From NCBI GenBank assembly GCA_016213885.1, contig JACQZM010000067.1, forward strand, positions 1 through 57,367: a DNA stretch of 57,367 bases, given 5' to 3'. Below the pieces are notes generated by a model. The model saw nothing but the letters and a program-made list of their open reading frames with translations, was not told the origin of the DNA and did no database searches. How positions within the stretch are numbered: the stretch's first letter is position 1; each line of letters opens with the position of its first letter. Both the position numbers and the translations under genes were made by a program. This document shows, piece by piece, positions 1 to 57,367 of the stretch. This DNA is from Candidatus Rifleibacteriota bacterium (GTDB taxonomy: Bacteria > Muiribacteriota > UBA6191 > JACPRK01 > JACQZM01).

Positions 1-273
1 GAGGAAGATCGTCTCGCCGACCGAGCTGGGCGGCAGGTCCAGGAGCTTCACCAGACCGGTCAGAGCCGCCTTGCGCTTGATCGACGACCGCTCCGGCTCG
101 AACACCCATCCGTGGATCGGCACCTCCCAGGAGGCGCTGTCCGGGCCGAGCGAGGCGTTCGTCCTGAAGAACACCACCTCTTCGTTCACCTCGATCGACG
201 CGGTCTCCCCGATCTCGTTGGCGATCCACATCCCCGCCCCGATCGCGACGACGAGCAGGAAGAGCCAGCCCAT
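1..273 (-). CDS. Hypothetical membrane-anchored protein, N-terminal part only (gene continues past the window start)
   Basis: ATG at 273-271 (minus strand). Hand translation gives MGWLFLLVVAIGAGMWIANEIGETASIEVNEEVVFFRTNASLGPDSASWEVPIHGWVFEPERSS..., with one N-terminal hydrophobic helix. Third codon positions are mostly G/C, like confirmed genes here. Not in the ORF track because it has no stop inside the window. Confidence 0.45.
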   Translation of the reverse strand, partial: MGWLFLLVVAIGAGMWIANEIGETASIEVNEEVVFFRTNASLGPDSASWEVPIHGWVFEPERSSIKRKAALTGLVKLLDLPPSSVGETIFL

Positions 274-458
274 CAAGACCCTCCTCTCTGGCCTGGCCGG
301 GTCCGGACTCTCCGACGGCATGCCGCCATTGTAGCGGATCGGACTCGCGATGGCCAGGCATCGTCGGTTGCGGACCGGGCCCGTGATATACTTGGCGACT
401 CCGCCGGCCCGGGCAACCGTCCCGGCACCTTCCACCGATACGACCCGAGGTCCAGCCG

Positions 459-4887
<4,429 letters not shown>

Positions 4888-4933
4888 GCCAGCCGGGACC
4901 GCGGTGACAGGGGGGGCGACGCCGGGTCGACGG

Positions 4934-5095
4934 CTAATCCCCGCCGGATCGCTTCTTGAACTGACCGCAGGTGTAGTTGGTCGTCACCGGTTTCCGGTGC
5001 TGGGCGCAGTAGATCATCCCCGGCCGGACAGGCTTCTTGTCCTTGCCGACCTTGCTTCCCTGGACGCACTCACGGCACACGGGTCGATCGCTCAT
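4934..5095 (-). CDS. Small Cys-rich (zinc-ribbon-like) protein, 53 aa
   Basis: ATG at 5095-5093 is preceded by AGGAGG on the minus strand. Product: MSDRPVCRECVQGSKVGKDKKPVRPGMIYCAQHRKPVTTNYTCGQFKKRSGGD, with a CxxC plus two further Cys. Third codon positions are G/C-rich. Confidence 0.5.
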   Translation of the reverse strand: MSDRPVCRECVQGSKVGKDKKPVRPGMIYCAQHRKPVTTNYTCGQFKKRSGGD

Positions 5096-5269
5096 GGCTC
5101 CTCCTGCCCCCTTAGCCGTCACTATTGAAATGTACCTCCGAGACGGTGTCGAGGCAACGGGTCATCGACGGATCCGTTGCCACGGCCCGGCCAAGGTGTT
5201 AACTGGACTGACGCAACCATGCGCCAGCAAGGGGGCGAGGCGCCCTGCCGAAAGGCGGTCGAGACGAAC

Positions 5270-5464
5270 ATGAAGGAAGCGAAACCCAGCGGGCGAATCT
5301 GGCTCGGATACTGTCTGACCATCGCGGCGCCGGCGATCGGGTGGGTCCTCGAGGACAGGGACGCGATGAGCAAGTTCTGGGCACGCATCATGTGCCTGGC
5401 CGTCCTGATCCTGGGGGTGGCGATGACGGCGATCGGGGTCCACGGCTACCGGCACCGGGAGTGA
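5270..5464 (+). CDS. Small membrane protein, 64 aa (start uncertain)
   Basis: Internal ATG of ORF 5177-5464. Product: MKEAKPSGRIWLGYCLTIAAPAIGWVLEDRDAMSKFWARIMCLAVLILGVAMTAIGVHGYRHRE, with two hydrophobic segments and high G/C at third positions. Confidence 0.4.
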   Translation: MKEAKPSGRIWLGYCLTIAAPAIGWVLEDRDAMSKFWARIMCLAVLILGVAMTAIGVHGYRHRE

Positions 5465-5511
5465 CCCCGACCCGGGCTCCCGGCCTCCCGCGTCGTTCGT
5501 GCAGCCCTGGA

Positions 5512-8500
5512 CTAGAACCGCTCCTTGTTCTTCTCCCACCACGCCTGGAACCGGGCCGCGGCGTTCTTCCTGATCGGCTCCCAGTCGGGTTCTTCGCCGG
5601 CCGGGTGAGGGCCGAACGCTCCCCGGCCGTAGCACCGCTTCACGGTCCTGGACAGCTCGAGCCAGGCGTTCTCCCGGATCCACCAGTCCTTCGCTCCCAG
5701 CGCCGAGAGCAGCGTGGGCAGCTCCTCCTTCGGCTGGTCCCACCGGGCCTTGTACCCGGCCTCCTCCAGCGACTCCAGGACCCAGTCCTGGCGAGGCCGC
5801 TTCTCCCGCGGCGAAAGCCACTGGCGCCACTGGTCGGCGGTGGAGAAGCCGCGCCCGGCAAGACGGCGCAGCGCCTCCAGCGCCCGCTCCCCGCACCGTC
5901 CCGGGCCTGAGCAACCGATCGCCTGGATCAGCGTCGGCGCGGCCCGGGCATCGAGCCGCTGGCCCAGCGCCAGGGCCGCCTTGTGGCTCGACTCCCCGTC
6001 CGGGTCGCTCATCAGGCTCGAGAGCGCCGCCGCCGCCTCGGGGCAGCCGACCTGACCCGACGCCAGGATCGCGGCCCACCGGCGCAGCCCGGTCTCCGTG
6101 TCGATCGCCCCCTTGAGAACGTCCCACCCCTGGCCCGGCTTGGAGTCCGTGAGGCACGGGTACGCCCGGAGCCTGTAGTGGATCGTCCACGCGTCGAGGG
6201 CGCTCTCCGACGGACCGGTCGTCTCCAGCGCCCGGGCCCGCATCTCGTGGACCCTGGGGTTCGCGGTGTCGATGAAGATCAGCTCGTCCAGCGCCTTGAG
6301 CGCCCCCGGGGCATCCTTGCGGGCCAGCTGAAGGGCGGCCAGGTCCATCCAGGGCTCGGCCTTGTGGAGCTGCAGGCGGGCCAGCTCCTTCAGCTGGGCG
6401 AGCTCCTTCTCCTGGTCGCCCCGGGTCCGATGGATCTTTCTGAGCTCCTCGTGGGGCTCCAGAAGATCCGGGAACGCGGCGCTCGCCCGCGTCAAGAACG
6501 GCTCGGCGTCGCCGGGCCTGGAGGCGAGGGCGATCCTGGCCATGCCCATGAGGGCGTGGTAGCACCCCGGTTCCTTTCCCAGGGCGGCCTGGTAGCGCAG
6601 CGCCGCCTTGTCCGGGTTGGAACGGCTCATCAGGAAGTCGCCGGCCAGCGCCAGCACCTCCGCCGGGGCGCCGGCCTCATCCTGGACGATCTTCTTCAGA
6701 GCCGCGTGCGCCTCCACGTGCCGCTTGTGCTGCATGCAGGCCAGGGCGAAGTTCGCAAGCTCCACGGCCCCGCCGCCGGCCGCCTTCTCCTGGAGCGTCG
6801 CGAGATCGTCCAGGGCGAACTCGGCCCGGACCGGGCTCGCCGCGGCGACGGCCTTCCAGGCGTCCATGGCCCTGGCCTCCACGGTCTCGAACGGCACCTT
6901 CAGCGCCGTCTCGAAAGCCGTCCTGGGATCGGCTCCCTTCTCCAGGAGCCCGATGAGCGCAAGCAACGCCGCCTGGCCGTGGCTCTTCCGGAGGTCGGCC
7001 ACGGCGAGGCTGGCCTGGTAGTAGGCGAGCTGACGCTGGGCCGCGTTCTTGGCCCGGGTGAACCCGGAGTTGAGCCGGGAGAGCGGGAGGATGTCGCCGA
7101 CCGCCAGACCCCGCTTCAATAGCGGATCCCACTGGGAGACCGGAACGCCCGACTCCTCCTGCACCGCCAGACCCTCGGCGAGCCACATGGGCAAGCGCCT
7201 CTGGCTCTGCTGCAGGTTCACCGCATGGGTGATCTCGTGACGCAGCACCTCCCGGCTGTTCGTCGAGCCGGCGTTGACCCGGGGAGACTCGGCGGCGATG
7301 ACCTTCCCGAAGCAGGCGCCGGTGATGCCGATCCAGGGAGTCCCCTCGATCCGGGCGGCGAACCAGTCGTGTCGGGGGAACAGCTCGATGATGATCGGCT
7401 CCGACGGCTGGTACCTGAAGCGGGTCAGCAGGTCCGGATAGAAACCCTCCAGTACCGGCAGGAAGATCCGGGTGAGGAACCCCTCCCGGGCCTCGTCCAC
7501 CTTGAACACGAAGTGGGGCGACCGGCCGATGGAGAAGTCCTTCTCCATGTAATCGAGGAGCTTGATGATGTTCAGCGTCCGGTAGTTGTACCGGTCCATG
7601 TCGAACGACTTCTCCAGGTGGCCCCGGGCCTCCTCCTCCCTCCCCTCGCGCATGAACAGGTTCCCCAGGGAGGTCTCGGCCTCGGCCAGCTCCGGGTCGA
7701 CCGCCAGCGCCTTCCGGTAGAACGACTCGGCCTCCACGACGCGGCGCCGCCGGGCGCACGATTCCCCCAGGACCCAGTACAGGTCGGCAAAGGTCGGACA
7801 CGACTTCAGACACTCCGCGACGGTCGCCTCGTAGGCGGTCCGGTCGCCCCTGAGCCAGTGGCACGCCGCCCTGGTGGCCAGGGCGTCCAGCGACCTGGGG
7901 TTCACCGAGAGCGCCGCCTCGACCGCGGAGAGCATGCCCTGCAGATCCTCTTCGCGCTCGCAGATCCGGGCGATCACCAGGTGCGGCTCCACCATCATCG
8001 GATTGATGGAGAGCGCCTTCCGGGCCAGCTCCCGGGCCAGCTCCACGTCGACCGTCTGCGCGAGGATCACGGACTTGCCGGCCAGCGCGTCCGGATGGGT
8101 TGGGTTCTGCTTGAGCACCGCCTCGTACTCGGCCAGGCCGTCGTTGATCTGGTACTTGGAGGCGAAGAGCTCCCCGGTGAGAACCCGGGCGCGCCAGTCC
8201 TGGGGGTCCACCTCCTGCGCCTTGGTGAGCGCGTCCATGGAGGACTGGAACTCCTTCATCTCCCGGGCCGCCACGGCCAGCGCCCACAGGTCTCTCGACT
8301 TCGTGAGCGAGTCGGGTTTGGTCTGCACCAGAGGCGTGAACAGCTGGTCCGCGAGCTGGTCCTGTCCCCTGGAGCGGTGGACCAGGCCGGTGACGGCCTG
8401 GGCCCACAGGTCCGGTCCGGCCTTCTTCAAGACGGCCAGGGCCTTCTCGTGCTCTCCGCGCTCGAACAGCATCTCGCCGGCCAGGGCGGCCGCCCTGGGG

Positions 8501-8769
8501 TCGCTCCCCAGGCGATCGAGCACCGGGACCGCCTCGTCCCAGCGGCCGGTCTCGTGGAGCACCCTGGCCAGGTCCCAGAGCAGCGCCGGGTCGTCGGGCG
8601 TGCTCTTCAGCGCCCCTTCCAGAGCGGCCCGGGCCTCCTGGTACCGGCCCTTGACGATGAGCTCCCCCACCGTCGCCGGGGCGCCGGGGGCTTCGGCGGC
8701 TCCGGACCGTCCGGCGACGACCGTGACCAGCAGCCCGAGCACGACCACCGGACCCCACGCAGGTTTCAT
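5512..8769 (-). CDS. Secreted TPR-repeat protein with a peptidase-MA-like HExxH domain and C-terminal HEAT-like repeats
   Basis: I place the start at ATG 8769-8767 (MKPAWGPVVVLGLLVTVVAGRSGAAEAP, signal-peptide-like), not at 9069, which would overlap the upstream HEAT gene. Many TPR-like repeats are visible, and HEITHAV is a zinc-peptidase type motif. Confidence 0.8.
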   Translation of the reverse strand: MKPAWGPVVVLGLLVTVVAGRSGAAEAPGAPATVGELIVKGRYQEARAALEGALKSTPDDPALLWDLARVLHETGRWDEAVPVLDRLGSDPRAAALAGEMLFERGEHEKALAVLKKAGPDLWAQAVTGLVHRSRGQDQLADQLFTPLVQTKPDSLTKSRDLWALAVAAREMKEFQSSMDALTKAQEVDPQDWRARVLTGELFASKYQINDGLAEYEAVLKQNPTHPDALAGKSVILAQTVDVELARELARKALSINPMMVEPHLVIARICEREEDLQGMLSAVEAALSVNPRSLDALATRAACHWLRGDRTAYEATVAECLKSCPTFADLYWVLGESCARRRRVVEAESFYRKALAVDPELAEAETSLGNLFMREGREEEARGHLEKSFDMDRYNYRTLNIIKLLDYMEKDFSIGRSPHFVFKVDEAREGFLTRIFLPVLEGFYPDLLTRFRYQPSEPIIIELFPRHDWFAARIEGTPWIGITGACFGKVIAAESPRVNAGSTNSREVLRHEITHAVNLQQSQRRLPMWLAEGLAVQEESGVPVSQWDPLLKRGLAVGDILPLSRLNSGFTRAKNAAQRQLAYYQASLAVADLRKSHGQAALLALIGLLEKGADPRTAFETALKVPFETVEARAMDAWKAVAAASPVRAEFALDDLATLQEKAAGGGAVELANFALACMQHKRHVEAHAALKKIVQDEAGAPAEVLALAGDFLMSRSNPDKAALRYQAALGKEPGCYHALMGMARIALASRPGDAEPFLTRASAAFPDLLEPHEELRKIHRTRGDQEKELAQLKELARLQLHKAEPWMDLAALQLARKDAPGALKALDELIFIDTANPRVHEMRARALETTGPSESALDAWTIHYRLRAYPCLTDSKPGQGWDVLKGAIDTETGLRRWAAILASGQVGCPEAAAALSSLMSDPDGESSHKAALALGQRLDARAAPTLIQAIGCSGPGRCGERALEALRRLAGRGFSTADQWRQWLSPREKRPRQDWVLESLEEAGYKARWDQPKEELPTLLSALGAKDWWIRENAWLELSRTVKRCYGRGAFGPHPAGEEPDWEPIRKNAAARFQAWWEKNKERF

Positions 8770-8795
8770 GCGACGATCTCCCGCGTCACCATGGC

Positions 8796-9791
8796 CTACT
8801 TCAGGCTCCGGAGCGTCTCCAGCGCCTCCCGGGCCTCCTGGCGGAGCCACCCCTCCGGATCGTCGGTGAGCCGGGCCAACAGAGAGCACGCCCGCCGCTC
8901 CCCCCGGGAGGCGATCCAGTCCACGGCCACGCCGCGCACGCCCTCGTAGGGGTGGTCGATCCACACGTCGAGCTCCCCGAGCACGTCCTCGCCCAGCTCC
9001 TGCAAGGCATCGAGAAGCGGAGGCGACCCGGGCACCCAGGTGCGAGCCACGTGGTGGAGCTCCCGGCACACCCGCTCACCGCCGATCCGCACCAGCGCCG
9101 CCACGGCCACCTCGCGGACCAGCTGGAAATCGTCGCCCAGCGCCTGGGCCAGACACGCGAACGCCTGCCCGGCCCTGAGGGCGCCCAGCGCCCGGGCGCT
9201 CTGGAACCTCACGTCCGGATCGTCGTCTTCCATCAGATCGATGAGTGTGCCGGCGGCGCGGGCCATGGGGCGCCGCGCCAGCCCCTCGGCGGCCCGGGCC
9301 CGCACCCCCGGGGCCGGGTCTTCCAGCGCGGCCAGCAGGACGGCGCCCGCTGACGGGTCGCCGGCCGCCAGCCCGGCCACCGCCTCCGCGCGCTCCCGGG
9401 GATCCGGATGGCGGGCCCGCTCGAGGAGCTCCGCGGTCGAGCCGGGCGGCATCGTTCGAGCGGGCTCGCCTTCAGGGCTCGCCCGGGTGGGCGGACGCTC
9501 CAGCCGGTCCAGCGCCTCCTTCACGGCGGCGGCCACCGACGGGTCAGGGTCCGACGTGGCAGCAAGAAGCGCCCTGCGGGCCCCGGGGCCGCGGACCATG
9601 CCGACGGCGAGGGCCGCCTCCCGGCGCACCAGCGGTTCCGGGTCGGTCAGCGCCGCGTTCAGAAGCACTCCGGTGGTGGGGATACGCCGCTCGCCCAGGT
9701 CGAGACAGGCCTGGACCTTGAGATCGGTCTCGTGCCCCTGCAGCCATCCGATCAGCTCCGGGGTGCTGGGCAACCTGGCCGTCTTTCCCAT
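8796..9791 (-). CDS. HEAT-repeat protein
   Basis: 331-aa ORF with repeated units of the type DPEPLVRREAALAVG, DPDPSVAAAVKEAL, DPAPGVRARAAEGLA and DDDPDVRFQSARALG. It ends 27 nt upstream of the next gene on the same strand. Confidence 0.8.
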   Translation of the reverse strand: MGKTARLPSTPELIGWLQGHETDLKVQACLDLGERRIPTTGVLLNAALTDPEPLVRREAALAVGMVRGPGARRALLAATSDPDPSVAAAVKEALDRLERPPTRASPEGEPARTMPPGSTAELLERARHPDPRERAEAVAGLAAGDPSAGAVLLAALEDPAPGVRARAAEGLARRPMARAAGTLIDLMEDDDPDVRFQSARALGALRAGQAFACLAQALGDDFQLVREVAVAALVRIGGERVCRELHHVARTWVPGSPPLLDALQELGEDVLGELDVWIDHPYEGVRGVAVDWIASRGERRACSLLARLTDDPEGWLRQEAREALETLRSLK

Positions 9792-9911
9792 GGGAAGCTC
9801 CGTTGGTCCATCGCGGTCGTGCCGGAGTCTACCACGGGTTCTGGTTGCAAACCGCAGCGGCGATCAGTACCTTGAATCTGGGGGGGCGTCGAAGGTACCG
9901 AGCATGGCCAT

Positions 9912-10895
9912 GTGGGAAACCCGCACCTCCAGATCGCTTCCTGCAGCGCTGAGGATCGCTCCTCCCGGCACCCGCCTGGAGTGGCTCCTCTTCTGGGCGG
10001 GGTCGATCCAGGGTCTGGTGCTGGCGTGGGCGCTGTCGCCGGGCCTGTCCCAGGGACTGGTCCTGGTCGCCCTGACCTGGGGCTCCTGGTGCTGTCGTTC
10101 GGCCTGCTCTACCTCCAGGCGTTCAGACGATTCTGCAGCGGCCCGGCCCGGCCCGCCGGGCGGCCCGGCCCCGTGGACCGGATCGCCTCGCGAGACCCTG
10201 TGGAGCCGCCGGCCCTCGAGGCCAGCGTCGACCCTGTCGACCCGGTCGGAGACGACCTCCCCGCTCAGCGGCTGGAGCTCGCCAAACGAGCCGCCGCGTT
10301 CGACGCGTGCGGTCTCTGGGATCGGTCCGAGCCGCTCCACCGGCAGCTGGTGCAGCTGATCCGATCGCACTCCGGCGACGCCCATCCGGACCTGGCGATC
10401 GCGATGGCCGGTCTGGCCGCGGCCTGCGAGAACCAGGGGAAGTACCTGGAGGCGGAGCCTCTCTACAAGAAGGCGCTTCTCATCCGGGCCGCCCTGGGAG
10501 CCGACGATCCGGCGCTCGTGCCGATCCTGGGACGGCTCGGAGGCCTGTTCTCCACCCAGGCCCGTCACGAGGAGGCTGCCCAGGCGTACCGGAGGATGGT
10601 CCGGATCCTGGAGCTCCCGGCGGTGGACAAGCCGCTGGACCTGGCCTGTGCCCTCTCCAACCTGGCCACGCTCGAGGAGAAGCTGGGGAATCACGAGGTG
10701 GCCAGATCGCTGGATCAGCGTGCCCTGGCGCTGTGGGCCGAGAGCGGGAGGTGCCACGACCCGGCCGGGGCCGTGACCCTGGACGATCAGGCCAGGAGCC
10801 TGCAGGCCCAGGCCAGGTACACCGAGGCGAGGGGAGCGTACCGGGAGCTCCTGGAGATCATGGACGACGAACCCGGGCGGTCTTCGATCAACTAG
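9912..10895 (+). CDS. TPR-repeat protein (TPR_12-like); the N-terminal part appears to lie in another frame starting at ATG 9904
   Basis: The C-terminal 200 aa show TPR units (AMAGLAAACENQGKYLEAEPLYKKALLIR, LGRLGGLFSTQARHEEAAQAYRRMVRI, NLATLEEKLGNHEVARSLDQRALALW). Codon third-position bias favours a different frame between 9904 and about 10080 (see findings). Confidence 0.7.
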   Translation: MGNPHLQIASCSAEDRSSRHPPGVAPLLGGVDPGSGAGVGAVAGPVPGTGPGRPDLGLLVLSFGLLYLQAFRRFCSGPARPAGRPGPVDRIASRDPVEPPALEASVDPVDPVGDDLPAQRLELAKRAAAFDACGLWDRSEPLHRQLVQLIRSHSGDAHPDLAIAMAGLAAACENQGKYLEAEPLYKKALLIRAALGADDPALVPILGRLGGLFSTQARHEEAAQAYRRMVRILELPAVDKPLDLACALSNLATLEEKLGNHEVARSLDQRALALWAESGRCHDPAGAVTLDDQARSLQAQARYTEARGAYRELLEIMDDEPGRSSIN

Positions 10896-10915
10896 CCCGA
10901 CATCCGGGAGCCGGG

Positions 10916-11773
10916 CTACCCCTTCCGGATCGACCGGATCTGGGGAACGGCCAGGGCGATCTCCTTGCCGGTTCCCTTGACCGTGCCCTTGAGCTCCGGC
11001 TTCTTGCCCGCGGTGACCTCTGTCGGCACGAGCCGGACCTCTTCCAGGCCCGGCCGCCCCGGGGGCAGGTGGCCGACCAGGAGCTCGGTCTTCTCCCGGA
11101 TCGCCCACCGCGCCAGCGCCCGCATCTCCGGCACCTTGAACGGAAGCCCGTCGGCAAAGTCGATCAGCCTCAAGAGCGGCACCGCCCTGGCGACCACCTC
11201 GGCCAGGGTGGGACCCCCGTCGATGGCGTGGAAGTGCTTCTCCAGCATCCGGGAGAACACCCGGGCCAGCGCCCGGGAATCGTCCAGCGCCCGGTGCGCC
11301 CGGTCCACCACCACGCCGAAATGACGCTTCAACGTCTCCAGCTTGTGGTTCGGGCTGGCCGGCATCAGCGTCCGGGCCAGCGACAGCGTGTCAAGCACCA
11401 GGTTGCCAGGGATCTTCTTCCCCGCGGTCTGGAGGCCCGTGGCGAGGAAGCCCGCGTCGAACGGCGCGTTGTGAGCCACGATGACGGCGTCGCCGATGAA
11501 CGTCAGGATCTCGTCGGCGGCCATCTCGAACGACGGCGACCCCATCACGAACAGGTCCGTGATCCCGTGGACCTTGGCCGCCTCCGGAGGGATCGGCCTG
11601 GTCGGCTTGATGAGCGTGTCCATCTCGGCCGTCTGCTGGTCGCCGACGGTCTTCACCGCCCCGAACTCGAGTATCTCGTCCCCCGCCTCCGGCTTGAGCC
11701 CCGTGGTCTCGAGGTCGAGAAACACCAGCGGCAGCTCCCGGACCCTGGTGGACAGTTGCTCCTCGATTGTCAT
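10916..11773 (-). CDS. DnaQ-like 3'-5' exonuclease (DNA polymerase III epsilon family) with a C-terminal extension
   Basis: All three Exo motifs are present: VFLDLETTGL, IVAHNAPFDAGFL and HRALDDSRALARVF. Confidence 0.85.
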   Translation of the reverse strand: MTIEEQLSTRVRELPLVFLDLETTGLKPEAGDEILEFGAVKTVGDQQTAEMDTLIKPTRPIPPEAAKVHGITDLFVMGSPSFEMAADEILTFIGDAVIVAHNAPFDAGFLATGLQTAGKKIPGNLVLDTLSLARTLMPASPNHKLETLKRHFGVVVDRAHRALDDSRALARVFSRMLEKHFHAIDGGPTLAEVVARAVPLLRLIDFADGLPFKVPEMRALARWAIREKTELLVGHLPPGRPGLEEVRLVPTEVTAGKKPELKGTVKGTGKEIALAVPQIRSIRKG

Positions 11774-11925
11774 GGCGCCGTCTTCCCTTTCCGGATGGTC
11801 GGGACCCTTGAGATCCGCTCGAGGCCTGCAGCAGAGGGCGCTCTGCGCGGATGACGAAGACGACGCGAGTATAGCAAGCCGCTGCCCGTCTCACAAGACG
11901 ACACGTCGGGACGTGTGCCGATCGA

Positions 11926-13011
11926 TCAGTAGATGACGTATCTCAAGGTCGTGGGGCGGGTGTTGCGCAGCACCGTGATCTCCACGTTGGTCGATTCCTT
12001 GAGGATGTTGTAGAGCTGGAAGGCGGACTGCACGGAGTCGATCCGCTGCCCGTTCACGAACCGCAAGGTGTCGCCGTCCTGGATCCCGATCTGATCGAGG
12101 ATCGTGCCCTTCTGGATGTCGGTGAGCCTGAACCCCGACGGCTGGCCGCCCTGGAACACCGGCTGGATGTTCACCTGGGTGAGCAGCGTGTTCAGGTTGT
12201 CCAGGTAGGCGTCCACCTCTTGCCTGGCCAGCTTGCGGGTCTGGCCGTCGGCTCCGGCCCCGGCGCCCTCCATCGGGAACGGCCCGGTCGGCGGCTGGCC
12301 CGGTTCCGGAGGCCCCGGCGGCGCGGGTCCGGCCTTCTGGGCGAGCTTCCAGTCGCTGAAATCGATGGTCAACGGACGTTCCGCGGGCTGTCCGTCGACG
12401 CTCATCTGGACCTCCCTGTGGCTGATGGCGGTGATGAGGAAGTTCGGCAGCGGCCGTCCCCCCACGGTGTAGACGTCCTCCTTCCCGGTGCCGGCCTTCT
12501 CCCGGATGATGGCGTACCGGGTCTCCTCGCCCACGTAGGTTCCCAGGAGGGTGAACTTGTCGGCCAGGTTGACCTTGCTCTGCATGGGCTGCGGGATCGT
12601 CGGAGGGGGCGCCACCGGCGCGGGCGAGGGCGGGGGGCCGGCCTTCACGTTCAACCTGAACGGGTTGCGCTTCTTGAACGGCTCCGCGTCGGTCGGCCGG
12701 GGCGGCAGCTGGGAGAACGCCGGCGTCGTCGCCGGATCGGAGATCTGCGGTGACGGCGCTGCCGCGGCCGGGTCCGGATCCGCGTTGACCTGCCGGGGCC
12801 CGCCGGTGAGAAACCAGGCAGCCACCGCTAGCGCCAGAGGGACCAGCACCCCCGCCACGATGACCGGCCTCCGCGACGGCCGGCGCCACACCCAGGCAGC
12901 GGCCCGGCCCCACGCCGTGGCCAGGGCCGAGAGCTGCTCCCAGCGCGACGTCCGGCGTCGCGTGCCGCCGGCAGGCATCCGGTTGGCGCTCATCCTCAGT
13001 CTCGCTCCCAT
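11926..13011 (-). CDS. gspC: Type II secretion GspC-like protein (membrane anchor, HR-like domain, C-terminal PDZ)
   Basis: The start at ATG 13011-13009 overlaps the gspE stop by 1 nt (TGATG). A TM helix (VIVAGVLVPLALAVAAWFL) is followed by a Pro-rich linker and a GspC-type block (KFTLLGTYVGEETRYAIIREKAGTGKEDVYTVGG...ITAISHREVQMSVDGQ). The C-terminus is PDZ-like (GFRLTDIQKGTILDQIGIQDGDTLRFVNGQRIDS). Confidence 0.7.
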   Translation of the reverse strand: MGARLRMSANRMPAGGTRRRTSRWEQLSALATAWGRAAAWVWRRPSRRPVIVAGVLVPLALAVAAWFLTGGPRQVNADPDPAAAAPSPQISDPATTPAFSQLPPRPTDAEPFKKRNPFRLNVKAGPPPSPAPVAPPPTIPQPMQSKVNLADKFTLLGTYVGEETRYAIIREKAGTGKEDVYTVGGRPLPNFLITAISHREVQMSVDGQPAERPLTIDFSDWKLAQKAGPAPPGPPEPGQPPTGPFPMEGAGAGADGQTRKLARQEVDAYLDNLNTLLTQVNIQPVFQGGQPSGFRLTDIQKGTILDQIGIQDGDTLRFVNGQRIDSVQSAFQLYNILKESTNVEITVLRNTRPTTLRYVIY

Positions 13012-14690
13012 CACCCCTGGGTCACCCTGACGACCTCCTCGACGGTGGTGGTGCCCCGGTCCACCTTGCGGAAGCCGTCCTGTCTCAAGGTGGTCATCCC
13101 TTCGGCGACGCACCGGGCCTTGATCACGCCGGAGGGAGTGCGGGTGGTGATCAGCTCCCGGATCGGGTCGGTCACCACCAGGAGCTCGAAGATCCCCAGC
13201 CGGCCCAGGAAGCCGGTCTTCCGGCAGTTGTCGCAGCCGGCGCCGACGTAGACGTGCTTCTGGGTGAGCCCGTACTCCCGCTTGAGCTTCTCCGGCACCG
13301 TCTGGGAGGCCCTGCATTCCGGGCAGATGACCCGGACCAGCCGTTGCGCCAGGATGCCGATCACCGACGAGGAGATGAGATAGGGCTCCACCCCCATGTC
13401 GATGAGCCGGGTCACGGCGCCGGAAGAGTCGTTGGTGTGCAGCGTCGAGAAGACCAGATGGCCGGTGAGCGACGCCTGGACCGCGATCTCCGCGGTCTCG
13501 TGGTCCCGGATCTCGCCGACCATGATCACGTCCGGGTCCTGGCGGAGGATCGACCTCAACCCCTCGGCGAACGTGAGCCCGATCTGGGGCTTCACCTGCA
13601 TCTGGCTCACGTTCTTGATCTGGTTCTCGATCGGGTCCTCCACCGTGATGATGTTCTTCTCCGTGGTGGAGATGGACGTCAGCGCCGAGTACAGGGTGGT
13701 GGACTTGCCGGAGCCGGTGGGGCCAGTGACCAGGATGATGCCGTAGGGCGCTTCGAGGAGCTTGGCGAACGTGGCCAGCGTGTCTTCCAGGAAGCCCAGC
13801 TCGGTCAGGTTGAACACGGACCGGCTCTTGTCCAGAAGACGCATCACCACCCGCTCTCCGAACGCCGTGGGTAGCATCGAGACGCGGATGTCCACCTTCC
13901 GATCGCCGGCCACGATGTTCATCCGGCCGTCCTGGGGCAGCCGGGACTCCGCGATGTTGAGCCCCGACTGGATCTTGATGCGGCTGATCAAGGCGGACTG
14001 GACGTGCTTGGGAGGGGACGGGGCGTCGTACAGGATCCCGTCGATCCGGTACCGTACCTTCAGGTGCTTCTCGTACGATTCGATGTGGATGTCGGAAGCC
14101 CGGGCCTTCATCGCCTCGAACAGGATCGAGTTCACCAGCTTGATGACCGGCGCCTTCTGGGCCACATCGAGGAGGTTCTCCGAGGTCTCGAACTCCTCGA
14201 TCGCGTAGGTGCCGGCCTCTCCGTCCAGATCCTGGATCGCTCGCTGGGTGAGGTCCTTCTGGCTCTCCAGGAAGGCGTTCAGCGCCTGGTTGATCACCCG
14301 GGCCGCGGCCAGGACCGGCACCACGTCGGCCTTGAGCAGACTCTTCAGGTCATCCAGCGGGTGCGGGTCGAACGGGTCGGAGACGGCCACCCGGACCTCG
14401 CCGTTGCTGCGCTTCAGCGGAAGCAGCAACCGGGTGCGGAGGAAGTCGATGGGCAGCCCGGCCAGGATCTCCGGCTCCAGGTCCTCCGGTCGGATCTGGG
14501 CGACCCAGTCGAAGCCGATCCGGGAGGCCACCGTGGAGAGAAGGTCCTCCTCGCTGATCGTCTTGTTCTCCAGGAGCACCTCTTCGACGCGGCGCCCGGG
14601 ACTCTGCTTGGCCACGAGGATCGCCTCGTCCAGGTCCTCCTGGGAGATCAATCCCCGCGACTTGAGGATCTCGCCGATGAGTTGGGCCAC
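13011..14690 (-). CDS. gspE: Type II secretion / type IV pilus assembly ATPase GspE
   Basis: 559 aa with an N-terminal T2SSE_N-like domain, Walker A GPTGSGKSTT, the Asp/His box region, and the tetracysteine motif CPECRAS...GAGCDNCRKTG. Confidence 0.95.
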   Translation of the reverse strand: MAQLIGEILKSRGLISQEDLDEAILVAKQSPGRRVEEVLLENKTISEEDLLSTVASRIGFDWVAQIRPEDLEPEILAGLPIDFLRTRLLLPLKRSNGEVRVAVSDPFDPHPLDDLKSLLKADVVPVLAAARVINQALNAFLESQKDLTQRAIQDLDGEAGTYAIEEFETSENLLDVAQKAPVIKLVNSILFEAMKARASDIHIESYEKHLKVRYRIDGILYDAPSPPKHVQSALISRIKIQSGLNIAESRLPQDGRMNIVAGDRKVDIRVSMLPTAFGERVVMRLLDKSRSVFNLTELGFLEDTLATFAKLLEAPYGIILVTGPTGSGKSTTLYSALTSISTTEKNIITVEDPIENQIKNVSQMQVKPQIGLTFAEGLRSILRQDPDVIMVGEIRDHETAEIAVQASLTGHLVFSTLHTNDSSGAVTRLIDMGVEPYLISSSVIGILAQRLVRVICPECRASQTVPEKLKREYGLTQKHVYVGAGCDNCRKTGFLGRLGIFELLVVTDPIRELITTRTPSGVIKARCVAEGMTTLRQDGFRKVDRGTTTVEEVVRVTQG

Positions 14691-14802
14691 TCTTCAAGAC
14701 CTCTCTACGATCCAGGCACCCGCGACGCTCGCTCTGTCAGCGGTCCGCACTGTTCAAGTCTAGCTCGCGGCGAGGCGCGCCGCCGCATCGTGCGCCGGCC
14801 GG

Positions 14803-16962
14803 TCATTGCTTGAACGTCTCGCTGAACTTGGGCGCCTTGTGGAAGATCCTCCGGTACGGGGCGCCGCCGCTGCGCTTCACGTCCTGCTGGAGCTGCTGGG
14901 TCGTGACCGGCAGACCTCGATCGTGCGGCCAGGTGTGTCCGGGCATGTCCCGCCACTGCAGCGGCCACTCCTCCGCCTTGGTCACCCGACGCGCCGCGAA
15001 CCCGTCCCGCACGATGTGGGGGGTCAAGAAGACCAGGAGGTCCTTCTTGTCGGAGTTCTTGTTGCGGCTCTGGAACAGCTTGCCCACGATCGGGAGATCG
15101 CCGATGCCGGGGATCTTCGACACCTGCTTGCCCTTGCTCTCCACCAGGAGCCCGCCGATGACCAGCGTCTCCCGGTCCTTGACCACCACCTCGTTCTCCA
15201 CGGAGGTCTTGGTGAACACCGGCTGCTGGAACGGGCCGAAGCTGATCGTCCCTTCGGCCCCCTCCACTCGGCCCTTGATCTCCGCCTTGAGCTTCAGCGA
15301 GATGAAGTCGCCCTTGGTGATCCGCGGCGTGATCTCCATGGTCAGGCCGAGGTCCTCCGAGGTGAAGTTCGCGATCGGCACCTGACCCGGCTGCGTGGTC
15401 TGGGCGTATCCCTGGAGCACCTGCACCTTGGACCCCACGGTGATCTTGGCCGTGGAGTTGTCGGCGGCCATCAGGCGTGGCGCCTGCAGCACGTTGGACC
15501 GGTTGTCCTGCTTGAACAGGTTGATGAGGTACTGGATCTTCGATCGCTCCGCGAAGTTGCCCTGGGCCGCCGCGTTGACGTCGAAGCTGCCCGGCGCCAG
15601 CACGCCCACGTGCATGCCTCCGGTGGCGGTGCCGCCGAAGAACCCGGAGATCGCCCCGGTGTTGCCCAGGCCGAACACCCGCGTGTTGTCCTGGTCGGCC
15701 GGGATGATGTTGAGGTCGGCGCCGATCTTGTTGGCCATGTTCTGGGTGAGCTCCACGATCAGCCCCTCGACCAGCACCTGGGGCCTGAGCGTATCGAGCT
15801 TCTGCAGCAGCTTCAGGATGTCCTGGTACTTGGACTGGCTGGCCACGACGATCAGCGAGTTGGTCGTCTCGTCGGCGATCACCTTGGTCTGGCTCTGGCC
15901 CTTGCCCTGGCCCTGGCTCGATTCCATGCCGGAGAGGATCTTCTCCACCTTGGTGGCGTCCCCGTACTCCATCCGGTAGTGATGGACGTTCACCCCGTCG
16001 GCCGGCGTCACCGGGTTGTCCAGGAAGTGGACCAGCTCCTCCACCTTGGAGAGCATCTCTCCGGAGAAGCTCGACAGGATCAGCGACTGGGTCCTGGCGT
16101 CCGCGATGACGTTGAACTGCACCGCCGGGTCGGTCGAGGCGCCCACCTTGAACGCCTGGTTGACCTGGTTGGCCACGGCTTCCGCATCGCTGTACTGGAG
16201 GTGGACCACCTTCACCGTCGGGGTGTAGACGTCCGACACGTCCAGCTGCTCGATCAGCGCCACGAAGGTCTTCACGTCCTCCTCCAGGCAGATCAGGAGG
16301 ATCGAGTTGGTCCGGTCGTCGGAGAAGAGCGCCGGCTTGGCCAGCTTGGACTCTCGGCTGCCCGGATCGGCCTCGCCCTCGGCGCGCTTGGTGATGATCT
16401 GGGTGACCTTCTCGGCCAGCGCCTTGGCCTGGGCGTGGTTCACCTTCACGCTGGTGATCTTCCTGACCGGCCCGGACACGTCGAGCTCCTTGATGATCTC
16501 GGCGATGCGTCTCAGGTTCAATTCGTTATCCACGGCGAAGAACATGTTGCCCGGGACGTACGGCAGGATGGTGTTGCCGGGGCTGGTCAAGAACTTGATG
16601 ATCTGGAGGATCTCGTTCACCCCGACGTGCTTGAGCTTGAAGATCTGGATGAACATCCGCTCCAGGTCCTGGCCCGGTCGGCCAGCGGGCGGCGGCAGCT
16701 GCTTCTGGAACGGGGTGAAGGCGCTCTTGTTGGGGGCGTCCTTCTTCACGATCCGCCGTACCTTCTCCCCGATGTACTCGATGGAGAACCCCTTGAACTC
16801 CAGGATCGCCATCAGCAAGAGCTCCGCCTCCGCCGCGGAGATCTTGTTGTTCGCGGGCCCCAGCACCGTCACCTTGCCGGTCAGCGTCTCGTCGACCATG
16901 TAGCTGATCTTGAGCCGGTCGGAGACGAGCTTCACGATCGATCGGATGTCCACGTCCTTCAT
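14803..16962 (-). CDS. gspD: Type II secretion secretin GspD (core; the true 5' end is further upstream, see next feature)
   Basis: N0/N1-type domains (DIRSIVKLVSDRLKISYMVDETLTGKVTV) and a secretin C-domain (VLQAPRLMAADNSTAKITVG, VVKDRETLVIGGLL, IPGIGDLPIVGKLF). Homology continues upstream of the first ATG (..DTFEVE-MKDVD), and no signal peptide exists in this frame. Confidence 0.9.
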   Translation of the reverse strand: MKDVDIRSIVKLVSDRLKISYMVDETLTGKVTVLGPANNKISAAEAELLLMAILEFKGFSIEYIGEKVRRIVKKDAPNKSAFTPFQKQLPPPAGRPGQDLERMFIQIFKLKHVGVNEILQIIKFLTSPGNTILPYVPGNMFFAVDNELNLRRIAEIIKELDVSGPVRKITSVKVNHAQAKALAEKVTQIITKRAEGEADPGSRESKLAKPALFSDDRTNSILLICLEEDVKTFVALIEQLDVSDVYTPTVKVVHLQYSDAEAVANQVNQAFKVGASTDPAVQFNVIADARTQSLILSSFSGEMLSKVEELVHFLDNPVTPADGVNVHHYRMEYGDATKVEKILSGMESSQGQGKGQSQTKVIADETTNSLIVVASQSKYQDILKLLQKLDTLRPQVLVEGLIVELTQNMANKIGADLNIIPADQDNTRVFGLGNTGAISGFFGGTATGGMHVGVLAPGSFDVNAAAQGNFAERSKIQYLINLFKQDNRSNVLQAPRLMAADNSTAKITVGSKVQVLQGYAQTTQPGQVPIANFTSEDLGLTMEITPRITKGDFISLKLKAEIKGRVEGAEGTISFGPFQQPVFTKTSVENEVVVKDRETLVIGGLLVESKGKQVSKIPGIGDLPIVGKLFQSRNKNSDKKDLLVFLTPHIVRDGFAARRVTKAEEWPLQWRDMPGHTWPHDRGLPVTTQQLQQDVKRSGGAPYRRIFHKAPKFSETFKQ

Positions 16963-17100
16963 CTCGACCTCGAACGTGTCCCCGGCGACCGCGGGAGCGC
17001 CTGCCAGGCCCGGCGGACCGGTGGGGCCCGGGGGGAACGGGCCACCGGGACCACCCGGACCACCCGGACCACCGGCACCACCGGGGCCGCCGGTCGAACG

Positions 17101-17794
17101 CCGGGACCTCCTCGCGGATCCTGGAGACCGGAGGCGGCCTGAAATCGCTGGCCGTGAACCGGGTGCGACCGCGTCTTGGCGCCCGGGGTCCCAGGTCCGA
17201 GAACTGGTCCGGCGGCTCCTGAGCCGGGAAGCTGATCCTGGCGACCGGCTGTCCCAGCACGATCCCCGGAGGCGAACGATCCGGGCCGGCCGGCGCCTCC
17301 TCGTCAGCGCCCGGGTCGATGGAGACGGTCAGCCGCTCCTGGCGCCCGGGCGCCGGCGGCGCAACGGTCAGAGCAGGGTCCGCCGGGGACGGCAGGACCT
17401 GCTGGGCAGGAGCCGCGGCGATCTGGACCGGCTGCCCGGCGGCCGCCGCGGGCGCGGCGACCGACGGCTGGACCGACGACCCGGTGGCCGGCTCTCGTCC
17501 GGAGGGCAGGAACGTCACCACGGACCGGCCGGCCACCTTGTCGTCCCCGGCCCGATCGCCGGACCGGCCCGGCAGCTTGCCGGGCCGGAACGAGACCTTG
17601 CGACGACCGGCCCGCCATTCGCCGTGGGAGCGAGAGGTCCCCTCCTCCTCGGCCTGGGACGACGCGGCCTCCGAGGCCTCCCAGGAGTGCGTGCCCGCCT
17701 CGCCGACCAGGACGAGCAGGGTCGCCGCGCACCCCAGCATCACCAGAAGCGGTGGCAGGAGACGCCTCACGAACCCTCGGATCTCTACCATCAT
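17101..17794 (-). CDS. Signal-anchor plus low-complexity Pro/Ala-rich segment; probably the frameshifted 5' part of gspD
   Basis: Starts at ATG 17794 (MMVEIRGFVRRLLPPLLVMLGCAATLLVLVGEAG) with high G/C at third positions down to about 17100. After that, this frame becomes the shadow of the gspD frame. Confidence 0.6.
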
Positions 17795-17976
17795 CTTGCG
17801 CGCGAGCCAGAGCGACGAAACCGAAACGTGGAAGACAGAGGAACCCCTCGCCTTCTCAATAGGGATCGGCAGAAAACGTCAGGGCTGCCAGAGCCGGAGT
17901 CGAGAAGCTGGAAAATGTATGAACCCGGCCGCCGGTTCTTCAAGACCGGGGGGGGGAGCCTGGTGACCCGGCGACC

Positions 17977-18005
17977 TTGGCGTCGCCCCGCCGGCAGGCT
18001 ACAAT
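17977..18005 (+). promoter_or_regulatory. Candidate sigma-70-type promoter for endonuclease IV (TTGGCG-17 nt-TACAAT), implying a near-leaderless mRNA
   Basis: TTGGCG at 17977-17982, a 17-nt spacer, then TACAAT at 18000-18005. The ATG is at 18015. This is a sequence-pattern match only. Confidence 0.3.
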
Positions 18006-18014
18006 GGGCCCGTC

Positions 18015-18914
18015 ATGTCCCCCAGGAAGGTCCGACCCGAACTGCTCATCGGGGCCCACGTCGGCGGCGGTCTGACCGGCGCCGTGGCCAGGGCGCTTCA
18101 GATCGGAGCCGGGCCTGTCCAGATCTTCATCGGGTCCCCCCAGACGTGGAGGGAGCCCAGCCCCAAGGACGACGACTTCGCCAGCTTCTCGGCGGGGTTG
18201 AAGCAGCACGCCCTGGGGCCCGCATTCGTCCACGCCAGCTACCTGGTCAACCTGGCGACCTGCGACCCGACCAACCGGGACAGGTCGGTGAACAGTCTGC
18301 GCTCCCAGCTGAGGCTGGCGGACCGGGCCGGGGCGGCCGGTCTGATCTTCCACCCCGGATCGGCCGGCCAGGCGTCGGAGGAGCAGGCGCTGACCAACGT
18401 GATCCGGGCGGTGGAGGCGGTGCTCGACGGCTACACCGGCTGCTGCCGTCTCGTCCTGGAGGTCTGCGCGGGCCAGGGGCAGACCATAGGCGATCGGTTC
18501 CCGGAGCTCGCGGCCGTTCTGGACGCTCTGGGCCGGGACAGACGCCTCGGCGTGTGCTGGGACACCTGTCACCTGTTCGCGGCGGGCTACGACGTGGCCA
18601 CGGCGGACGGTCTGGCCCGGACCGTGGACGAGTTCGAGACCACGATCGGGTTCGAATGGCTCTGCGCGATCCACGCCAACGACTCCAAGACGCCGCTGGC
18701 CTCCCGGAAAGACCGGCACGAGAACATCGGGAAGGGTCACATCGGCGCGGAGGCGTTCAGCCGGATGCTCCACCACCCGCGGCTCAGACCGTTGCCGTGG
18801 ATCCTCGAGGTGCCGGGCTTCGACGGAAACGGCCCGGATCGCCTCAACGTGGAGATACTGAAGGGCCTGGCCCGTGTCCAGTCTTCGTCTCGACGGAGAG
18901 GTAGAGGCCGTTGA
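18015..18914 (+). CDS. nfo: Endonuclease IV (deoxyribonuclease IV, AP endonuclease family 2)
   Basis: Metal-site motifs are typical of Nfo: HASYLVNLA, FHPGS, WDTCHLFAAGYD, IHANDSK, DRHENIG. Confidence 0.9.
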   Translation: MSPRKVRPELLIGAHVGGGLTGAVARALQIGAGPVQIFIGSPQTWREPSPKDDDFASFSAGLKQHALGPAFVHASYLVNLATCDPTNRDRSVNSLRSQLRLADRAGAAGLIFHPGSAGQASEEQALTNVIRAVEAVLDGYTGCCRLVLEVCAGQGQTIGDRFPELAAVLDALGRDRRLGVCWDTCHLFAAGYDVATADGLARTVDEFETTIGFEWLCAIHANDSKTPLASRKDRHENIGKGHIGAEAFSRMLHHPRLRPLPWILEVPGFDGNGPDRLNVEILKGLARVQSSSRRRGRGR

Positions 18915-21657
18915 GGTAGCCGGTCCGGGGCATGGACGAGAGCTGCACCTGCGGCAGCCCGGGCAGGTGCAGGTAATGCACCTCCACGGTGGCCCGATCG
19001 GTGGGCAGGAGCCGCGCCGGGAACGCGAACGTCTGGACCCCCCACCGGAACCGGGAGCCTCCGGCCGCCCCGGCTCCCTCTCCGGCGACACCGGGATCCG
19101 GATCGTCCATGGCGTCGATCCAGTCCCCGGTCCCCGGGTTCGTCACGAGGAACCTGAGGGACGCTCCGTCCTTGCCCTTCAACCCCAGGCTGAAGGCGTA
19201 GGCCGGTCCGAGGAGACAGAACACGGCCCTGAGCGTCGCCACCCCGGTTCGAGCCCCGGCAGGCAGGTGCTCGAGCTCGTACGATCTGGAATGGGCGAAC
19301 TGCGGGGTCACGTTCTTGCAGTCCTTGAGGTCGACCTTGGGGAACAGCCATCCGAACACCGTGAACATCTGGGCGAAGCTGCAGATCAGCTCCGGGGAAC
19401 GGCTGTCGCTGCTCCACCACGCACTGGGACTGGCCGAGACGGCGACCTCGCCGGGGGCCGCCGGGATCGGCTGCCCGATCTCGAACAGGGCGCGGGAGCT
19501 TCTGACGAACCGGGCGTAGCTCGTGGAAACGCCGAGCACCCGGTCGTCCTCTTGCGTCCCGATGAGGATATCGAAGTACTGCAGCTTCAGCAGCGCCTCG
19601 TACAGGTTCGTCTTCTTCTCGTCGGTCACGTCCGCGGAGGTGAAATAGGTGTTTGCGAACGGCTTGAAAGCCAGGTAATCCCTGAAGAAGCGCTCCCCGG
19701 ACAGCTCCTCCTCGATCCGCTTCAGAAAGAACCCCTTCTCGGCTCGACGGACCGCCACGGTCTCACCCACGGAGGTGGCGAGCACCCCCCAGCCCTCGCC
19801 CCTGGCCCTCCTGAAATCGGTATCCGTCTTGAACTCCTTCAGGCCGGTCAGCCTCGCGAGCAGCGGCTTGGGATTGAACGATCCCAGCCCGGCGACGATA
19901 CGATCCGCGATCTCGGCGATCGACACCACGTTCCAGCTCACGGTCATCGACGGAGACGGCTGCAGCTGGACGTGGGTTCCCGGCGGCAGCGCCGCCGCCG
20001 ACACCGGCAGCGCGAACATCGTTCTTCCTCCCGCGACGCTGGTGGGACGGAACCGACGCTGGGACTGGCTCCCTCCGAAGACCAGCACGGCCTCGCAGGG
20101 CCCGGTCGAAGGCACCGACACCGCGCAGGTGGGCTCGCCATCTTTGCCGGGCACCGGCCACAGCGCCTCGGTCTCGGGGACGGTGGCGGTGCCGAACCAG
20201 CCGACCTTCCCGTCGGCGTCAGGGACCACCACCAGGTAGGTCGTGCCGGCCTCCAGGTCTTTGACCCTGATGAGGTGGTTCTTCCGCTCCTGGTCTTCGC
20301 TGGCGATCTTCCACGGCAGGGAGTCCTTCAGCAGCGTCTGCACCAGGGCGGCGTCCACGGACCCGGCCGCTGCCCCGGCAAGCTTGCTCGTCAGGACCTT
20401 GCCGGAGCTCCCGCGCTGGCTCTCCCAGGTCGCCTCGAGCGTCCCGCCTTGCCAGATCGTGATCTTGACGGCCCGGACCTGGTCGGCCCTGGTCCGCAGG
20501 GAGAAGACCAGGACTAGCACCACGGCGATCGCGCCGACCACCCCCAGCGCGGCGACTCCGAACGACCGACCACCAGGCTTGACCGAGACCGGGGGACGGG
20601 AGGTGGCGATGGTGTGGTGAGACCGGTCCAGGTCTCGCCGGCGAGGGTTCGCGGACGGCACGGCGACGGTCCGGCCGTAGCCTTGCCGGTCTGCTGGCGG
20701 CCGGCCAGCCGGCGGCGCGGTCGGGCCGGCGCCTCCCCCATCGTCGACCTTGTGGACCTCGCCCGACAGCCTCACGACCTCGGTCGCGAACTCCGACTGC
20801 AGCGCCCCCGTGGAGTTGCCCCAGCGGAGCAGCACCACCTGGGCGCCCATCTCCTTGGCCGATGGGAATCGACGGCTGGGTTCCTTCTCCAGCGCCCTCA
20901 TGACGAGCGCATCCACAGCGTCGGGCACCTCCGGATTGAGCCGTCTGAGCGGTCTCGGCGCCTGGTGGAGCTGCAGCTCCAGCGTGGCGATCTCGGTCTT
21001 CCCCATGAGCGGCGGCGCGCCGGCCAGACACTCGTAGAGGGTGCACCCCAGACTGTAGATGTCGCTGGCAGGGCTCACGGCGCCGCCCCGGATCGTCTCC
21101 GGAGCCATGTACGCGGGCGTGCCCAAAACCAGGTTCGCCTCCGTGGCGAAGCTGTCGCGGCCCTTGGCCTTGGCCACGCCGAAGTCCATGAGCATGGGCT
21201 CGCCGTTGTCGAGCCTGAGCAGAACGTTGGCAGGCTTGATGTCGCGGTGGACGACCTGGTGGACGTGGGCGAGCTGGAGCCCGGCCAGGATCCCGTCCGC
21301 CAGCGCCAGGGTGCGCTCCGGGGTCAACCGCCCCTGCACCGCGAGCTCCTTGGACAGGTCTTTCCCCTCGATGAATTCGAAGACGAGGAACGGCGTCTCC
21401 CTCTCCCATCCCGACGAGTACAGCCGGACGATGTTGGGGTGCTTGAGGGTGGCACAGACCCGCGCCTCCTCCTGGAACCTCAACCCCGCCCCGCTGTCCG
21501 GTGAGTCCTGGAAGCTGCCCAGGAACTTGATCGCGACCTCACGGGAGAGCTGGAGGTCCCAGGCCAGGTAGACCTGGGCCATGCCGCCGGTGCCGAGGAG
21601 CCTGGTGATCCGGTACTTCCGCTGGAACTCCCTCGAGAACTGCCTCTCACCGGGCAT
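18844..21657 (-). CDS. Hanks-type Ser/Thr protein kinase with one TM helix and a large C-terminal domain of unknown function, presumably extracytoplasmic
   Basis: I place the start at ATG 21657-21655 (MPGERQFSREFQRKYRITRLLGTGGMAQVY). Kinase motifs are AIKFL, HRDIKPANVLL, DFGVAK and GTPAYMAPE. The TM helix is FGVAALGVVGAIAVVLVLVFSL. Confidence 0.9.
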   Translation of the reverse strand: MPGERQFSREFQRKYRITRLLGTGGMAQVYLAWDLQLSREVAIKFLGSFQDSPDSGAGLRFQEEARVCATLKHPNIVRLYSSGWERETPFLVFEFIEGKDLSKELAVQGRLTPERTLALADGILAGLQLAHVHQVVHRDIKPANVLLRLDNGEPMLMDFGVAKAKGRDSFATEANLVLGTPAYMAPETIRGGAVSPASDIYSLGCTLYECLAGAPPLMGKTEIATLELQLHQAPRPLRRLNPEVPDAVDALVMRALEKEPSRRFPSAKEMGAQVVLLRWGNSTGALQSEFATEVVRLSGEVHKVDDGGGAGPTAPPAGRPPADRQGYGRTVAVPSANPRRRDLDRSHHTIATSRPPVSVKPGGRSFGVAALGVVGAIAVVLVLVFSLRTRADQVRAVKITIWQGGTLEATWESQRGSSGKVLTSKLAGAAAGSVDAALVQTLLKDSLPWKIASEDQERKNHLIRVKDLEAGTTYLVVVPDADGKVGWFGTATVPETEALWPVPGKDGEPTCAVSVPSTGPCEAVLVFGGSQSQRRFRPTSVAGGRTMFALPVSAAALPPGTHVQLQPSPSMTVSWNVVSIAEIADRIVAGLGSFNPKPLLARLTGLKEFKTDTDFRRARGEGWGVLATSVGETVAVRRAEKGFFLKRIEEELSGERFFRDYLAFKPFANTYFTSADVTDEKKTNLYEALLKLQYFDILIGTQEDDRVLGVSTSYARFVRSSRALFEIGQPIPAAPGEVAVSASPSAWWSSDSRSPELICSFAQMFTVFGWLFPKVDLKDCKNVTPQFAHSRSYELEHLPAGARTGVATLRAVFCLLGPAYAFSLGLKGKDGASLRFLVTNPGTGDWIDAMDDPDPGVAGEGAGAAGGSRFRWGVQTFAFPARLLPTDRATVEVHYLHLPGLPQVQLSSMPRTGYLNGLYLSVETKTGHGPGPSVSPR

Positions 21658-21857
21658 CAGAGTCGTCTCCAACCGGGACCGGGCGCCGGACCCGAAGGAG
21701 GCCCGGCACGGCCCCAGAGTATTATACCGCTGGATCGACCGGTTCTCCCGGATCACGAGGATCCGCTCCAGGTGCCCATCTCCACGGCCGCAGCCGCTGC
21801 CCGGGCTCGAAAGTTGTCGCAAAACCGCTCCATCAGGGGGTAGCATTCGTCTCGGCC

Positions 21858-22511
21858 ATGAAACCAGCTCCACCCACCCTGCTGGAAATGAAGGTCCAGC
21901 TCCAGAAGCATCAGATCGATCGACTCCGGGGCACCTATGCGGATCTGATGGAGTACCCGCTCTACGTCAACCTGGCGGAGTTCTTCTTCACCGACCTCTA
22001 CTACGTGGGCGACCGGACCGAGAGAAACGAGAGCTTCCTGAAGCTCTACACCCACTTCGAACAGCTGTTCGGCAAGGTTCTCCTGAGGGGCATCCACGAC
22101 CTCCTGGAGTTCCACGCTCTCTCGGAGGACCTCGACGACGACGTGGCGCGGTTGCTCGTCAAGATGGGGGTGGGGCTGGGGTTCACCAGCGAGGACTACG
22201 AGCGGGCCTACCGCTACGCCGACAACTACCCGGAACGGGTCCATCAGATAGAGATCATGGAAGTGAACCTGTACTTCGTCCACAGGATGTCCCAGCGGCG
22301 GATCATCGGGGTGCTGCTCTCCACGATGCAGGCCACGGCCCGGCTTCTGGGCGCCAGCCCCATGATCGATTTCCTGGACCGCGGTTACACGGCGTTCCGC
22401 ACCGTGAAGGACATCTCGTACTTCGTGACCACGATCAAGACGCGGGAACAGACACGGCTGGACCGCATCTACAACGACATCCCGCTGGACGCTCGGTTCG
22501 CCGGGAAGTAG
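21858..22511 (+). CDS. Hypothetical protein, 217 aa
   Basis: Clean ORF with strong third-position G/C bias and mixed-charge helical composition (..LYVNLAEFFFTDLYYVGDRTERNESFLKLYTHFEQLFG..). I cannot assign a family with confidence. Confidence 0.7.
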   Translation: MKPAPPTLLEMKVQLQKHQIDRLRGTYADLMEYPLYVNLAEFFFTDLYYVGDRTERNESFLKLYTHFEQLFGKVLLRGIHDLLEFHALSEDLDDDVARLLVKMGVGLGFTSEDYERAYRYADNYPERVHQIEIMEVNLYFVHRMSQRRIIGVLLSTMQATARLLGASPMIDFLDRGYTAFRTVKDISYFVTTIKTREQTRLDRIYNDIPLDARFAGK

Positions 22512-22529
22512 CCTGCCCGCCGCGCTCCG

Positions 22530-23381
22530 TCAGCTCCGCGAGAGGATCCAGATCTCTTTCTGGGCGGCGATGCGGGTCGCGGCGCCCCGGCTCAGAAGAT
22601 GCTCCAGCGCCGTGCGGGCGGTGCTCCTGTCCCACGGGAACCAGCGGGCCACCCCCTTCTCGGGAGCCATCACCGCGGCCCTGAGCGCCGCCTGGGCCAG
22701 GCCGGCCCACGACTCCTCGAGGCTCCGGGGCACCAGTCGCGCATCCACGTTCCTGGAGGCGAACCGGTCACAGGTCTCCCAGATGACGCCCTGGCTGTCC
22801 TTGGGATTGGCGGGGTCGTCCCAGGAGACGATGAGGCAGTAGTTCTCCAGCTCCTCCCGGGCCAGCTTGAACGCCTTGCTATCGCCGACCGTGCGGACCC
22901 CCAGCTCCTTCTTGAGCCGGTCCAGTCGCATCGGCCCCTGCCGGTCGAGCACGCCGAGGAACTTGCGTCCCATGGGCGAGAGGAGCTCCGCGTCCCGGCC
23001 CTGACCGCCGAAGTGACGGGCCACCGGGTGCACCTGGGGCCAGAGCTGCCGCACCACCAGCGTGGCCTCCTGCCGGAACAGCTTCAGCTGGATGATGTCG
23101 GCGTCGGCGAGGATGCTCGGCAGCCACCCCTTCAGCACCGTGGCCGGCTCCGTGTAGACCCGCTCCGCGCCGCTGGCCCGCCGACCGATGATAGGGTCCA
23201 CCAGGTTGGGCAGCTCCGTGGCGGCGTTGACGCTGACCATGCCGAGCTCTTGCACCATGACCCGGGCCTGGGCGGCGCCGTGGATCTTCAATTCGGGCCG
23301 TCGCCGGTGGAGTCGGTCCTGTCTCTCCTGCGCCTCGTGGAACGTCTGCGGCACCTCACCATCTCGGATCAGGGTGGCCAT
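22530..23381 (-). CDS. Hypothetical protein, 283 aa
   Basis: Start at ATG 23381-23379 is preceded by GGAGG 5 nt upstream (MATLIRDGEVPQTFHEAQERQ...). The coding bias is good, and I do not recognise a family. Confidence 0.65.
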   Translation of the reverse strand: MATLIRDGEVPQTFHEAQERQDRLHRRRPELKIHGAAQARVMVQELGMVSVNAATELPNLVDPIIGRRASGAERVYTEPATVLKGWLPSILADADIIQLKLFRQEATLVVRQLWPQVHPVARHFGGQGRDAELLSPMGRKFLGVLDRQGPMRLDRLKKELGVRTVGDSKAFKLAREELENYCLIVSWDDPANPKDSQGVIWETCDRFASRNVDARLVPRSLEESWAGLAQAALRAAVMAPEKGVARWFPWDRSTARTALEHLLSRGAATRIAAQKEIWILSRS

Positions 23382-23642
23382 CACATCCTCCGGAGGCGCC
23401 GCGACCGTCTCGCAACAGCATGCGCTGAACAATAGAGGAGCGGTCAGCAGCCCGTCAAGGTCGGATCCGATTCGTGGCCCCACGACAAGATCCAGGCCCG
23501 GGCCGGCACGTTCTGACGTGGGAGGCGATCATTTGCTCCGACCCGGAGCCGCCCTTTTGAACCGACCGGGCCGCTCCCGGGGCCGCCGATGCCGATGGGC
23601 TCCCGGAAAGGTTTCCAGGAACTTTCATGCCCGGTCTTCCGT

Positions 23643-23657
23643 AGTCTAGGCTAGACT
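23643..23657. promoter_or_regulatory. Perfect 7+1+7 palindrome AGTCTAG-G-CTAGACT about 45 nt upstream of the Pup-like ORF (candidate operator)
   Basis: Read directly from the sequence. It lies in the 217-nt gap between the divergent genes starting at 23381 and 23701. Confidence 0.25.
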
Positions 23658-23700
23658 GAACCGTTGGCAGAAGTGAGACTCCAAGGAGGTCTCTCGACCG

Positions 23701-23868
23701 ATGAAGCCCGCACTGAAACCGGTTCCCAGGGATGAGACGGCCCGCTCCGATCCGTCCCCCCGGATCCGGAACCGCTCGAGCCTCTTGCGCCGCAAGATCC
23801 TCAAGGACGCGCGGCAAGCATCCAAGGGGTACATCCTGGCGTTCACCGTGCCCGCTGGCGGAGAGTGA
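23701..23868 (+). CDS. Pup/UBact-like small protein, 55 aa, C-terminus ...PAGGE
   Basis: Not in the ORF track because it is under 60 aa. AAGGAGG at 23683-23689 lies 11 nt before the ATG. By hand count, 46 of 55 codons end in G/C. Product: MKPALKPVPRDETARSDPSPRIRNRSSLLRRKILKDARQASKGYILAFTVPAGGE. Its TGA overlaps the GTG start of the downstream Pup-ligase-family gene (GTGA). Confidence 0.6.
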   Translation: MKPALKPVPRDETARSDPSPRIRNRSSLLRRKILKDARQASKGYILAFTVPAGGE

Positions 23869-24812
23869 CCGAAGGGGCTCGTCTGTCTCCTCGCAAAGGC
23901 GTACTGGGTCTCGAGACCGAGTACGCCTTCGTCTTCACCCCGGAGGTGGGTTCCAGCGCCCCGGTCCAGGAGAGGATCTTCGAGGCGCTCTCCGAGGTTC
24001 TGAAAGGCCAGTGCACCTGTCAGGACGCCGCCTATCGCAAGGGAGGGTTCTTCCTGGCGAACGGCGGCCTTCTTCATTATGAAGCCGAAGCGGACGCTCT
24101 CCATCGGGGGCTCCTGGAGATGGCCACACCGGAGTGCTCCACGGTCCGGGAGGCGCTGGCCCACCACCGGGCCCAGGAGCTCGTCATCGCCAGGCTCCTC
24201 CCGGGCATCCGGGAGCGGCTCACGAAGAGCAGCTTCGCCGGGACCCTGGTGATCGGCAAAGCGTCGTCGGACTACCAGGGACACACGTTCGGCACCCACG
24301 AGAACTACCTGGTGGAGGACCGTCCGGGTCCGGTCCGCCTGGCCGCCCTGGGCCTCTGGATCGTGGTGTTCCAGCTCGTTCGCCTCCCGCTGACCCTCCT
24401 CTACACGGGGCTGACCGTCCTGGCGCTGGTCCTCTTCGGCCTGGTGTTCGCGACCACCATGGCCGTCGCCCTGGGACAGGCGATCCGCCGCCGGCCCACC
24501 GGAGATGAGGCGGTCGAGCCGGCCATGGTCCGGTGGCTCGACCGGGCGATCAAGGGGCTGGTCACCGTGGCCGGCCGCCTCCAGATCCTGGAGCACAGGT
24601 ACCTGCTCCCACCGGCGTCCCGTCTCGTCTCCCCCTTGCTGTTCCACCGGTTCAGGGACGAGCTCGTGACGTTTCTGGTCACCCGGCTGGTGTTCACCGG
24701 ACCGGGCTGGCTCCGGACCGACCGTCCCGGGGAGGGGGCCCGGTTCGTCCTGTCGCCCAAGGCGTCCGCCATCGGCGAGGTCGCTCAGGTGTACTGCGAC
24801 CCGGCGCGATAA
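23865..24812 (+). CDS. Pup-ligase/deamidase family (PafA/Dop-like) protein, N-terminal portion, terminated by an in-frame TAA
   Basis: GLETEYAF, NGGLL...LEMATPEC and GTHENYLV match PafA/Dop landmarks as I recall them ([33 protein letters not shown]). It contains a two-helix hydrophobic insertion at residues about 158-206. Confidence 0.8.
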   Translation: MTEGARLSPRKGVLGLETEYAFVFTPEVGSSAPVQERIFEALSEVLKGQCTCQDAAYRKGGFFLANGGLLHYEAEADALHRGLLEMATPECSTVREALAHHRAQELVIARLLPGIRERLTKSSFAGTLVIGKASSDYQGHTFGTHENYLVEDRPGPVRLAALGLWIVVFQLVRLPLTLLYTGLTVLALVLFGLVFATTMAVALGQAIRRRPTGDEAVEPAMVRWLDRAIKGLVTVAGRLQILEHRYLLPPASRLVSPLLFHRFRDELVTFLVTRLVFTGPGWLRTDRPGEGARFVLSPKASAIGEVAQVYCDPAR

Positions 24813-24902
24813 CCGATCGTCGACCTGAAGAACCTGTTCAGGGGACTCTTCACGCTGCTCTCCCCCAGGAAACGCCTCCACATCGCCTTCTCCGATACGA
24901 AC

Positions 24903-25865
24903 ATGTCGGAGTACGCGACCTGGCTCAAGCTGGCCACCACGCACCTGGTCGTGCGGATGCTCGAGGCGGGCTACCTTCCGGCGGGATGTCGTCTGGACGA
25001 TCCGCTTTCAGCGCTGGACCAGGTCGATCAGGACCTGACGTTCCAGGAGCGGCTGGCGATCCGCGGCGCCCCCGCCCGCACCGCCCTGGAGATCCAGGCC
25101 GCCTTCCTCGACACCGCCCGGCGATACGCCTGCGACCGGGAGCCCGACGACCCCCAGGTCGAGAGGACGCTGGGCGAGTGGGCCCAGGTGCTGGATCTGC
25201 TGGCCCACGACCGGACGGCGCTGGCGGACCGCCTCGACTGGGTGGCCAAGCACGATCTGATGGACGAGGCGGTGGAGCCGGTGGGTTGGGATGCGGTCTC
25301 GAGAGCGCTCGGACCGATCCGCTGGCTGGAGGAGCACAACATCGGCCTGGGTCGGGTGGTCGACCAGCCGGATCAGGTGGGCGGGTTCCTCCAGAAGAGG
25401 CTGGGAGCCGACTTCGCAGCGCTCGCGGAGCGGATGAGGGTCGCCGATCTCGCCTGGGATTCGCTTCCGGCGGTCTACCGGATGTTCTACCAGCTCAAGA
25501 AGATCGACCTCAGGTACCACGAGATCGGGGAGGAGGGCGGTTACTACCTCCAGATGGAGAGGGAGGGCCTGTTCCGGCGGGAGCTCTCGGCCCGGGAGAT
25601 CGAACGGGCGGCGGAGCATCCGCCGGAGCAGACCAGGGCAGCGGCCAGGGGCCACTATATCCTGGAAGCGAACCGGCTCAAGCTCCCGGCCTTGGTCGGC
25701 TGGGACGAGCTGATCGTGCCGTCTCGATTCGCCATCATCTCGATGCCCGATCCGCTCTGCCCGACGCCGCCGGTGGCGCTCGCCGGGTTCGAGTCGGAGA
25801 GCTTCGTCCGGACCGCGCTGCGTCTGGTCTGGTTCATCCCCCGGCTCGTCTCCCGCGGGGCCTAG
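24903..25865 (+). CDS. Pup-ligase/deamidase family protein, C-terminal portion (same frame as 23865-24812; homology starts directly after the TAA at 24813)
   Basis: The sequence upstream of the first ATG, in frame, reads PIVDLKNLFRGLFTLLSPRKRLHIAFSDTN-MSEYATWLKLATTHLVVRMLEAG. This matches the PafA/Dop region RPIINTRDEP...RLHVIVGDSNMSE...LKVGT..LVL.MIE.G. Later, LDWVAKHDL also matches. Confidence 0.8.
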   Translation: MSEYATWLKLATTHLVVRMLEAGYLPAGCRLDDPLSALDQVDQDLTFQERLAIRGAPARTALEIQAAFLDTARRYACDREPDDPQVERTLGEWAQVLDLLAHDRTALADRLDWVAKHDLMDEAVEPVGWDAVSRALGPIRWLEEHNIGLGRVVDQPDQVGGFLQKRLGADFAALAERMRVADLAWDSLPAVYRMFYQLKKIDLRYHEIGEEGGYYLQMEREGLFRRELSAREIERAAEHPPEQTRAAARGHYILEANRLKLPALVGWDELIVPSRFAIISMPDPLCPTPPVALAGFESESFVRTALRLVWFIPRLVSRGA

Positions 25866-25934
25866 CACCACAACGAAAACCCCGGTCCCTCAGGATCTCC
25901 CGTCTGTTTCGCAGGGCTTGGGTGGAGGGGATTC

Positions 25935-26103
25935 ATTTGAAGTCGCGCTCTGGAGAAGGGAAGAGGTGGGGATCCGGATTGAGGTCGCGCTCGGGAGAAG
26001 GGGAGAGGAGGGGAGCCGGATTGAGGTCGCGCTCGGGGGCGCGACTCGGACCCGGCGAGGCGCCGGGTCTTGCGACTCGGATCCGGCGAGGCGCCGGGTC
26101 TTG
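25935..26103. repeat. Mosaic intergenic repeat: about 2.5 tandem copies of a ~43-bp unit (ATTGAGGTCGCGCTCGGG-purine-rich tail) followed by two copies of a ~32-bp hairpin unit
   Basis: Tandem units lie at about 25935-25977, 25978-26019 and 26020-26039. Hairpin units GCGACTCGGACCCGGCGAGGCGCCGGGTCTTG lie at 26041-26072 and 26073-26103, each with a 9-bp stem (GACCCGGCG/CGCCGGGTC) and a 3-nt loop. The same composite recurs at 48647-48762. Confidence 0.85.
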
Positions 26104-26153
26104 GTCCCGACTCCACGTTGCCACCCCGACGAGTGTCCGTGTAGATTGGCCTG

Positions 26154-27083
26154 GTGCGTCTGGCCCACTTCAGCGACATCCACGTCACGGCCCAGCGCCT
26201 CGGCTGGAGGAGCTCCGACTGGTTCAACAAGCGACTCACCGGGTGGGTCAACCTCCGCTACTTCGGTCGAGGGCGGCGCTTCGCCGAGACCGACCGGATC
26301 GTCCAGGCTCTCATGCAAGAGGTCCGGACGAGGAGGCCCGACCACGTGATCTTCTCCGGAGACGCCACGGCCCTGGGCTTCGAGGAGGAGATGACCCGGG
26401 CGAGCCGGCTCGTCATCGACCCGATCCAGCACGGGCCTGGGGGCATGGCCGTGCCCGGCAACCACGACACCTATACCGAGGACGTGGCCGGTCAGGGGTT
26501 CTTCGAGCGCCACTTCGCCCCGTGGCAGATCGGGACCCGCCTGTCGGAGGCGACCTACCCGTTCGCCCAGCGAGTCGGCCCGATCTGGCTGATCGGCGTC
26601 AACTCCAGCACCGGGAACTTCTGGCCATGGGACGCAGCGGGCTCCGTGGGCCCCGAGCAGCTGCAGCGGCTGGAAACGCTCTTGAAGAACCTCGAGCCGG
26701 GCCCGCGCATCCTGGTGATCCACCACCCCATGAGCCTGCCCGACGGCTCTCCGGAGGACCGGTGGCACGGGCTGCGGGACCTCGCGGCGCTGGTCCGGGT
26801 GGCCGCGAACGGCGGCGTGTGCCTGGCGCTCCACGGTCACCACCACCGGGCCTATCACCTGGGTCGCTGTGCCCTGGCCCCGTTCCCGGCGATCTGCGCC
26901 GGCAGCGCGACGGAGAGCCGGAACTGGTCGTACGGCGAGTACGAGATCGTCGGCCGCCTCCTGCGGGCGATCCGCCGCAGGTACAGCCCCGAGACCGGGT
27001 CGTTCGAGGACTGCGAGAGCTTCGAGCTGGAGCTGACGGACAGCGACGGGCCCCCCGGAAGGAGCGATCGGGAGAGGAGGTGA
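26154..27083 (+). CDS. Metallophosphoesterase (calcineurin-like phosphoesterase family)
   Basis: Family motifs present: HFSDIH, SGDATALG, VPGNHDT, LHGHHH. Confidence 0.85.
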   Translation: MRLAHFSDIHVTAQRLGWRSSDWFNKRLTGWVNLRYFGRGRRFAETDRIVQALMQEVRTRRPDHVIFSGDATALGFEEEMTRASRLVIDPIQHGPGGMAVPGNHDTYTEDVAGQGFFERHFAPWQIGTRLSEATYPFAQRVGPIWLIGVNSSTGNFWPWDAAGSVGPEQLQRLETLLKNLEPGPRILVIHHPMSLPDGSPEDRWHGLRDLAALVRVAANGGVCLALHGHHHRAYHLGRCALAPFPAICAGSATESRNWSYGEYEIVGRLLRAIRRRYSPETGSFEDCESFELELTDSDGPPGRSDRERR

Positions 27084-27126
27084 GGGGGACCTTGCCGGCG
27101 ACGGACCTGGGGCTCACCCCGTCCCC

Positions 27127-29232
27127 GTGACGGACGGCCATCGGCAACGAGGTGCTCCGGAGTTCTCCCCGGCGTTCCTCAAGAAGTACACCATCCTGGC
27201 CCCCCTGGGCGCGGGGAGCATGGGCACCGTGTACCTGGCGACGCAGCACCCGCTCCGGCGAGAGGTGGCGGTGAAGATCCTCACCGAGTTCACCGACGAG
27301 GGTCGCGCCCGGTTCGAGCGGGAGTACCGGATCATGGCGTCGTTCAGCCACCCGGCCATCGTCAGGCTGTACGACTTCGGCCAGGACGGAGACCTCCACT
27401 ACCTGGTCTGCGAATACGTGAACGGCGGCACCGTTCGATCGCTGATGGACAGGGGGCCCGTATCGCTCTCCCAGGCTCTCCGGCTCTCCGCGGACCTGGC
27501 CGACGCCCTGGCCTACGCCCACGAGCACGGCGTGATCCACAGGGACGTGAAACCGGCCAACGTCTTCTTGACCGCGACGGCCCAGGTCAAGCTGGCCGAC
27601 TTCGGTCTGGCCCGGCCGGTGGCGCGAGGCGGGACGTTGACGCAGAGCAGCATGGGGGTGGGCTCCCCGCTCTACATGGCCCCGGAGCTCGTGGTGGGAG
27701 AACGGGCCACCGCCCAGGCCGACCAGTACTCGCTGGGCGTGATGATGTACCAGCTCATCGCCGGACGGTCCCCGTTCGCGGGGGCGGACCACGTCAGGCT
27801 CCTGTTCGCCAAGGTCGAATCGACGGCTCCGGCGCTGGCCGACATGTGTCCCGGCGTTCCGGCCCAGGTCGACGAGATCGTGAACCGGGCCCTGGCCAGG
27901 GACCCGGAGGCCCGCTTCCCGTCCATGGCGGAGCTCGCCCTGAGGCTCGGGGTCGCGGCAGGATCGCTCCAGCCCGCGGCCAGAAGAGAGCGGCCGCCCG
28001 CCGAGAACCGGACCGATCCAGCGTCTTGCTCCGGCCAGCCGGCTACGAAGGCCAGCGGCCCGTCGGCCAGCGGGCCGCGAGCCACCTCGCGCACACGCTC
28101 GCACAGCCGGCTCGTCGGGATCTGTCTGGCCGTGGCGGCCATGGTGGTCGCCAGCCGGCTCCTGTGGCCTCCCGCCGGGCCAAAGACCCAAAGCGGCGGT
28201 CGATCGCCCCGATCGGGATCACCGTCGGCCAGCGATCGGCCCGGCGACCTGTCCGCCCGGCTGGCGGCGCAGAGCCAGAAGCTGGACCAGGACTGTCTCG
28301 CCTTCCAGCGGGACAAGAGGGCCCGGATGAAGCGGGTCTACACCGACAGGGTCCTGCAGGTCCACATGTCGTCGTCCGCCCCGTTCGACGTGGCCCAGCT
28401 GAACAGGCTGCTGATGATGCTCTCGCAGCTCATCCGCGCCGCCGACGCCGCCGAGGGTGGCCCGCTCTGGCTGGAGATCGAGGCGGCCGGCGGCTCCGTG
28501 CTCAGAGAGGCGTTCGCCTGCCAGTTCGCCCTGGACGGCAAGCAGAAGGCGACCCTGAGAAAGCACCTGGATGGAATCGCCGAGGCGGCGGCCTACAAGG
28601 GGTTGAACCCGTATCGCCTCTGCCTGGCCAAGGCGCTCCTCGCCACGATCCGCACCGGCGAAGTGGGCTCCTACCAGCGGAGGAGGGACCAGGCGCGGGA
28701 GCTGATCGCCGCCTCCCGGCTGCTGGACGCCGTTCCCTGGACGGCCCAGGTGGTGGCCAGACGGGTCGTCATGCTCTCCAGGGCAGCCAAGCTGTGGGAC
28801 TCCGCCCAGGACACGGCGGGCTTTCTCGAGAAGAAGGTCGAGCCCAGGGAAGACCTGGCCAGGGCCGCGCGCGAGAGAGTGGTCGAGCTGGCCAGGCCGC
28901 TCCTCTCCGTGGAAGACCCGGTGGCCAAGGGACAGGCCTGGAAGATGGCGGTGCTGAGCGTGTTCCACGATTGCGCCAGGCTGCTGATCGCATCCGGCGC
29001 GGACAGGTCCGCCCGCGAGGCAGCGCTCTCCGATCTGATGGTGCTGTCGTGGTTCAAGCTGCGGCAGGAGCGGATAGACCCGCTGGAGGTGGAGACCATC
29101 GTCGCGGATCTCGATGAGCTCCTGAAGATCGAGAAGGAGATGGGCACCCGGCTCGGGCGGATCGACCTCGAGGCGGAGAGACGACGGCTTGCGACGATGC
29201 CGGCCGGCGGTGGCGGCGCCGGGCCCCGTTGA
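27127..29232 (+). CDS. Hanks-type Ser/Thr protein kinase with one TM helix and a helical C-terminal domain
   Basis: GTG start. Motifs: GAGSMGTVY, AVKIL, HRDVKPANVFL, DFGLARP, GSPLYMAPE. The TM helix is LVGICLAVAAMVVASRLL. Confidence 0.9.
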   Translation: MTDGHRQRGAPEFSPAFLKKYTILAPLGAGSMGTVYLATQHPLRREVAVKILTEFTDEGRARFEREYRIMASFSHPAIVRLYDFGQDGDLHYLVCEYVNGGTVRSLMDRGPVSLSQALRLSADLADALAYAHEHGVIHRDVKPANVFLTATAQVKLADFGLARPVARGGTLTQSSMGVGSPLYMAPELVVGERATAQADQYSLGVMMYQLIAGRSPFAGADHVRLLFAKVESTAPALADMCPGVPAQVDEIVNRALARDPEARFPSMAELALRLGVAAGSLQPAARRERPPAENRTDPASCSGQPATKASGPSASGPRATSRTRSHSRLVGICLAVAAMVVASRLLWPPAGPKTQSGGRSPRSGSPSASDRPGDLSARLAAQSQKLDQDCLAFQRDKRARMKRVYTDRVLQVHMSSSAPFDVAQLNRLLMMLSQLIRAADAAEGGPLWLEIEAAGGSVLREAFACQFALDGKQKATLRKHLDGIAEAAAYKGLNPYRLCLAKALLATIRTGEVGSYQRRRDQARELIAASRLLDAVPWTAQVVARRVVMLSRAAKLWDSAQDTAGFLEKKVEPREDLARAARERVVELARPLLSVEDPVAKGQAWKMAVLSVFHDCARLLIASGADRSAREAALSDLMVLSWFKLRQERIDPLEVETIVADLDELLKIEKEMGTRLGRIDLEAERRRLATMPAGGGGAGPR

Positions 29233-29273
29233 ATCCACGACCGTGGTGGATGTACCGTTCTTGTTGAAAGCTC

Positions 29274-31088
29274 ATGATGCGTCCGAATCTGATCGTGGTG
29301 CTGGCGATGGGGATCCTCTCGCACGGCCCCCCCCTGGCTCGAGCCCAGCCCGCTGCAGCGGCCGGACAGACCCGACCCGGCGCGGCGGCACCACGGGCCG
29401 TCGACCTCGCCACCCTGATCCGGGCCTACGAGGCCGACCGGGCCAGCGTCGCCAGCTTCTACGATCTCCCGTGGTCGACGCTCCGGAGGGAGCGGCTCGA
29501 GAAGCTCTGCGCCCAGTGGCAGGCGAGGGTCCAGACGGTGGGATTCGACGAGCTGGATCGCCAGAGCCAGATCGACTGGCTGCTGCTCGACAACCTGATC
29601 GGGCATTCCAGGGACGACCTGGCCCGGACCGATCGGCGCCTGGCGGAGATGGATCGTCTGTTGCCGTTCCGGGCGGCGATCCACGAGCTCGAATGGGCCC
29701 GCTGGCGCGGAGAGCCTCTTTTGCCCGGGACCGCCGCGACCAGGGTGGACGAGCTGGCCCGGCAGGTGAGACAGCTCAGGGAGAGCGTGGACAGGGGCCT
29801 CAAGACCAAGGCCGCCGCGGGGAAGCCGTCGGACAGGAAGCCCGACGACCCCGCTCCGATCGAGGTGGCCCCGCCGCTGGCCCGCAGAACCGCCGAGGCG
29901 GTGGACGAGCTCAAGGGGGCGCTCCGCGGCTGGTTCGCCTTCTACGACGGCTCCAGACCCGACTTCTCGTGGTGGCTCAAGAAACCCCAGGAGGAGGCGA
30001 TCAAGCAGCTCGACGAGTACGCCAAGCTCCTGCGGGAGGAGGCCGCCGGCCTCAAGGGCAAGGACGAGGACCCGCTGGTGGGCGATCCGATCGGCGCCGA
30101 CGCGCTGACGCTGGCGATCCGGCGGGAGTTCCTCACCTGCACGACCCAGGAGCTGATCGACCTGGGCCACCGGGAGCTGGCCTGGGGCGAGAGCCAGATG
30201 AAGCTGGCCGCAAGGGCCATGGGCTTGGGCGACGACTGGAAGGCCGCCCTGGCCCGGGTGAAGGCCGATTTCGTGGCGCCCGGGGGGCAGGACGACCTGG
30301 TGGCCCGGACCGCCCGGGAGGCGATCGACCTGGTCAAGAGAGCGCGGCTCATGGAGGTGCCGACCCTCTGCGAGGAGACCTGGCGGATCTCGATGATGTC
30401 GCCGGAGACCATGAAGACCGTGCCGTACGCCGCGTACGGAGGCCAGAAGATCCTGGTGGCCTACGCCAAGGACGAGATGAAGCACGAGGACAAGCTCATG
30501 GTCATGCGGGGCAACAACCGCCACTTCACCCGCCTGACCACCCCACACGAGCTCATCCCCGGTCACCACCTCCAGGCCTTCTTCGCCTCGCGACACCGGT
30601 CGTACCGACGCCTCTTCTCCACGCCGTTCCTCGTGGAAGGCTGGGCGCTCTACGGAGAGCTCCGGCTCTGGGAGCTGGGGTGGGCCCGGACGCCCCAGGA
30701 GCGGATCGGCATGCTGTTCTGGCGCATGAACAGGGCCGCCCGCATCGTCGTGTCCCTGAAGTACCACCTCGGCCAGATGAAGCCGGACCAGATGGTGGAG
30801 TTCCTGGTGGACCGGGTAGGCCACGAGAAGCTCGGGGCGACCAGCGAGGTGCGTCGGTTCCTGAGCGGGGAGTACTCGCCGCTCTACCAGGCCGCCTACC
30901 TGATCGGAGGCCTCCAGCTCAAGGCGCTCCACGACGAGGTCGTCGGCTCGAGGCGGATGAGTGAAATCGAGTTCCACGACGCGGTGCTCACGGCCGGCCC
31001 GATCCCGATCCACCTCATCAGGGCCGGCCTCCAGACGGCGCCGCTGACCCGCGCCGGCGGCCCACCCTGGCGGTTCGCCGACCGGTGA
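29274..31088 (+). CDS. DUF885 family protein (secreted, metallopeptidase-like HExxxGHH motif)
   Basis: Signal peptide MMRPNLIVVLAMGILSHGPPLARA and the characteristic HELIPGHHLQ block. Overall length is typical of DUF885. Confidence 0.85.
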   Translation: MMRPNLIVVLAMGILSHGPPLARAQPAAAAGQTRPGAAAPRAVDLATLIRAYEADRASVASFYDLPWSTLRRERLEKLCAQWQARVQTVGFDELDRQSQIDWLLLDNLIGHSRDDLARTDRRLAEMDRLLPFRAAIHELEWARWRGEPLLPGTAATRVDELARQVRQLRESVDRGLKTKAAAGKPSDRKPDDPAPIEVAPPLARRTAEAVDELKGALRGWFAFYDGSRPDFSWWLKKPQEEAIKQLDEYAKLLREEAAGLKGKDEDPLVGDPIGADALTLAIRREFLTCTTQELIDLGHRELAWGESQMKLAARAMGLGDDWKAALARVKADFVAPGGQDDLVARTAREAIDLVKRARLMEVPTLCEETWRISMMSPETMKTVPYAAYGGQKILVAYAKDEMKHEDKLMVMRGNNRHFTRLTTPHELIPGHHLQAFFASRHRSYRRLFSTPFLVEGWALYGELRLWELGWARTPQERIGMLFWRMNRAARIVVSLKYHLGQMKPDQMVEFLVDRVGHEKLGATSEVRRFLSGEYSPLYQAAYLIGGLQLKALHDEVVGSRRMSEIEFHDAVLTAGPIPIHLIRAGLQTAPLTRAGGPPWRFADR

Positions 31089-31165
31089 ATCGCAGGCCGG
31101 CCCGGTCCGGATATGGTAATGTAGACACCGGAAGAACCGGCAGGCTGACGGGAGAGAGGTCCCCT

Positions 31166-32371
31166 ATGTCCCAGAGCGATCGTTTGACCGTGCTGTGTCT
31201 GGCCAGCGTGGAGAAAGGTCACGAGTTCATCCAGGAGTGCAGCCGCCAGGGATGTCGCGTCCTGCTGCTCACCCTCGAGAGGATCAAAGATCGAGCCTGG
31301 CCCCGCGACAGCATCGACGAGATGTTTCTGATGCCGAACTTCGACGACCTGCAGGGTCTGATCCACACCGTGTCGTACCTCGCCAGGAGCCATCAGATCG
31401 ACCGGATCGTGCCCATGGACGATTACGACGTGGACCGGGCCGCGGCGCTCAGGGAGCACCTGCGCTGCCCGGGAATGGGCGATTCCACGGTACGCTACTT
31501 CCGGGACAAGCTGGCGATGCGCGTGCAGGCCAGGGACGAGGGGCTCGGCGTCCCGGAGTTCGTCGCCGTGCTGAACTACGACCGGATACGGGAGTTCATG
31601 GCCCGGGTCCCCCCGCCGTGGATGCTGAAGCCTCGCATGGAGGCGGCGGCGCTGGGCATCAAGAAGATCGACGACGCCCAGGAGCTCTGGCGCGTGCTGG
31701 ACGGTCTTGGAGACAGGCAGTCCTACTTCCTGCTGGAGGAGTACGTTCCCGGCGGGGTGTATCACGTGGACGCCATCAGCTTCAAGAAGGAGGTCCTGTT
31801 CGCCGAGCCCCACCGGTACGGGGCTCCCCCGTTCGACGTGGTGCAGAAGGGCGGCCTGTTCAACAGCCGGACGCTGCGACGAGACTCCGAGGAGGCCCGG
31901 GAGCTGTTCGAGCTCCACGCCGGCGTGATGCGGGCGCTGCGGTTCGTCCACGGGGTGACCCACTCGGAGTTCATCAAGAGCGAGAAGAACGGGAAGTTCT
32001 ACTTCCTCGAGACCGCCGCCCGGGTCGCCGGCGCGTTCCTCGCCAACCTGGTCGAGGCGTCCACCGGCGTGAACCTGTGGCGGGAGTGGGCGAAGGTGGA
32101 GATCGCCGGCAACTCCGGGGAGTACAGCCTCCCCCCGCGGCGGCACGACTTCGGCGCCCTCATCATCTCCCTGGCCCGCCAGGAGTGGCCCGACACCAGC
32201 GCCTACGCCGATCCGGAGATCGTCCAGAGAATCCGCAAGGAGCACCACGCCGGGCTCGTCCTGGCGTCGCCCTCCAAGGAACGCATCGACCACCTGCTCG
32301 GGGAGTACGGTCGCCGGTTCGCCGAGGAGTTCCTGATGACCCTGCCCCCGCGGCAGACCCGGATGACCTGA
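31166..32371 (+). CDS. ATP-grasp domain protein (carboxylate-amine ligase type)
   Basis: Start at ATG 31166 after GGAGAGAGG (MSQSDRLTVLCLAS...). ATP-grasp blocks: PWMLKPRMEAAALGIKKI, LLEEYVPGGVYHVDAI, HSEFIKSEKNGKFYFLETAARVAG. Confidence 0.85.
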   Translation: MSQSDRLTVLCLASVEKGHEFIQECSRQGCRVLLLTLERIKDRAWPRDSIDEMFLMPNFDDLQGLIHTVSYLARSHQIDRIVPMDDYDVDRAAALREHLRCPGMGDSTVRYFRDKLAMRVQARDEGLGVPEFVAVLNYDRIREFMARVPPPWMLKPRMEAAALGIKKIDDAQELWRVLDGLGDRQSYFLLEEYVPGGVYHVDAISFKKEVLFAEPHRYGAPPFDVVQKGGLFNSRTLRRDSEEARELFELHAGVMRALRFVHGVTHSEFIKSEKNGKFYFLETAARVAGAFLANLVEASTGVNLWREWAKVEIAGNSGEYSLPPRRHDFGALIISLARQEWPDTSAYADPEIVQRIRKEHHAGLVLASPSKERIDHLLGEYGRRFAEEFLMTLPPRQTRMT

Positions 32372-32396
32372 CGGATCGACCCGCCTGACTTAACTC

Positions 32397-33914
32397 ATGC
32401 TCGGCAGAGGGAACCTCGGACTCCCATCAATGCGAGGCAACTGGAGTCAATCCGTGACCACGGCAATCCATGGGCTCACCCCGCACGTCCTGTGGGAGCA
32501 GTTTGCCAAGATCTCGGCCATCCCTCGCCCTTCCGGGAACGAGTCGCGGGTGGCGGAGTACATCATCGATCTGGCTCACTCCAAGGGGCTCGAGGCGATC
32601 CAGGACGACACCGGGAACGTCATCGTCCGCAAGCCGGCCAGCCCCGGAAGAGAGCGATCGCCCGGGGTGGTCCTGCACGCCCACATGGACATGGTGTGCG
32701 AGAAGGACGGTACGTCGAAGCACGACTTCGACCAGGACGGCATCCGGCTCAAACGGGTGGAGAACCACATCACCGCCGACGGCACCACCCTGGGGGCCGA
32801 CAACGGCATCGGCGTGGCCGCGGCGCTGGCGGTGATGCTGGACCAGTCCGTGGTCCATGGCCCGATGGAGTGCCTCTTCACCGTCGACGAGGAGGTGGGG
32901 TTCTCCGGCATATTGAACCTGAGCCCCGGAGTACTCAGGGGAAGCGTGCTCTTGAATCTCGACACCGACGCTGAGGGGATGTTCTGCGTCGGCTGCGCCG
33001 GCGGGGGCGACTCGCTGATCACCCTGCCGGTGAGACTGAAGGAAGCTCCGAAGGGGTACGTCCCGCTGCTCTTGAACCTCCGGGGACTCAAGGGAGGCCA
33101 CTCGGGCCTCGACATCCACCGGGGCCGGGGGAACGCGCTCAAGGTCATGGGACGAGTGCTGCTCCACGCCTCGCAGTCCCACGACATCAGACTCTCCAGC
33201 ATCACCTCGGGGGCCAAGGCCAACGTGATCCCCCGGGAGGCCGAGGCGCTGGTCCAGGTGAGAAGCTGGCAGCTCAGGCCGTTTCGCAAGACCCTCGACG
33301 AGATCCAGGGCATCCTTCGCGACGAGTACGCCCTCAAGGATCCCGGCGTCACCCTGGAGATCTCGACGATCGGCTCGGACACGGGCGCCCGCGTCCTGAA
33401 GAGGGCCGACGAGGGACGGCTCGTCTCCCTGCTCTACGCGATCCCCCACGGTGTCGTCAGCATGAGCGCCAGGGATCCCCGGCTCGTGGAGACGTCCAGC
33501 AACCTGGCGTCGGTGCGCACCGAGGACGATAGCATCACGCTGCTCGTGGGACACCGTGGCTCCGTGAAGACCGCCCTCGAGGACGCGATGATGTCGATCA
33601 TGCTGGCCGGCAAGCTGGCCGGCGCCACGGTGCTGAACCGGAACCGGTATCCGGCGTGGCGGCCGAACTTCGACTCCGCCGTGCTGAGCTCGGCCTGCGA
33701 CACCTACCGGGAGCTGTTCCGGAGAGACCCGCTGGTCGTGACGACCCACGGCGGTCTGGAGTGCGGGGTCGTCTCGGACAAGTACCCCGACATGGACATC
33801 CTGTCGTTCGGCCCCACCGTCGAGGGGGTCCACTCTCCCCGGGAACGCGTGGAGATCGGCAGCGTCCAGCGGTTCTGGACCTTCCTTCTGACGCTCTTGA
33901 AGAACCTGTCCTAG
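32397..33914 (+). CDS. pepD: Aminoacyl-histidine (Xaa-His) dipeptidase PepD, M20C family (start may be a few codons downstream)
   Basis: LTPHVLWEQFAKISAIPRPSGNE, HAHMDMV, TTLGADNGIGVAAALAV and FTVDEEVGFSG are collinear with E. coli PepD as I recall it. Confidence 0.9.
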   Translation: MLGRGNLGLPSMRGNWSQSVTTAIHGLTPHVLWEQFAKISAIPRPSGNESRVAEYIIDLAHSKGLEAIQDDTGNVIVRKPASPGRERSPGVVLHAHMDMVCEKDGTSKHDFDQDGIRLKRVENHITADGTTLGADNGIGVAAALAVMLDQSVVHGPMECLFTVDEEVGFSGILNLSPGVLRGSVLLNLDTDAEGMFCVGCAGGGDSLITLPVRLKEAPKGYVPLLLNLRGLKGGHSGLDIHRGRGNALKVMGRVLLHASQSHDIRLSSITSGAKANVIPREAEALVQVRSWQLRPFRKTLDEIQGILRDEYALKDPGVTLEISTIGSDTGARVLKRADEGRLVSLLYAIPHGVVSMSARDPRLVETSSNLASVRTEDDSITLLVGHRGSVKTALEDAMMSIMLAGKLAGATVLNRNRYPAWRPNFDSAVLSSACDTYRELFRRDPLVVTTHGGLECGVVSDKYPDMDILSFGPTVEGVHSPRERVEIGSVQRFWTFLLTLLKNLS

Positions 33915-34645
33915 CCTTCCAGCGGCAACAGGCCGGTCCCCGATTCGGTCGCGATCTTCGTGACCGGCTCCATGATCGGGTTCCGGAGCATGGCCGGCAT
34001 CGGTACCCGCGCCACCAGCGACCGGCAGCCGGTCCGGTCCCTGAGCGCCGCCCGGGGCCGCTGGTCGCGGCGGTCCGCCTCCGAGGCCAGCAGGTACACG
34101 GACAGGTACCGCCTCTTCAGCACCGGATCCACGATCTCCTCGAACCGCACGTCCAGCAGGGGAACGCCGGAGAAGACCGTGACGTCATGTCGGCCCCCCG
34201 GGCCGATCTCGGTACGCTTGAGGAAGTACAGACCTCCGGGACTGGCGATGCGGGAGTATCGCACGGGCCGCAGCCGGATCCACGGGCCGTCGAAAGCGAC
34301 CCTGTAGAACGACAGGCAGGTCCTGGAGACGAGGTGGGTGGAGACGCTGTCCAGGTCGACCCCCATCCGCTGGAAGTCCTGGTAGATCGTCTCCTCGAGG
34401 ATCATGGCGTTCTGCAGCGCCACCGACGACTGGGCCGCCCTGTTCATGAGGGTGCCACTGGCCCAGAGGCTCATGAGGACTCCCAGCAGCACCGTCATCG
34501 TGGCGCTGACCACCACGAGCTCCGCCACGGACAGCCCCCGTCGGGCCGGCTCGAACCGGCGGCGATCCCCCGAGCCGGGCCGGGCCGATGCGACGCGGCC
34601 CCCCGCCCCCCCCGCCCTCCGTGCTCTCGTGACGCGCTGAGTCAT
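33911..34645 (-). CDS. Prepilin-like (pseudopilin) protein, module 1, third gene; paralogue of 37075-37716
   Basis: ATG 34645-34643 overlaps the upstream stop (ATGA). It has a G-x4-E prepilin signature (RRG-LSVAELVVVSATMTVLLGVL). It shares the block LSFYRVAFDGPWIRLRPVRYSRIASPGGLY with the paralogue. Confidence 0.6.
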   Translation of the reverse strand: MTQRVTRARRAGGAGGRVASARPGSGDRRRFEPARRGLSVAELVVVSATMTVLLGVLMSLWASGTLMNRAAQSSVALQNAMILEETIYQDFQRMGVDLDSVSTHLVSRTCLSFYRVAFDGPWIRLRPVRYSRIASPGGLYFLKRTEIGPGGRHDVTVFSGVPLLDVRFEEIVDPVLKRRYLSVYLLASEADRRDQRPRAALRDRTGCRSLVARVPMPAMLRNPIMEPVTKIATESGTGLLPLEG

Positions 34646-35352
34646 TCTATGACCGTCCCCAGCGGCTCCGCGACGAGGTGCACCACCGCGTTCGATCCGT
34701 CGATCTCGCCGGAGCTCGTCAGCGCCTTCACGTCGCCCCCCACATAGAAGAAGCGCCGCTGCAGCACCCGCTTCCAGACGCCCAGCTCCCGGGTGGCCCC
34801 ACCCGCGCTGACGGAGAACTGCATGACCCCCACCGGGACCTCCGGCGTGGCGCCCTCCCTGTACGGCGGCGGGATGTGGAAGGCCACGACCTCGACGAGC
34901 ACGTCGCTGACCTTGAACGTCGCCCCCGTCCTCCGGAACAGCTCCCGGCACACCCTCGGAGCGACCGTCTGCGGGGCCACGGAGGCGTTGCGGCTCTCGA
35001 TCGCCTTCACGATCAACGACCGGAAGTCGGCGGGACACTCCGGAGTGGTCGTGCCCCGATCCATGCTGCCGCGGACCAGCGCCACGGCCTCGCCGATGGC
35101 GGAGGTGCCCGCGTCGATGGCCAGGCGCATGTCCCTGACCCTGGCGTAGGTCCGGGTCGTTCCGGAGCTCTGCACCAGGCTCGAGGCGCCCATCAGCCCC
35201 AGGAGCGAAAGCACCACCAGGGCGAGCACGAGGGAGACCATGGCCCGGCGTCGAGGCGTCGGCCGTCGTCGGTGGCGTGGCAGACCCCGGCCGCGTCCGG
35301 GACCGGTACGACCGGCGGTCAGCCTCGCGGGGTCACGGGTGGACGTTCTCAT
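34642..35352 (-). CDS. Membrane-anchored pseudopilin-associated protein (GspK-like basic N-terminus plus one TM), module 1, second gene; paralogue of 37713-38450
   Basis: RRRAMVSLVLALVVLSLLGLMGA anchor. The C-terminus ...AEPLGTVIE matches ...TPALGTVVE of the paralogue. Confidence 0.55.
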   Translation of the reverse strand: MRTSTRDPARLTAGRTGPGRGRGLPRHRRRPTPRRRAMVSLVLALVVLSLLGLMGASSLVQSSGTTRTYARVRDMRLAIDAGTSAIGEAVALVRGSMDRGTTTPECPADFRSLIVKAIESRNASVAPQTVAPRVCRELFRRTGATFKVSDVLVEVVAFHIPPPYREGATPEVPVGVMQFSVSAGGATRELGVWKRVLQRRFFYVGGDVKALTSSGEIDGSNAVVHLVAEPLGTVIE

Positions 35353-35830
35353 GGGCGTTGGTGTGGACGATGAGGCGTGAGTACTCGACGGTTCTCGATC
35401 TGGAGCGCCCCTTCCGATCGTCCGTCCAGGTGGCCCGGCAGGTCAGACGGTCCAGGCCGTCGGCCACGCCCCTCGCCAGCTCCAGCCGGACCCGCAGGCC
35501 GTGACGCGCCGTCAGGGTGCCGATCCCCAGGTGGCCCGACCTGCCGTAGGTGTCGGACAGCTGCACGTGCACGTTCTCTCCCACCAGCACCTTGGGGTCG
35601 TCCGGCGCCGGCGACAGGTACAGCCCCAGGCCGCACGCCAGCTCGCCGAACCGCTCCAGGGTGTTGTGGCAGATCGACTCCACCTCGAGCCGCACCCGGT
35701 CGACCCGGGTGGTCTCGACGTTGTGCCGGGCCAGGAAGAACACCGGCACGAACGCCAGCGAGACGATCGTGGAGACGACCAGCATCTCCACGGTGGAGCA
35801 ACCGGTTGATCCCCTGGAACACCGTTCCAT
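35333..35830 (-). CDS. Prepilin-like (pseudopilin) protein, module 1, first gene; paralogue of 38398-38874
   Basis: ATG 35830-35828. G-x4-E signature STG-CSTVEMLVVSTIVSLAFVPVFF. The C-terminal ...VEYSRLIV resembles ...ISYSRLLV of the paralogue. Confidence 0.6.
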   Translation of the reverse strand: MERCSRGSTGCSTVEMLVVSTIVSLAFVPVFFLARHNVETTRVDRVRLEVESICHNTLERFGELACGLGLYLSPAPDDPKVLVGENVHVQLSDTYGRSGHLGIGTLTARHGLRVRLELARGVADGLDRLTCRATWTDDRKGRSRSRTVEYSRLIVHTNAHENVHP

Positions 35831-35949
35831 CCTGGCCTCGCTCCCTCCTCCCCCGGTTCCCCGGTCGCACCGAGCCGGCCCGGTCGACGCTCCCGGAGGC
35901 TGCCGGATCGCCGGATCCGACAGCCCCGCTCGTCCGGTCCGGCCCCGGT

Positions 35950-36705
35950 CTACCGGACCTCTCTGGGTTCCGACGCGGCTTCGCCCCCGGAGCCGCTGGT
36001 GGTCACGTAGACGCGGTCGCCGGGCCTGGGGCGGCTCGCCGGGTCGAGCGACGCCAGATCGAACCGGAACCCCCGGTTGTAGTAGCCGGGAGGGTAATCG
36101 GCGATGTCCAGACCGCACAGCGCCGCCCTGGCCGTGGCCAGCCTGGCCGGCGACCCGCCGGTCGCGGGCACCCGGTGCAGCGCCACGGACAGGACGGCGG
36201 TCCTGGCGAAGTCGTCCACGGCGTAGCCCGCCACCTCGCGCTCCGTGGCCACGAGCACCCTGGCCTGGGGCGGCCGGCCGGACCGGGTGATCTTGAGGTT
36301 CACCCCCTTCGACGACTCGATCGGTTTGTGCTTCGACGGCAGCGGCGGGACCCTGCCCTTGCCGGGGTGGCACTTGTCGCAGGTCGAGGTTCCGGCGCTG
36401 GCCGTGCCGGTGCCACTCCCCGATGACGTGCCGGATGAGGATCCCTTGTCGTCATCGTCATCGTCGTCGTCATCGTCACCGTCGGACTTGCCGACCGTGG
36501 CCCCGCTCGACCCGTCGGCAGGGAGCGACAGGTTCGCCGGGGCTCCGGAAGCCGGCGTCGTGACGGGCCCGGTCTGGCCGCTACACCCCTGGAGAATCAC
36601 CACGAACGCCAGGACGAACGCCACGAGGCCGAGCAGGGCAACGCCTCGGAGCGTCGGTCTCTTCGATCCACCTTTCACGGCTGGTCCTCCTTCTTCTCGA
36701 ACCAT
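35950..36705 (-). CDS. Lipoprotein with a poly-Asp tract and a single CXXCH motif
   Basis: Start at ATG 36705-36703. Lipobox VILQGC-SG, then KSDGDDDDDDDDDDKGSS, then TCDKCHPGKG (CXXCH at 36367-36381). Confidence 0.6.
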   Translation of the reverse strand: MVREEGGPAVKGGSKRPTLRGVALLGLVAFVLAFVVILQGCSGQTGPVTTPASGAPANLSLPADGSSGATVGKSDGDDDDDDDDDDKGSSSGTSSGSGTGTASAGTSTCDKCHPGKGRVPPLPSKHKPIESSKGVNLKITRSGRPPQARVLVATEREVAGYAVDDFARTAVLSVALHRVPATGGSPARLATARAALCGLDIADYPPGYYNRGFRFDLASLDPASRPRPGDRVYVTTSGSGGEAASEPREVR

Positions 36706-37074
36706 CCGGGCCACCGCGCCTGTCGCCGCCGTCCGCAAGGACGGCCCGACCGGTCCCGAGATGGCGCCGGAGTCGTCGTTCTTCGCCTGGCCGACCGATG
36801 GAAGATGCGTGCCAACAGCACCATCATGGAAGAACGCCGCTCCGGCGGCGCCGGCGCCGTCGTCATGGCCTGTCGCGCGACTTGGGATCGTGCCACGACG
36901 CCGCGGCTCGCCCACGCGTTCCGTGTCACTCCGGCACATGGAATCCTGGGATGCGCTTCGTCGCCGGGCCCGCCGATCGCACCGAAGCCGACTTGATGAC
37001 CGCGGCCCTGGGCGAAGCCATCGATCGGGCCGGGGAGGAGCGATGGCCAGGCGCCGGGAAGCGCCGTCGGAGCC

Positions 37075-37716
37075 TCAGGGAGTTGCCGGCAGGTCGCCGT
37101 CCACGATCACATCGGTGCCGGAGCTGATCGCCCCGGCGCCCAGCAACCCGGGCACCCGGTACTTGTGAACGAAGGCGAGCGTCGTGGTCCGGGCGCGGCC
37201 GAAGCCGGTCCGGCTGGCCGGCACGTCCTCGTCGAGGGTGGTCAGCTGGACGAGCAGATGCCTGCCGCCGCCCAGCGGGTCCACCACCTCCTTGAACAGG
37301 ATCGAACGAACGATGGTCCCCGGCAGCGCCTGTTCGCTCTTGATGACGTTGCCGCCGAACTCCTGGCGCACGAGTCTGAGATTCCCTCCGGGCGTCGGCC
37401 GGACGACGTACCGGATCGGCGTCAGGCGCGCGTTCGCACCCTCGAACGATGTCCGATAGAAGGCGATCGATCGAGAGCCGATCCGCACCGGGCCCTCCAC
37501 GCCCGGCTTCATCCCCATCTGCCAGAGGTCGAGGGCGATCCGCTCGCGAGCCAGCAGAGCGCCTTGCACCGCCACGGAGAGCTGGGCCGCGCGCTCCAGA
37601 CGTTGTCCTCCGGGAAGGACGACGGTACAGGCGGCGACCACCACGGCCGCGAGGCCGGCGGCTCCGAGCACCTCGATGAGCGTGAACGCCCCGCCGGGGG
37701 CCGATCGCCGGATCAT
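37075..37716 (-). CDS. Prepilin-like (pseudopilin) protein, module 2, third gene
   Basis: ATG 37716-37714 overlaps the upstream stop (ATGA). The N-terminus MIRRSAPGG-AFTLIEVLGAAGLAAVVV is a classic prepilin N-terminus with Glu at +5. Confidence 0.65.
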   Translation of the reverse strand: MIRRSAPGGAFTLIEVLGAAGLAAVVVAACTVVLPGGQRLERAAQLSVAVQGALLARERIALDLWQMGMKPGVEGPVRIGSRSIAFYRTSFEGANARLTPIRYVVRPTPGGNLRLVRQEFGGNVIKSEQALPGTIVRSILFKEVVDPLGGGRHLLVQLTTLDEDVPASRTGFGRARTTTLAFVHKYRVPGLLGAGAISSGTDVIVDGDLPATP

Positions 37717-38450
37717 TCCACCACCGTCCCCAGCGCCGGGGTGACGAGGCAGACCTCGGATCGTTCCGGCGTCAGGGCGTCGGTCGGGGAGTCGCCCATG
37801 GCGTTGCGGACGTAGAACCGGAACCTCTGCCGAACCGTCCTGGCCATCCGGACGGTCGCCGCCGCGCTGGCCACCTTCACGGAGAGCTCGATCACGCCGT
37901 AGGCCCTCACGAGCGAGGTCGGCGTGGGGGCGCTTCCGGCCCAGGAGACCACCTTCACCTCCACGTCGGACACGCTGCCGCTCGCGGGCGACGCCCAAAA
38001 CAGCGCCCGGGTCGTCTCGGGCACCACGACCCCGGAGCTCATGGGCCGATCGAACGGGGGGAGCAGCTCCTGTTTCCAGTTCACCCCGGCGCCTCCCGGC
38101 GCAGCCCCCTGCCTGAGGCTCTCGTGGAGAATCAGCGTGGCCTCGGCGAACGCCGATCCGGCGGCTTCCAGACAGGACCAGGACAGGGTCGTGCGGGCGC
38201 ACGACCTGGTCGTGGTGGACCCCATCAGCGACATGGCCATGGTGGTCAGGCACAGGGTGACGATGATGATGAGGACCATGGCCAGCGCCGCCACCCCGCG
38301 CCTGACCCGAGGAGACGAGCGGCCGCCCGCCACGGCTCTCGCGAGCCGCGCCCGGATGGCGGGGCGGGGCTTTCGCCCGTCTCGCGACAGGCCCGAGCTA
38401 CAGCGCCTGCAGCCGGACCAGCAGCCGGGAGTAGCTGATCGAGTCCACAC
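37713..38450 (-). CDS. Membrane-anchored pseudopilin-associated protein (GspK-like N-terminus), module 2, second gene (start uncertain, GTG at 38450)
   Basis: RRGVAALAMVLIIIVTLCLTTMAMSLM anchor. The C-terminus matches its paralogue at 34642-35352. Confidence 0.55.
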   Translation of the reverse strand: MWTRSATPGCWSGCRRCSSGLSRDGRKPRPAIRARLARAVAGGRSSPRVRRGVAALAMVLIIIVTLCLTTMAMSLMGSTTTRSCARTTLSWSCLEAAGSAFAEATLILHESLRQGAAPGGAGVNWKQELLPPFDRPMSSGVVVPETTRALFWASPASGSVSDVEVKVVSWAGSAPTPTSLVRAYGVIELSVKVASAAATVRMARTVRQRFRFYVRNAMGDSPTDALTPERSEVCLVTPALGTVVE

Positions 38451-38874
38451 GGGTGCGGCCCCCTCCTTTCGTCTTCCAGGTCACGGAGCTCGTGAGCTGG
38501 TCCAGCCCGGGCCGGACGTCCCTTCGCACCGTGGTGCGCGAGTGGATGTCGTACGCCCTGGCGGTCTCCTCCAGCTCGGCGCTGTCCAGGCCGGACGCTG
38601 CGGTCCGGTCTCGAGTCCACAGGTCCACGTCCTCTCGCAGCCTGGGGTCGTCGGTGGGACGCAGCACGCGCCAGACGTCGTCCTCCGGGGTTCCGTAGCG
38701 CTCCAGGAGGCTCCGGCACAGCGAATCGCACATCATCCTGACCTGGTCGGCCTTTGCCGACCGGGCGTTGGACGAGCCGCAGCAGAGGATGGGCACCACC
38801 GCGATCGAGATCAGCGCCAGGGCGACGAGGATCTCCAGCGCCGTGAAGCCTGATCGATGATGCCCGTCTCTCAT
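38398..38874 (-). CDS. Prepilin-like (pseudopilin) protein, module 2, first gene
   Basis: ATG 38874-38872 with AGGAG 5 nt upstream. N-terminus: MRDGHHRSG-FTALEILVALALISIAVVPI (prepilin cleavage/methylation-type). Confidence 0.7.
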   Translation of the reverse strand: MRDGHHRSGFTALEILVALALISIAVVPILCCGSSNARSAKADQVRMMCDSLCRSLLERYGTPEDDVWRVLRPTDDPRLREDVDLWTRDRTAASGLDSAELEETARAYDIHSRTTVRRDVRPGLDQLTSSVTWKTKGGGRTRVDSISYSRLLVRLQAL

Positions 38875-38911
38875 GATGACTCCTGCGAGCAAGATGGATG
38901 CCCTGGATGGA

Positions 38912-39143
38912 AGAACAGGCTAGCACTACCACGAAAGATCCCGGCCGTCGCGAGGCCGAGCGAGGCGAACGCTGGCAAGGAAGAGGAGCGAAAGGACCGG
39001 AGGTGTACTTGAACAGTACATCGAGGACCTTTCGCGACGATGACGCCGCGGAGCCGTGGGGGCCCCCCACCACAACAATTCACTTCTATGCCAGGTGGGG
39101 GCCGCAGTAGGGCGGGATCTTTCGTTGTAGTGCTAGGTGTTCC
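38912..39143. repeat. About 230-bp element closed by a long inverted repeat (24-bp core, 1 mismatch) with a nested central hairpin
   Basis: The left arm CTAGCACTACCACGAAAGATCCCG (38920-38943) is the reverse complement of the right arm CGGGATCTTTCGTTGTAGTGCTAG (39113-39136), except for one base. Flanking GAACA also pairs. The inner hairpin is GCGAAAGGACC...TGTACT-TGAAC-AGTACA...GGACCTTTCGC, around 38988-39035. Confidence 0.7.
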
Positions 39144-39684
39144 CGACGGTCACCGGAGCGAGCCGCTTGGTCCGCAGCTTGTCGGCGGACGTCACCACGA
39201 CGGTGATCTGACAGCCGCCACTCTTCTGGCCGTGGCACCCGGTGCAGCTGAACCGGAAGCCGTGCCCCTGCTGCGTGAGGCCGGTCACGTTGCTCAGGTC
39301 GGCCTGCCGCTCTCCTTTGGGCTGGTCCTTGGCGCCGCCCCTGTCGTGGATGATCGCCACCTGCACGGTCCCCACCTTGGCGCCGGCGAGCATCTCGTAC
39401 GCCTCCCCCACGACCTCCTGGCCGGTCGCCCCGGTGACCCGGCCGATCGGGTCCTGGACGCCGGGGGGTGGAGCGGTCGGGGTGGGGCTGTCGGTCGGTG
39501 CCTGCGGCACGTTGGGGTCGCCCGGGATCGGATACATGGGATACGGGTAAGGCTGGATGACCACGGTCGGGGGCGGCCTGCCGCAACCCGAGGCGAGCAG
39601 CGTTCCCGTCACGAGGAGCGAGATCAGCAAGAGGTCGAATGGCCTGAAACGCGGGGCACCGGCGACTCGCCGAGCACGGATCAT
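39133..39684 (-). CDS. Lipoprotein with a Pro-rich linker and a single CXXCH motif
   Basis: Lipobox LLASGC-G, Pro-rich region PYPYPMYPIPGDPNVPQAPTDSPTPTAPPPG, and C-terminal FSCTGCHGQKSGGC (CXXCH at 39232-39246). Confidence 0.65.
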   Translation of the reverse strand: MIRARRVAGAPRFRPFDLLLISLLVTGTLLASGCGRPPPTVVIQPYPYPMYPIPGDPNVPQAPTDSPTPTAPPPGVQDPIGRVTGATGQEVVGEAYEMLAGAKVGTVQVAIIHDRGGAKDQPKGERQADLSNVTGLTQQGHGFRFSCTGCHGQKSGGCQITVVVTSADKLRTKRLAPVTVGNT

Positions 39685-39881
39685 ATGTTCCTCCCTTGGA
39701 AAGACAATCGATGGACGGGCACGCTCCGCTCCTCATCAGGGACCGTGCCAGCTTGAAACGGTCTATCGATCGCGGCTCGTGCGCGGTGATCGCCGACGAA
39801 GGCGGGCAGGACTGTGCCGCCCTGCCGCAACCAGGAGCGGGGCGTCGTGCCGGATCGGCACACCGATCGGGCACGACAGCG

Positions 39882-40478
39882 TCAGGGCGTCTCCAGGTTC
39901 TGGTCTGCCAGGGCGTCGCCGGGGTCCGGGAAGCCCGACAGGATCTCCCAGTGCAGATCGGGCAACGCGCGCGGAGTGGGCATCCTCAACAGAAAGGTGC
40001 GGACCACGCCGCGACCCTCGGGGTCGCCGGCGGGCCGCGGGATCTCCAGAGCCACCCGCACCACCGGCCCGGTGGGCGCCCGGAAGGGGGAGAAGGCGAT
40101 CGATTGCAGCGGCATCGAGCCCACCGACTCCTTGCGACCCTCGCTCTCCCGCTGGAGGAAGGCGCCGGGTCGTTCCAGGGAGTACTTCACGGACCGGAGC
40201 CCCAGCACCGTTCCCGATCGGTGCGCCGGGTCGTAGACGTAGAAGGCCAGCCTGGACAGGTCGTCGGTCCAGTAGCGGACCGGGCAGCCCGAGACGATCA
40301 CCAGCCGGCTCAGGTCCGACTCGATCCGCTCCTCCACCACCCGGTGACCCGGGCCACGCGTCGCCCCGGTGGCGCCGAGGCGGCCCCGGGGGTGATACTC
40401 CGGGAAGGGGAACGAAGGGGCGCGGACCGACGCCCGGGGGCGACGCACCCTGCCGGGAGTGATGACGCCATGCGGCAT
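39882..40478 (-). CDS. Hypothetical protein, about 198 aa (start uncertain)
   Basis: This is the C-terminal part of the 572-aa minus-strand ORF. From ATG 40478 downstream, third positions are overwhelmingly G/C (..RVVEERIESDLSRLVIVSGCPVRYWTDDLSRLAFYVYDPAH..). Upstream of 40478 the frame is antisense to the signal peptide of the divergent TPR gene. Confidence 0.5.
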   Translation of the reverse strand: MPHGVITPGRVRRPRASVRAPSFPFPEYHPRGRLGATGATRGPGHRVVEERIESDLSRLVIVSGCPVRYWTDDLSRLAFYVYDPAHRSGTVLGLRSVKYSLERPGAFLQRESEGRKESVGSMPLQSIAFSPFRAPTGPVVRVALEIPRPAGDPEGRGVVRTFLLRMPTPRALPDLHWEILSGFPDPGDALADQNLETP

Positions 40479-41519
40479 CGAGCCTTCACGATGTGCGTTC
40501 TCGTCGTGGCCGGGAGCCTGACCCCGGTCGTGCCGGACAGCGCCCGCGCCGCGGCCCCGCCCGCACCGGTCGCCGGCCCGGTCCGGTCCCCAGCGCCGGG
40601 AACCGACGCGACGTCGGTGTTGCAGCAGGCCAAGGCGCTGTACATGCTGGGCCGCTTCGAGGATGCCCGCATCGCCGTCGACCGGGCGATCAGCCTGGCG
40701 CCGGGCAACCCCGCGGCCTTCGCCCTGCTGGGCTGGATCCACAAGCTCAAGAACGAGCTCCCCGAGGCCCAGAACGCCTTCTCCCAGGCCGCCAGGCTCG
40801 CCCCGGACAACGCCAGGGTACGCGAGATGGCCGAGGCTCTGACCAGGAAGCTGGGCGTCTTCCACTACGCCCACGGCGTCGAGGCGTTCCGCAGGCAGGA
40901 CTGGGCCCGGGCCTCCGAGCACCTGGAGAAGGCGCTGGAGAAGGAGATCCTGGGACCGGAGCAGTCGGCCATCGCCCAGCAGTACCTGGTGATCGCCAGG
41001 TTCTCCCGGCAACGGGTGGCCCAGGAGATCCAGCGGATCCAGGCCGAGCGGGAGTTCGTGGAGCGGGGCTACACCGCGAAGAAGATAGGCCTCCACGAGG
41101 TGGCGACGCACCCGGGCTCCTACGGCTTCGGAAGCTACGTGGACTTCTCCGGGTGGGTGGTGGCGCGCAGCGACGACCCGGACGGGTCGGAGCTCACCGT
41201 GGCCCCCCGGGGCAGATCCCGGTTCTCCAGATCGAGCTCCACGATGACCGACTGGTTCACCATCCGGACGCCCCGGCCGCTCCCGGGCGACGCCCGGGCG
41301 TTCTGCGGCTCGTTCGTCTCGGTGCGGGGGCGCCTGATCGACTCCCGGTATATCGAGAACCCGATCAACTCGGTCACCACCAGTCGCCCGAGACCGACGG
41401 TGCTGGCCTCCATGATCGAGTTCCCGGGAAGCTCCCGCACCCTTGCCGGACCGCTCCGCATCGACTACCTCGGCTACTCCAGGGAGCAGCGGCTCCAGCT
41501 CGAATCGACCGCTCCTTGA
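40470..41519 (+). CDS. Secreted TPR-repeat protein
   Basis: Start at ATG 40470 (MRHRAFTMCVLVVAGSLTPVVPDSARA, signal-peptide-like). TPR units: AKALYMLGRFEDARIAVDRAISLAPGNPAAFALLGWIHKLKNELPEAQNAFSQAARLAPDN. Confidence 0.75.
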   Translation: MRHRAFTMCVLVVAGSLTPVVPDSARAAAPPAPVAGPVRSPAPGTDATSVLQQAKALYMLGRFEDARIAVDRAISLAPGNPAAFALLGWIHKLKNELPEAQNAFSQAARLAPDNARVREMAEALTRKLGVFHYAHGVEAFRRQDWARASEHLEKALEKEILGPEQSAIAQQYLVIARFSRQRVAQEIQRIQAEREFVERGYTAKKIGLHEVATHPGSYGFGSYVDFSGWVVARSDDPDGSELTVAPRGRSRFSRSSSTMTDWFTIRTPRPLPGDARAFCGSFVSVRGRLIDSRYIENPINSVTTSRPRPTVLASMIEFPGSSRTLAGPLRIDYLGYSREQRLQLESTAP

Positions 41520-41785
41520 CCTGTTCCGTCCGCCTCGACCCGGACGGCCTCGCCTCCCTGGATGCACCGACCGGACCCGACGATGACGTGCCCGGTCCAA
41601 GACGATCCGGCGAGGCGCCGTCTCGAGTTATCCCTTGTCAGGTCGGACCATGTCCCTGTACCCTACCGATCTGAGGCCACGGGTCCAGAGGACCCGTCGA
41701 CCTTCTGGCCCGGTCCGAGAGCACGGCGCCCGACTCGCCCAGGGGTCTTCATAGTCGCCCACCGACGACCGCGAAGGAGTCGCCA

Positions 41786-43843
41786 ATGACAACCGAGAGC
41801 AAGTTCAAACCCTACGTGCCGGCCGACAGCGACATGCCGGAGTTCACCACCCGCGCGCTGATCATCGGACTCATCATGTCCGTGGTGCTCGGCGCGGCGA
41901 ACGCCTACCTGGGCCTGAAGGCCGGGATGACGATCGCAGCCACGTACCCGGCGGCCGTGATCGGGATGGCGGTCCTCAGGATGATGAAGGGGACCGTCCT
42001 CGAGGAGAACTTCGCCCGGACCGTGGGCTCCATCGGCGAGTCGGTGGCAGCCGGCGCGATCTTCACCCTGCCGGCCTTCTACATCGCCGAGATCTGGAAG
42101 GACTTCGCCACGGTGGGTCACTATCTCGAGTCCACGGCGATCATGCTGGCCGGCGGCATCCTCGGCATCATGTTCGTCGCTCTGCTGCGGCGAGTCATGG
42201 TGGAAGACGTGGACCTGCCGTTCCCCGAGTCGGTGGCGGCGGCCGAGATCCACAAGGCCGGCCAGGCCGGCGGCACCGGGGCGGTCTACCTGTTCGGCGC
42301 CATGGTCGTCGGCGCCGTGATCCAGTCGCTGGGGCAACTCCGGGTGATCGCCACCGAGTGGACCGGCTACGTCCTGTTCGAAGCCAAGAAGATCCTCCTG
42401 GTCAAGTCGAAGATCACCGCCACCGCCCAGAGCGGACTCGTCCTGAGCTCGCCAGGGGTGAGCCCGGCCTACGTCGGCGTGGGCTACATCATCGGACCGA
42501 CCCTGGGGTCGCTCAACTTCTCCGGAGGCCTCCTGGCCTGGGGTCTGTTCGTCCCGATCATGACCTACTTCATCGCGCCCGGGGTGTTCCCGAAGCTGGA
42601 CGGGGTCTCCACGTCGCAGTGGATGACGCTCTCCGCCGACGTGTGGCGCTACATCGTCCGGCCGATCGCCATCGGTGGGATGCTCGTCTCGGCGGCCTAC
42701 ACCCTGTTCAAGATGCGCAACAGCCTGATCACCGGGATCGGTCGCTCCATCTCCGACGTCAAGAAGGCCGCGGCCACCGGTGAAGAGATCGTCGCCCGGA
42801 CCGACAAGGACATCGCGTTCAACAAGATCCTGATGGGGATCGCCGGTTCCGCGGTGTTGACCCTCGGGATCTACTACTACTTCGCCCAGAGCTTCGTGGC
42901 CGCCCTGGTCGCCACGATCGTGATGGTCATCGCCGGCTTCTTCTTCGCCGCCGTGTCGGGGTACCTGGTGGGGATCATCGGCTCCTCCAACAACCCGATC
43001 TCGGGGTTGACGCTCTCCACCCTGATCGTGGCGGCGTTGCTGATGGTCGCTCTGGGGATGAAGGGCGAATACGGCGTGGCCGCGGTGCTCGGCGTGGCCG
43101 GGGTCGTGTGCGTGTCGTCCGCCGTGGCCGGCGAGATGCTCCAGGACCTGAAGGCCGGGCACCTCCTCGGTGGTACTCCATGGAAGATGCAGATCGGCGA
43201 CATCATCGGAGTGGCTCTGGCCGCGCTCGTGATGTTTGGCCCGCTGGTGGTGCTGCACCAGGGAGACATCGCCGCGGGGAAGATGGCCAAGGAGGCGTAC
43301 GTGGGCGGCTTCGGCGGACCGAAGCTGGCAGCCCCCCAGGCGAGTCTGATGGCCATGCTCTCCAAGGGGATCGTCGGCGGGGAGATGGCATGGCCCTTGA
43401 TCATCGTCGGGATGCTCATGGGCCTGGGGTTCATCCTGATGCAGGTCAGGAGCCCCATGCTGGTCTCGGTGGGCATGTACCTCCCCCTCGACACGACGTT
43501 CGCGATCTTCATAGGCGGTCTGATCAAGGGCATGGTGGACATGCTCAACGAGCGCCGGAAACACAACGATGCCCAGAAGGCCCGGGTCGAGAACACCGGC
43601 GTGCTGCTCGCGTCGGGTCTGATAGCCGGCGAGGCGCTCATCGGGCTCCTGTTCGCTGCCATGGCGTTCCGCGAGATCGACTACGGCGGCTGGTTGCCCG
43701 GCAAGTTCGCCGAGGGCGTGCTGCCGCTACCGTTCGCCTACAGCCTCCTGGTCTTCGCGTTGCTCATCTGGATCCTCGTCCGGATTCCGGTCGCGAACGC
43801 CGGATCTCCGGATGAGCCGGCTCCTCCGAGCGGCACGTTCTAG
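41786..43843 (+). CDS. OPT family oligopeptide transporter
   Basis: 685-aa polytopic membrane protein with a GAAGGAG RBS. The N-terminus EFTTRALIIGLIMSVVLGAANAYLGLKAGMTIAATYPAAV is typical of bacterial OPT transporters. Confidence 0.9.
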   Translation: MTTESKFKPYVPADSDMPEFTTRALIIGLIMSVVLGAANAYLGLKAGMTIAATYPAAVIGMAVLRMMKGTVLEENFARTVGSIGESVAAGAIFTLPAFYIAEIWKDFATVGHYLESTAIMLAGGILGIMFVALLRRVMVEDVDLPFPESVAAAEIHKAGQAGGTGAVYLFGAMVVGAVIQSLGQLRVIATEWTGYVLFEAKKILLVKSKITATAQSGLVLSSPGVSPAYVGVGYIIGPTLGSLNFSGGLLAWGLFVPIMTYFIAPGVFPKLDGVSTSQWMTLSADVWRYIVRPIAIGGMLVSAAYTLFKMRNSLITGIGRSISDVKKAAATGEEIVARTDKDIAFNKILMGIAGSAVLTLGIYYYFAQSFVAALVATIVMVIAGFFFAAVSGYLVGIIGSSNNPISGLTLSTLIVAALLMVALGMKGEYGVAAVLGVAGVVCVSSAVAGEMLQDLKAGHLLGGTPWKMQIGDIIGVALAALVMFGPLVVLHQGDIAAGKMAKEAYVGGFGGPKLAAPQASLMAMLSKGIVGGEMAWPLIIVGMLMGLGFILMQVRSPMLVSVGMYLPLDTTFAIFIGGLIKGMVDMLNERRKHNDAQKARVENTGVLLASGLIAGEALIGLLFAAMAFREIDYGGWLPGKFAEGVLPLPFAYSLLVFALLIWILVRIPVANAGSPDEPAPPSGTF

Positions 43844-43888
43844 TCGGAGCTCTCGATCGCCCGGGCCGGGCCCCTCGAGGGATCGCCC

Positions 43889-44245
43889 ATGGAACCCAAC
43901 GAAGAGAAGCAGACGCTGAACCTCCTGGAGCTGAAACCCCGCCGGAAGCTCGACTGGGAGCCCCAGCCAGGGGATCTGGTGACCCTGCTCGTGCCGAGGT
44001 TCCGGCACCCGTTCGTGGTCCGCTGGATCGTGCCGATCCTGCCGGCGTCACGGTACGTCCGGGTCCATCTGGATCCCATGGGGAGCCTGGTCTGGAACCT
44101 GTGCGACGGCAACACCGCGGTCCTCGAGATGGGTGAGAAGGCGGCCACGAAGTTCGGCGGCGACGTGGACACCTGGTACGACCGGATCGGCCGGTTCCTC
44201 AAGAAGCTGGAGCGAGAGCGGTTCCTGGAGATTCCCCGACCCTGA
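43889..44245 (+). CDS. PqqD-family (RRE-type peptide-binding) protein
   Basis: 118 aa. LDPMGSLVWNLCDGNTAVLEMGEKAATKFGGDVDTWYDRIGRFLKKLERERFLE follows the PqqD pattern (l..vg..iW.lcDG..tv.ei...l...y......v..fl..L...gli). Confidence 0.7.
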   Translation: MEPNEEKQTLNLLELKPRRKLDWEPQPGDLVTLLVPRFRHPFVVRWIVPILPASRYVRVHLDPMGSLVWNLCDGNTAVLEMGEKAATKFGGDVDTWYDRIGRFLKKLERERFLEIPRP

Positions 44246-44293
44246 GCCTCCGGCGCACCGGCGCTGTCGCCCGGGTCTTTGCGCCGGGCCCGG

Positions 44294-45591
44294 TCAGGCC
44301 GGCTTCTCCTCCTGCTTGCCTCTCTCGAGCACGCCGCCCTCCTGCTGGTCTGCCCGGAGGAGCTGGAAAGCGAAGACCAGCCCCGCGACCCCCAGGCTTG
44401 CGAACATGACCTGGGATGACGCGTAGGTGCCGGTGCGGTCCCGGAGCCACCCGGACAGCAGCGGGAACAGCCCCAGTCCGATGTTCTGGATCATCGTCAT
44501 GAGGCCGAACGCCGTGCACACCACGGACTTGTCCACCACCAGCGGCCCCGACGGCCACATGGCCGCCGGCACCAGGCCGAACGCGACCCCCGGCACGGGA
44601 TCAGGATGAGGGAGCCCACCACCATCAGCGTGGCCCGCCTCCCGATCCGGTCCACCAGGTGGCCCGCGAACGGCGCGCACACCATCGACGCGAAGATGAT
44701 GATGCTGGTCACCCCGGGGGCGGTGCTGAACATGTTGAGGAAGTTGGCGAACACCCGGGCCAGGAAGCCACCCTCGGCCATCGCGGTCTTGGGGAGGTTC
44801 CACTTGTCGTGGAACATGTCCGTGGACAGATCGGTGAACGGGAAGATGGCGGAGTAGAACGTGAGGCAGAGGAGCGTCACGTACCAGTACGACGCGCCGA
44901 ACTTCCGGATGTCGGAGAAGACGATCTTGTCGCCGCCGCCCTCGTCGGCCAGCTTCAGCGCTCGCTCGCCCCTCAGGTCCAGCAGGTTGTAGACGAGGTT
45001 GCACACCAGCGACAGGCCGCACAGGATCGCCGCGGCCCACAGGGCGTACTTGTAGTTGTTAAAGTGGGTGGCGATCGCCTCCTCGGTATTGAAGGCGAAC
45101 AGGGTCCCGAGTCTGCTCAGGGTGAGGGAGATCCCGAAGGCCATGGCCAGCTCCCTCCCCTTGAACCACTTCGCGATGATGGCGCTCTGGGCGACCACCA
45201 GGGACTCGGACCCGGCTCCGAAGATGAACCGCCCCACGAACAGCATCTTCACGCTCGGCGCCAGGGCGACGATCGTGGCGCCCAGCGTCACCAGACCCGA
45301 GAACAGCAGGCTGGCCTTGCGCGTTCCCAGCTTGTCGATGAGCAGGCCGCCGAAGAAGACGATGAAGATCGCCGCGACGGAGTACGCGGTGAACAGGTTG
45401 CCGATGGTCTGCCGGTCGATCCCGAGCTCCTTGATCAGGGTCGGCGCCAGGGCGCTGACCGAGTCGAAGGCGAAGTAGCTGCCGAACGTGAGCATGGAGA
45501 CGAAGAAGAGAAGCACGTACCGGAAAGCGGCCCGGGAGGGGTGGAAGGCGCCGACCTCTTGCGTGGTGGCGCCGCTGGTGCTATCGCTCAT
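44294..45591 (-). CDS. MFS transporter, apparent frameshift near 44600 (two overlapping ORFs 44497-45591 and 44294-45040)
   Basis: N-terminal frame: ..FVSMLTFGSYFAFDSVSALAPTLIKELG.. through ..RATLMVVGSLILIP. The continuation VPGVAFGLVPAAMWPSGPLVVDKSVVCTAFGLMTMIQNIGLGLFPLLSGWLRDRTG lies in another frame. Confidence 0.8.
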
Positions 45592-45844
45592 CGAGCCTCC
45601 AGGATGGTGAACCGGTCATCTGACCCGGGTGCCGGGTACATTGTATCACTCTCGACCCAGGCAAGGGAGTTCGTCTCGGCGCCCGGCGTCGCGTGCCCGG
45701 AAGACCGCAGCCCCAACTCGAGATTGACGTTTGAGGCGCCCGGGTCGATTCTAGGACCGATGCCCAGAGAGCGTCGTCGGCCCGGGCCAAGATCGCCAGG
45801 CAGACCGATCCCCACACGAGACCCGTATCGAGGAGAGTACGTCA

Positions 45845-47077
45845 GTGGAAAAAGAAATTCTTGAGAAGATCGCCGGTTACACCGAGTACGCCATAGAGCT
45901 CCAGCGTGGGCTGGTGTCGATCCCCGCGGTCTGCCCCGACAGCGGCGGCACGGGCGAGCTGGACAAGGCCGTCTGGCTCGAGCAGGAGCTCAAGAAGCTG
46001 AAGTTCGACGAGATCAAGCGCTACGATGCCCCCGATCCCAAGGCCAAGGGTGGCGTGCGGCCGAACCTGGTGGCGCGGTACAGGGGAGTCTCCTCGTCCA
46101 GGACCTTGTGGTTCATGGGACACCTGGACATCGTTCCCCCGGGGGAGCTCTCCCTCTGGAAGACCGACCCGTACACGCTGCACATCGAGGGCGACAAGCT
46201 CTACGGCCGGGGCTCCGAGGACAATCACCAGGGTGTGATCTCCAGCATCCTGTGTGTCAAGGCCATGATGGAGCTGGGCTTCCGGCCGCCGATCGACGTG
46301 GCGCTGCTGTTCGCCGCCGACGAGGAGACCGCCAGCACCTTCGGCGCCGGCTTCCTCTGCGACAAGCACCCGGATCTGTTCGGGAAGCACGACTCGTTCA
46401 TCGTCCCGGACGGCGGGTCCCCCGACGGCACCCTGGTGGAGATCGCCGAGAAGTCGATCATGTGGCTGAGAATCAAGACCCACGGCAAGCAGTGCCACGC
46501 CTCCATGCCGGCCCAGGGGAAGAACGCGTTCAGGGCGGCGTGCGAGCTGGTGACCAAGCTGGGCGGCCTGCGGACGAAGTTCAAGGTGCGGAACAAGCTG
46601 TTCGATCCGCCCTACAGCACCTTCGAGCCCACGAAGAAAGAGCCCAACGTCCCGAACGTCAACACGATCCCCGGCGAAGACGTCTTCTACCTCGACTCCC
46701 GGGTGCTCCCGGAGTACAAGCTCTCGGAGGTCAAGGCCGAGATCAAGAAGCACGCCCACGCCATCGAGAAGAAGCACGGCGTGACGATCTCCACCGAGCT
46801 CGTCCAGGAAGGAGAGGCGGCTCCGCCCACGTCGCCGGAATCGGACGTCGTGACGGCGATCATCCAGTCGATCAAGCAGATCTACAAGGTGAAGGGCAAG
46901 CCCAAGGGAATCGGCGGCGGCACCGTGGCGGCGTTCTTCCGGAGGCTCCACCTGCCGGCCGTGGTCTATTCCAGGCTCAACGAGGTGGCCCACCAGCCCA
47001 ACGAGTACTGCGAGCTCCAAAACCTCATCGGCGACGCCAAGGTGTTCGCCACCACGGCGATGAAGATGCACGCCTGA
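45845..47077 (+). CDS. M20 family metallo-hydrolase (ArgE/DapE/acylase-type peptidase)
   Basis: GTG start. Motifs: GHLDIVPPG, LYGRGSEDNHQG, AADEETAS, plus the dimerisation-domain region WLRIKTHGKQCHASMP. Confidence 0.9.
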   Translation: MEKEILEKIAGYTEYAIELQRGLVSIPAVCPDSGGTGELDKAVWLEQELKKLKFDEIKRYDAPDPKAKGGVRPNLVARYRGVSSSRTLWFMGHLDIVPPGELSLWKTDPYTLHIEGDKLYGRGSEDNHQGVISSILCVKAMMELGFRPPIDVALLFAADEETASTFGAGFLCDKHPDLFGKHDSFIVPDGGSPDGTLVEIAEKSIMWLRIKTHGKQCHASMPAQGKNAFRAACELVTKLGGLRTKFKVRNKLFDPPYSTFEPTKKEPNVPNVNTIPGEDVFYLDSRVLPEYKLSEVKAEIKKHAHAIEKKHGVTISTELVQEGEAAPPTSPESDVVTAIIQSIKQIYKVKGKPKGIGGGTVAAFFRRLHLPAVVYSRLNEVAHQPNEYCELQNLIGDAKVFATTAMKMHA

Positions 47078-47282
47078 TGCGTCGATGAGACGACCGGTCC
47101 GGGCGCTCCGGATCGGGTCGCCTCCGAACGTCCACGGACCCTCCTTTCCGGGGAGCCTCTTCCCGGGGGAGGGTTTCTGTTCCAGGGGGCCGCACCACCG
47201 GGAGAACCCGGACCGGCTTCTCTCGTCTGGTATCCTTGACCGGTGGTCCCGGGTCCGGGAGGGCCGATCGAGGAAGAGCCTC

Positions 47283-48605
47283 ATGTCGACACCTCGAGCT
47301 TCCATGAAGAACGCTCTGTTCTGGCTCGTCCTGCTGGCGCTTCTCTACATCTGCATGGAGACGGGCTGCTACCTCTTCTTCAAGGCCTGGAGTCGGGCCA
47401 CCCAGTTCTCGTACCGGCCGCTGCCGGTGAGGACCCTTCCGGAGAGTCTGGCGACCCGCACCCGGGTGTTCGCCGACGATCGTCACTCCCTGATCGAGCA
47501 CCACCCGACGCTGGGCTGGCGCCCCCGGGCCGATGGACAGTGGGGCGGGTGCCGGGTGAGCCCGCAACGGCTCAGAGGGGCCAGACCGTACGCGGCCCGA
47601 CCGCTGCCCGGCACGGTCCGCATCGCGGCGTTCGGCGACTCGTACACCTTCGGCGACGGCGTCGACGACGAGCAGACCTGGACGGCCCAGCTCGGGCTGG
47701 CAAGGCCCGGTCTCGAGGTACTGAATTTCGGCGTCCAGGCCTACGGGATGGACCAGTCGTGGTTGCGGTATCGCGAGGAGGGCGCCGCCCGCGGGCCCCA
47801 TATCGTGCTCATCGCGTTCATGCCCGAATCGTGTCACCTGGCAGTCTGCGTGTACAGGCCGTTCTACCTGTTCCAGTCAGGGGTGGTGCTGACCAAGCCA
47901 CGGTTCGTCCTCCAGGGCGATCGGCTCACCCTGCTCCCCAACCCGTTGTCCGAGCTGACCGGCTACGAGCGTCTGATCGCGGACCCCGCCAGCGTCTTGC
48001 CGCGCCTCGGCGAGCATGACTTCTTCTACCACGCCCGGTACCACGAGGGTCCGTTCGACGGCTCCCCGCTGGTGCGGCTGATCAAGGTCGCCCGATCGAT
48101 CTACCACCTCAGATACTCGAAGAACGCGATCCAGGCCGGCTCTCTTCTCAATGCCCGTTCGGAGGCCTACCGGATCTCCGTGGCGATGCTGGAGGGGTTC
48201 TACCGGGAGGTGCTGGCGAACGGATCCGTCCCGGTGATCCTCTTCCTCCCGGACGAGCAATGCTTCAGGGCCCTGGAGACCGACGGATCGGCGCCGTACG
48301 CCTCCCTGCTCGTTCGCCTCTCCGGCCAGGGTCTCCGGTGTCTGGACGCGCTCGAGGCGTTCCGGGGACGACGGCTCGAGACGCCCCATCAGGACGGCAC
48401 GCCGCTCTTCAAGAACGGCCACTACACCCCGACGACATGCAGGCTGCTGGCGGCCCACGTGGCCAGCACCCTGGCCTCGAGCGGGCTGCTCGAACCGTCG
48501 ACCATCGCCCCTGCGGTGGAGCGAGAGCGGGCCATCGACCGCCCCGCAGCTGAAGGCCCGCGCCGGGTCGGAGTCGTACGAAGGCCGACGTCCGATCGAC
48601 GCTGA
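47283..48605 (+). CDS. Membrane-anchored SGNH/GDSL-type hydrolase or acyltransferase
   Basis: Start at ATG 47283 (MSTPRASMKNALFWLVLLALLYICMETGCYLFF, N-terminal anchor). Block I: RIAAFGDSYTFGDGVDDEQTW. Confidence 0.7.
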   Translation: MSTPRASMKNALFWLVLLALLYICMETGCYLFFKAWSRATQFSYRPLPVRTLPESLATRTRVFADDRHSLIEHHPTLGWRPRADGQWGGCRVSPQRLRGARPYAARPLPGTVRIAAFGDSYTFGDGVDDEQTWTAQLGLARPGLEVLNFGVQAYGMDQSWLRYREEGAARGPHIVLIAFMPESCHLAVCVYRPFYLFQSGVVLTKPRFVLQGDRLTLLPNPLSELTGYERLIADPASVLPRLGEHDFFYHARYHEGPFDGSPLVRLIKVARSIYHLRYSKNAIQAGSLLNARSEAYRISVAMLEGFYREVLANGSVPVILFLPDEQCFRALETDGSAPYASLLVRLSGQGLRCLDALEAFRGRRLETPHQDGTPLFKNGHYTPTTCRLLAAHVASTLASSGLLEPSTIAPAVERERAIDRPAAEGPRRVGVVRRPTSDRR

Positions 48606-48646
48606 AGGGCCTGTGATCAGGCCTCGGCCTGGCTGCAGAGTCACCA

Positions 48647-48762
48647 GGGAAGTGGAGGAGATCAGGTTGGAGGTCGCGCTCGGGGGAAGGGAAGAGGAGG
48701 GGATCCGGATTGAGGTCGCGCTCGGGGGCGCGACTCGGACCCGGCGAGGCGCCGGGTCTTGC
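48647..48762. repeat. Second copy of the mosaic intergenic repeat seen at 25935-26103
   Basis: TTGGAGGTCGCGCTCGGGGGAAGGGAAGAGGAGGGGATCCGG, then ATTGAGGTCGCGCTCGGGGG, then the hairpin unit GCGACTCGGACCCGGCGAGGCGCCGGGTCTTGC. Long stretches are identical to the first locus. Confidence 0.85.
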
Positions 48763-48814
48763 AACGGGAGGGCGCATTGACGTGCGGACCGGACAGGACT
48801 ATAGTCGATCAGCC

Positions 48815-49021
48815 ATGACCGATGTGACGCGGGAGCCGCAGCGGTCCGGGAGCTGCGCGGATCCGGCTGCGCCGAGAGGCGGGCTCCTCGGTGAGCTGGG
48901 CAGCTTCCTCCTCGCGCGCAAGTGGTGGCTCATCGTGCCGCTGGCGCTCCTCTTCCTCCTGGTGATCCTGCTGGCCGTGCTCGGCTCGGGCTCCCTCTCC
49001 CGGCCGTTCGTGTACTCCTAG
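48815..49021 (+). CDS. DUF5989/DltX-like small membrane protein, 68 aa
   Basis: Internal ATG of ORF 48710-49021. LLGELGSFLLARKWWLIVPLALLFLLVILLAVLGSGSLSRPFVYS follows the DUF5989 pattern as I recall it (..W.F...RKKWWL.P....LLL..L.VL....A.PFIY..F). Confidence 0.6.
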   Translation: MTDVTREPQRSGSCADPAAPRGGLLGELGSFLLARKWWLIVPLALLFLLVILLAVLGSGSLSRPFVYS

Positions 49022-49031
49022 GGTCCTGCCG

Positions 49032-50078
49032 GTGGATTCCACCTCCATGCCCGACCAGACGCCTCCCGGCCCGGAGCCGTCGCCGTGGCGGAACGTCCGC
49101 GACGGGCTCCTGATCGTCGCGGTCGTGGTGGTCCTGTTCGTCGTCCTCGGGGAAGCTCTCGTCAGGGTGTTGAACAGGGACGGCCATATCCACGATCTCG
49201 AGGTGTTCAAGTACGCGAGAACGCTCCGGATCGACCCGCCCAGAGACGCGCCGGAGCTCCACCACATGCAGCGGCCCGGCGCCCGGGCCGTGCTGCAGGG
49301 CGTCACGGTCCAGATCAACTCGCGAGGGCTCAGGGACGTGGAGCACGCCGCCGGTCCCGCGAAAGGGGTGACGCGGATCGTCGTCCTCGGCGACTCGGTC
49401 ACATTCGGCTGGGGGGTGGCGATGGAGGACACGTACCCCAGGGTTCTGGAGCGCCGGCTCAACGAGACCTCGGCGCCGGCGCGCTACGAAGTGATCAACG
49501 CCGGCGTGGTCGACTACCCGCTCTCACGCATCGTCGCCTTCTACCGACGCGAGCTGGCGAGCCTGCGTCCAGCCATCGTCGTCGTGGGGTTTAGTCTCAA
49601 CCTGGCCAACGAGGCGCCGGAGCGATCGGTGCCCTCGATCCTCGACACGCCGCTCCAGCTTCCGGTCTTCCTCCACTCGCGGTTCGAAAACGTCGCGGCC
49701 CGGTTCGGCCGGACCGGGTCGTTCGATCGGTTCTACCAGGACCTCTACGCCGAGAGCAACCCCGGGTTCGGGAGCTTCGCGAAGCGGCTGACCCGGTTCA
49801 TCGGCGACCTGAAGGCCCGGCAGCAGTCGGTCGTGGTGGCGTCGATCCCCGACGTGGTCCACCTGGAAGAGCCGGCCTACCGGTTCCGGGAGATCGACCG
49901 CAGAGTGTGCGAACTGGCCAGCCGGGCCGGCGCGCTCACCGCGGACCTGTACCCCTCCGTGAAGGGGATCCCGGCTCCGAAGATCGTGAACTCCGCCGAG
50001 GACCGACATCCGAACGCCCTGGGGCACCGCCTCATGGGAGAACACCTGGCCCGGTTCATCCAAAGCTCCGGTCTCTAG
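49032..50078 (+). CDS. Membrane-anchored SGNH/GDSL hydrolase family protein (DltD/PatB-like role possible)
   Basis: N-terminal anchor LLIVAVVVVLFVVLGEAL. Block I RIVVLGDSVTFGWGV. A C-terminal DRHPN-type block (SAEDRHPNALGH) is also present. Confidence 0.8.
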   Translation: MDSTSMPDQTPPGPEPSPWRNVRDGLLIVAVVVVLFVVLGEALVRVLNRDGHIHDLEVFKYARTLRIDPPRDAPELHHMQRPGARAVLQGVTVQINSRGLRDVEHAAGPAKGVTRIVVLGDSVTFGWGVAMEDTYPRVLERRLNETSAPARYEVINAGVVDYPLSRIVAFYRRELASLRPAIVVVGFSLNLANEAPERSVPSILDTPLQLPVFLHSRFENVAARFGRTGSFDRFYQDLYAESNPGFGSFAKRLTRFIGDLKARQQSVVVASIPDVVHLEEPAYRFREIDRRVCELASRAGALTADLYPSVKGIPAPKIVNSAEDRHPNALGHRLMGEHLARFIQSSGL

Positions 50079-51256
50079 AGTCCAAACAGCAACCTCCAGT
50101 AGGGGAGCGCCCGCTCCAGAGGCAGGAAGAACGGGACCCAGAGCAACGATACGGCTGCGAAGGTCAACAGCGTCGAGAACGCTCTGAAGACGGGACTCTG
50201 ATCGAGCGCCTTGCGGGTCGACGGCCGAGAGCCGACGATCCGCTGGCGGAACACCAGCTGGATCGAGCACAGGAGGCCGTGCCCCAGCCCCCAGAACCAG
50301 AACCGGGCGTCGCGGCCGTGCCACGCCCCGCAGAGCACCATGGTCGCCGTGACGGCCAGCACGCCCACCAGCACCGGCCTGGCCCTGAGGCTGGCCACCC
50401 GGAGCAGCCGCGCCGACAGCGGGAGGTAGACGTAGTCCCTGAGCCAGCTGGAGAGCGTGATGTGCCAGCGCCTCCAGAACTCCGTGATGTCGCTGGCCAG
50501 GTAGGGCCAGTCGAAGTTCTCCGACAGACGGTAGCCGAACAGCCGCGCGACGCCGAGAGCGATGTCGCAGTACGCGGAGAAGTCCAGGTAGACCACGAGG
50601 GAAGCCACGGCCACTCCGAGCCACGCTTCGCCCACCGTCGGCAGGTGTCCCGGGGCCATGATCCCGTCCAGCACGCCCCGGAGCGGATCGACCACGAGCA
50701 CCTTCTTGAGGAGGCCGGTGAGGATCCGCCTCGCAGCCCAGAACGCCCTGTCCAGGGAGAGCCCGGACCGGTCGATCCCGCCGGTGAAGCTGGCGAACCG
50801 TTCGATGGGGCCGCTCAGGAACGAGGGGACGAAGAGAACGTACTCCAAGAGCTCCCAGAGCGACCCCACGGCCAGGCGTCGTCTCGCCGCTTCCCAGGAC
50901 ACGTGGATGAGCCGGAACGCCGCATACGAGACCCCGACGATCGGTGCGATCGGTCCGCCGGGTACGCACAGCTCCCTCTGGGCCACCAGCACCACCAGGC
51001 ACAGGACCGTCGCGGCGATCGCTCGTCCCCAGCCGGCCTGGCCGTCCGACCCACCGTCCCCCTCCCGGGGCGTCGGGGGGAGCAGGGCGTGGACCGCCAC
51101 CGTGAGCCCGGCCACGGTCAGCACCGACAGCGGAAAGAACCAGGTCAACAGCGAGAGCGACACGGCGGCGAACGCCGGTCGCTGCCACCGTCCCGGAACG
51201 AGTCCGTGGTAGAGTCCCAGGAAGAGGAGAACGCCGACCCCGCCGAGGAACATCAC
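50075..51256 (-). CDS. MBOAT family O-acyltransferase (DltB/AlgI-like)
   Basis: Polytopic protein with the MBOAT histidine block FWRRWHITLSSWLRDYVYLPL. Its start overlaps the stop of the upstream ligase gene. Confidence 0.9.
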   Translation of the reverse strand: MMFLGGVGVLLFLGLYHGLVPGRWQRPAFAAVSLSLLTWFFPLSVLTVAGLTVAVHALLPPTPREGDGGSDGQAGWGRAIAATVLCLVVLVAQRELCVPGGPIAPIVGVSYAAFRLIHVSWEAARRRLAVGSLWELLEYVLFVPSFLSGPIERFASFTGGIDRSGLSLDRAFWAARRILTGLLKKVLVVDPLRGVLDGIMAPGHLPTVGEAWLGVAVASLVVYLDFSAYCDIALGVARLFGYRLSENFDWPYLASDITEFWRRWHITLSSWLRDYVYLPLSARLLRVASLRARPVLVGVLAVTATMVLCGAWHGRDARFWFWGLGHGLLCSIQLVFRQRIVGSRPSTRKALDQSPVFRAFSTLLTFAAVSLLWVPFFLPLERALPYWRLLFGL

Positions 51257-52956
51257 GGCGAGCGGCGCTGCCGCGCCCAGCGCTCGAGGAACGCGCGACG
51301 GTTCGCCGACCGGGCGATCTTGCCGCTGGAGGTCTTGATCAGCGTCCGGGGAGCCAGCACCCCGACATGGTCCACCGCGCAGTCCAGGCGGGCGAGCACC
51401 CTCAGCTTGATCTCTTTATTGAGCGTCTGGACCGTGGCGGGGACATCGTGGTGGGCGCTCTCCACCAGCACCACCACCTCCGCGGTCCCCTTCTCGTCGC
51501 TGGCGCAGCCGAACGCCACGGCGCGACCTTCCTTCACACCGTCCACGGTCGCCACGATGCGCTCGACGTCGCCCGCGTAGAACTTCCGGCCGCCCACGTT
51601 GATCAGGTCGGCGCTTCTTCCCAGGACGAACAGTTCACCCCCCTCGATGAACCCGATGTCGCCGGTGTAGTACCACCGGTCCGCCAGCACGTCGGACGAC
51701 GCCTCGGGCAAGAGGTGGTACCCGTTGAACAGGAAAGGGCTGGTCAGGGCGATCTCGCCCACGGTGCCGTCATCCACCTCGAAACGGGCCTCGTTCACCA
51801 CCTTCAGCCGGACCTCGTCGAGCAGAGCGCCCGAAGAGAGGACCGTCTGTCGTGTCGGCGCGTCAGGGGAGCACCGCTGGACGGCCCTCCCGAGCTCGAG
51901 GCTCTCTCTGGTCACGTCGATGCGTCGAGGTTCCGGCGCCGTGGACTGGGAGATCGCGTACACGGTCTCCGCCATGGCGTAGCAGGTCCGGAGCATGGAC
52001 CGGTCGACGCCGCACCGCTCGAACGTCGAAAGAAACAGGTCGTGAGTGGGGGCGAGGACCGGCTCGGCGCAGTTCACGAACATCCGCATGGACCGCAGGT
52101 CGAGCCGGTCCAGATCGGCGGGGCGGGCCCGGCTGGCCAGCAGCGCGTACGTGAAGTTGGGCCACCAGGTGAAGGTGCTCCGCTCCCGGGTGATCACGTC
52201 GAGAATCGACAGCGGATCCAGGATCCACACCTGGGGAGGGATGGTGAAGCAGCTCACCCCGCGGGCCAGCGGGAGCAGAAACGACGTGATCAGACCCATG
52301 TCGTGGTACAGCGGAAGCCAGGAGCAGATCCGATCGCGGCCCGTGAGTCCGATCGCCCGCGCATAGGCATCCAGGTGGGTGGTGATCATCCGGTGGTCGA
52401 TGACCACCCCCTTGGGCGTCCCCGTGGATCCGGAGGAGTGCTGCAGGAAGGCGATCCGATCGCCCCCGGGACCCGGGACGGGGCGCTGCCGGATCGGGCG
52501 ATCGAACGCCTCCAGGGTGTGGATCGTTGCCGGGTCCGACCCTGACAGCAGCGGCTCTATCCGGGGGGCGTACTCCTGGTCGACGAGGAGAGTGCCGCTC
52601 TTGTAGCGGGTCAAGAGCGTCGTGAGGTTCTTGACGTACGTCTCCATGTGGGTCTTGAACGTCGGGGTGGCCATGAGGCACGGCACGAGGTCCGCGGCCA
52701 TGGCGCCGACGAACGCGGCCCAGAGCCGGGCTGAACTGCCGGCGACGATGGGGGTCACGGTGCCCGGGGCGATTCCCAGGGCGCCCAGACCCCGGGCGAA
52801 CCCGGCGATCCGGTCGGCCATCTGGCCCGACGTGAGCACCTCGACGTGTCCGCGGGCGTCCTGGAACGAGAAGGTCGCGTCCTCCAGAGCGCCGTCGAGG
52901 GCGTCCAGGATCCGGCTCACCAGGTTCTGCCCGGCGACAGCGTCAGAAGCCGACAT
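51253..52956 (-). CDS. Adenylate-forming enzyme (AMP-dependent ligase; FAAL/DltA-like)
   Basis: Motifs AFLQHSSGSTGTPKGVV, YYTGDIG and SSGKIAR. The start is either ATG 52956 (MSASDAV) or ATG 52983. Confidence 0.9.
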   Translation of the reverse strand: MSASDAVAGQNLVSRILDALDGALEDATFSFQDARGHVEVLTSGQMADRIAGFARGLGALGIAPGTVTPIVAGSSARLWAAFVGAMAADLVPCLMATPTFKTHMETYVKNLTTLLTRYKSGTLLVDQEYAPRIEPLLSGSDPATIHTLEAFDRPIRQRPVPGPGGDRIAFLQHSSGSTGTPKGVVIDHRMITTHLDAYARAIGLTGRDRICSWLPLYHDMGLITSFLLPLARGVSCFTIPPQVWILDPLSILDVITRERSTFTWWPNFTYALLASRARPADLDRLDLRSMRMFVNCAEPVLAPTHDLFLSTFERCGVDRSMLRTCYAMAETVYAISQSTAPEPRRIDVTRESLELGRAVQRCSPDAPTRQTVLSSGALLDEVRLKVVNEARFEVDDGTVGEIALTSPFLFNGYHLLPEASSDVLADRWYYTGDIGFIEGGELFVLGRSADLINVGGRKFYAGDVERIVATVDGVKEGRAVAFGCASDEKGTAEVVVLVESAHHDVPATVQTLNKEIKLRVLARLDCAVDHVGVLAPRTLIKTSSGKIARSANRRAFLERWARQRRSP

Positions 52957-53098
52957 AGATGAACGCCCTGTCGGCCGCCCCATCGAGAAAGAGAAGGATG
53001 AGGAGTATCAAGAGGGTCATGAGCACCAGGCCGATCTTCTTGGCCCTGGGCCCGAGCCGTTCCTCGGGGTCCAGGGCGAGAGGGTCGAGAACGCTCAT
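52943..53098 (-). CDS. DltX-like small membrane protein, 51 aa, C-terminus ...RAFIYVGF
   Basis: Not in the ORF track because it is under 60 aa. Hand translation: MSVLDPLALDPEERLGPRAKKIGLVLMTLLILLILLFLDGAADRAFIYVGF. It has one TM helix, 43 of 51 codons end in G/C, and it sits between the carrier-protein and ligase genes. Confidence 0.55.
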   Translation of the reverse strand: MSVLDPLALDPEERLGPRAKKIGLVLMTLLILLILLFLDGAADRAFIYVGF

Positions 53099-53104
53099 GG
53101 CTCG

Positions 53105-53332
53105 TCACCGCCGGAACCGGGTCACCACCCGGACGATCCGTTCGATCGTGTCGAAGTCGTCCAGGGTCACCTCGGTGATCGGTATCCGGATCGAGAAGCT
53201 GTCCTCGAGGAACACGATCAGCTGGGTGACCGCGAACGAGCTCAACAGCCCGGAGCTGAACAGGGCGTCAGCCGGAGTGATGGTGAGCTCGTCGTCGCGG
53301 ATCAACCTCTCCACGACGAATCGCTGGACCAT
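53105..53332 (-). CDS. Acyl/peptidyl carrier protein, DltC-like
   Basis: Start at ATG 53332 (MVQRFVVERLIRDDELT...). LFSSGLLSSFAVTQLIVFLEDSFSIRIPITEV resembles the D-alanyl carrier protein core (..EEGLLDS(F/M)GTVELL...F....PITEF) as I recall it. Confidence 0.75.
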   Translation of the reverse strand: MVQRFVVERLIRDDELTITPADALFSSGLLSSFAVTQLIVFLEDSFSIRIPITEVTLDDFDTIERIVRVVTRFRR

Positions 53333-53550
53333 GGTGGCTGGCTCGGTCGGTTCTCCCACCTGGGCCTCCCCGGGCGACGGTCGGCGGTTCAGTATACTTC
53401 TCCAGCCGGTTCCGTCAAGCGAACGACCGGCGACCCGGCGACAACCCTCTGGCAAAGCGCACGCGGACGGAGTATCGTGCCGGCGGCTCCAGGGATTGGA
53501 CGGCCCGGATTCCGGGGCGGTTCACTCCAGCAGAGTTCCAGGAGGGTGGA

Positions 53551-53994
53551 ATGGTTCTTCGCAGGGTGCTCATCGTCGTGGTGCTGGTTCTCACCGGGTT
53601 CGGGCTCGACGTCGTCATGGCTCAAGACGAGGAGCAGGGGGCCGGCGGCCGGGGATTCGGCGGAAGGAAGGGCTTCAGGGGTCGCCAGGGCGGCAAGGGG
53701 GTCAAGGTCAAGTGGCAGGCCGTCATGCAGAAGATGACCCCGGAATGCCGTCAGAAGATGCAAGCGCTCATGCAGGAGTTCCAGGGCAAGATGGCAGCGC
53801 TCCGGCAGGAGTTCCAGCAGAAGCGGACGGCGCTCTTCCAGGAGTGCGGCGTGAAGGCCGACGGCCCCGGCGGCGACGACGACCTGGGCGGCCCGGTCCC
53901 GACCGGTCCGGTCGCATCGCCGACCCCGGACGCCTCTCAGGCCCCGGTCGCCCCGGCCTCTCCGGAAGCCTCCCCGACGGAACAGCCCAAGTAG
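53551..53994 (+). CDS. Secreted hypothetical protein (Gly/Arg-rich, Gln-rich helices, Pro-rich tail)
   Basis: GGAGGG RBS. Signal peptide MVLRRVLIVVVLVLTGFGLDVVMA. Repeated motif QKM..L.QEFQ.K.AAL.QEF. Confidence 0.6.
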   Translation: MVLRRVLIVVVLVLTGFGLDVVMAQDEEQGAGGRGFGGRKGFRGRQGGKGVKVKWQAVMQKMTPECRQKMQALMQEFQGKMAALRQEFQQKRTALFQECGVKADGPGGDDDLGGPVPTGPVASPTPDASQAPVAPASPEASPTEQPK

Positions 53995-54071
53995 CCGTCG
54001 TCGATCGAGACCGCCGTAGAGCACGCGACCGCCCACGGGGGCGGTCGCCGCAGGGCGGTCGAGGGCGGGGG

Positions 54072-54947
54072 TCACTCTCGCGTGTCGTAGAGCTCTTGCA
54101 TCAGCCGCAGCGGGTTGCGCGTCGCGTCTTCCGTGGGGCGCCTCGCGGGCGGCTCTTCCATGCTGGTGGCCGTGACCGACGGCTGCTCCGGAGCCGCGGT
54201 GGACGGTACCGGCTGATCCCAGCGCTCGTAGTCTTCCTTGACCAGAGCGATCTTGATCGACGCTTCCCCCCTGTCCGTGCACACCTTCTCACCCTGGTCC
54301 AGGAACCAGGTCTGCTTGATCCCGCCGGACGAGCCGGGGTACACGACGAACACTCGACCCTCGAACACCTTCACGGTGACCGGGACGCGCCCCCCGGGCG
54401 CCTCCGCGACCAGCCCCGACAGGAGCGCGAGGCCGATCGACGCGGTGATCAGGTGCCCTCTGAGCCCCTGCTTCAGGTGGGACGACCCGAAGAACTCGCT
54501 GGCGTACCGGCGGCCGAACAGCCGACCGATCGGAGGGACCTGGCAGGAGAAACTGGTGCCGCGAACCGAGGCGATGGCGCTCGGCGTCACGCACGTGAAC
54601 CCCTTGCCCCGCTTCACGACCTTGATCCAGGCCTGGCCCCTGTGGAGCCGCAACCCGTCGGAGAGCACCTGGAGCATGCTGAACGGCTTGATGGTGAGAG
54701 TGGTCCCGTCGGTGTAGCTGACGTGTCCCTCGAACCCCTGCCCCGTCTTGATCACGGTGCCGAACGGGACGGTCTGACCGGTCAGAGCCTTGGTCCAGCC
54801 CGCCTGATCGGCCTTGGTCTCGGCGTTCCCCCCGGTGACGACCAGGGTGGGCGGAGAGGGGCTGTCGGCCAGCAGAGGACAGGGACCGAGCAGGCAGCCT
54901 ACCAGGAGCCAGGCCAGACAGGTGATGGGACCACTTCGAAGAGCCAC
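54072..54947 (-). CDS. FecR-domain protein (secreted)
   Basis: GTG start with a signal peptide. FGTVIKTGQGFEGHVSYTDGTTLTIKPFSMLQV...GQAWIKV follows the FecR domain pattern. Confidence 0.7.
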   Translation of the reverse strand: MALRSGPITCLAWLLVGCLLGPCPLLADSPSPPTLVVTGGNAETKADQAGWTKALTGQTVPFGTVIKTGQGFEGHVSYTDGTTLTIKPFSMLQVLSDGLRLHRGQAWIKVVKRGKGFTCVTPSAIASVRGTSFSCQVPPIGRLFGRRYASEFFGSSHLKQGLRGHLITASIGLALLSGLVAEAPGGRVPVTVKVFEGRVFVVYPGSSGGIKQTWFLDQGEKVCTDRGEASIKIALVKEDYERWDQPVPSTAAPEQPSVTATSMEEPPARRPTEDATRNPLRLMQELYDTRE

Positions 54948-55265
54948 GCTCTAACCCTCCTGGTCATCGAGAAGACACCCGTTCGGGACGCGCCAGGAGC
55001 ACACCGGAACGCGTCGAACTCTCGAGAACGCAAAACACGGGCGGTTCTGTCTTCCTCTATCTACTACGCCCCACCCCGTCCGAAGGTTTTCTAGAAAACC
55101 GGTCCGGGTCCACGGGGGCAGTTCCGGTTCCGGCCGGTTCCGCGCCAGCACCATTTTCTGGCGGTTTCCTGGTCAGGGTCGGCTTCTTCGTGGTAGATTG
55201 GGCGCACTCTCCATCTCCCGGGCTACCCCGGCTCCTGAAGAGACCTCGGACGCAAGGAGACCTCG

Positions 55266-56768
55266 ATGAAGCGACTGGTCTGGCTGATCCTAGGCATGGT
55301 GGTGTGCTCTGTCCCGGCGTTCGCCCAAGGGGCCGCCGCCACCCCTTCGCCGGCTCCCGCCCCCGCGGCAGCCGCGTCTCCCGACGCTCATGCCGGGCAT
55401 GACCACGGCCAGGCGATGCCCTCCCCGAGCCCCGAAGAGAGACCGCTGCTCGAGAAGATGGAGCGCCTGAAGTCGCAGCCGCCCAAGAACGATGCCGAAG
55501 ACCAGAAGATGCGCAAGGAGTACACGGCACTCCTGAAGGAGTACGTGAAGAAGTTCCCGGCGACTCCCCGGACGCCCCAGGCGCTCCAGGCGCTGGTGCA
55601 GCTCTTGGCCACGGGCAACCAGGTACCGGAGGCGGAGCAGACCGCGAAGGAGTTCCAGGCGAGTGCCAAGGGGCCCCAGGCGCAGATGTTCGCCTGCGCC
55701 CTCCTGGTCGACCTGTACATGAACGTCGGTCAGGAGGCCAAGGCGATCGGCTTCCTGCTGGACTACCTGAAGCAGGGGTCCAATCTCGGACACGAGCCGA
55801 TGCTGGCCTACAAGCTGGCGGGGCTGCTGTCCGATCAGGACCGGTACGGTGAGGCGATCGGGGTGCTGGAGTCGTTTCTCAAGAAGGAGATTCCGCCGGC
55901 CCAGATGACCAGGTTCGAGCTGCGCATCGCCGACCTCCACATCAGCGCCGGTCGCCCCAAGGATGCCATCGACAAGCTCGAGGCGCTCCGGAAGCTGCAG
56001 CTCTCGGACGAGGACAAGTCTCTCTCGACGTATTTCCTGGGAATGGGCCATGCGGCGCTCTCCAAGGCGCTCAAGGGGCCGGACTCCGAGAGGGCGCGGA
56101 AGAAGGCGTTCAGCTTCTTCGACACGCTGATGACCGGGGCGAGAAAGGACATCAACGCCAACTACCCCTACGGTGCCATGGCGTTCTCGGCCGCCGCCGA
56201 TCTGCTCCTGTCCACCGGCGACAAGGCCGGGGCGCTGAAGCTCTACGAGGAGATGGGCAAGCTGTACAAGGAGCGGCCCGAAGGGATGTTCGCGGAGCGG
56301 GCCGCCAAGGACGCGGCCTGGACCGGCAAGCAGGCCCCGGACTTCTCCGGGCCGACCCTGGACGGCAAGACCGTCACCCTCAAGGAGCTGGCCGGCAAGC
56401 TGGTGCTGCTGGACTTCTGGGCCACCTGGTGTCAGCCCTGCATCGGCGAGATCCCCTTGCTCAAGAGGATCGCCAAGAACGCCGCGGGGAGACCGCTGGC
56501 CATCGTCTCGGTGAGCCTGGACAATCCGAAGCAGCTCTCCCAGCTCAAGCGGTTCGTCGACATGCAGGGTCTCACGTGGTCCCAGGTGCACGACGGGAAG
56601 GTCTGGGAGAGCCCGATCGTGAAGAAGTACGAGGTCACCGGGATCCCGGCCTGCTTCCTCATCGACGAGAAGGGCCAGATCGTCCGGTCCGGTCTCAGGG
56701 GCCACCACCTGAAAGACGTGATCCAGCAGGAGCTTGCGAGGCTGGACCAGGCCAAGCAGGGGAAGTGA
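55266..56768 (+). CDS. TPR-containing TlpA/ResA-family thiol-disulfide oxidoreductase (thioredoxin fold)
   Basis: Signal peptide, TPR-like helical region, then APDFSGPTLDGKTVTLKELAGKLVLLDFWATWCQPCIGEIP with a WCxPC active site. Confidence 0.9.
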   Translation: MKRLVWLILGMVVCSVPAFAQGAAATPSPAPAPAAAASPDAHAGHDHGQAMPSPSPEERPLLEKMERLKSQPPKNDAEDQKMRKEYTALLKEYVKKFPATPRTPQALQALVQLLATGNQVPEAEQTAKEFQASAKGPQAQMFACALLVDLYMNVGQEAKAIGFLLDYLKQGSNLGHEPMLAYKLAGLLSDQDRYGEAIGVLESFLKKEIPPAQMTRFELRIADLHISAGRPKDAIDKLEALRKLQLSDEDKSLSTYFLGMGHAALSKALKGPDSERARKKAFSFFDTLMTGARKDINANYPYGAMAFSAAADLLLSTGDKAGALKLYEEMGKLYKERPEGMFAERAAKDAAWTGKQAPDFSGPTLDGKTVTLKELAGKLVLLDFWATWCQPCIGEIPLLKRIAKNAAGRPLAIVSVSLDNPKQLSQLKRFVDMQGLTWSQVHDGKVWESPIVKKYEVTGIPACFLIDEKGQIVRSGLRGHHLKDVIQQELARLDQAKQGK

Positions 56769-56822
56769 CGGTCCGGGGGGGGGCTGTCCCGGTCCCTCGC
56801 GATCGAAGCTGCCGGGCAGTCG

Positions 56823-57367
56823 TCAGGCCGCCGGGCGCGAGAGCACCAGCATGACCGAGGTCCCCAGCGGGAGATCGACGGACCCGACGAGGGCGGTCTC
56901 TGCCCGGTAGAGTAGCGACAGCAGACCGTTGAGCGCTCGGGGCAGCGGCCTGATGTCCGATCGAGGGGGGCAGGTCGACGGCCGGGGCCTGATCGTCTCG
57001 AGGAGACGCTGCGTCAGCCTGTACAGCGCCACCGGGACGCCCAGCGTGACGTTCAGATAGCCCGCGCGAACCACGGTGAACCCGGCCCCCCGGACGAGCC
57101 GGACGAGGTTCGACCGACGGTACCGTCGATGGTGATGGTTCGCCTCGTCGTGCTGCGTCCAGAGACACTGGAAGGCAGGTACCACCAGCCCCATGCGTCC
57201 CCCCGGCGCCAGGACCCGGAACAGCTCGATCAGCGCCCGCCGGTCGTCGCGCACATGCTCCAGGACGTCGCAGCAGTAGACCAGCTGGAACGACCGATCG
57301 GCAAACGGGAGCGACTCGAGGTCGCCGGCGAGCAGCTTGCCCGGAGTGCGAGCGGCCGCACGCTCCA
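56823..57367 (-). CDS. Class I SAM-dependent methyltransferase (5' end beyond the window)
   Basis: The frame stays open to the window edge. ..DLESLPFADRSFQLVYCCDVLEHVRDDRRALIELFRVLAPGGRMGLVVP is a typical Methyltransf_11-type post-motif-I region. Confidence 0.85.
   Translation of the reverse strand, partial: ERAAARTPGKLLAGDLESLPFADRSFQLVYCCDVLEHVRDDRRALIELFRVLAPGGRMGLVVPAFQCLWTQHDEANHHHRRYRRSNLVRLVRGAGFTVVRAGYLNVTLGVPVALYRLTQRLLETIRPRPSTCPPRSDIRPLPRALNGLLSLLYRAETALVGSVDLPLGTSVMLVLSRPAA

Follow-up and report, generated by a model that had tools for sequence, protein, structure and literature searches.

A small Pup-like gene paired with an interrupted, membrane-type Pup ligase gene in a planctomycete lineage, without linked proteasome genes

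The actinobacterial Pup-proteasome system, as found in Mycobacterium tuberculosis and Streptomyces, comprises Pup, PafA, Dop, Mpa/ARC and PrcAB. The contig analysed here, which we refer to in its full length of 57,367 bases as the window, carries a short open reading frame ending in Gly-Gly-Glu directly in front of a gene of the PafA/Dop family, and an earlier note on this DNA had proposed that the two constitute a Pup- or UBact-like tagging pair in a non-actinobacterial genome. This raises the question of whether the locus encodes a protein-tagging module, and which of the known systems it resembles. A precedent exists in the computational prediction by Iyer, Burroughs and Aravind for Rhodopirellula baltica and Plesiocystis pacifica, where an unannotated Pup was found beside a Pup ligase carrying a transmembrane insertion, with no link to proteasome genes; the insertion follows core strand 4 and contains four hydrophobic segments in Rhodopirellula and Plesiocystis, and a role in modifying membrane-associated proteins was proposed (Iyer et al., 2008; Biol Direct 3:45, PMC2588565).

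The small gene occupies positions 23701..23868 of the forward strand and encodes a protein of 55 residues (MKPALKPVPRDETARSDPSPRIRNRSSLLRRKILKDARQASKGYILAFTVPAGGE), with the translation given in the earlier note. Its signals were also described correctly there: a Shine-Dalgarno sequence, AAGGAGG, lies at 23683..23689 on the same strand, 11 nt 5' of the ATG, 46 of the 55 codons end in G or C by our recount, and the TGA that follows the Gly-Gly-Glu codons overlaps the GTG start of the ligase gene at 23865 by 4 nt (GTGA). The N-terminal half of the protein is basic and variable; conservation marks the C-terminal approximately 24 residues, which close with AGGE, in agreement with the length of 50-90 residues and the terminal G-[EQ] expected of a modifier ligated through its gamma-carboxylate; the position next to a PafA/Dop-family gene is likewise one expected of a Pup gene. 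Orthologues lie directly 5' of a membrane-type ligase gene in four related loci (L001, L003, L006 and L007) at a distance of 9-150 nt, and GAGGAGG, AGGAGG or GAAGGAG occurs at comparable spacing upstream of those in L001, L003 and L007. In some 20 other loci (Planctomycetota, Myxococcota, Verrucomicrobiota, Vicinamibacteria, Leptospirales and Vulcanimicrobiota MAGs), a small gene likewise stands immediately upstream of a membrane-type ligase, bringing the synteny to more than 20 loci in several phyla. Over the last 24 codons, the window gene and its orthologue in L001 differ by 14 synonymous and 1 non-synonymous changes. A family-profile search recovered 102 modifier clusters at E<=0.01, all of them devoid of any Pfam domain and, where named, called 'hypothetical protein'. 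Among 18 family members D36, G54 and E55 are invariant and P51 is nearly so, the conserved C-terminal pattern being I..D[SA]R....Y[LIV]....VP.GGE; the terminal G-E and P-x-G-G-E persist invariantly across phyla, and the subclade of the window shares the highly conserved end ILKDARQASKGYILAF[TN]VPAGGE. The small reading frame is a genuine, conserved and so far unannotated gene that is co-inherited with the ligase.

The gene that follows belongs to the Pup ligase family, as the earlier note had recognised from its motifs. It is read in one frame in two parts, an N-terminal part of 315 codons (23865..24812, forward strand) that ends at an in-frame TAA, and a C-terminal part of 350 codons (24813..25865, forward strand). 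The Pfam Pup_ligase model PF03136 matches both (2.3e-24 and 1.5e-51; 86.6 and 176.2 bits at a cut-off of 25) over complementary parts of the profile, with profile positions 3-199 falling to the N-terminal part. All the landmarks listed earlier are in this frame: GLETEY (23907-23924, within GLETEYAF), together with HYEA, ATPEC and GTHENY (within GTHENYLV), in the N-terminal part, and RLHIAFSDTNMSE and LDWVAKHDL in the C-terminal part. Against the NCBIfam models, the N-terminal part matches PafA (TIGR03686) at 5.5e-17, while the C-terminal part scores almost equally on Dop (5.9e-40) and PafA (1.3e-39); the two halves reach 61.6 and 136.1 bits on TIGR03686, and among PDB chains the C-terminal part matches both Dop and PafA, with Dop ranking first by sequence. 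An intact homologue with 55% identity to the window ligase (P0001) scores 250.8 bits on PafA and 189.2 bits on Dop (TIGR03688), below the equivalog cut-offs of 551.3 and 492.3 bits, respectively. The fold was examined on this homologue, for which an AlphaFold2 model (pLDDT 87.7, pTM 0.87) has as its top Foldseek match the PafA-Pup complex 4BJR (E 5.6e-31, TM 0.78 on target), followed by Dop (7OXV, 4B0R). The catalytic Asp of PafA stands in an L-D-V-G-S context, and in Dop a loop of approximately 37 residues precedes the segment S/A-S/A-N-x-F-L-x-N-G (PMC7947786). Aligned to this Asp is a Glu (in HYEA), followed by an insertion of about 10 residues, and the Glu is kept in most of the membrane-type clade; at the place of the Dop loop, the ligase alignment has no insertion. 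A second clade-specific insertion of about 70 residues (aa ~468-541, nt 25266-25487) lies in the C-terminal domain, and the protein ends in a hydrophobic tail. By profile match and by the model of its homologue, the product is a PafA/Dop-family enzyme with the PafA/Dop fold, and not an ordinary PafA.

What the earlier description of the ligase missed, while its motifs were correctly identified, is a hydrophobic insertion of approximately 50 residues that begins 5 residues after GTHENYLV (aa 156-207, PVRLAALGLWIVVFQLVRLPLTLLYTGLTVLALVLFGLVFATTMAVALGQAI; 24330..24485, forward strand). It is predicted to form a transmembrane helical hairpin, with Kyte-Doolittle means over 19 residues of up to 2.56, and the window ligase has two strongly hydrophobic segments. 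Comparable stretches are present in eight homologues (P0001, P0003, P0006, P0011, P0014, P0017, P0036 and P0054), and in the model of the first of these, long helices (150-201 and 220-255) occupy the place of the insertion; the canonical PafA P0028 has no hydrophobic stretch there. An insertion after the HENY strand is the defining feature of the membrane-type ligase class. Its predicted topology suggests that it would hold the enzyme at the membrane.

The earlier note had taken the ligase for one intact gene, which does not hold for the sequence as written: the reading frame 23865-25865 is broken by the TAA at 24810..24812 (forward strand). In 23 of 24 homologues the corresponding column is occupied by Lys or Arg, so that this copy, as it stands, would give a truncated and inactive enzyme, and activity in the organism of the window is therefore doubtful. 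The rest of the gene looks intact, with all 72 columns that are shared by 13 or more of the 14 clade members retained across the two parts and with G/C-ending codon fractions of 0.84 and 0.90; the stop thus reflects a nonsense mutation of very recent date or else an error at this base. We give about an even chance to a true nonsense mutation, that is, a fresh pseudogene in a module that is being lost, with the small gene left as an orphan remnant. This fits a stop that arose by base substitution and not by an indel, the absence of a stop at this position from full-length database homologues, and the lack of a usable restart, as the next in-frame ATG, GTG or TTG is found 30 codons on at 24903, beyond the conserved segment KPIVDLKN...KRLHIAFSD. 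The retained columns and codon usage run against it, in that any inactivation must be very recent, and independent sequence is of no help, since two contigs of the same strain (L009 and L010) end before the site and an exact-pattern scan of metagenome contigs for the site gave no match. The other reading is that the TAA stems from a mistake in assembly or sequencing, or from a minority strain in the consensus, and that the living population has an intact ligase of 666 codons and a working module; this is a serious possibility that we place short of an even chance. A single A->T change in an AAA Lys codon suffices to produce the TAA, AAA Lys codons occur elsewhere in the gene, the gene is otherwise perfectly conserved, and the window is an entire metagenome-type contig of 57,367 bases. 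Against this, consensus assemblies built from short reads seldom contain substitution errors, and no independent sequence across the site was found.

Whether the modifier is to be called Pup or UBact was examined by comparison with both. The window protein has no match to Pfam at E<=1, nor any at E<=10, including Pup (PF05639), and none to the NCBIfam Pup model TIGR03687; the other family members tried fail these models likewise, while Streptomyces Pup of locus L047, used as a positive control, is recognised at 3.1e-27 and 9.5e-21, respectively. Membership of the Pup HMM families was accordingly rejected, and the Pfam check proposed for the small product came out negative. Profile-profile alignment of the modifier family with canonical Pup using hhalign is weak (score 17.3, P=0.0022, probability 12.9%, 34 columns), but it places the C-termini in register, and none of 200 column-shuffled controls reached this score, their maximum being 14.4. 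Since the UBact-like control is itself unrecognised by Pfam and NCBIfam, UBact was compared by hhalign to three UBact-like peptides from L030, L031 and L033, whose end, …FVRRFRQ-x-G-[EQ], we take to be the UBact motif. The modifier family aligns with them over 3 columns (P=0.14), whereas Pup aligns with the same peptides at P=1.9e-5, and a UBact identity was rejected. Of the designation 'Pup/UBact-like', the first half is retained for a protein with a GGE end encoded beside a ligase, even though the Pup models fail, and the second half is dropped. We conclude that the modifier may be regarded as a divergent Pup-type protein, with a weak but above-chance similarity to Pup. Its net charge is +8 in the subclade of the window versus -16 in canonical Pup, so that the details of binding may differ.

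The neighbourhood of the pair was examined for proteasome components. In Pfam scans of the 30 large ORFs of the 57-kb window there is no proteasome subunit, no Mpa/ARC ATPase and no second PafA/Dop paralogue, and a tblastn search of the window with all ORFs of 14 canonical Pup/UBact-proteasome loci, run with a positive control, gave matches only at 23.8-25.8 kb; the two agree with the statement of the earlier note that prcA/prcB, mpa and a second pafA or dop gene are absent. The flanks of the related loci examined contain no proteasome or Mpa genes either, and within about 5 kb around 29 membrane-type ligase loci, no neighbour is conserved besides the small gene-ligase pair itself, with one ligase paralogue per locus. 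The proposed coupling of a Pup-like gene to a PafA/Dop enzyme in a non-actinobacterial genome, away from proteasome genes, is thus borne out for the window and its relatives. In the window, the pair is flanked by genes for an AlkZ-related protein and a metallophosphoesterase. The GyrB/ParE-type protein encoded in the window is nearest to Isosphaeraceae (approximately 65% identity), and the pair belongs to a planctomycete, Isosphaerales-like lineage. The 15-nt palindrome pointed out in the upstream intergenic region is present (AGTCTAG-G-CTAGACT, 23643..23657) but not significant: the window contains 15 palindromes of this 7+1+7 type versus 9.1 +/- 3.2 under Markov-1 simulation. The orthologous genes lack it in their upstream regions, it recurs only in the 100%-identical contigs L009 and L010, no sigma-70-like promoter was called at it, and it is probably incidental.

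Taking these results together, the locus probably represents a two-gene, proteasome-unlinked, membrane-anchored pupylation-like module. In the modifier, a variable and probably disordered N-terminal half would be followed by the conserved segment, with a free Glu at its C-terminal end, and the ligase would act as a PafA-type carboxylate-amine ligase that the hairpin after the active-site HENY strand keeps on the cytoplasmic side of the membrane. By analogy to PafA, the C-terminal segment of the modifier would be bound in the groove of the ligase, the gamma-carboxylate of its terminal Glu would be phosphorylated in an ATP-dependent manner, no deamidation being needed as the end is already Glu, and the modifier would then be moved to lysines, onto their epsilon-amino groups, in membrane or membrane-proximal proteins. 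As the pair comes with no gene for Mpa/ARC, the 20S proteasome or Dop, the tag is most likely not a proteasome degron; its most likely function would be to mark proteins for regulation or localisation, or to serve another machine as a signal. The membrane topology, ligase and not hydrolase activity, lysine acceptors and this biological role are inferred. The interruption of the ligase by the TAA weighs against such a module, as do the failure of the modifier on both Pup models, the score of P0001 at less than half of the PafA cut-off, the exchange of the catalytic Asp for Glu with the adjoining insertion, the presence of two hydrophobic segments where four have been reported, and the inverted charge of the modifier.

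It is improbable that the pair is part of a conventional Pup-proteasome system, with prcA, prcB, mpa and dop encoded at another site of the genome and a tag that acts as a proteasome degron, as in actinobacteria. In favour of such a system, the window covers 57 kb of the genome, and the ligase is PafA-like in fold and chemistry. However, canonical loci such as L047 keep pup, dop, prcB, prcA and pafA in one cluster, the 29 membrane-type loci conserve nothing but the small gene within about 5 kb, the modifier lacks the acidic character of the Mpa-binding helix and fails the Pup models, and proteasome linkage is missing in Rhodopirellula and Plesiocystis as well (PMC2588565). Similarly improbable in our estimate is that the acceptor amine is supplied by the head group of an amino-lipid, for instance phosphatidylethanolamine or a lipid of the ornithine type. 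With the active site predicted to be pinned to the membrane and no unfoldase, proteasome or depupylase at hand, the acceptor might not be a protein lysine; if so, a lipid acceptor would turn the system into a bacterial counterpart of Atg8 lipidation, ATP-grasp-like, by which a small basic peptide becomes anchored to the membrane. In a weaker version, the tag might single out membrane proteins for FtsH or some other non-proteasomal machine. The support for both of these ideas is purely geometric. Finally, the reading of the enzyme as a Dop-like amidase or depupylase, or as acting on a non-Pup substrate, with the small ORF as a leader or regulatory peptide, can draw on the near-equal Dop and PafA scores of the C-terminal half, the first rank of Dop among PDB sequence matches and the catalytic Asp not kept as Asp, but we consider it highly improbable, given the missing Dop loop, the higher score of P0001 on PafA, PafA-Pup as top structural match, a modifier already ending in Glu that leaves a deamidase without a job, a lone paralogue per locus that leaves a hydrolase without anything to hydrolyse, and the invariant G-E and P-x-G-G-E, which a conjugated C-terminus predicts and a leader peptide does not.

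A membrane-anchored module of this kind has a clear counterpart, and its two-gene arrangement is not new: it matches the class predicted in 2008 (PMC2588565). That class was compared by its published description, with Pirellulaceae-type loci (L020-L032) standing in for the Rhodopirellula sequences, and the window shares with it an unannotated small gene whose product ends in G-[EQ], placed beside a lone gene of the PafA family, as well as the predicted transmembrane insertion directly behind core strand 4 (the HENY strand), the absence of proteasome-gene linkage, the planctomycete lineage and the proposed role in modifying membrane-associated proteins. It differs from the class in having two strong hydrophobic segments instead of four, in the lack of a conserved linked membrane-protein gene (29 loci), in the basic modifier with its characteristic end and the additional C-terminal-domain insertion of the window subclade, and in the stop codon within the ligase gene. 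With the actinobacterial system, the pair has in common the family and fold of the ligase, the adjacency of modifier and ligase genes, and a small modifier with a C-terminal GG[EQ], whose conserved C-terminal part aligns weakly but in register with Pup; unlike it, the window has no nearby Dop paralogue, Mpa or 20S genes, the ligase carries the predicted membrane insertion and has Glu for the catalytic Asp, and the modifier is inverted in charge and missed by PF05639 and TIGR03687. Pupylation without a 20S proteasome is known from Corynebacterium glutamicum, where it serves ferritin disassembly (reviewed in PMC8223512), but there the canonical soluble PafA, Dop and ARC have been retained together with an acidic Pup, none of which accompanies the present pair. 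In Nitrospirota and further Gram-negative phyla, UBact systems likewise have a small G-[EQ] modifier next to PafA/Dop-family genes; in contrast to the window pair, the UBact-like peptides of L030, L031 and L033 (…EEFVRRFRQETG[QE]) sit between two ligase paralogues.

Eighteen years after the prediction of the class, the modifier is still 'hypothetical' in databases and goes unrecognised by the models of Pfam and NCBIfam, and our literature searches returned no experimental follow-up or biochemistry for any membrane-type Pup ligase or modifier. The last Lys/Arg of the modifier is 13 residues from its end (K|GYILAFTVPAGGE), so that after trypsin cleavage the target lysine would carry a remnant of 13 residues and not the GGE used in pupylome searches, and standard searches would therefore miss the modifier. 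The main value of the window itself lies in an annotation fix, with a small gene to be added and a ligase to be flagged as interrupted. The membrane-type pair is widespread, with more than 100 modifier clusters in Planctomycetota, Myxococcota, Verrucomicrobiota, Acidobacteriota and other phyla, and, if active, it would be a Gram-negative protein-tagging system working at the membrane without a proteasome.

The 55-codon open reading frame at 23701-23868 (+), for which the earlier note had proposed a Pup-like product, is present with an identical translation, and the features listed there in its favour hold on re-examination: the Shine-Dalgarno sequence AAGGAGG occupies 23683-23689 with the ATG 11 nt further on, 46 of the 55 codons carry G or C at the third position, and the TGA shares bases with the GTG at 23865 that opens the adjacent PafA/Dop-family frame (the ligase, 23865-25865 (+)). 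Among full-length proteins, those nearest to the ligase are P0001-P0017 (30-55% identity, 590-680 aa), annotated, where named, as 'PafA2 family protein' of Planctomycetota. Each contig fetched for these relatives has, immediately ahead of the ligase gene and in the same orientation, a called gene of 50-81 codons, the products ending in …RILKDARQASKGYILAFTVPAGGE, …RILKDSRQASRGYIVSFTVPAGGE, …KILKDSRINARSYIQAFSTPTTGE and …DSRVQPKQYVKNFVAPGGGE. A GTDB genome scan with the ligase alignment, followed by a search for ORFs ending in G-[EQ], revealed the same arrangement at some 20 additional loci, spread over Planctomycetota, Myxococcota, Verrucomicrobiota, Vicinamibacteria, Leptospirales and Vulcanimicrobiota MAGs; the synteny that the earlier note had suggested as a check, with the small gene directly upstream of homologous ligases, is therefore seen across relatives. 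The family follows the consensus I..D[SA]R....Y[LV].E..VP.GGE, with D36, G54 and E55 invariant throughout. In L001, a related locus with a ligase only 55% identical, 15 of the last 24 codons of the small gene differ from those in the window, 14 of them synonymously, a pattern that marks a peptide as translated and under constraint. Searching with a profile of the small-protein family recovered 102 clusters, in which 'hypothetical protein' is every name given and no Pfam domain is found. We conclude that this ORF is a bona fide gene.

All four PafA/Dop motifs quoted in the earlier note are found in the frame beginning at GTG 23865, and its assignment to the Pup_ligase family stands as well, as PF03136 is matched by both the first 315 codons (2.3e-24, profile positions 3-199) and the last 350 codons (1.5e-51). 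The intact homologue P0001, 55% identical, scores higher against the NCBIfam model for PafA (250.8 bits) than against that for Dop (189.2 bits), both scores being far under the equivalog cut-offs. AlphaFold models P0001 with confidence (pLDDT 87.7, pTM 0.87), and the model is structurally closest to the PafA-Pup complex 4BJR (E 5.6e-31), with Dop structures next. By the positions that PMC7947786 tabulates as telling PafA from Dop, the ligase alignment lacks the Dop loop. At the position of the PafA catalytic Asp (LDVGS) the ligase has Glu (HYEA), followed by an insertion of about 10 residues, and at the Ser/Ala-Thr-Pro/Ala position it shows the ATP pattern.

In the alignment, two insertions separate the ligase clade from canonical PafA. 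The first, at aa 156-207, begins 5 residues past GTHENYLV and is strongly hydrophobic (Kyte-Doolittle mean up to 2.56); every membrane-type relative tested has a counterpart, which a canonical PafA lacks, and the P0001 model places long helices at this site. The second is a helical insertion of about 70 residues in the C-terminal domain (aa ~468-541). The membrane insertion, which went unnoticed in the earlier note, is the key feature of the system. The ligase also ends in a hydrophobic or amphipathic tail (aa ~641-666, 25785-25862; …SFVRTALRLVWFIPRLVSRGA) that is kept in the closest subclade (…FLPHL…, …YLPHMVSPY) and is missing from canonical PafA; this tail may form a second membrane contact.

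A system of this kind has been described for planctomycetes (Rhodopirellula) and Plesiocystis, in which Pup orthologues ending in G-[EQ], left unannotated owing to their small size, are always adjacent to a PafA gene and unlinked to proteasome genes, and in which the ligases carry a four-TM-segment insertion directly past core strand 4 (Iyer, Burroughs & Aravind 2008, PMC2588565). The window pair is this system. Its class was thus predicted already in 2008; our literature searches found no later experimental work on it, and a 2021 pupylation review does not mention these lineages.

As for the identity of the small protein, the profile check proposed in the earlier note came out differently for the two products: the ligase matches Pup_ligase, whereas the small protein draws no Pup or UBact hit from Pfam or NCBIfam. 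The control, Pup from the canonical Streptomyces locus L047, is recognized by PF05639 (3.1e-27) and TIGR03687 (9.5e-21). We count this result as failed family membership and not as evidence against function. When the small-protein family is aligned profile to profile with canonical Pups, a weak match results (score 17.3, P=0.002, 34 columns) that puts the C-termini in register, …DFVRAYVQ-KGGQ with …KGYILAFTVPAGGE; none of 200 column-shuffled controls reached this score (maximum 14.4). The UBact-like character suggested in the earlier note is not borne out, since the family shows no similarity to the UBact-like peptides of L030, L031 and L033 (P=0.14), to which Pup itself is related at P=1.9e-5, and we reject kinship with UBact on this comparison. 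Taken together, the weak Pup match and the lack of UBact similarity argue for a separate, divergent Pup-type family. The window subclade stands out for its basic modifier, whose net charge is +8, whereas a canonical Pup carries -16 and Pirellulaceae-type members lie between -3 and -7.

The UBact-like ORFs themselves (L030 4353-4616, L031 3414-3674, L033 7293-7550) end in …EEFVRRFRQETG[QE] or …EEFVIRFLQTEGQ and are each flanked by two Pup_ligase paralogues in Chloroflexota/Anaerolineae MAGs; that of L033, the sole one tested, matched nothing in Pfam or NCBIfam. A membrane-type ligase with a small partner (…KYVKNWKAPGGGE) also occurs at 171-2273 of L015, a low-GC contig labelled 'Bacillota bacterium' MAG; either the class is distributed more broadly than anticipated or the contig was binned wrongly.

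The core idea of the earlier note is right; in the window sequence, however, the ligase is interrupted. It consists of two ORFs in one frame, split by a TAA at 24810-24812 (…VYCDPAR*PIVDLKNL…) that had gone unreported. Of 24 aligned homologues, canonical PafA included, 23 have Lys or Arg in this column, and a single A->T change of AAA would account for the stop. The two halves together keep all 72 of the columns that at least 13 of 14 clade members share, and each half retains the codon bias of the genome. A true recent nonsense mutation is, in our estimate, about an even bet, and a sequence error has a somewhat smaller though still substantial chance. A search for independent sequence at this position came up empty: the exact products of the two halves have no record, two Logan contigs with the identical small protein end 300-900 nt before the site, and an exact DNA pattern across it has no match in metagenome contigs. 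Flanking sequence that is 100% identical is present in the runs SRR12113402 and SRR12113406. A functional split enzyme is unlikely, because the first possible restart lies 30 codons downstream, past conserved core residues that would be lost; other explanations are likewise unlikely.

The palindrome AGTCTAG-G-CTAGACT noted upstream of the pair does exist on the sequence, but such 7+1+7 palindromes are not above chance in the window (15 against 9.1 +/- 3.2 expected), it is missing upstream of orthologous genes, and no sigma-70-like promoter is called upstream on the + strand, nor any promoter-like site at the palindrome itself. We reject an operator role on frequency and lack of conservation and treat the palindrome as incidental. 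A second one counted among the 15, TCTTGCG-C-CGCAAGA, lies within the small ORF (23783-23797).

A Pfam scan of 30 large ORFs across the window turned up neither proteasome subunits nor an AAA unfoldase nor another Pup_ligase gene; it identified topoisomerase subunits, TPR/HEAT proteins, a secretin with its ATPase and two Ser/Thr kinases, along with peptidases and transporters. As a control, all ORFs of at least 120 aa from 14 canonical Pup or UBact loci, including L047 with its prcB and prcA (PF00227), were compared with the window by tblastn; every match fell inside 23.8-25.8 kb, with PafA and Dop paralogues as queries. The absence of prcA/prcB, Mpa/ARC and a second PafA/Dop thus holds for the 57-kb window. 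When every ORF within 5 kb of 29 membrane-type ligases was clustered, no membrane protein, protease or ATPase partner was conserved, only the small gene; the remaining clusters were ligase antisense shadows or generic Ser/Thr kinases.

Kinase genes lie no more than ~1.3-8 kb from the pair both in the window (18847-21873 (-), 27127-29229 (+)) and in all three closest loci (L001 3330-5021, L003 882-2831, L006 6649-7563), with a PrkA-type kinase additionally in L003 and L006. This proximity may be chance, given that planctomycetes are rich in Ser/Thr kinases and that two of the loci share synteny. Divergently upstream of the pair is an AlkZ-related gene (22533-23483 (-); PF24741, 7.8e-09), with a homologue in L003 (7733-8590) ~1.2 kb upstream of the pair there; for the 217-aa product of 21858-22508 Pfam gives no match. 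Two short tandem repeats closely follow the ligase stop, in the gap before a metallophosphoesterase gene (42-nt unit x 2.4, 25937-26037, 91% matches; 31-nt unit x 2.0, 26041-26103, 96% matches). At 13014-16962 (-), and unrelated to the pair, a gene for a T2SSE-type secretion ATPase (type II/IV, with MshEN domain) adjoins the secretin gene. At 41786-44242 (+) an OPT-family oligopeptide transporter gene is followed by one for a 118-aa PqqD-domain protein, a type that is often a peptide-binding partner in RiPP pathways. The GyrB/ParE-type protein of the window shares ~65% identity with Isosphaeraceae proteins and 74-78% with metagenomic relatives, which points to a planctomycete outside the cultured genera as host.

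The small protein is conserved, with its C-terminal Gly-Glu invariant, and is encoded beside a single PafA-fold enzyme carrying a hydrophobic hairpin next to its active-site strand; no proteasome, Mpa or Dop genes accompany the two. By analogy with the established PafA mechanism, the ligase would bind the conserved C-terminal segment of the modifier, activate the gamma-carboxylate of its terminal Glu with ATP, prior deamidation being unneeded, and transfer the modifier to lysine residues in proteins that lie at the membrane or close to it; the tryptic remnant on a target Lys would then be GYILAFTVPAGGE. No dedicated tag-removal enzyme is encoded in the neighbourhood. The small gene is worth annotating, and its product would probably serve regulation or localisation rather than proteasomal degradation. 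An acceptor other than lysine, for example an amino-lipid, has a low probability and would, if true, be the most novel outcome.

Follow-up and report, generated by a model that had tools for sequence, protein, structure and literature searches.

D-alanylation of the Dlt or Dra type, found in Gram-positives and in a small number of Gram-negatives, Bordetella among them, attaches D-alanine to an anionic envelope polymer. Experiments have shown that the FxYxxF motif bears the acyl group in transit, D-Ala in the case of DltX and acetyl in that of PatA (PMC12148441). AlgI/PatA-type MBOAT enzymes bear a fused shuttle tail, whereas the Dlt system combines a short MBOAT that lacks this tail with a separate DltX, which is needed. 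The initial annotation of the present locus read it as a reproduction of the Gram-positive DltX-A-B-C-D logic. This likeness holds for architecture and mechanism, but does not extend to whole-operon orthology because the SGNH proteins are not members of the DltD family. The locus is built like the Dlt operon and differs from it by a fatty-acid-type loading ligase. It probably encodes, in a diderm bacterium, a transmembrane acylation system of the Dlt type that depends on a carrier protein, is loaded by a FAAL and delivers through SGNH enzymes. The literature searched contains no account of such a Dlt-like, FAAL-loaded system, and the locus would, if this reading is true, represent an acyl route to a surface polymer in a Gram-negative-type bacterium that is not yet described.

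The window is the whole 57,367-nucleotide stretch that was analyzed, and the module within it has the following features.

47283–48605, plus strand: SGNH1, N-terminally membrane-anchored SGNH-like protein of 440 aa with GDS, Gly and His blocks
48777–48805, plus strand: sigma-70-like promoter match TTGACG-17-TATAGT (10/12), directly upstream of the DUF5989 start codon
48815–49021, plus strand: DUF5989 single-TM peptide of 68 aa, C-terminus PFVYS, between both SGNH genes
49032–50078, plus strand: SGNH2, N-terminally membrane-anchored SGNH enzyme of 348 aa (Lipase_GDSL_2)
50075–53332, minus strand: four-gene operon (carrier, microprotein, ligase, MBOAT) on which the plus-strand genes converge
50075–51256, minus strand: short, DltB-length MBOAT of 393 aa with both conserved His (RWH, WHG)
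51253–52956, minus strand: FAAL-type adenylate-forming ligase of 567 aa (Pfam AMP-binding, E 2e-42)
52943–53098, minus strand: single-TM microprotein of 51 aa with a basic N-terminal flank and the C-terminus FIYVGF
53105–53332, minus strand: DltC-like acyl/aminoacyl carrier of 75 aa with the phosphopantetheine Ser in GLLSSF
53391–53418, minus strand: sigma-70-like promoter match TTGACG-16-TATACT (10/12), lying some 60 nt ahead of the carrier start

All seven ORFs proposed initially are present at these coordinates. In this contig of 68% GC, all show the codon-position GC expected of genuine genes, with GC3 values of 0.83 to 0.93, the 51-aa and 68-aa ORFs included. The tight spacing described for the operon was confirmed by a 6-nt gap between the carrier and microprotein genes, a 14-nt overlap between the microprotein and ligase genes and a 4-nt overlap between the ligase and MBOAT genes. 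The MBOAT and SGNH2 genes overlap by 4 nt at their convergent stop codons, and 10 nt separate DUF5989 from SGNH2. The two sigma-70-like sites in the 6.8-kb region, compared with 0.4 expected from shuffles, are consensus matches only and thus no more than putative promoters. The contig encodes a GspD-type secretin (14803–16962) and a T2SS ATPase and thus derives from a diderm, as the initial annotation supposed. Its count of two SGNH proteins and two small peptides likewise agrees with the domain assignments. The NCBIfam matches of the module proteins all fall far below curated cut-offs, so none of them is regarded as an orthologue of a characterized enzyme.

The carrier passes the Pfam PP-binding cut-off (24.1 bits; cut-off 20.8) and is DltC-like, as first described. 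Its best NCBIfam match is DltC PRK05087 at 47.7 bits (cut-off 68, not reached), and its best PDB matches are the DltC chains 8jf2_F and 6bug_A (E 3e-9). The phosphopantetheine Ser is aligned in these matches, with LSSF of the carrier paired with LDSM of DltC, and is kept in the alignment of all relatives, where carrier orthologues share 45 to 56% identity.

The MBOAT matches the Pfam MBOAT family (E 2e-18), and its only NCBIfam match is DltB TIGR04091 (156 bits; cut-off 375). A PDB sequence search returned DltB only. DltB is the nearest structure to the AF2 model (pLDDT 92.4), with TM scores of 0.73 to 0.77, followed by HHAT and PORCN, and LPCAT3 and MBOAT7 are also structural neighbors. By family model, PDB sequence and structure, the protein groups with DltB and not with lipid-remodelling MBOATs. 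About 35 close homologues have 370 to 397 residues, after which the scores drop sharply to AlgI-like proteins of 470 to 490 residues. The AlgI-like relatives of the 480-aa class that were read out carry FIYFQF-type tails, whereas the short MBOATs lack such a fused tail. [quoted passage not shown]

The ligase had been called more FAAL-like than DltA, and each comparison made agrees. Its best NCBIfam match is the fatty acyl-AMP ligase PRK09192 at 312 bits, and the other high matches are FAAL/FadD32-type models, all below their cut-offs. There is no DltA model among the best 25 NCBIfam matches and no DltA structure among the top PDB matches, of which the best are the FAALs 3pbk, 7r7e-g and 3kxw. 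The protein aligns to the Escherichia coli FAAL 3pbk with small gaps only, the insertion region included, and contains the motifs YHDMGL, SSGSTGTPKG and SSGK. On these sequence grounds the ligase is of the FAAL type and not a DltA. FAAL-like enzymes also activate non-fatty acids, an example being the McyG A domain (4r0m), which is among the PDB matches, and a fatty acid donor is therefore not established; the donor would be a fatty or other non-amino carboxylic acid. The ligase start may lie at 52983 instead of 52956.

The 51-aa membrane peptide reported in the operon has one hydrophobic segment (residues 17–49) and a FIYVGF end that fits the DltX "acyl-shuttle" motif FxYxxF. Its match to Pfam DltX is weak (E 0.064) and falls at the C-terminal end of that model. 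Phe46, Tyr48 and Phe51 are invariant at the extreme C-terminus in nine orthologues from nine loci, and the microprotein is a candidate DltX-like tyrosine acyl-shuttle.

Both plus-strand SGNH proteins are membrane-anchored, in line with the first description. SGNH2 exceeds the gathering score of Pfam Lipase_GDSL_2 (47.9 bits; 32.9) and has Ser122 in GDS, Gly/Asn blocks and a DxH close to the C-terminus; these catalytic residues are invariant in 40 homologues. Its AF2 model (pLDDT 94.6) most resembles CgnD and carbohydrate esterases, not DltD, and the DltD, PatB and AlgX structures show no specific likeness to it among the best 50 structural matches. More distant SGNH2 homologues carry the AlgX SGNH domain. 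SGNH1 is sub-threshold for Pfam GDSL_2 (19.6 bits) and is identified by its GDS and Gly blocks, a C-terminal GHYT His block and a hydrophobic N-terminal segment (residues 6–34); all relatives in the alignment retain the GDS. Neither the Pfam domains nor the structural matches of SGNH2 point to a DltD-family protein in the module.

The 68-aa peptide belongs to DUF5989, as suggested, with 34.9 bits against a gathering score of 27. Of the 37 relatives that were read out, almost all have FxYxx[F/L/I] at the C-terminus, and the majority have PFIYTLF, the family consensus and an FxYxxF end. The copy in the window lacks the last two residues of this hexapeptide and ends at a genuine TAG stop. The microprotein and DUF5989 families align with a 93% hhalign probability, although the likeness of single-TM profiles partly reflects hydrophobic composition. 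In the window, L218 and L219 a DUF5989-like ORF lies beside the SGNH genes, and L085 has one close to its operon; none was present in the stretches retrieved for L081, L083, L088 and L122. The family ends in FxYxxF and a DUF5989-like peptide accompanies SGNH genes in four loci, and therefore the system appears to have two tyrosine-shuttle candidates, the DUF5989 peptide being the second.

From the observed gene content, homologies, motif conservation and gene co-conservation we infer the following chemical steps, acyl group and acceptor. In the cytoplasm, the ligase would adenylate a carboxylic acid without an α-amino group, most likely a fatty acid, and load it as a thioester onto the phosphopantetheine arm of the carrier. 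The carrier would dock at the cytoplasmic face of the MBOAT, whose conserved His would catalyze acyl transfer, on the periplasmic side, to the tyrosine in the FIYVGF end of the microprotein. From this tyrosine the acyl group would move to the catalytic Ser of a periplasmic SGNH enzyme anchored in the membrane, which would then hand it on to a hydroxyl group on an envelope polymer, most likely a polysaccharide or glycoconjugate that is secreted or lies at the surface. The other SGNH protein, together with the DUF5989 peptide and its PFVY tail, may perform a second relay step, as from AlgJ to AlgX, or form a removal or editing arm, as does the Ape1 esterase encoded beside PatA/PatB.

The carrier-microprotein-ligase-MBOAT order is kept in eight other metagenomic loci (L081/82, L083/84, L085, the P0012 locus, L088, L122, L218 and L219) at 45 to 58% identity, with SGNH genes adjacent or nearby in all eight. 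The six genes of L122 are all on the same strand, and an AlgX-domain SGNH gene overlaps the start of the carrier gene in L083. In L081, L088, L218 and the P0012 locus the module lies among GT4/GT2 glycosyltransferases, a Wzx-like flippase and PMT_2 GT-C enzymes, and in L086 a microprotein-MBOAT pair occurs alone inside an ABC-transporter glycan cluster. No glycosyltransferase genes adjoin the module in the window, L083, L085 or L219, so the case for a glycan acceptor comes from some relatives only. These glycan clusters and the SGNH2 fold, nearest carbohydrate esterases, hint that the acceptor is probably a surface glycan. A sister system (L101/L118) shares the short MBOAT, the microprotein and the SGNH set and uses a carrier with an LnmK-like acyltransferase/decarboxylase; the LnmK-like enzyme of leinamycin biosynthesis makes propionyl-ACP. 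Close to its edge, about 9 kb away from the SGNH genes, L218 also encodes a ketoacyl synthase and a further ACP.

Ordinary D-alanylation would explain why the carrier, MBOAT and microprotein are nearest to DltC, DltB and DltX among characterized proteins, but it is highly improbable given a 567-aa ligase with the FAAL hallmark YHDMGL that aligns to 3pbk through the insertion region, the lack of DltA among its top matches, the missing DltD-family protein and DltB and DltC scores below equivalog cut-offs. Because the loading enzyme is a fatty-acid-type ligase, a non-amino acyl group is probably attached to the surface polymer. In place of a medium- or long-chain fatty acid, the same architecture might handle a short or functionalized acid (hydroxy, aromatic or branched), which would decorate a polysaccharide in the manner of acetyl, succinyl or 3-hydroxybutanoyl substituents. 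This is possible, though we hold it only tentatively: the FAAL-like clade includes enzymes for non-fatty substrates such as McyG (4r0m), carrier-delivered small acyl groups seem to exist in the MBOAT group judging from L101/L118, and the tunnel in the known DltB structure is narrow (PMC8892547), but the best-scoring models and structures for the ligase are all long- or medium-chain FAALs and HHAT and PORCN are long-chain protein acyltransferases.

The FAAL and carrier could also feed a lipid or secondary-metabolite pathway in which a membrane lipid or small molecule, and no polymer, receives the acyl group from the MBOAT, as in wax-ester, lysophospholipid or aminolipid remodelling, with the SGNH proteins as lipases or esterases. 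Lipopeptide and polyketide pathways classically use a FAAL with an ACP for loading, and the ketoacyl synthase and ACP of L218, LPCAT3 and MBOAT7 as structural neighbors and a weak carrier match to a planctomycete ornithine-lipid ACP model (35 bits; cut-off 130) fit this arrangement. It is nevertheless unlikely: the window flanks are free of PKS, NRPS and lipid-synthesis genes, the carrier is DltC-like and not FAS- or PKS-like, and in four relatives glycan clusters surround the module. An extracytoplasmic, invariant FxYxxF microprotein with membrane-anchored SGNH partners is the signature of trans-envelope polymer acylation. The opposite strand, the separate promoter-like site and the usual partnership of DUF5989 with carbamoyltransferase genes, not MBOATs, would suit a system of the four minus-strand genes only, with SGNH1, DUF5989 and SGNH2 as unrelated neighbors. 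We consider this very unlikely, as an SGNH partner is needed in every known MBOAT polymer-acylation system and conservation in relatives does not extend to the other neighbors in the window (MFS, M20). SGNH2 orthologues (46–54% identity) adjoin the operon in L085, L218 and L219, an SGNH1 orthologue (35% identity) adjoins the MBOAT gene in L085, and SGNH1-related genes occur in L218, L081, L088 and L122. Gene orders and orientations differ among L085, L218, L219 and L122, which speaks for selection and not for shared synteny behind the association of SGNH genes with the operon.

The seven open reading frames (ORFs) that the initial annotation had assigned to this cluster were all recovered at the same positions:

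53105-53332, minus strand: carrier protein with a PP-binding match; its best NCBIfam model is DltC
52943-53098, minus strand: 51-aa microprotein with a weak DltX match at its C-terminal end only
51253-52956, minus strand: 567-aa ligase with an AMP-binding match; fatty acyl-AMP ligase (FAAL) models rank first
50075-51256, minus strand: 393-aa MBOAT; its sole NCBIfam match is DltB
49032-50078, plus strand: SGNH2, with a GDSL_2 match above threshold
48815-49021, plus strand: 68-aa DUF5989 peptide, above the Pfam threshold for that family
47283-48605, plus strand: SGNH1, with a sub-threshold GDSL match

Read from carrier to MBOAT, the minus-strand genes are spaced by 6 nt at the first junction and overlap by 14 nt and 4 nt at the next two; the stop codons of the MBOAT and SGNH2 genes overlap by 4 nt. 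The seven ORFs have a third-position GC of 0.83-0.93 and a second-position GC of 0.35-0.51 on a contig of 68% GC. This codon-position pattern is that of real genes on this contig, and it extends to the ORFs of 51 and 68 aa.

The gene order carrier, microprotein, ligase, MBOAT recurs in eight related metagenomic loci: L081/L082, L083/L084, L085, the P0012 locus, L088, L122, L218, and L219. In pairwise comparisons, the MBOATs share 45-58% identity, the ligases 49-58%, and the carriers 45-56%. The L218 locus ends within the ligase. The ligase gene of L088 (8121-9994) and the MBOAT gene of L219 (11145-12232) are fragmented, and these broken genes may be decaying module copies or assembly errors. 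Every locus also has SGNH genes with the core, in varying arrangements. They are convergent with the core in the window, L085, and L219; in L122, they come immediately after it in the same orientation; and in L081, L088, and L218, they lie at a distance of a few kb. In L083, a single SGNH gene encoding an AlgX domain lies directly upstream and overlaps the start of the carrier gene. SGNH2 has orthologs in L085, L218, and L219 (46-54%), and SGNH1 has a 35% ortholog in L085 and relatives in other loci. The homologs either lack names or are auto-annotated as 'AlgI' or 'lysophospholipase'. A scan of named-genome contigs with the MBOAT alignment gave 80 loci among the matches listed. The full module was not found in named genomes among these listed matches, which held only AlgI-like proteins of 32-42% identity.

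The carrier is closest in the PDB to DltC (8jf2_F, 6bug_A, and 4bpg; E = 3e-9 to 3e-7). The phosphopantetheine-bearing serine in the LDSM motif of DltC aligns with the second serine of LSSF in the carrier, and this serine is kept in the relatives. The helix that follows reads IRIPITEV and is similar to IRVPVSEF of DltC. The carrier scores 47.7 bits against the DltC equivalog model, below the cut-off of 68, and DltC models and structures are its best matches. Assignment to the ornithine-lipid (OlsH/I) pathway was considered and rejected; the carrier scores 35 bits against a cut-off of 130, and that pathway uses a GH3-type enzyme and has no ANL ligase or MBOAT.

The ligase contains the ANL core motifs SSGSTGTPKG, YAMAE, YTGD, GRSADLI, and SSGK, and YHDMGL, a motif typical of FAALs. 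Its top 25 NCBIfam models are FAAL, FACL, and related families, led by PRK09192 (312 bits, cut-off 600), and its best PDB matches are the E. coli FAAL 3pbk (209 bits), 7r7e-g, and 3kxw. The initial description of the ligase as longer and more FAAL-like than DltA agrees with its length (567 aa compared with ~500 aa), with the FAAL models and structures being its best matches, and with the absence of DltA from its top 25 NCBIfam models and top 60 PDB matches. FAALs have a family-specific insertion between motifs A5 and A6, where non-FAAL ANL enzymes have ~45-50 residues. The ligase has 69 residues from YAMAE (A5) to GEI, and this region aligns with FAAL 3pbk with small gaps only. The ligase has the core motifs and the insertion of a FAAL and scores below the cut-off of the curated FAAL family. 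Carrier and ligase are encoded in one operon in nine loci.

The microprotein consists of basic residues, one transmembrane segment, and a C terminus that reads DRAFIYVGF directly before the stop codon. In DltX and PatA, the acyl shuttle is an FxYxxF motif at the extreme C terminus whose tyrosine ferries the acyl group from the MBOAT to the SGNH protein (PMC12148441). Microprotein orthologs from nine independent loci end in F[ILVM]Y[VIAL][GA]F with F46, Y48, and F51 invariant, and outside the motif they are 31-43% identical. The microprotein resembles DltX in motif, length, number of transmembrane segments, and operon position. It scores 13.2 bits against Pfam DltX (cut-off 25), and two of the nine DltX-like peptides match Pfam DUF5989 better than DltX. 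The microprotein is a candidate DltX-type shuttle.

The MBOAT retains both conserved histidines (RWH and WHG) and terminates in YWRLLFGL. By sequence, it matches only DltB in the PDB. Its predicted model (pLDDT 92.4) is nearest to DltB (TM 0.73-0.77, E = 6e-15), and the next structural neighbors are HHAT and PORCN (TM 0.64-0.73). A score of 156 bits against the DltB model TIGR04091 (cut-off 375) makes the MBOAT DltB-like and not a DltB equivalog. There are ~35 homologs of 370-397 aa at 45-54% identity, after which the scores drop from 249 to 181 bits into a class of long MBOATs. The AlgI-like MBOATs of 470-490 aa that were read out end in FIYFQF, FVYFQF, or FIYFKF, and the fused FxYxxF motif is present in 74 of the 80 named-genome MBOAT loci among the matches listed. 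The window MBOAT and its short relatives have no FxYxxF tail, which is consistent with a shuttle motif carried on a separate microprotein.

Features common to SGNH1 and SGNH2 are a hydrophobic anchor at the N terminus, the GDS serine, a Gly block, and a C-terminal His block. Neither protein has a Pfam or NCBIfam match to DltD at E ≤ 0.1. The predicted SGNH2 model (pLDDT 94.6) is nearest to CgnD and to acetyl-xylan and acetyl-mannan esterases, and its top 50 structural neighbors include no DltD, PatB, or AlgX structure. The AlgX SGNH domain was found in more distant sequence homologs of SGNH2. Precedents for two SGNH proteins are the AlgJ-AlgX relay and the PatB-Ape1 writer-eraser pair, encoded in the same gene cluster.

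The 68-aa peptide encoded between the two SGNH genes scores 34.9 bits against Pfam DUF5989 (PF19451; cut-off 27) and 66 bits against a purpose-built HMM of 36 relatives. A word-indexed database search with this peptide returned only the self-match, and tblastn against plasmids gave no match. Exhaustive phmmer collected 37 relatives (P0127-P0163), a count that excludes the query and P0126, a repetitive spurious translation that was rejected as a family member. Nearly all of the 37 end in (A)PFIYTLF before the stop codon, which places an FxYxxF motif after a single transmembrane segment. The window copy is 2 residues short of this consensus and terminates at a genuine TAG stop codon. Protein P0138 is an apparent read-through fusion of DUF5989 with the C terminus of a carbamoyltransferase. 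The usual context of DUF5989 is a gene set of carbamoyltransferase, ~136-aa membrane protein, and DUF5989 (loci L090-L097). Together with the PFIYTLF end, this context suggests that DUF5989 could be a tyrosine 'group shuttle', possibly for carbamoyl groups.

The DUF5989 HMM was run at E < 1 against the six-frame ORFs of ten family loci and recovered only the window peptide, small ORFs in L219, L085, and L218, and the DltX-like peptides. The small ORFs are similar to each other and to the window peptide; the C termini are SPDRPFTYVLQ (L218), SPDSPFRY (L219), SPDGPFSYVLQ (L085), and SLSRPFVYS (window). The L218 ORF lies between two SGNH genes, and the L219 ORF directly follows the SGNH2 ortholog. 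The 42-aa L085 ORF has no Pfam DUF5989 match at E ≤ 0.1 and a weak match with our own HMM. The putative second tyrosine-tailed peptide is a recurrent, but not universal, companion of the SGNH genes. When the profiles of the DltX-like microproteins and of DUF5989 were compared with hhalign, the membrane segment and the motif aligned with 93% probability (E = 3e-7), a similarity that is inflated by the hydrophobic composition of single-pass peptides. A role for the DUF5989-like peptide as a second shuttle is plausible.

Split MBOATs, meaning short MBOATs without the fused tail, extend beyond this family. The DNA pattern ENFxWPY...I..FW retrieved 120 metagenomic loci (L098-L217) with ~400-aa MBOATs; it was rejected as a family-specific pattern, with one true member (L122) against 119 wider short-MBOAT loci. 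A separate small ORF ending in FxYxxF (for example, GQSSKFIYIDF or STFIYRGF) adjoins the MBOAT in 65 of the 120 loci. Among named genomes, clear split cases come from one MAG each of Bacillota (L001) and Bryobacteraceae (L016). The combination of split MBOAT and separate microprotein is common in soil-type metagenomes. Among MBOAT-SGNH pathways, only Dlt is described as using a carrier and a separate DltX microprotein (PMC12148441). The split short MBOATs contradict the published claim that non-Dlt MBOAT pathways have no DltX-like microprotein. A full-text literature search found no FAAL- or carrier-dependent MBOAT system outside Dlt.

Two variants of the split arrangement were also seen. A sister system in L101 (400-5330) and L118 (920-5420) combines a short MBOAT and a microprotein with the C terminus STFIYRGF with a carrier, an SGNH-like protein, and an LnmK_N_HDF-like protein, the last being of the acyltransferase/decarboxylase type. 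The L118 copy adjoins a GT2 gene. This system may carry out carrier-dependent acylation of a polymer with a short, propionyl-like group using another loader. Locus L086 (8648-11140; also L087) encodes only a 59-aa microprotein ending in FVYVGF and an MBOAT from the clade of the window MBOAT; carrier and ligase are absent. This minimal pair is located inside an ABC-transporter-type polysaccharide cluster with GT2, GT4, epimerases, Wzm/Wzt-like proteins, DUF1919, and methyltransferases, and its divergent 387-aa neighbor has no Pfam match.

Among the closest known systems are Dlt, the teichoic acid D-alanylation pathway of Firmicutes, and the acetyl-CoA-dependent AlgI/PatA type. The window module shares with Dlt an adenylating enzyme predicted to load a small DltC-like carrier, a short MBOAT without a tail, a separate FxYxxF microprotein, an anchored SGNH protein, and a tight operon, and its carrier, MBOAT, and microprotein are each nearest to their Dlt counterparts. 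It differs from Dlt in having a FAAL-type ligase, two SGNH proteins that are not DltD, a second tyrosine-tailed peptide (DUF5989), and a diderm host, and all of its scores are below the equivalog cut-offs. The proposed working of the system is Dlt-like, but the module is not a Dlt operon; its ligase and SGNH proteins are not DltA and DltD, and its DltB-, DltC-, and DltX-like parts fall well below the cut-offs. The AlgI/PatA type, comprising PatA/PatB(/Ape1) for peptidoglycan, AlgI/AlgJ/AlgF/AlgX for alginate, and WssF-I for cellulose, has the diderm envelope in common with the window system. It also has a periplasmic or anchored SGNH partner with Ser/His catalysis, and the GDS and His blocks are conserved in the window proteins. 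These Gram-negative systems combine an MBOAT with SGNH chemistry in the periplasm, via an acyl-tyrosine FxYxxF intermediate (PMC12148441). However, AlgI/PatA-type MBOATs are ~470-490 aa long and include the shuttle motif in the same chain, on two additional fused helices, the donor is acyl-CoA, and there is no carrier, ligase, or microprotein. The window system is not of the AlgI/PatA type either: its MBOAT and tail are separate, and its operon includes a ligase and a carrier.

Individual parts of the Dlt-like module have counterparts in further known systems. FAAL-ACP modules (3pbk, Legionella 3kxw, FadD32/Pks13, and the olefin synthase loading domain 7r7e) resemble the window ligase in full length, core motifs, insertion region, and an adjoining presumed carrier, but they hand acyl chains to PKS, NRPS, or lipid assembly in the cytoplasm, whereas the partners in the window are a DltC-like carrier and then an MBOAT. 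AlmE-AlmF-AlmG of Vibrio cholerae is a Dlt-like ligase and carrier repurposed for the attachment of glycine to lipid A. AlmE is DltA-like and loads glycine, AlmG is an LpxL-type acyltransferase of the cytoplasmic face, and the pathway has no MBOAT, microprotein, or SGNH protein. The eukaryotic HHAT and PORCN show that an MBOAT fold can bring long acyl chains across the membrane to a substrate on the opposite face; they differ in acylating proteins directly from acyl-CoA without a tyrosine shuttle, SGNH protein, or carrier. In saxitoxin clusters, the gene order is sxtI-J-K and then sxtL, and the gene sizes are published (PMC2679770). The sxtL product is of the GDSL type, and from size and position, we infer that SxtK is a DUF5989 member. 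Like the peptides of the carbamoyltransferase-SxtJ-like-DUF5989-GDSL sets, the window peptide is a true member of DUF5989, but its gene lies between SGNH1 and SGNH2, next to the MBOAT operon, and the window contains no carbamoyltransferase.

The minus strand of the window encodes a GspD-type secretin and a T2SS/type IV pilus-like ATPase (T2SSE) at 13011-16962, and the host therefore has an outer membrane. The relative L219 has LpxD and TonB-dependent receptor genes. In a diderm host, as indicated by the secretin and by LpxD in a relative, the acceptor is unlikely to be a classical teichoic acid. By analogy with Dlt and PatAB, the ligase would adenylate a carboxylic acid and thioesterify it to the carrier, the MBOAT would pass the acyl group to Tyr48 of the microprotein at the periplasmic face, and an SGNH protein would take the acyl group onto its serine and then transfer it to the acceptor. 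Given the FAAL-type ligase, the acyl group most likely lacks an α-amino group; the length of its chain is not readable from sequence.

A glycan is the most probable acceptor, a reading drawn from the relatives, as no glycosyltransferase adjoins the module in the window. It is based on the location of the L081, L088, L218, and P0012 modules among GT4/GT2, Wzx-like flippase, and PMT_2 genes, on the position of the L086 minimal pair in a glycan cluster, and on the resemblance of SGNH2 to carbohydrate esterases. A more far-reaching proposal, which we put forward as speculative and rather unlikely, is that the module lipidates an extracytoplasmic polysaccharide or protein with a medium- or long-chain fatty acid via the carrier, the split MBOAT, and two successive tyrosine-shuttle microproteins, and that DUF5989 proteins more generally, including those of SxtK size, hand acyl or carbamoyl groups to extracytoplasmic SGNH proteins.

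The Dlt architecture in full appears to occur also in diderms with a different class of loading enzyme, and the sister group would add an LnmK-like loader. Bacterial surface polymers may then be decorated with groups beyond acetyl and D-alanyl, and a wider acyl range bears on surface charge and hydrophobicity, the biofilm matrix, and resistance to phage and antimicrobial peptides. DUF5989, a family without an assigned function that no paper in the searched full-text literature mentions, gains a concrete and testable role hypothesis.

Several further features were observed in the related loci. One sub-clade (L081, L088, L218, and the P0012 locus) has a conserved pair of large proteins beside the module, neither with a Pfam match. 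The first (~595-608 aa) is divergent from the carrier gene and the second is ~688-700 aa; in L081, they occupy 5948-7744 and 13691-15757. L122 has a 695-aa ORF at the corresponding position, L085 has a 686-aa protein with weak similarity (27%) to the ~595-aa type, and neither large protein is encoded in the window. In an Anaerolineaceae MAG (L055), a related ligase (232 bits) and a related carrier (63 bits) are encoded at 2051-4067, ~6 kb from an AlgI-like MBOAT. No second such pair occurs in the 80 named-genome loci among the matches listed, and the two L055 genes may form a FAAL-carrier pair that is distant or unrelated.

The rest of the window is rich in Ser/Thr kinases and TPR/HEAT proteins, and an Rfam search of the window detected no RNA family. 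The neighboring OPT transporter, PqqD-like, MFS, M20, FecR-like, and TlpA-like genes have no counterparts in the relatives and are outside the module; the flanking MFS and M20 genes were considered as module members and rejected on this ground. The MFS gene (44294-45591, minus strand) consists of two overlapping ORFs, 44497-45591 and 44294-45040, that both match MFS_1. It appears to be frameshifted, as either a pseudogene or a sequencing error. A Pup-ligase (PafA/Dop-like) homolog at 23865-25865 on the plus strand is split into two successive ORFs, one matching the N-terminal part of the Pfam model and the other its C-terminal part. A small PqqD-like protein (43889-44245, plus strand) is encoded directly 3′ of the OPT-family oligopeptide transporter gene (41786-43843, plus strand) and is possibly a peptide-binding RiPP recognition element.
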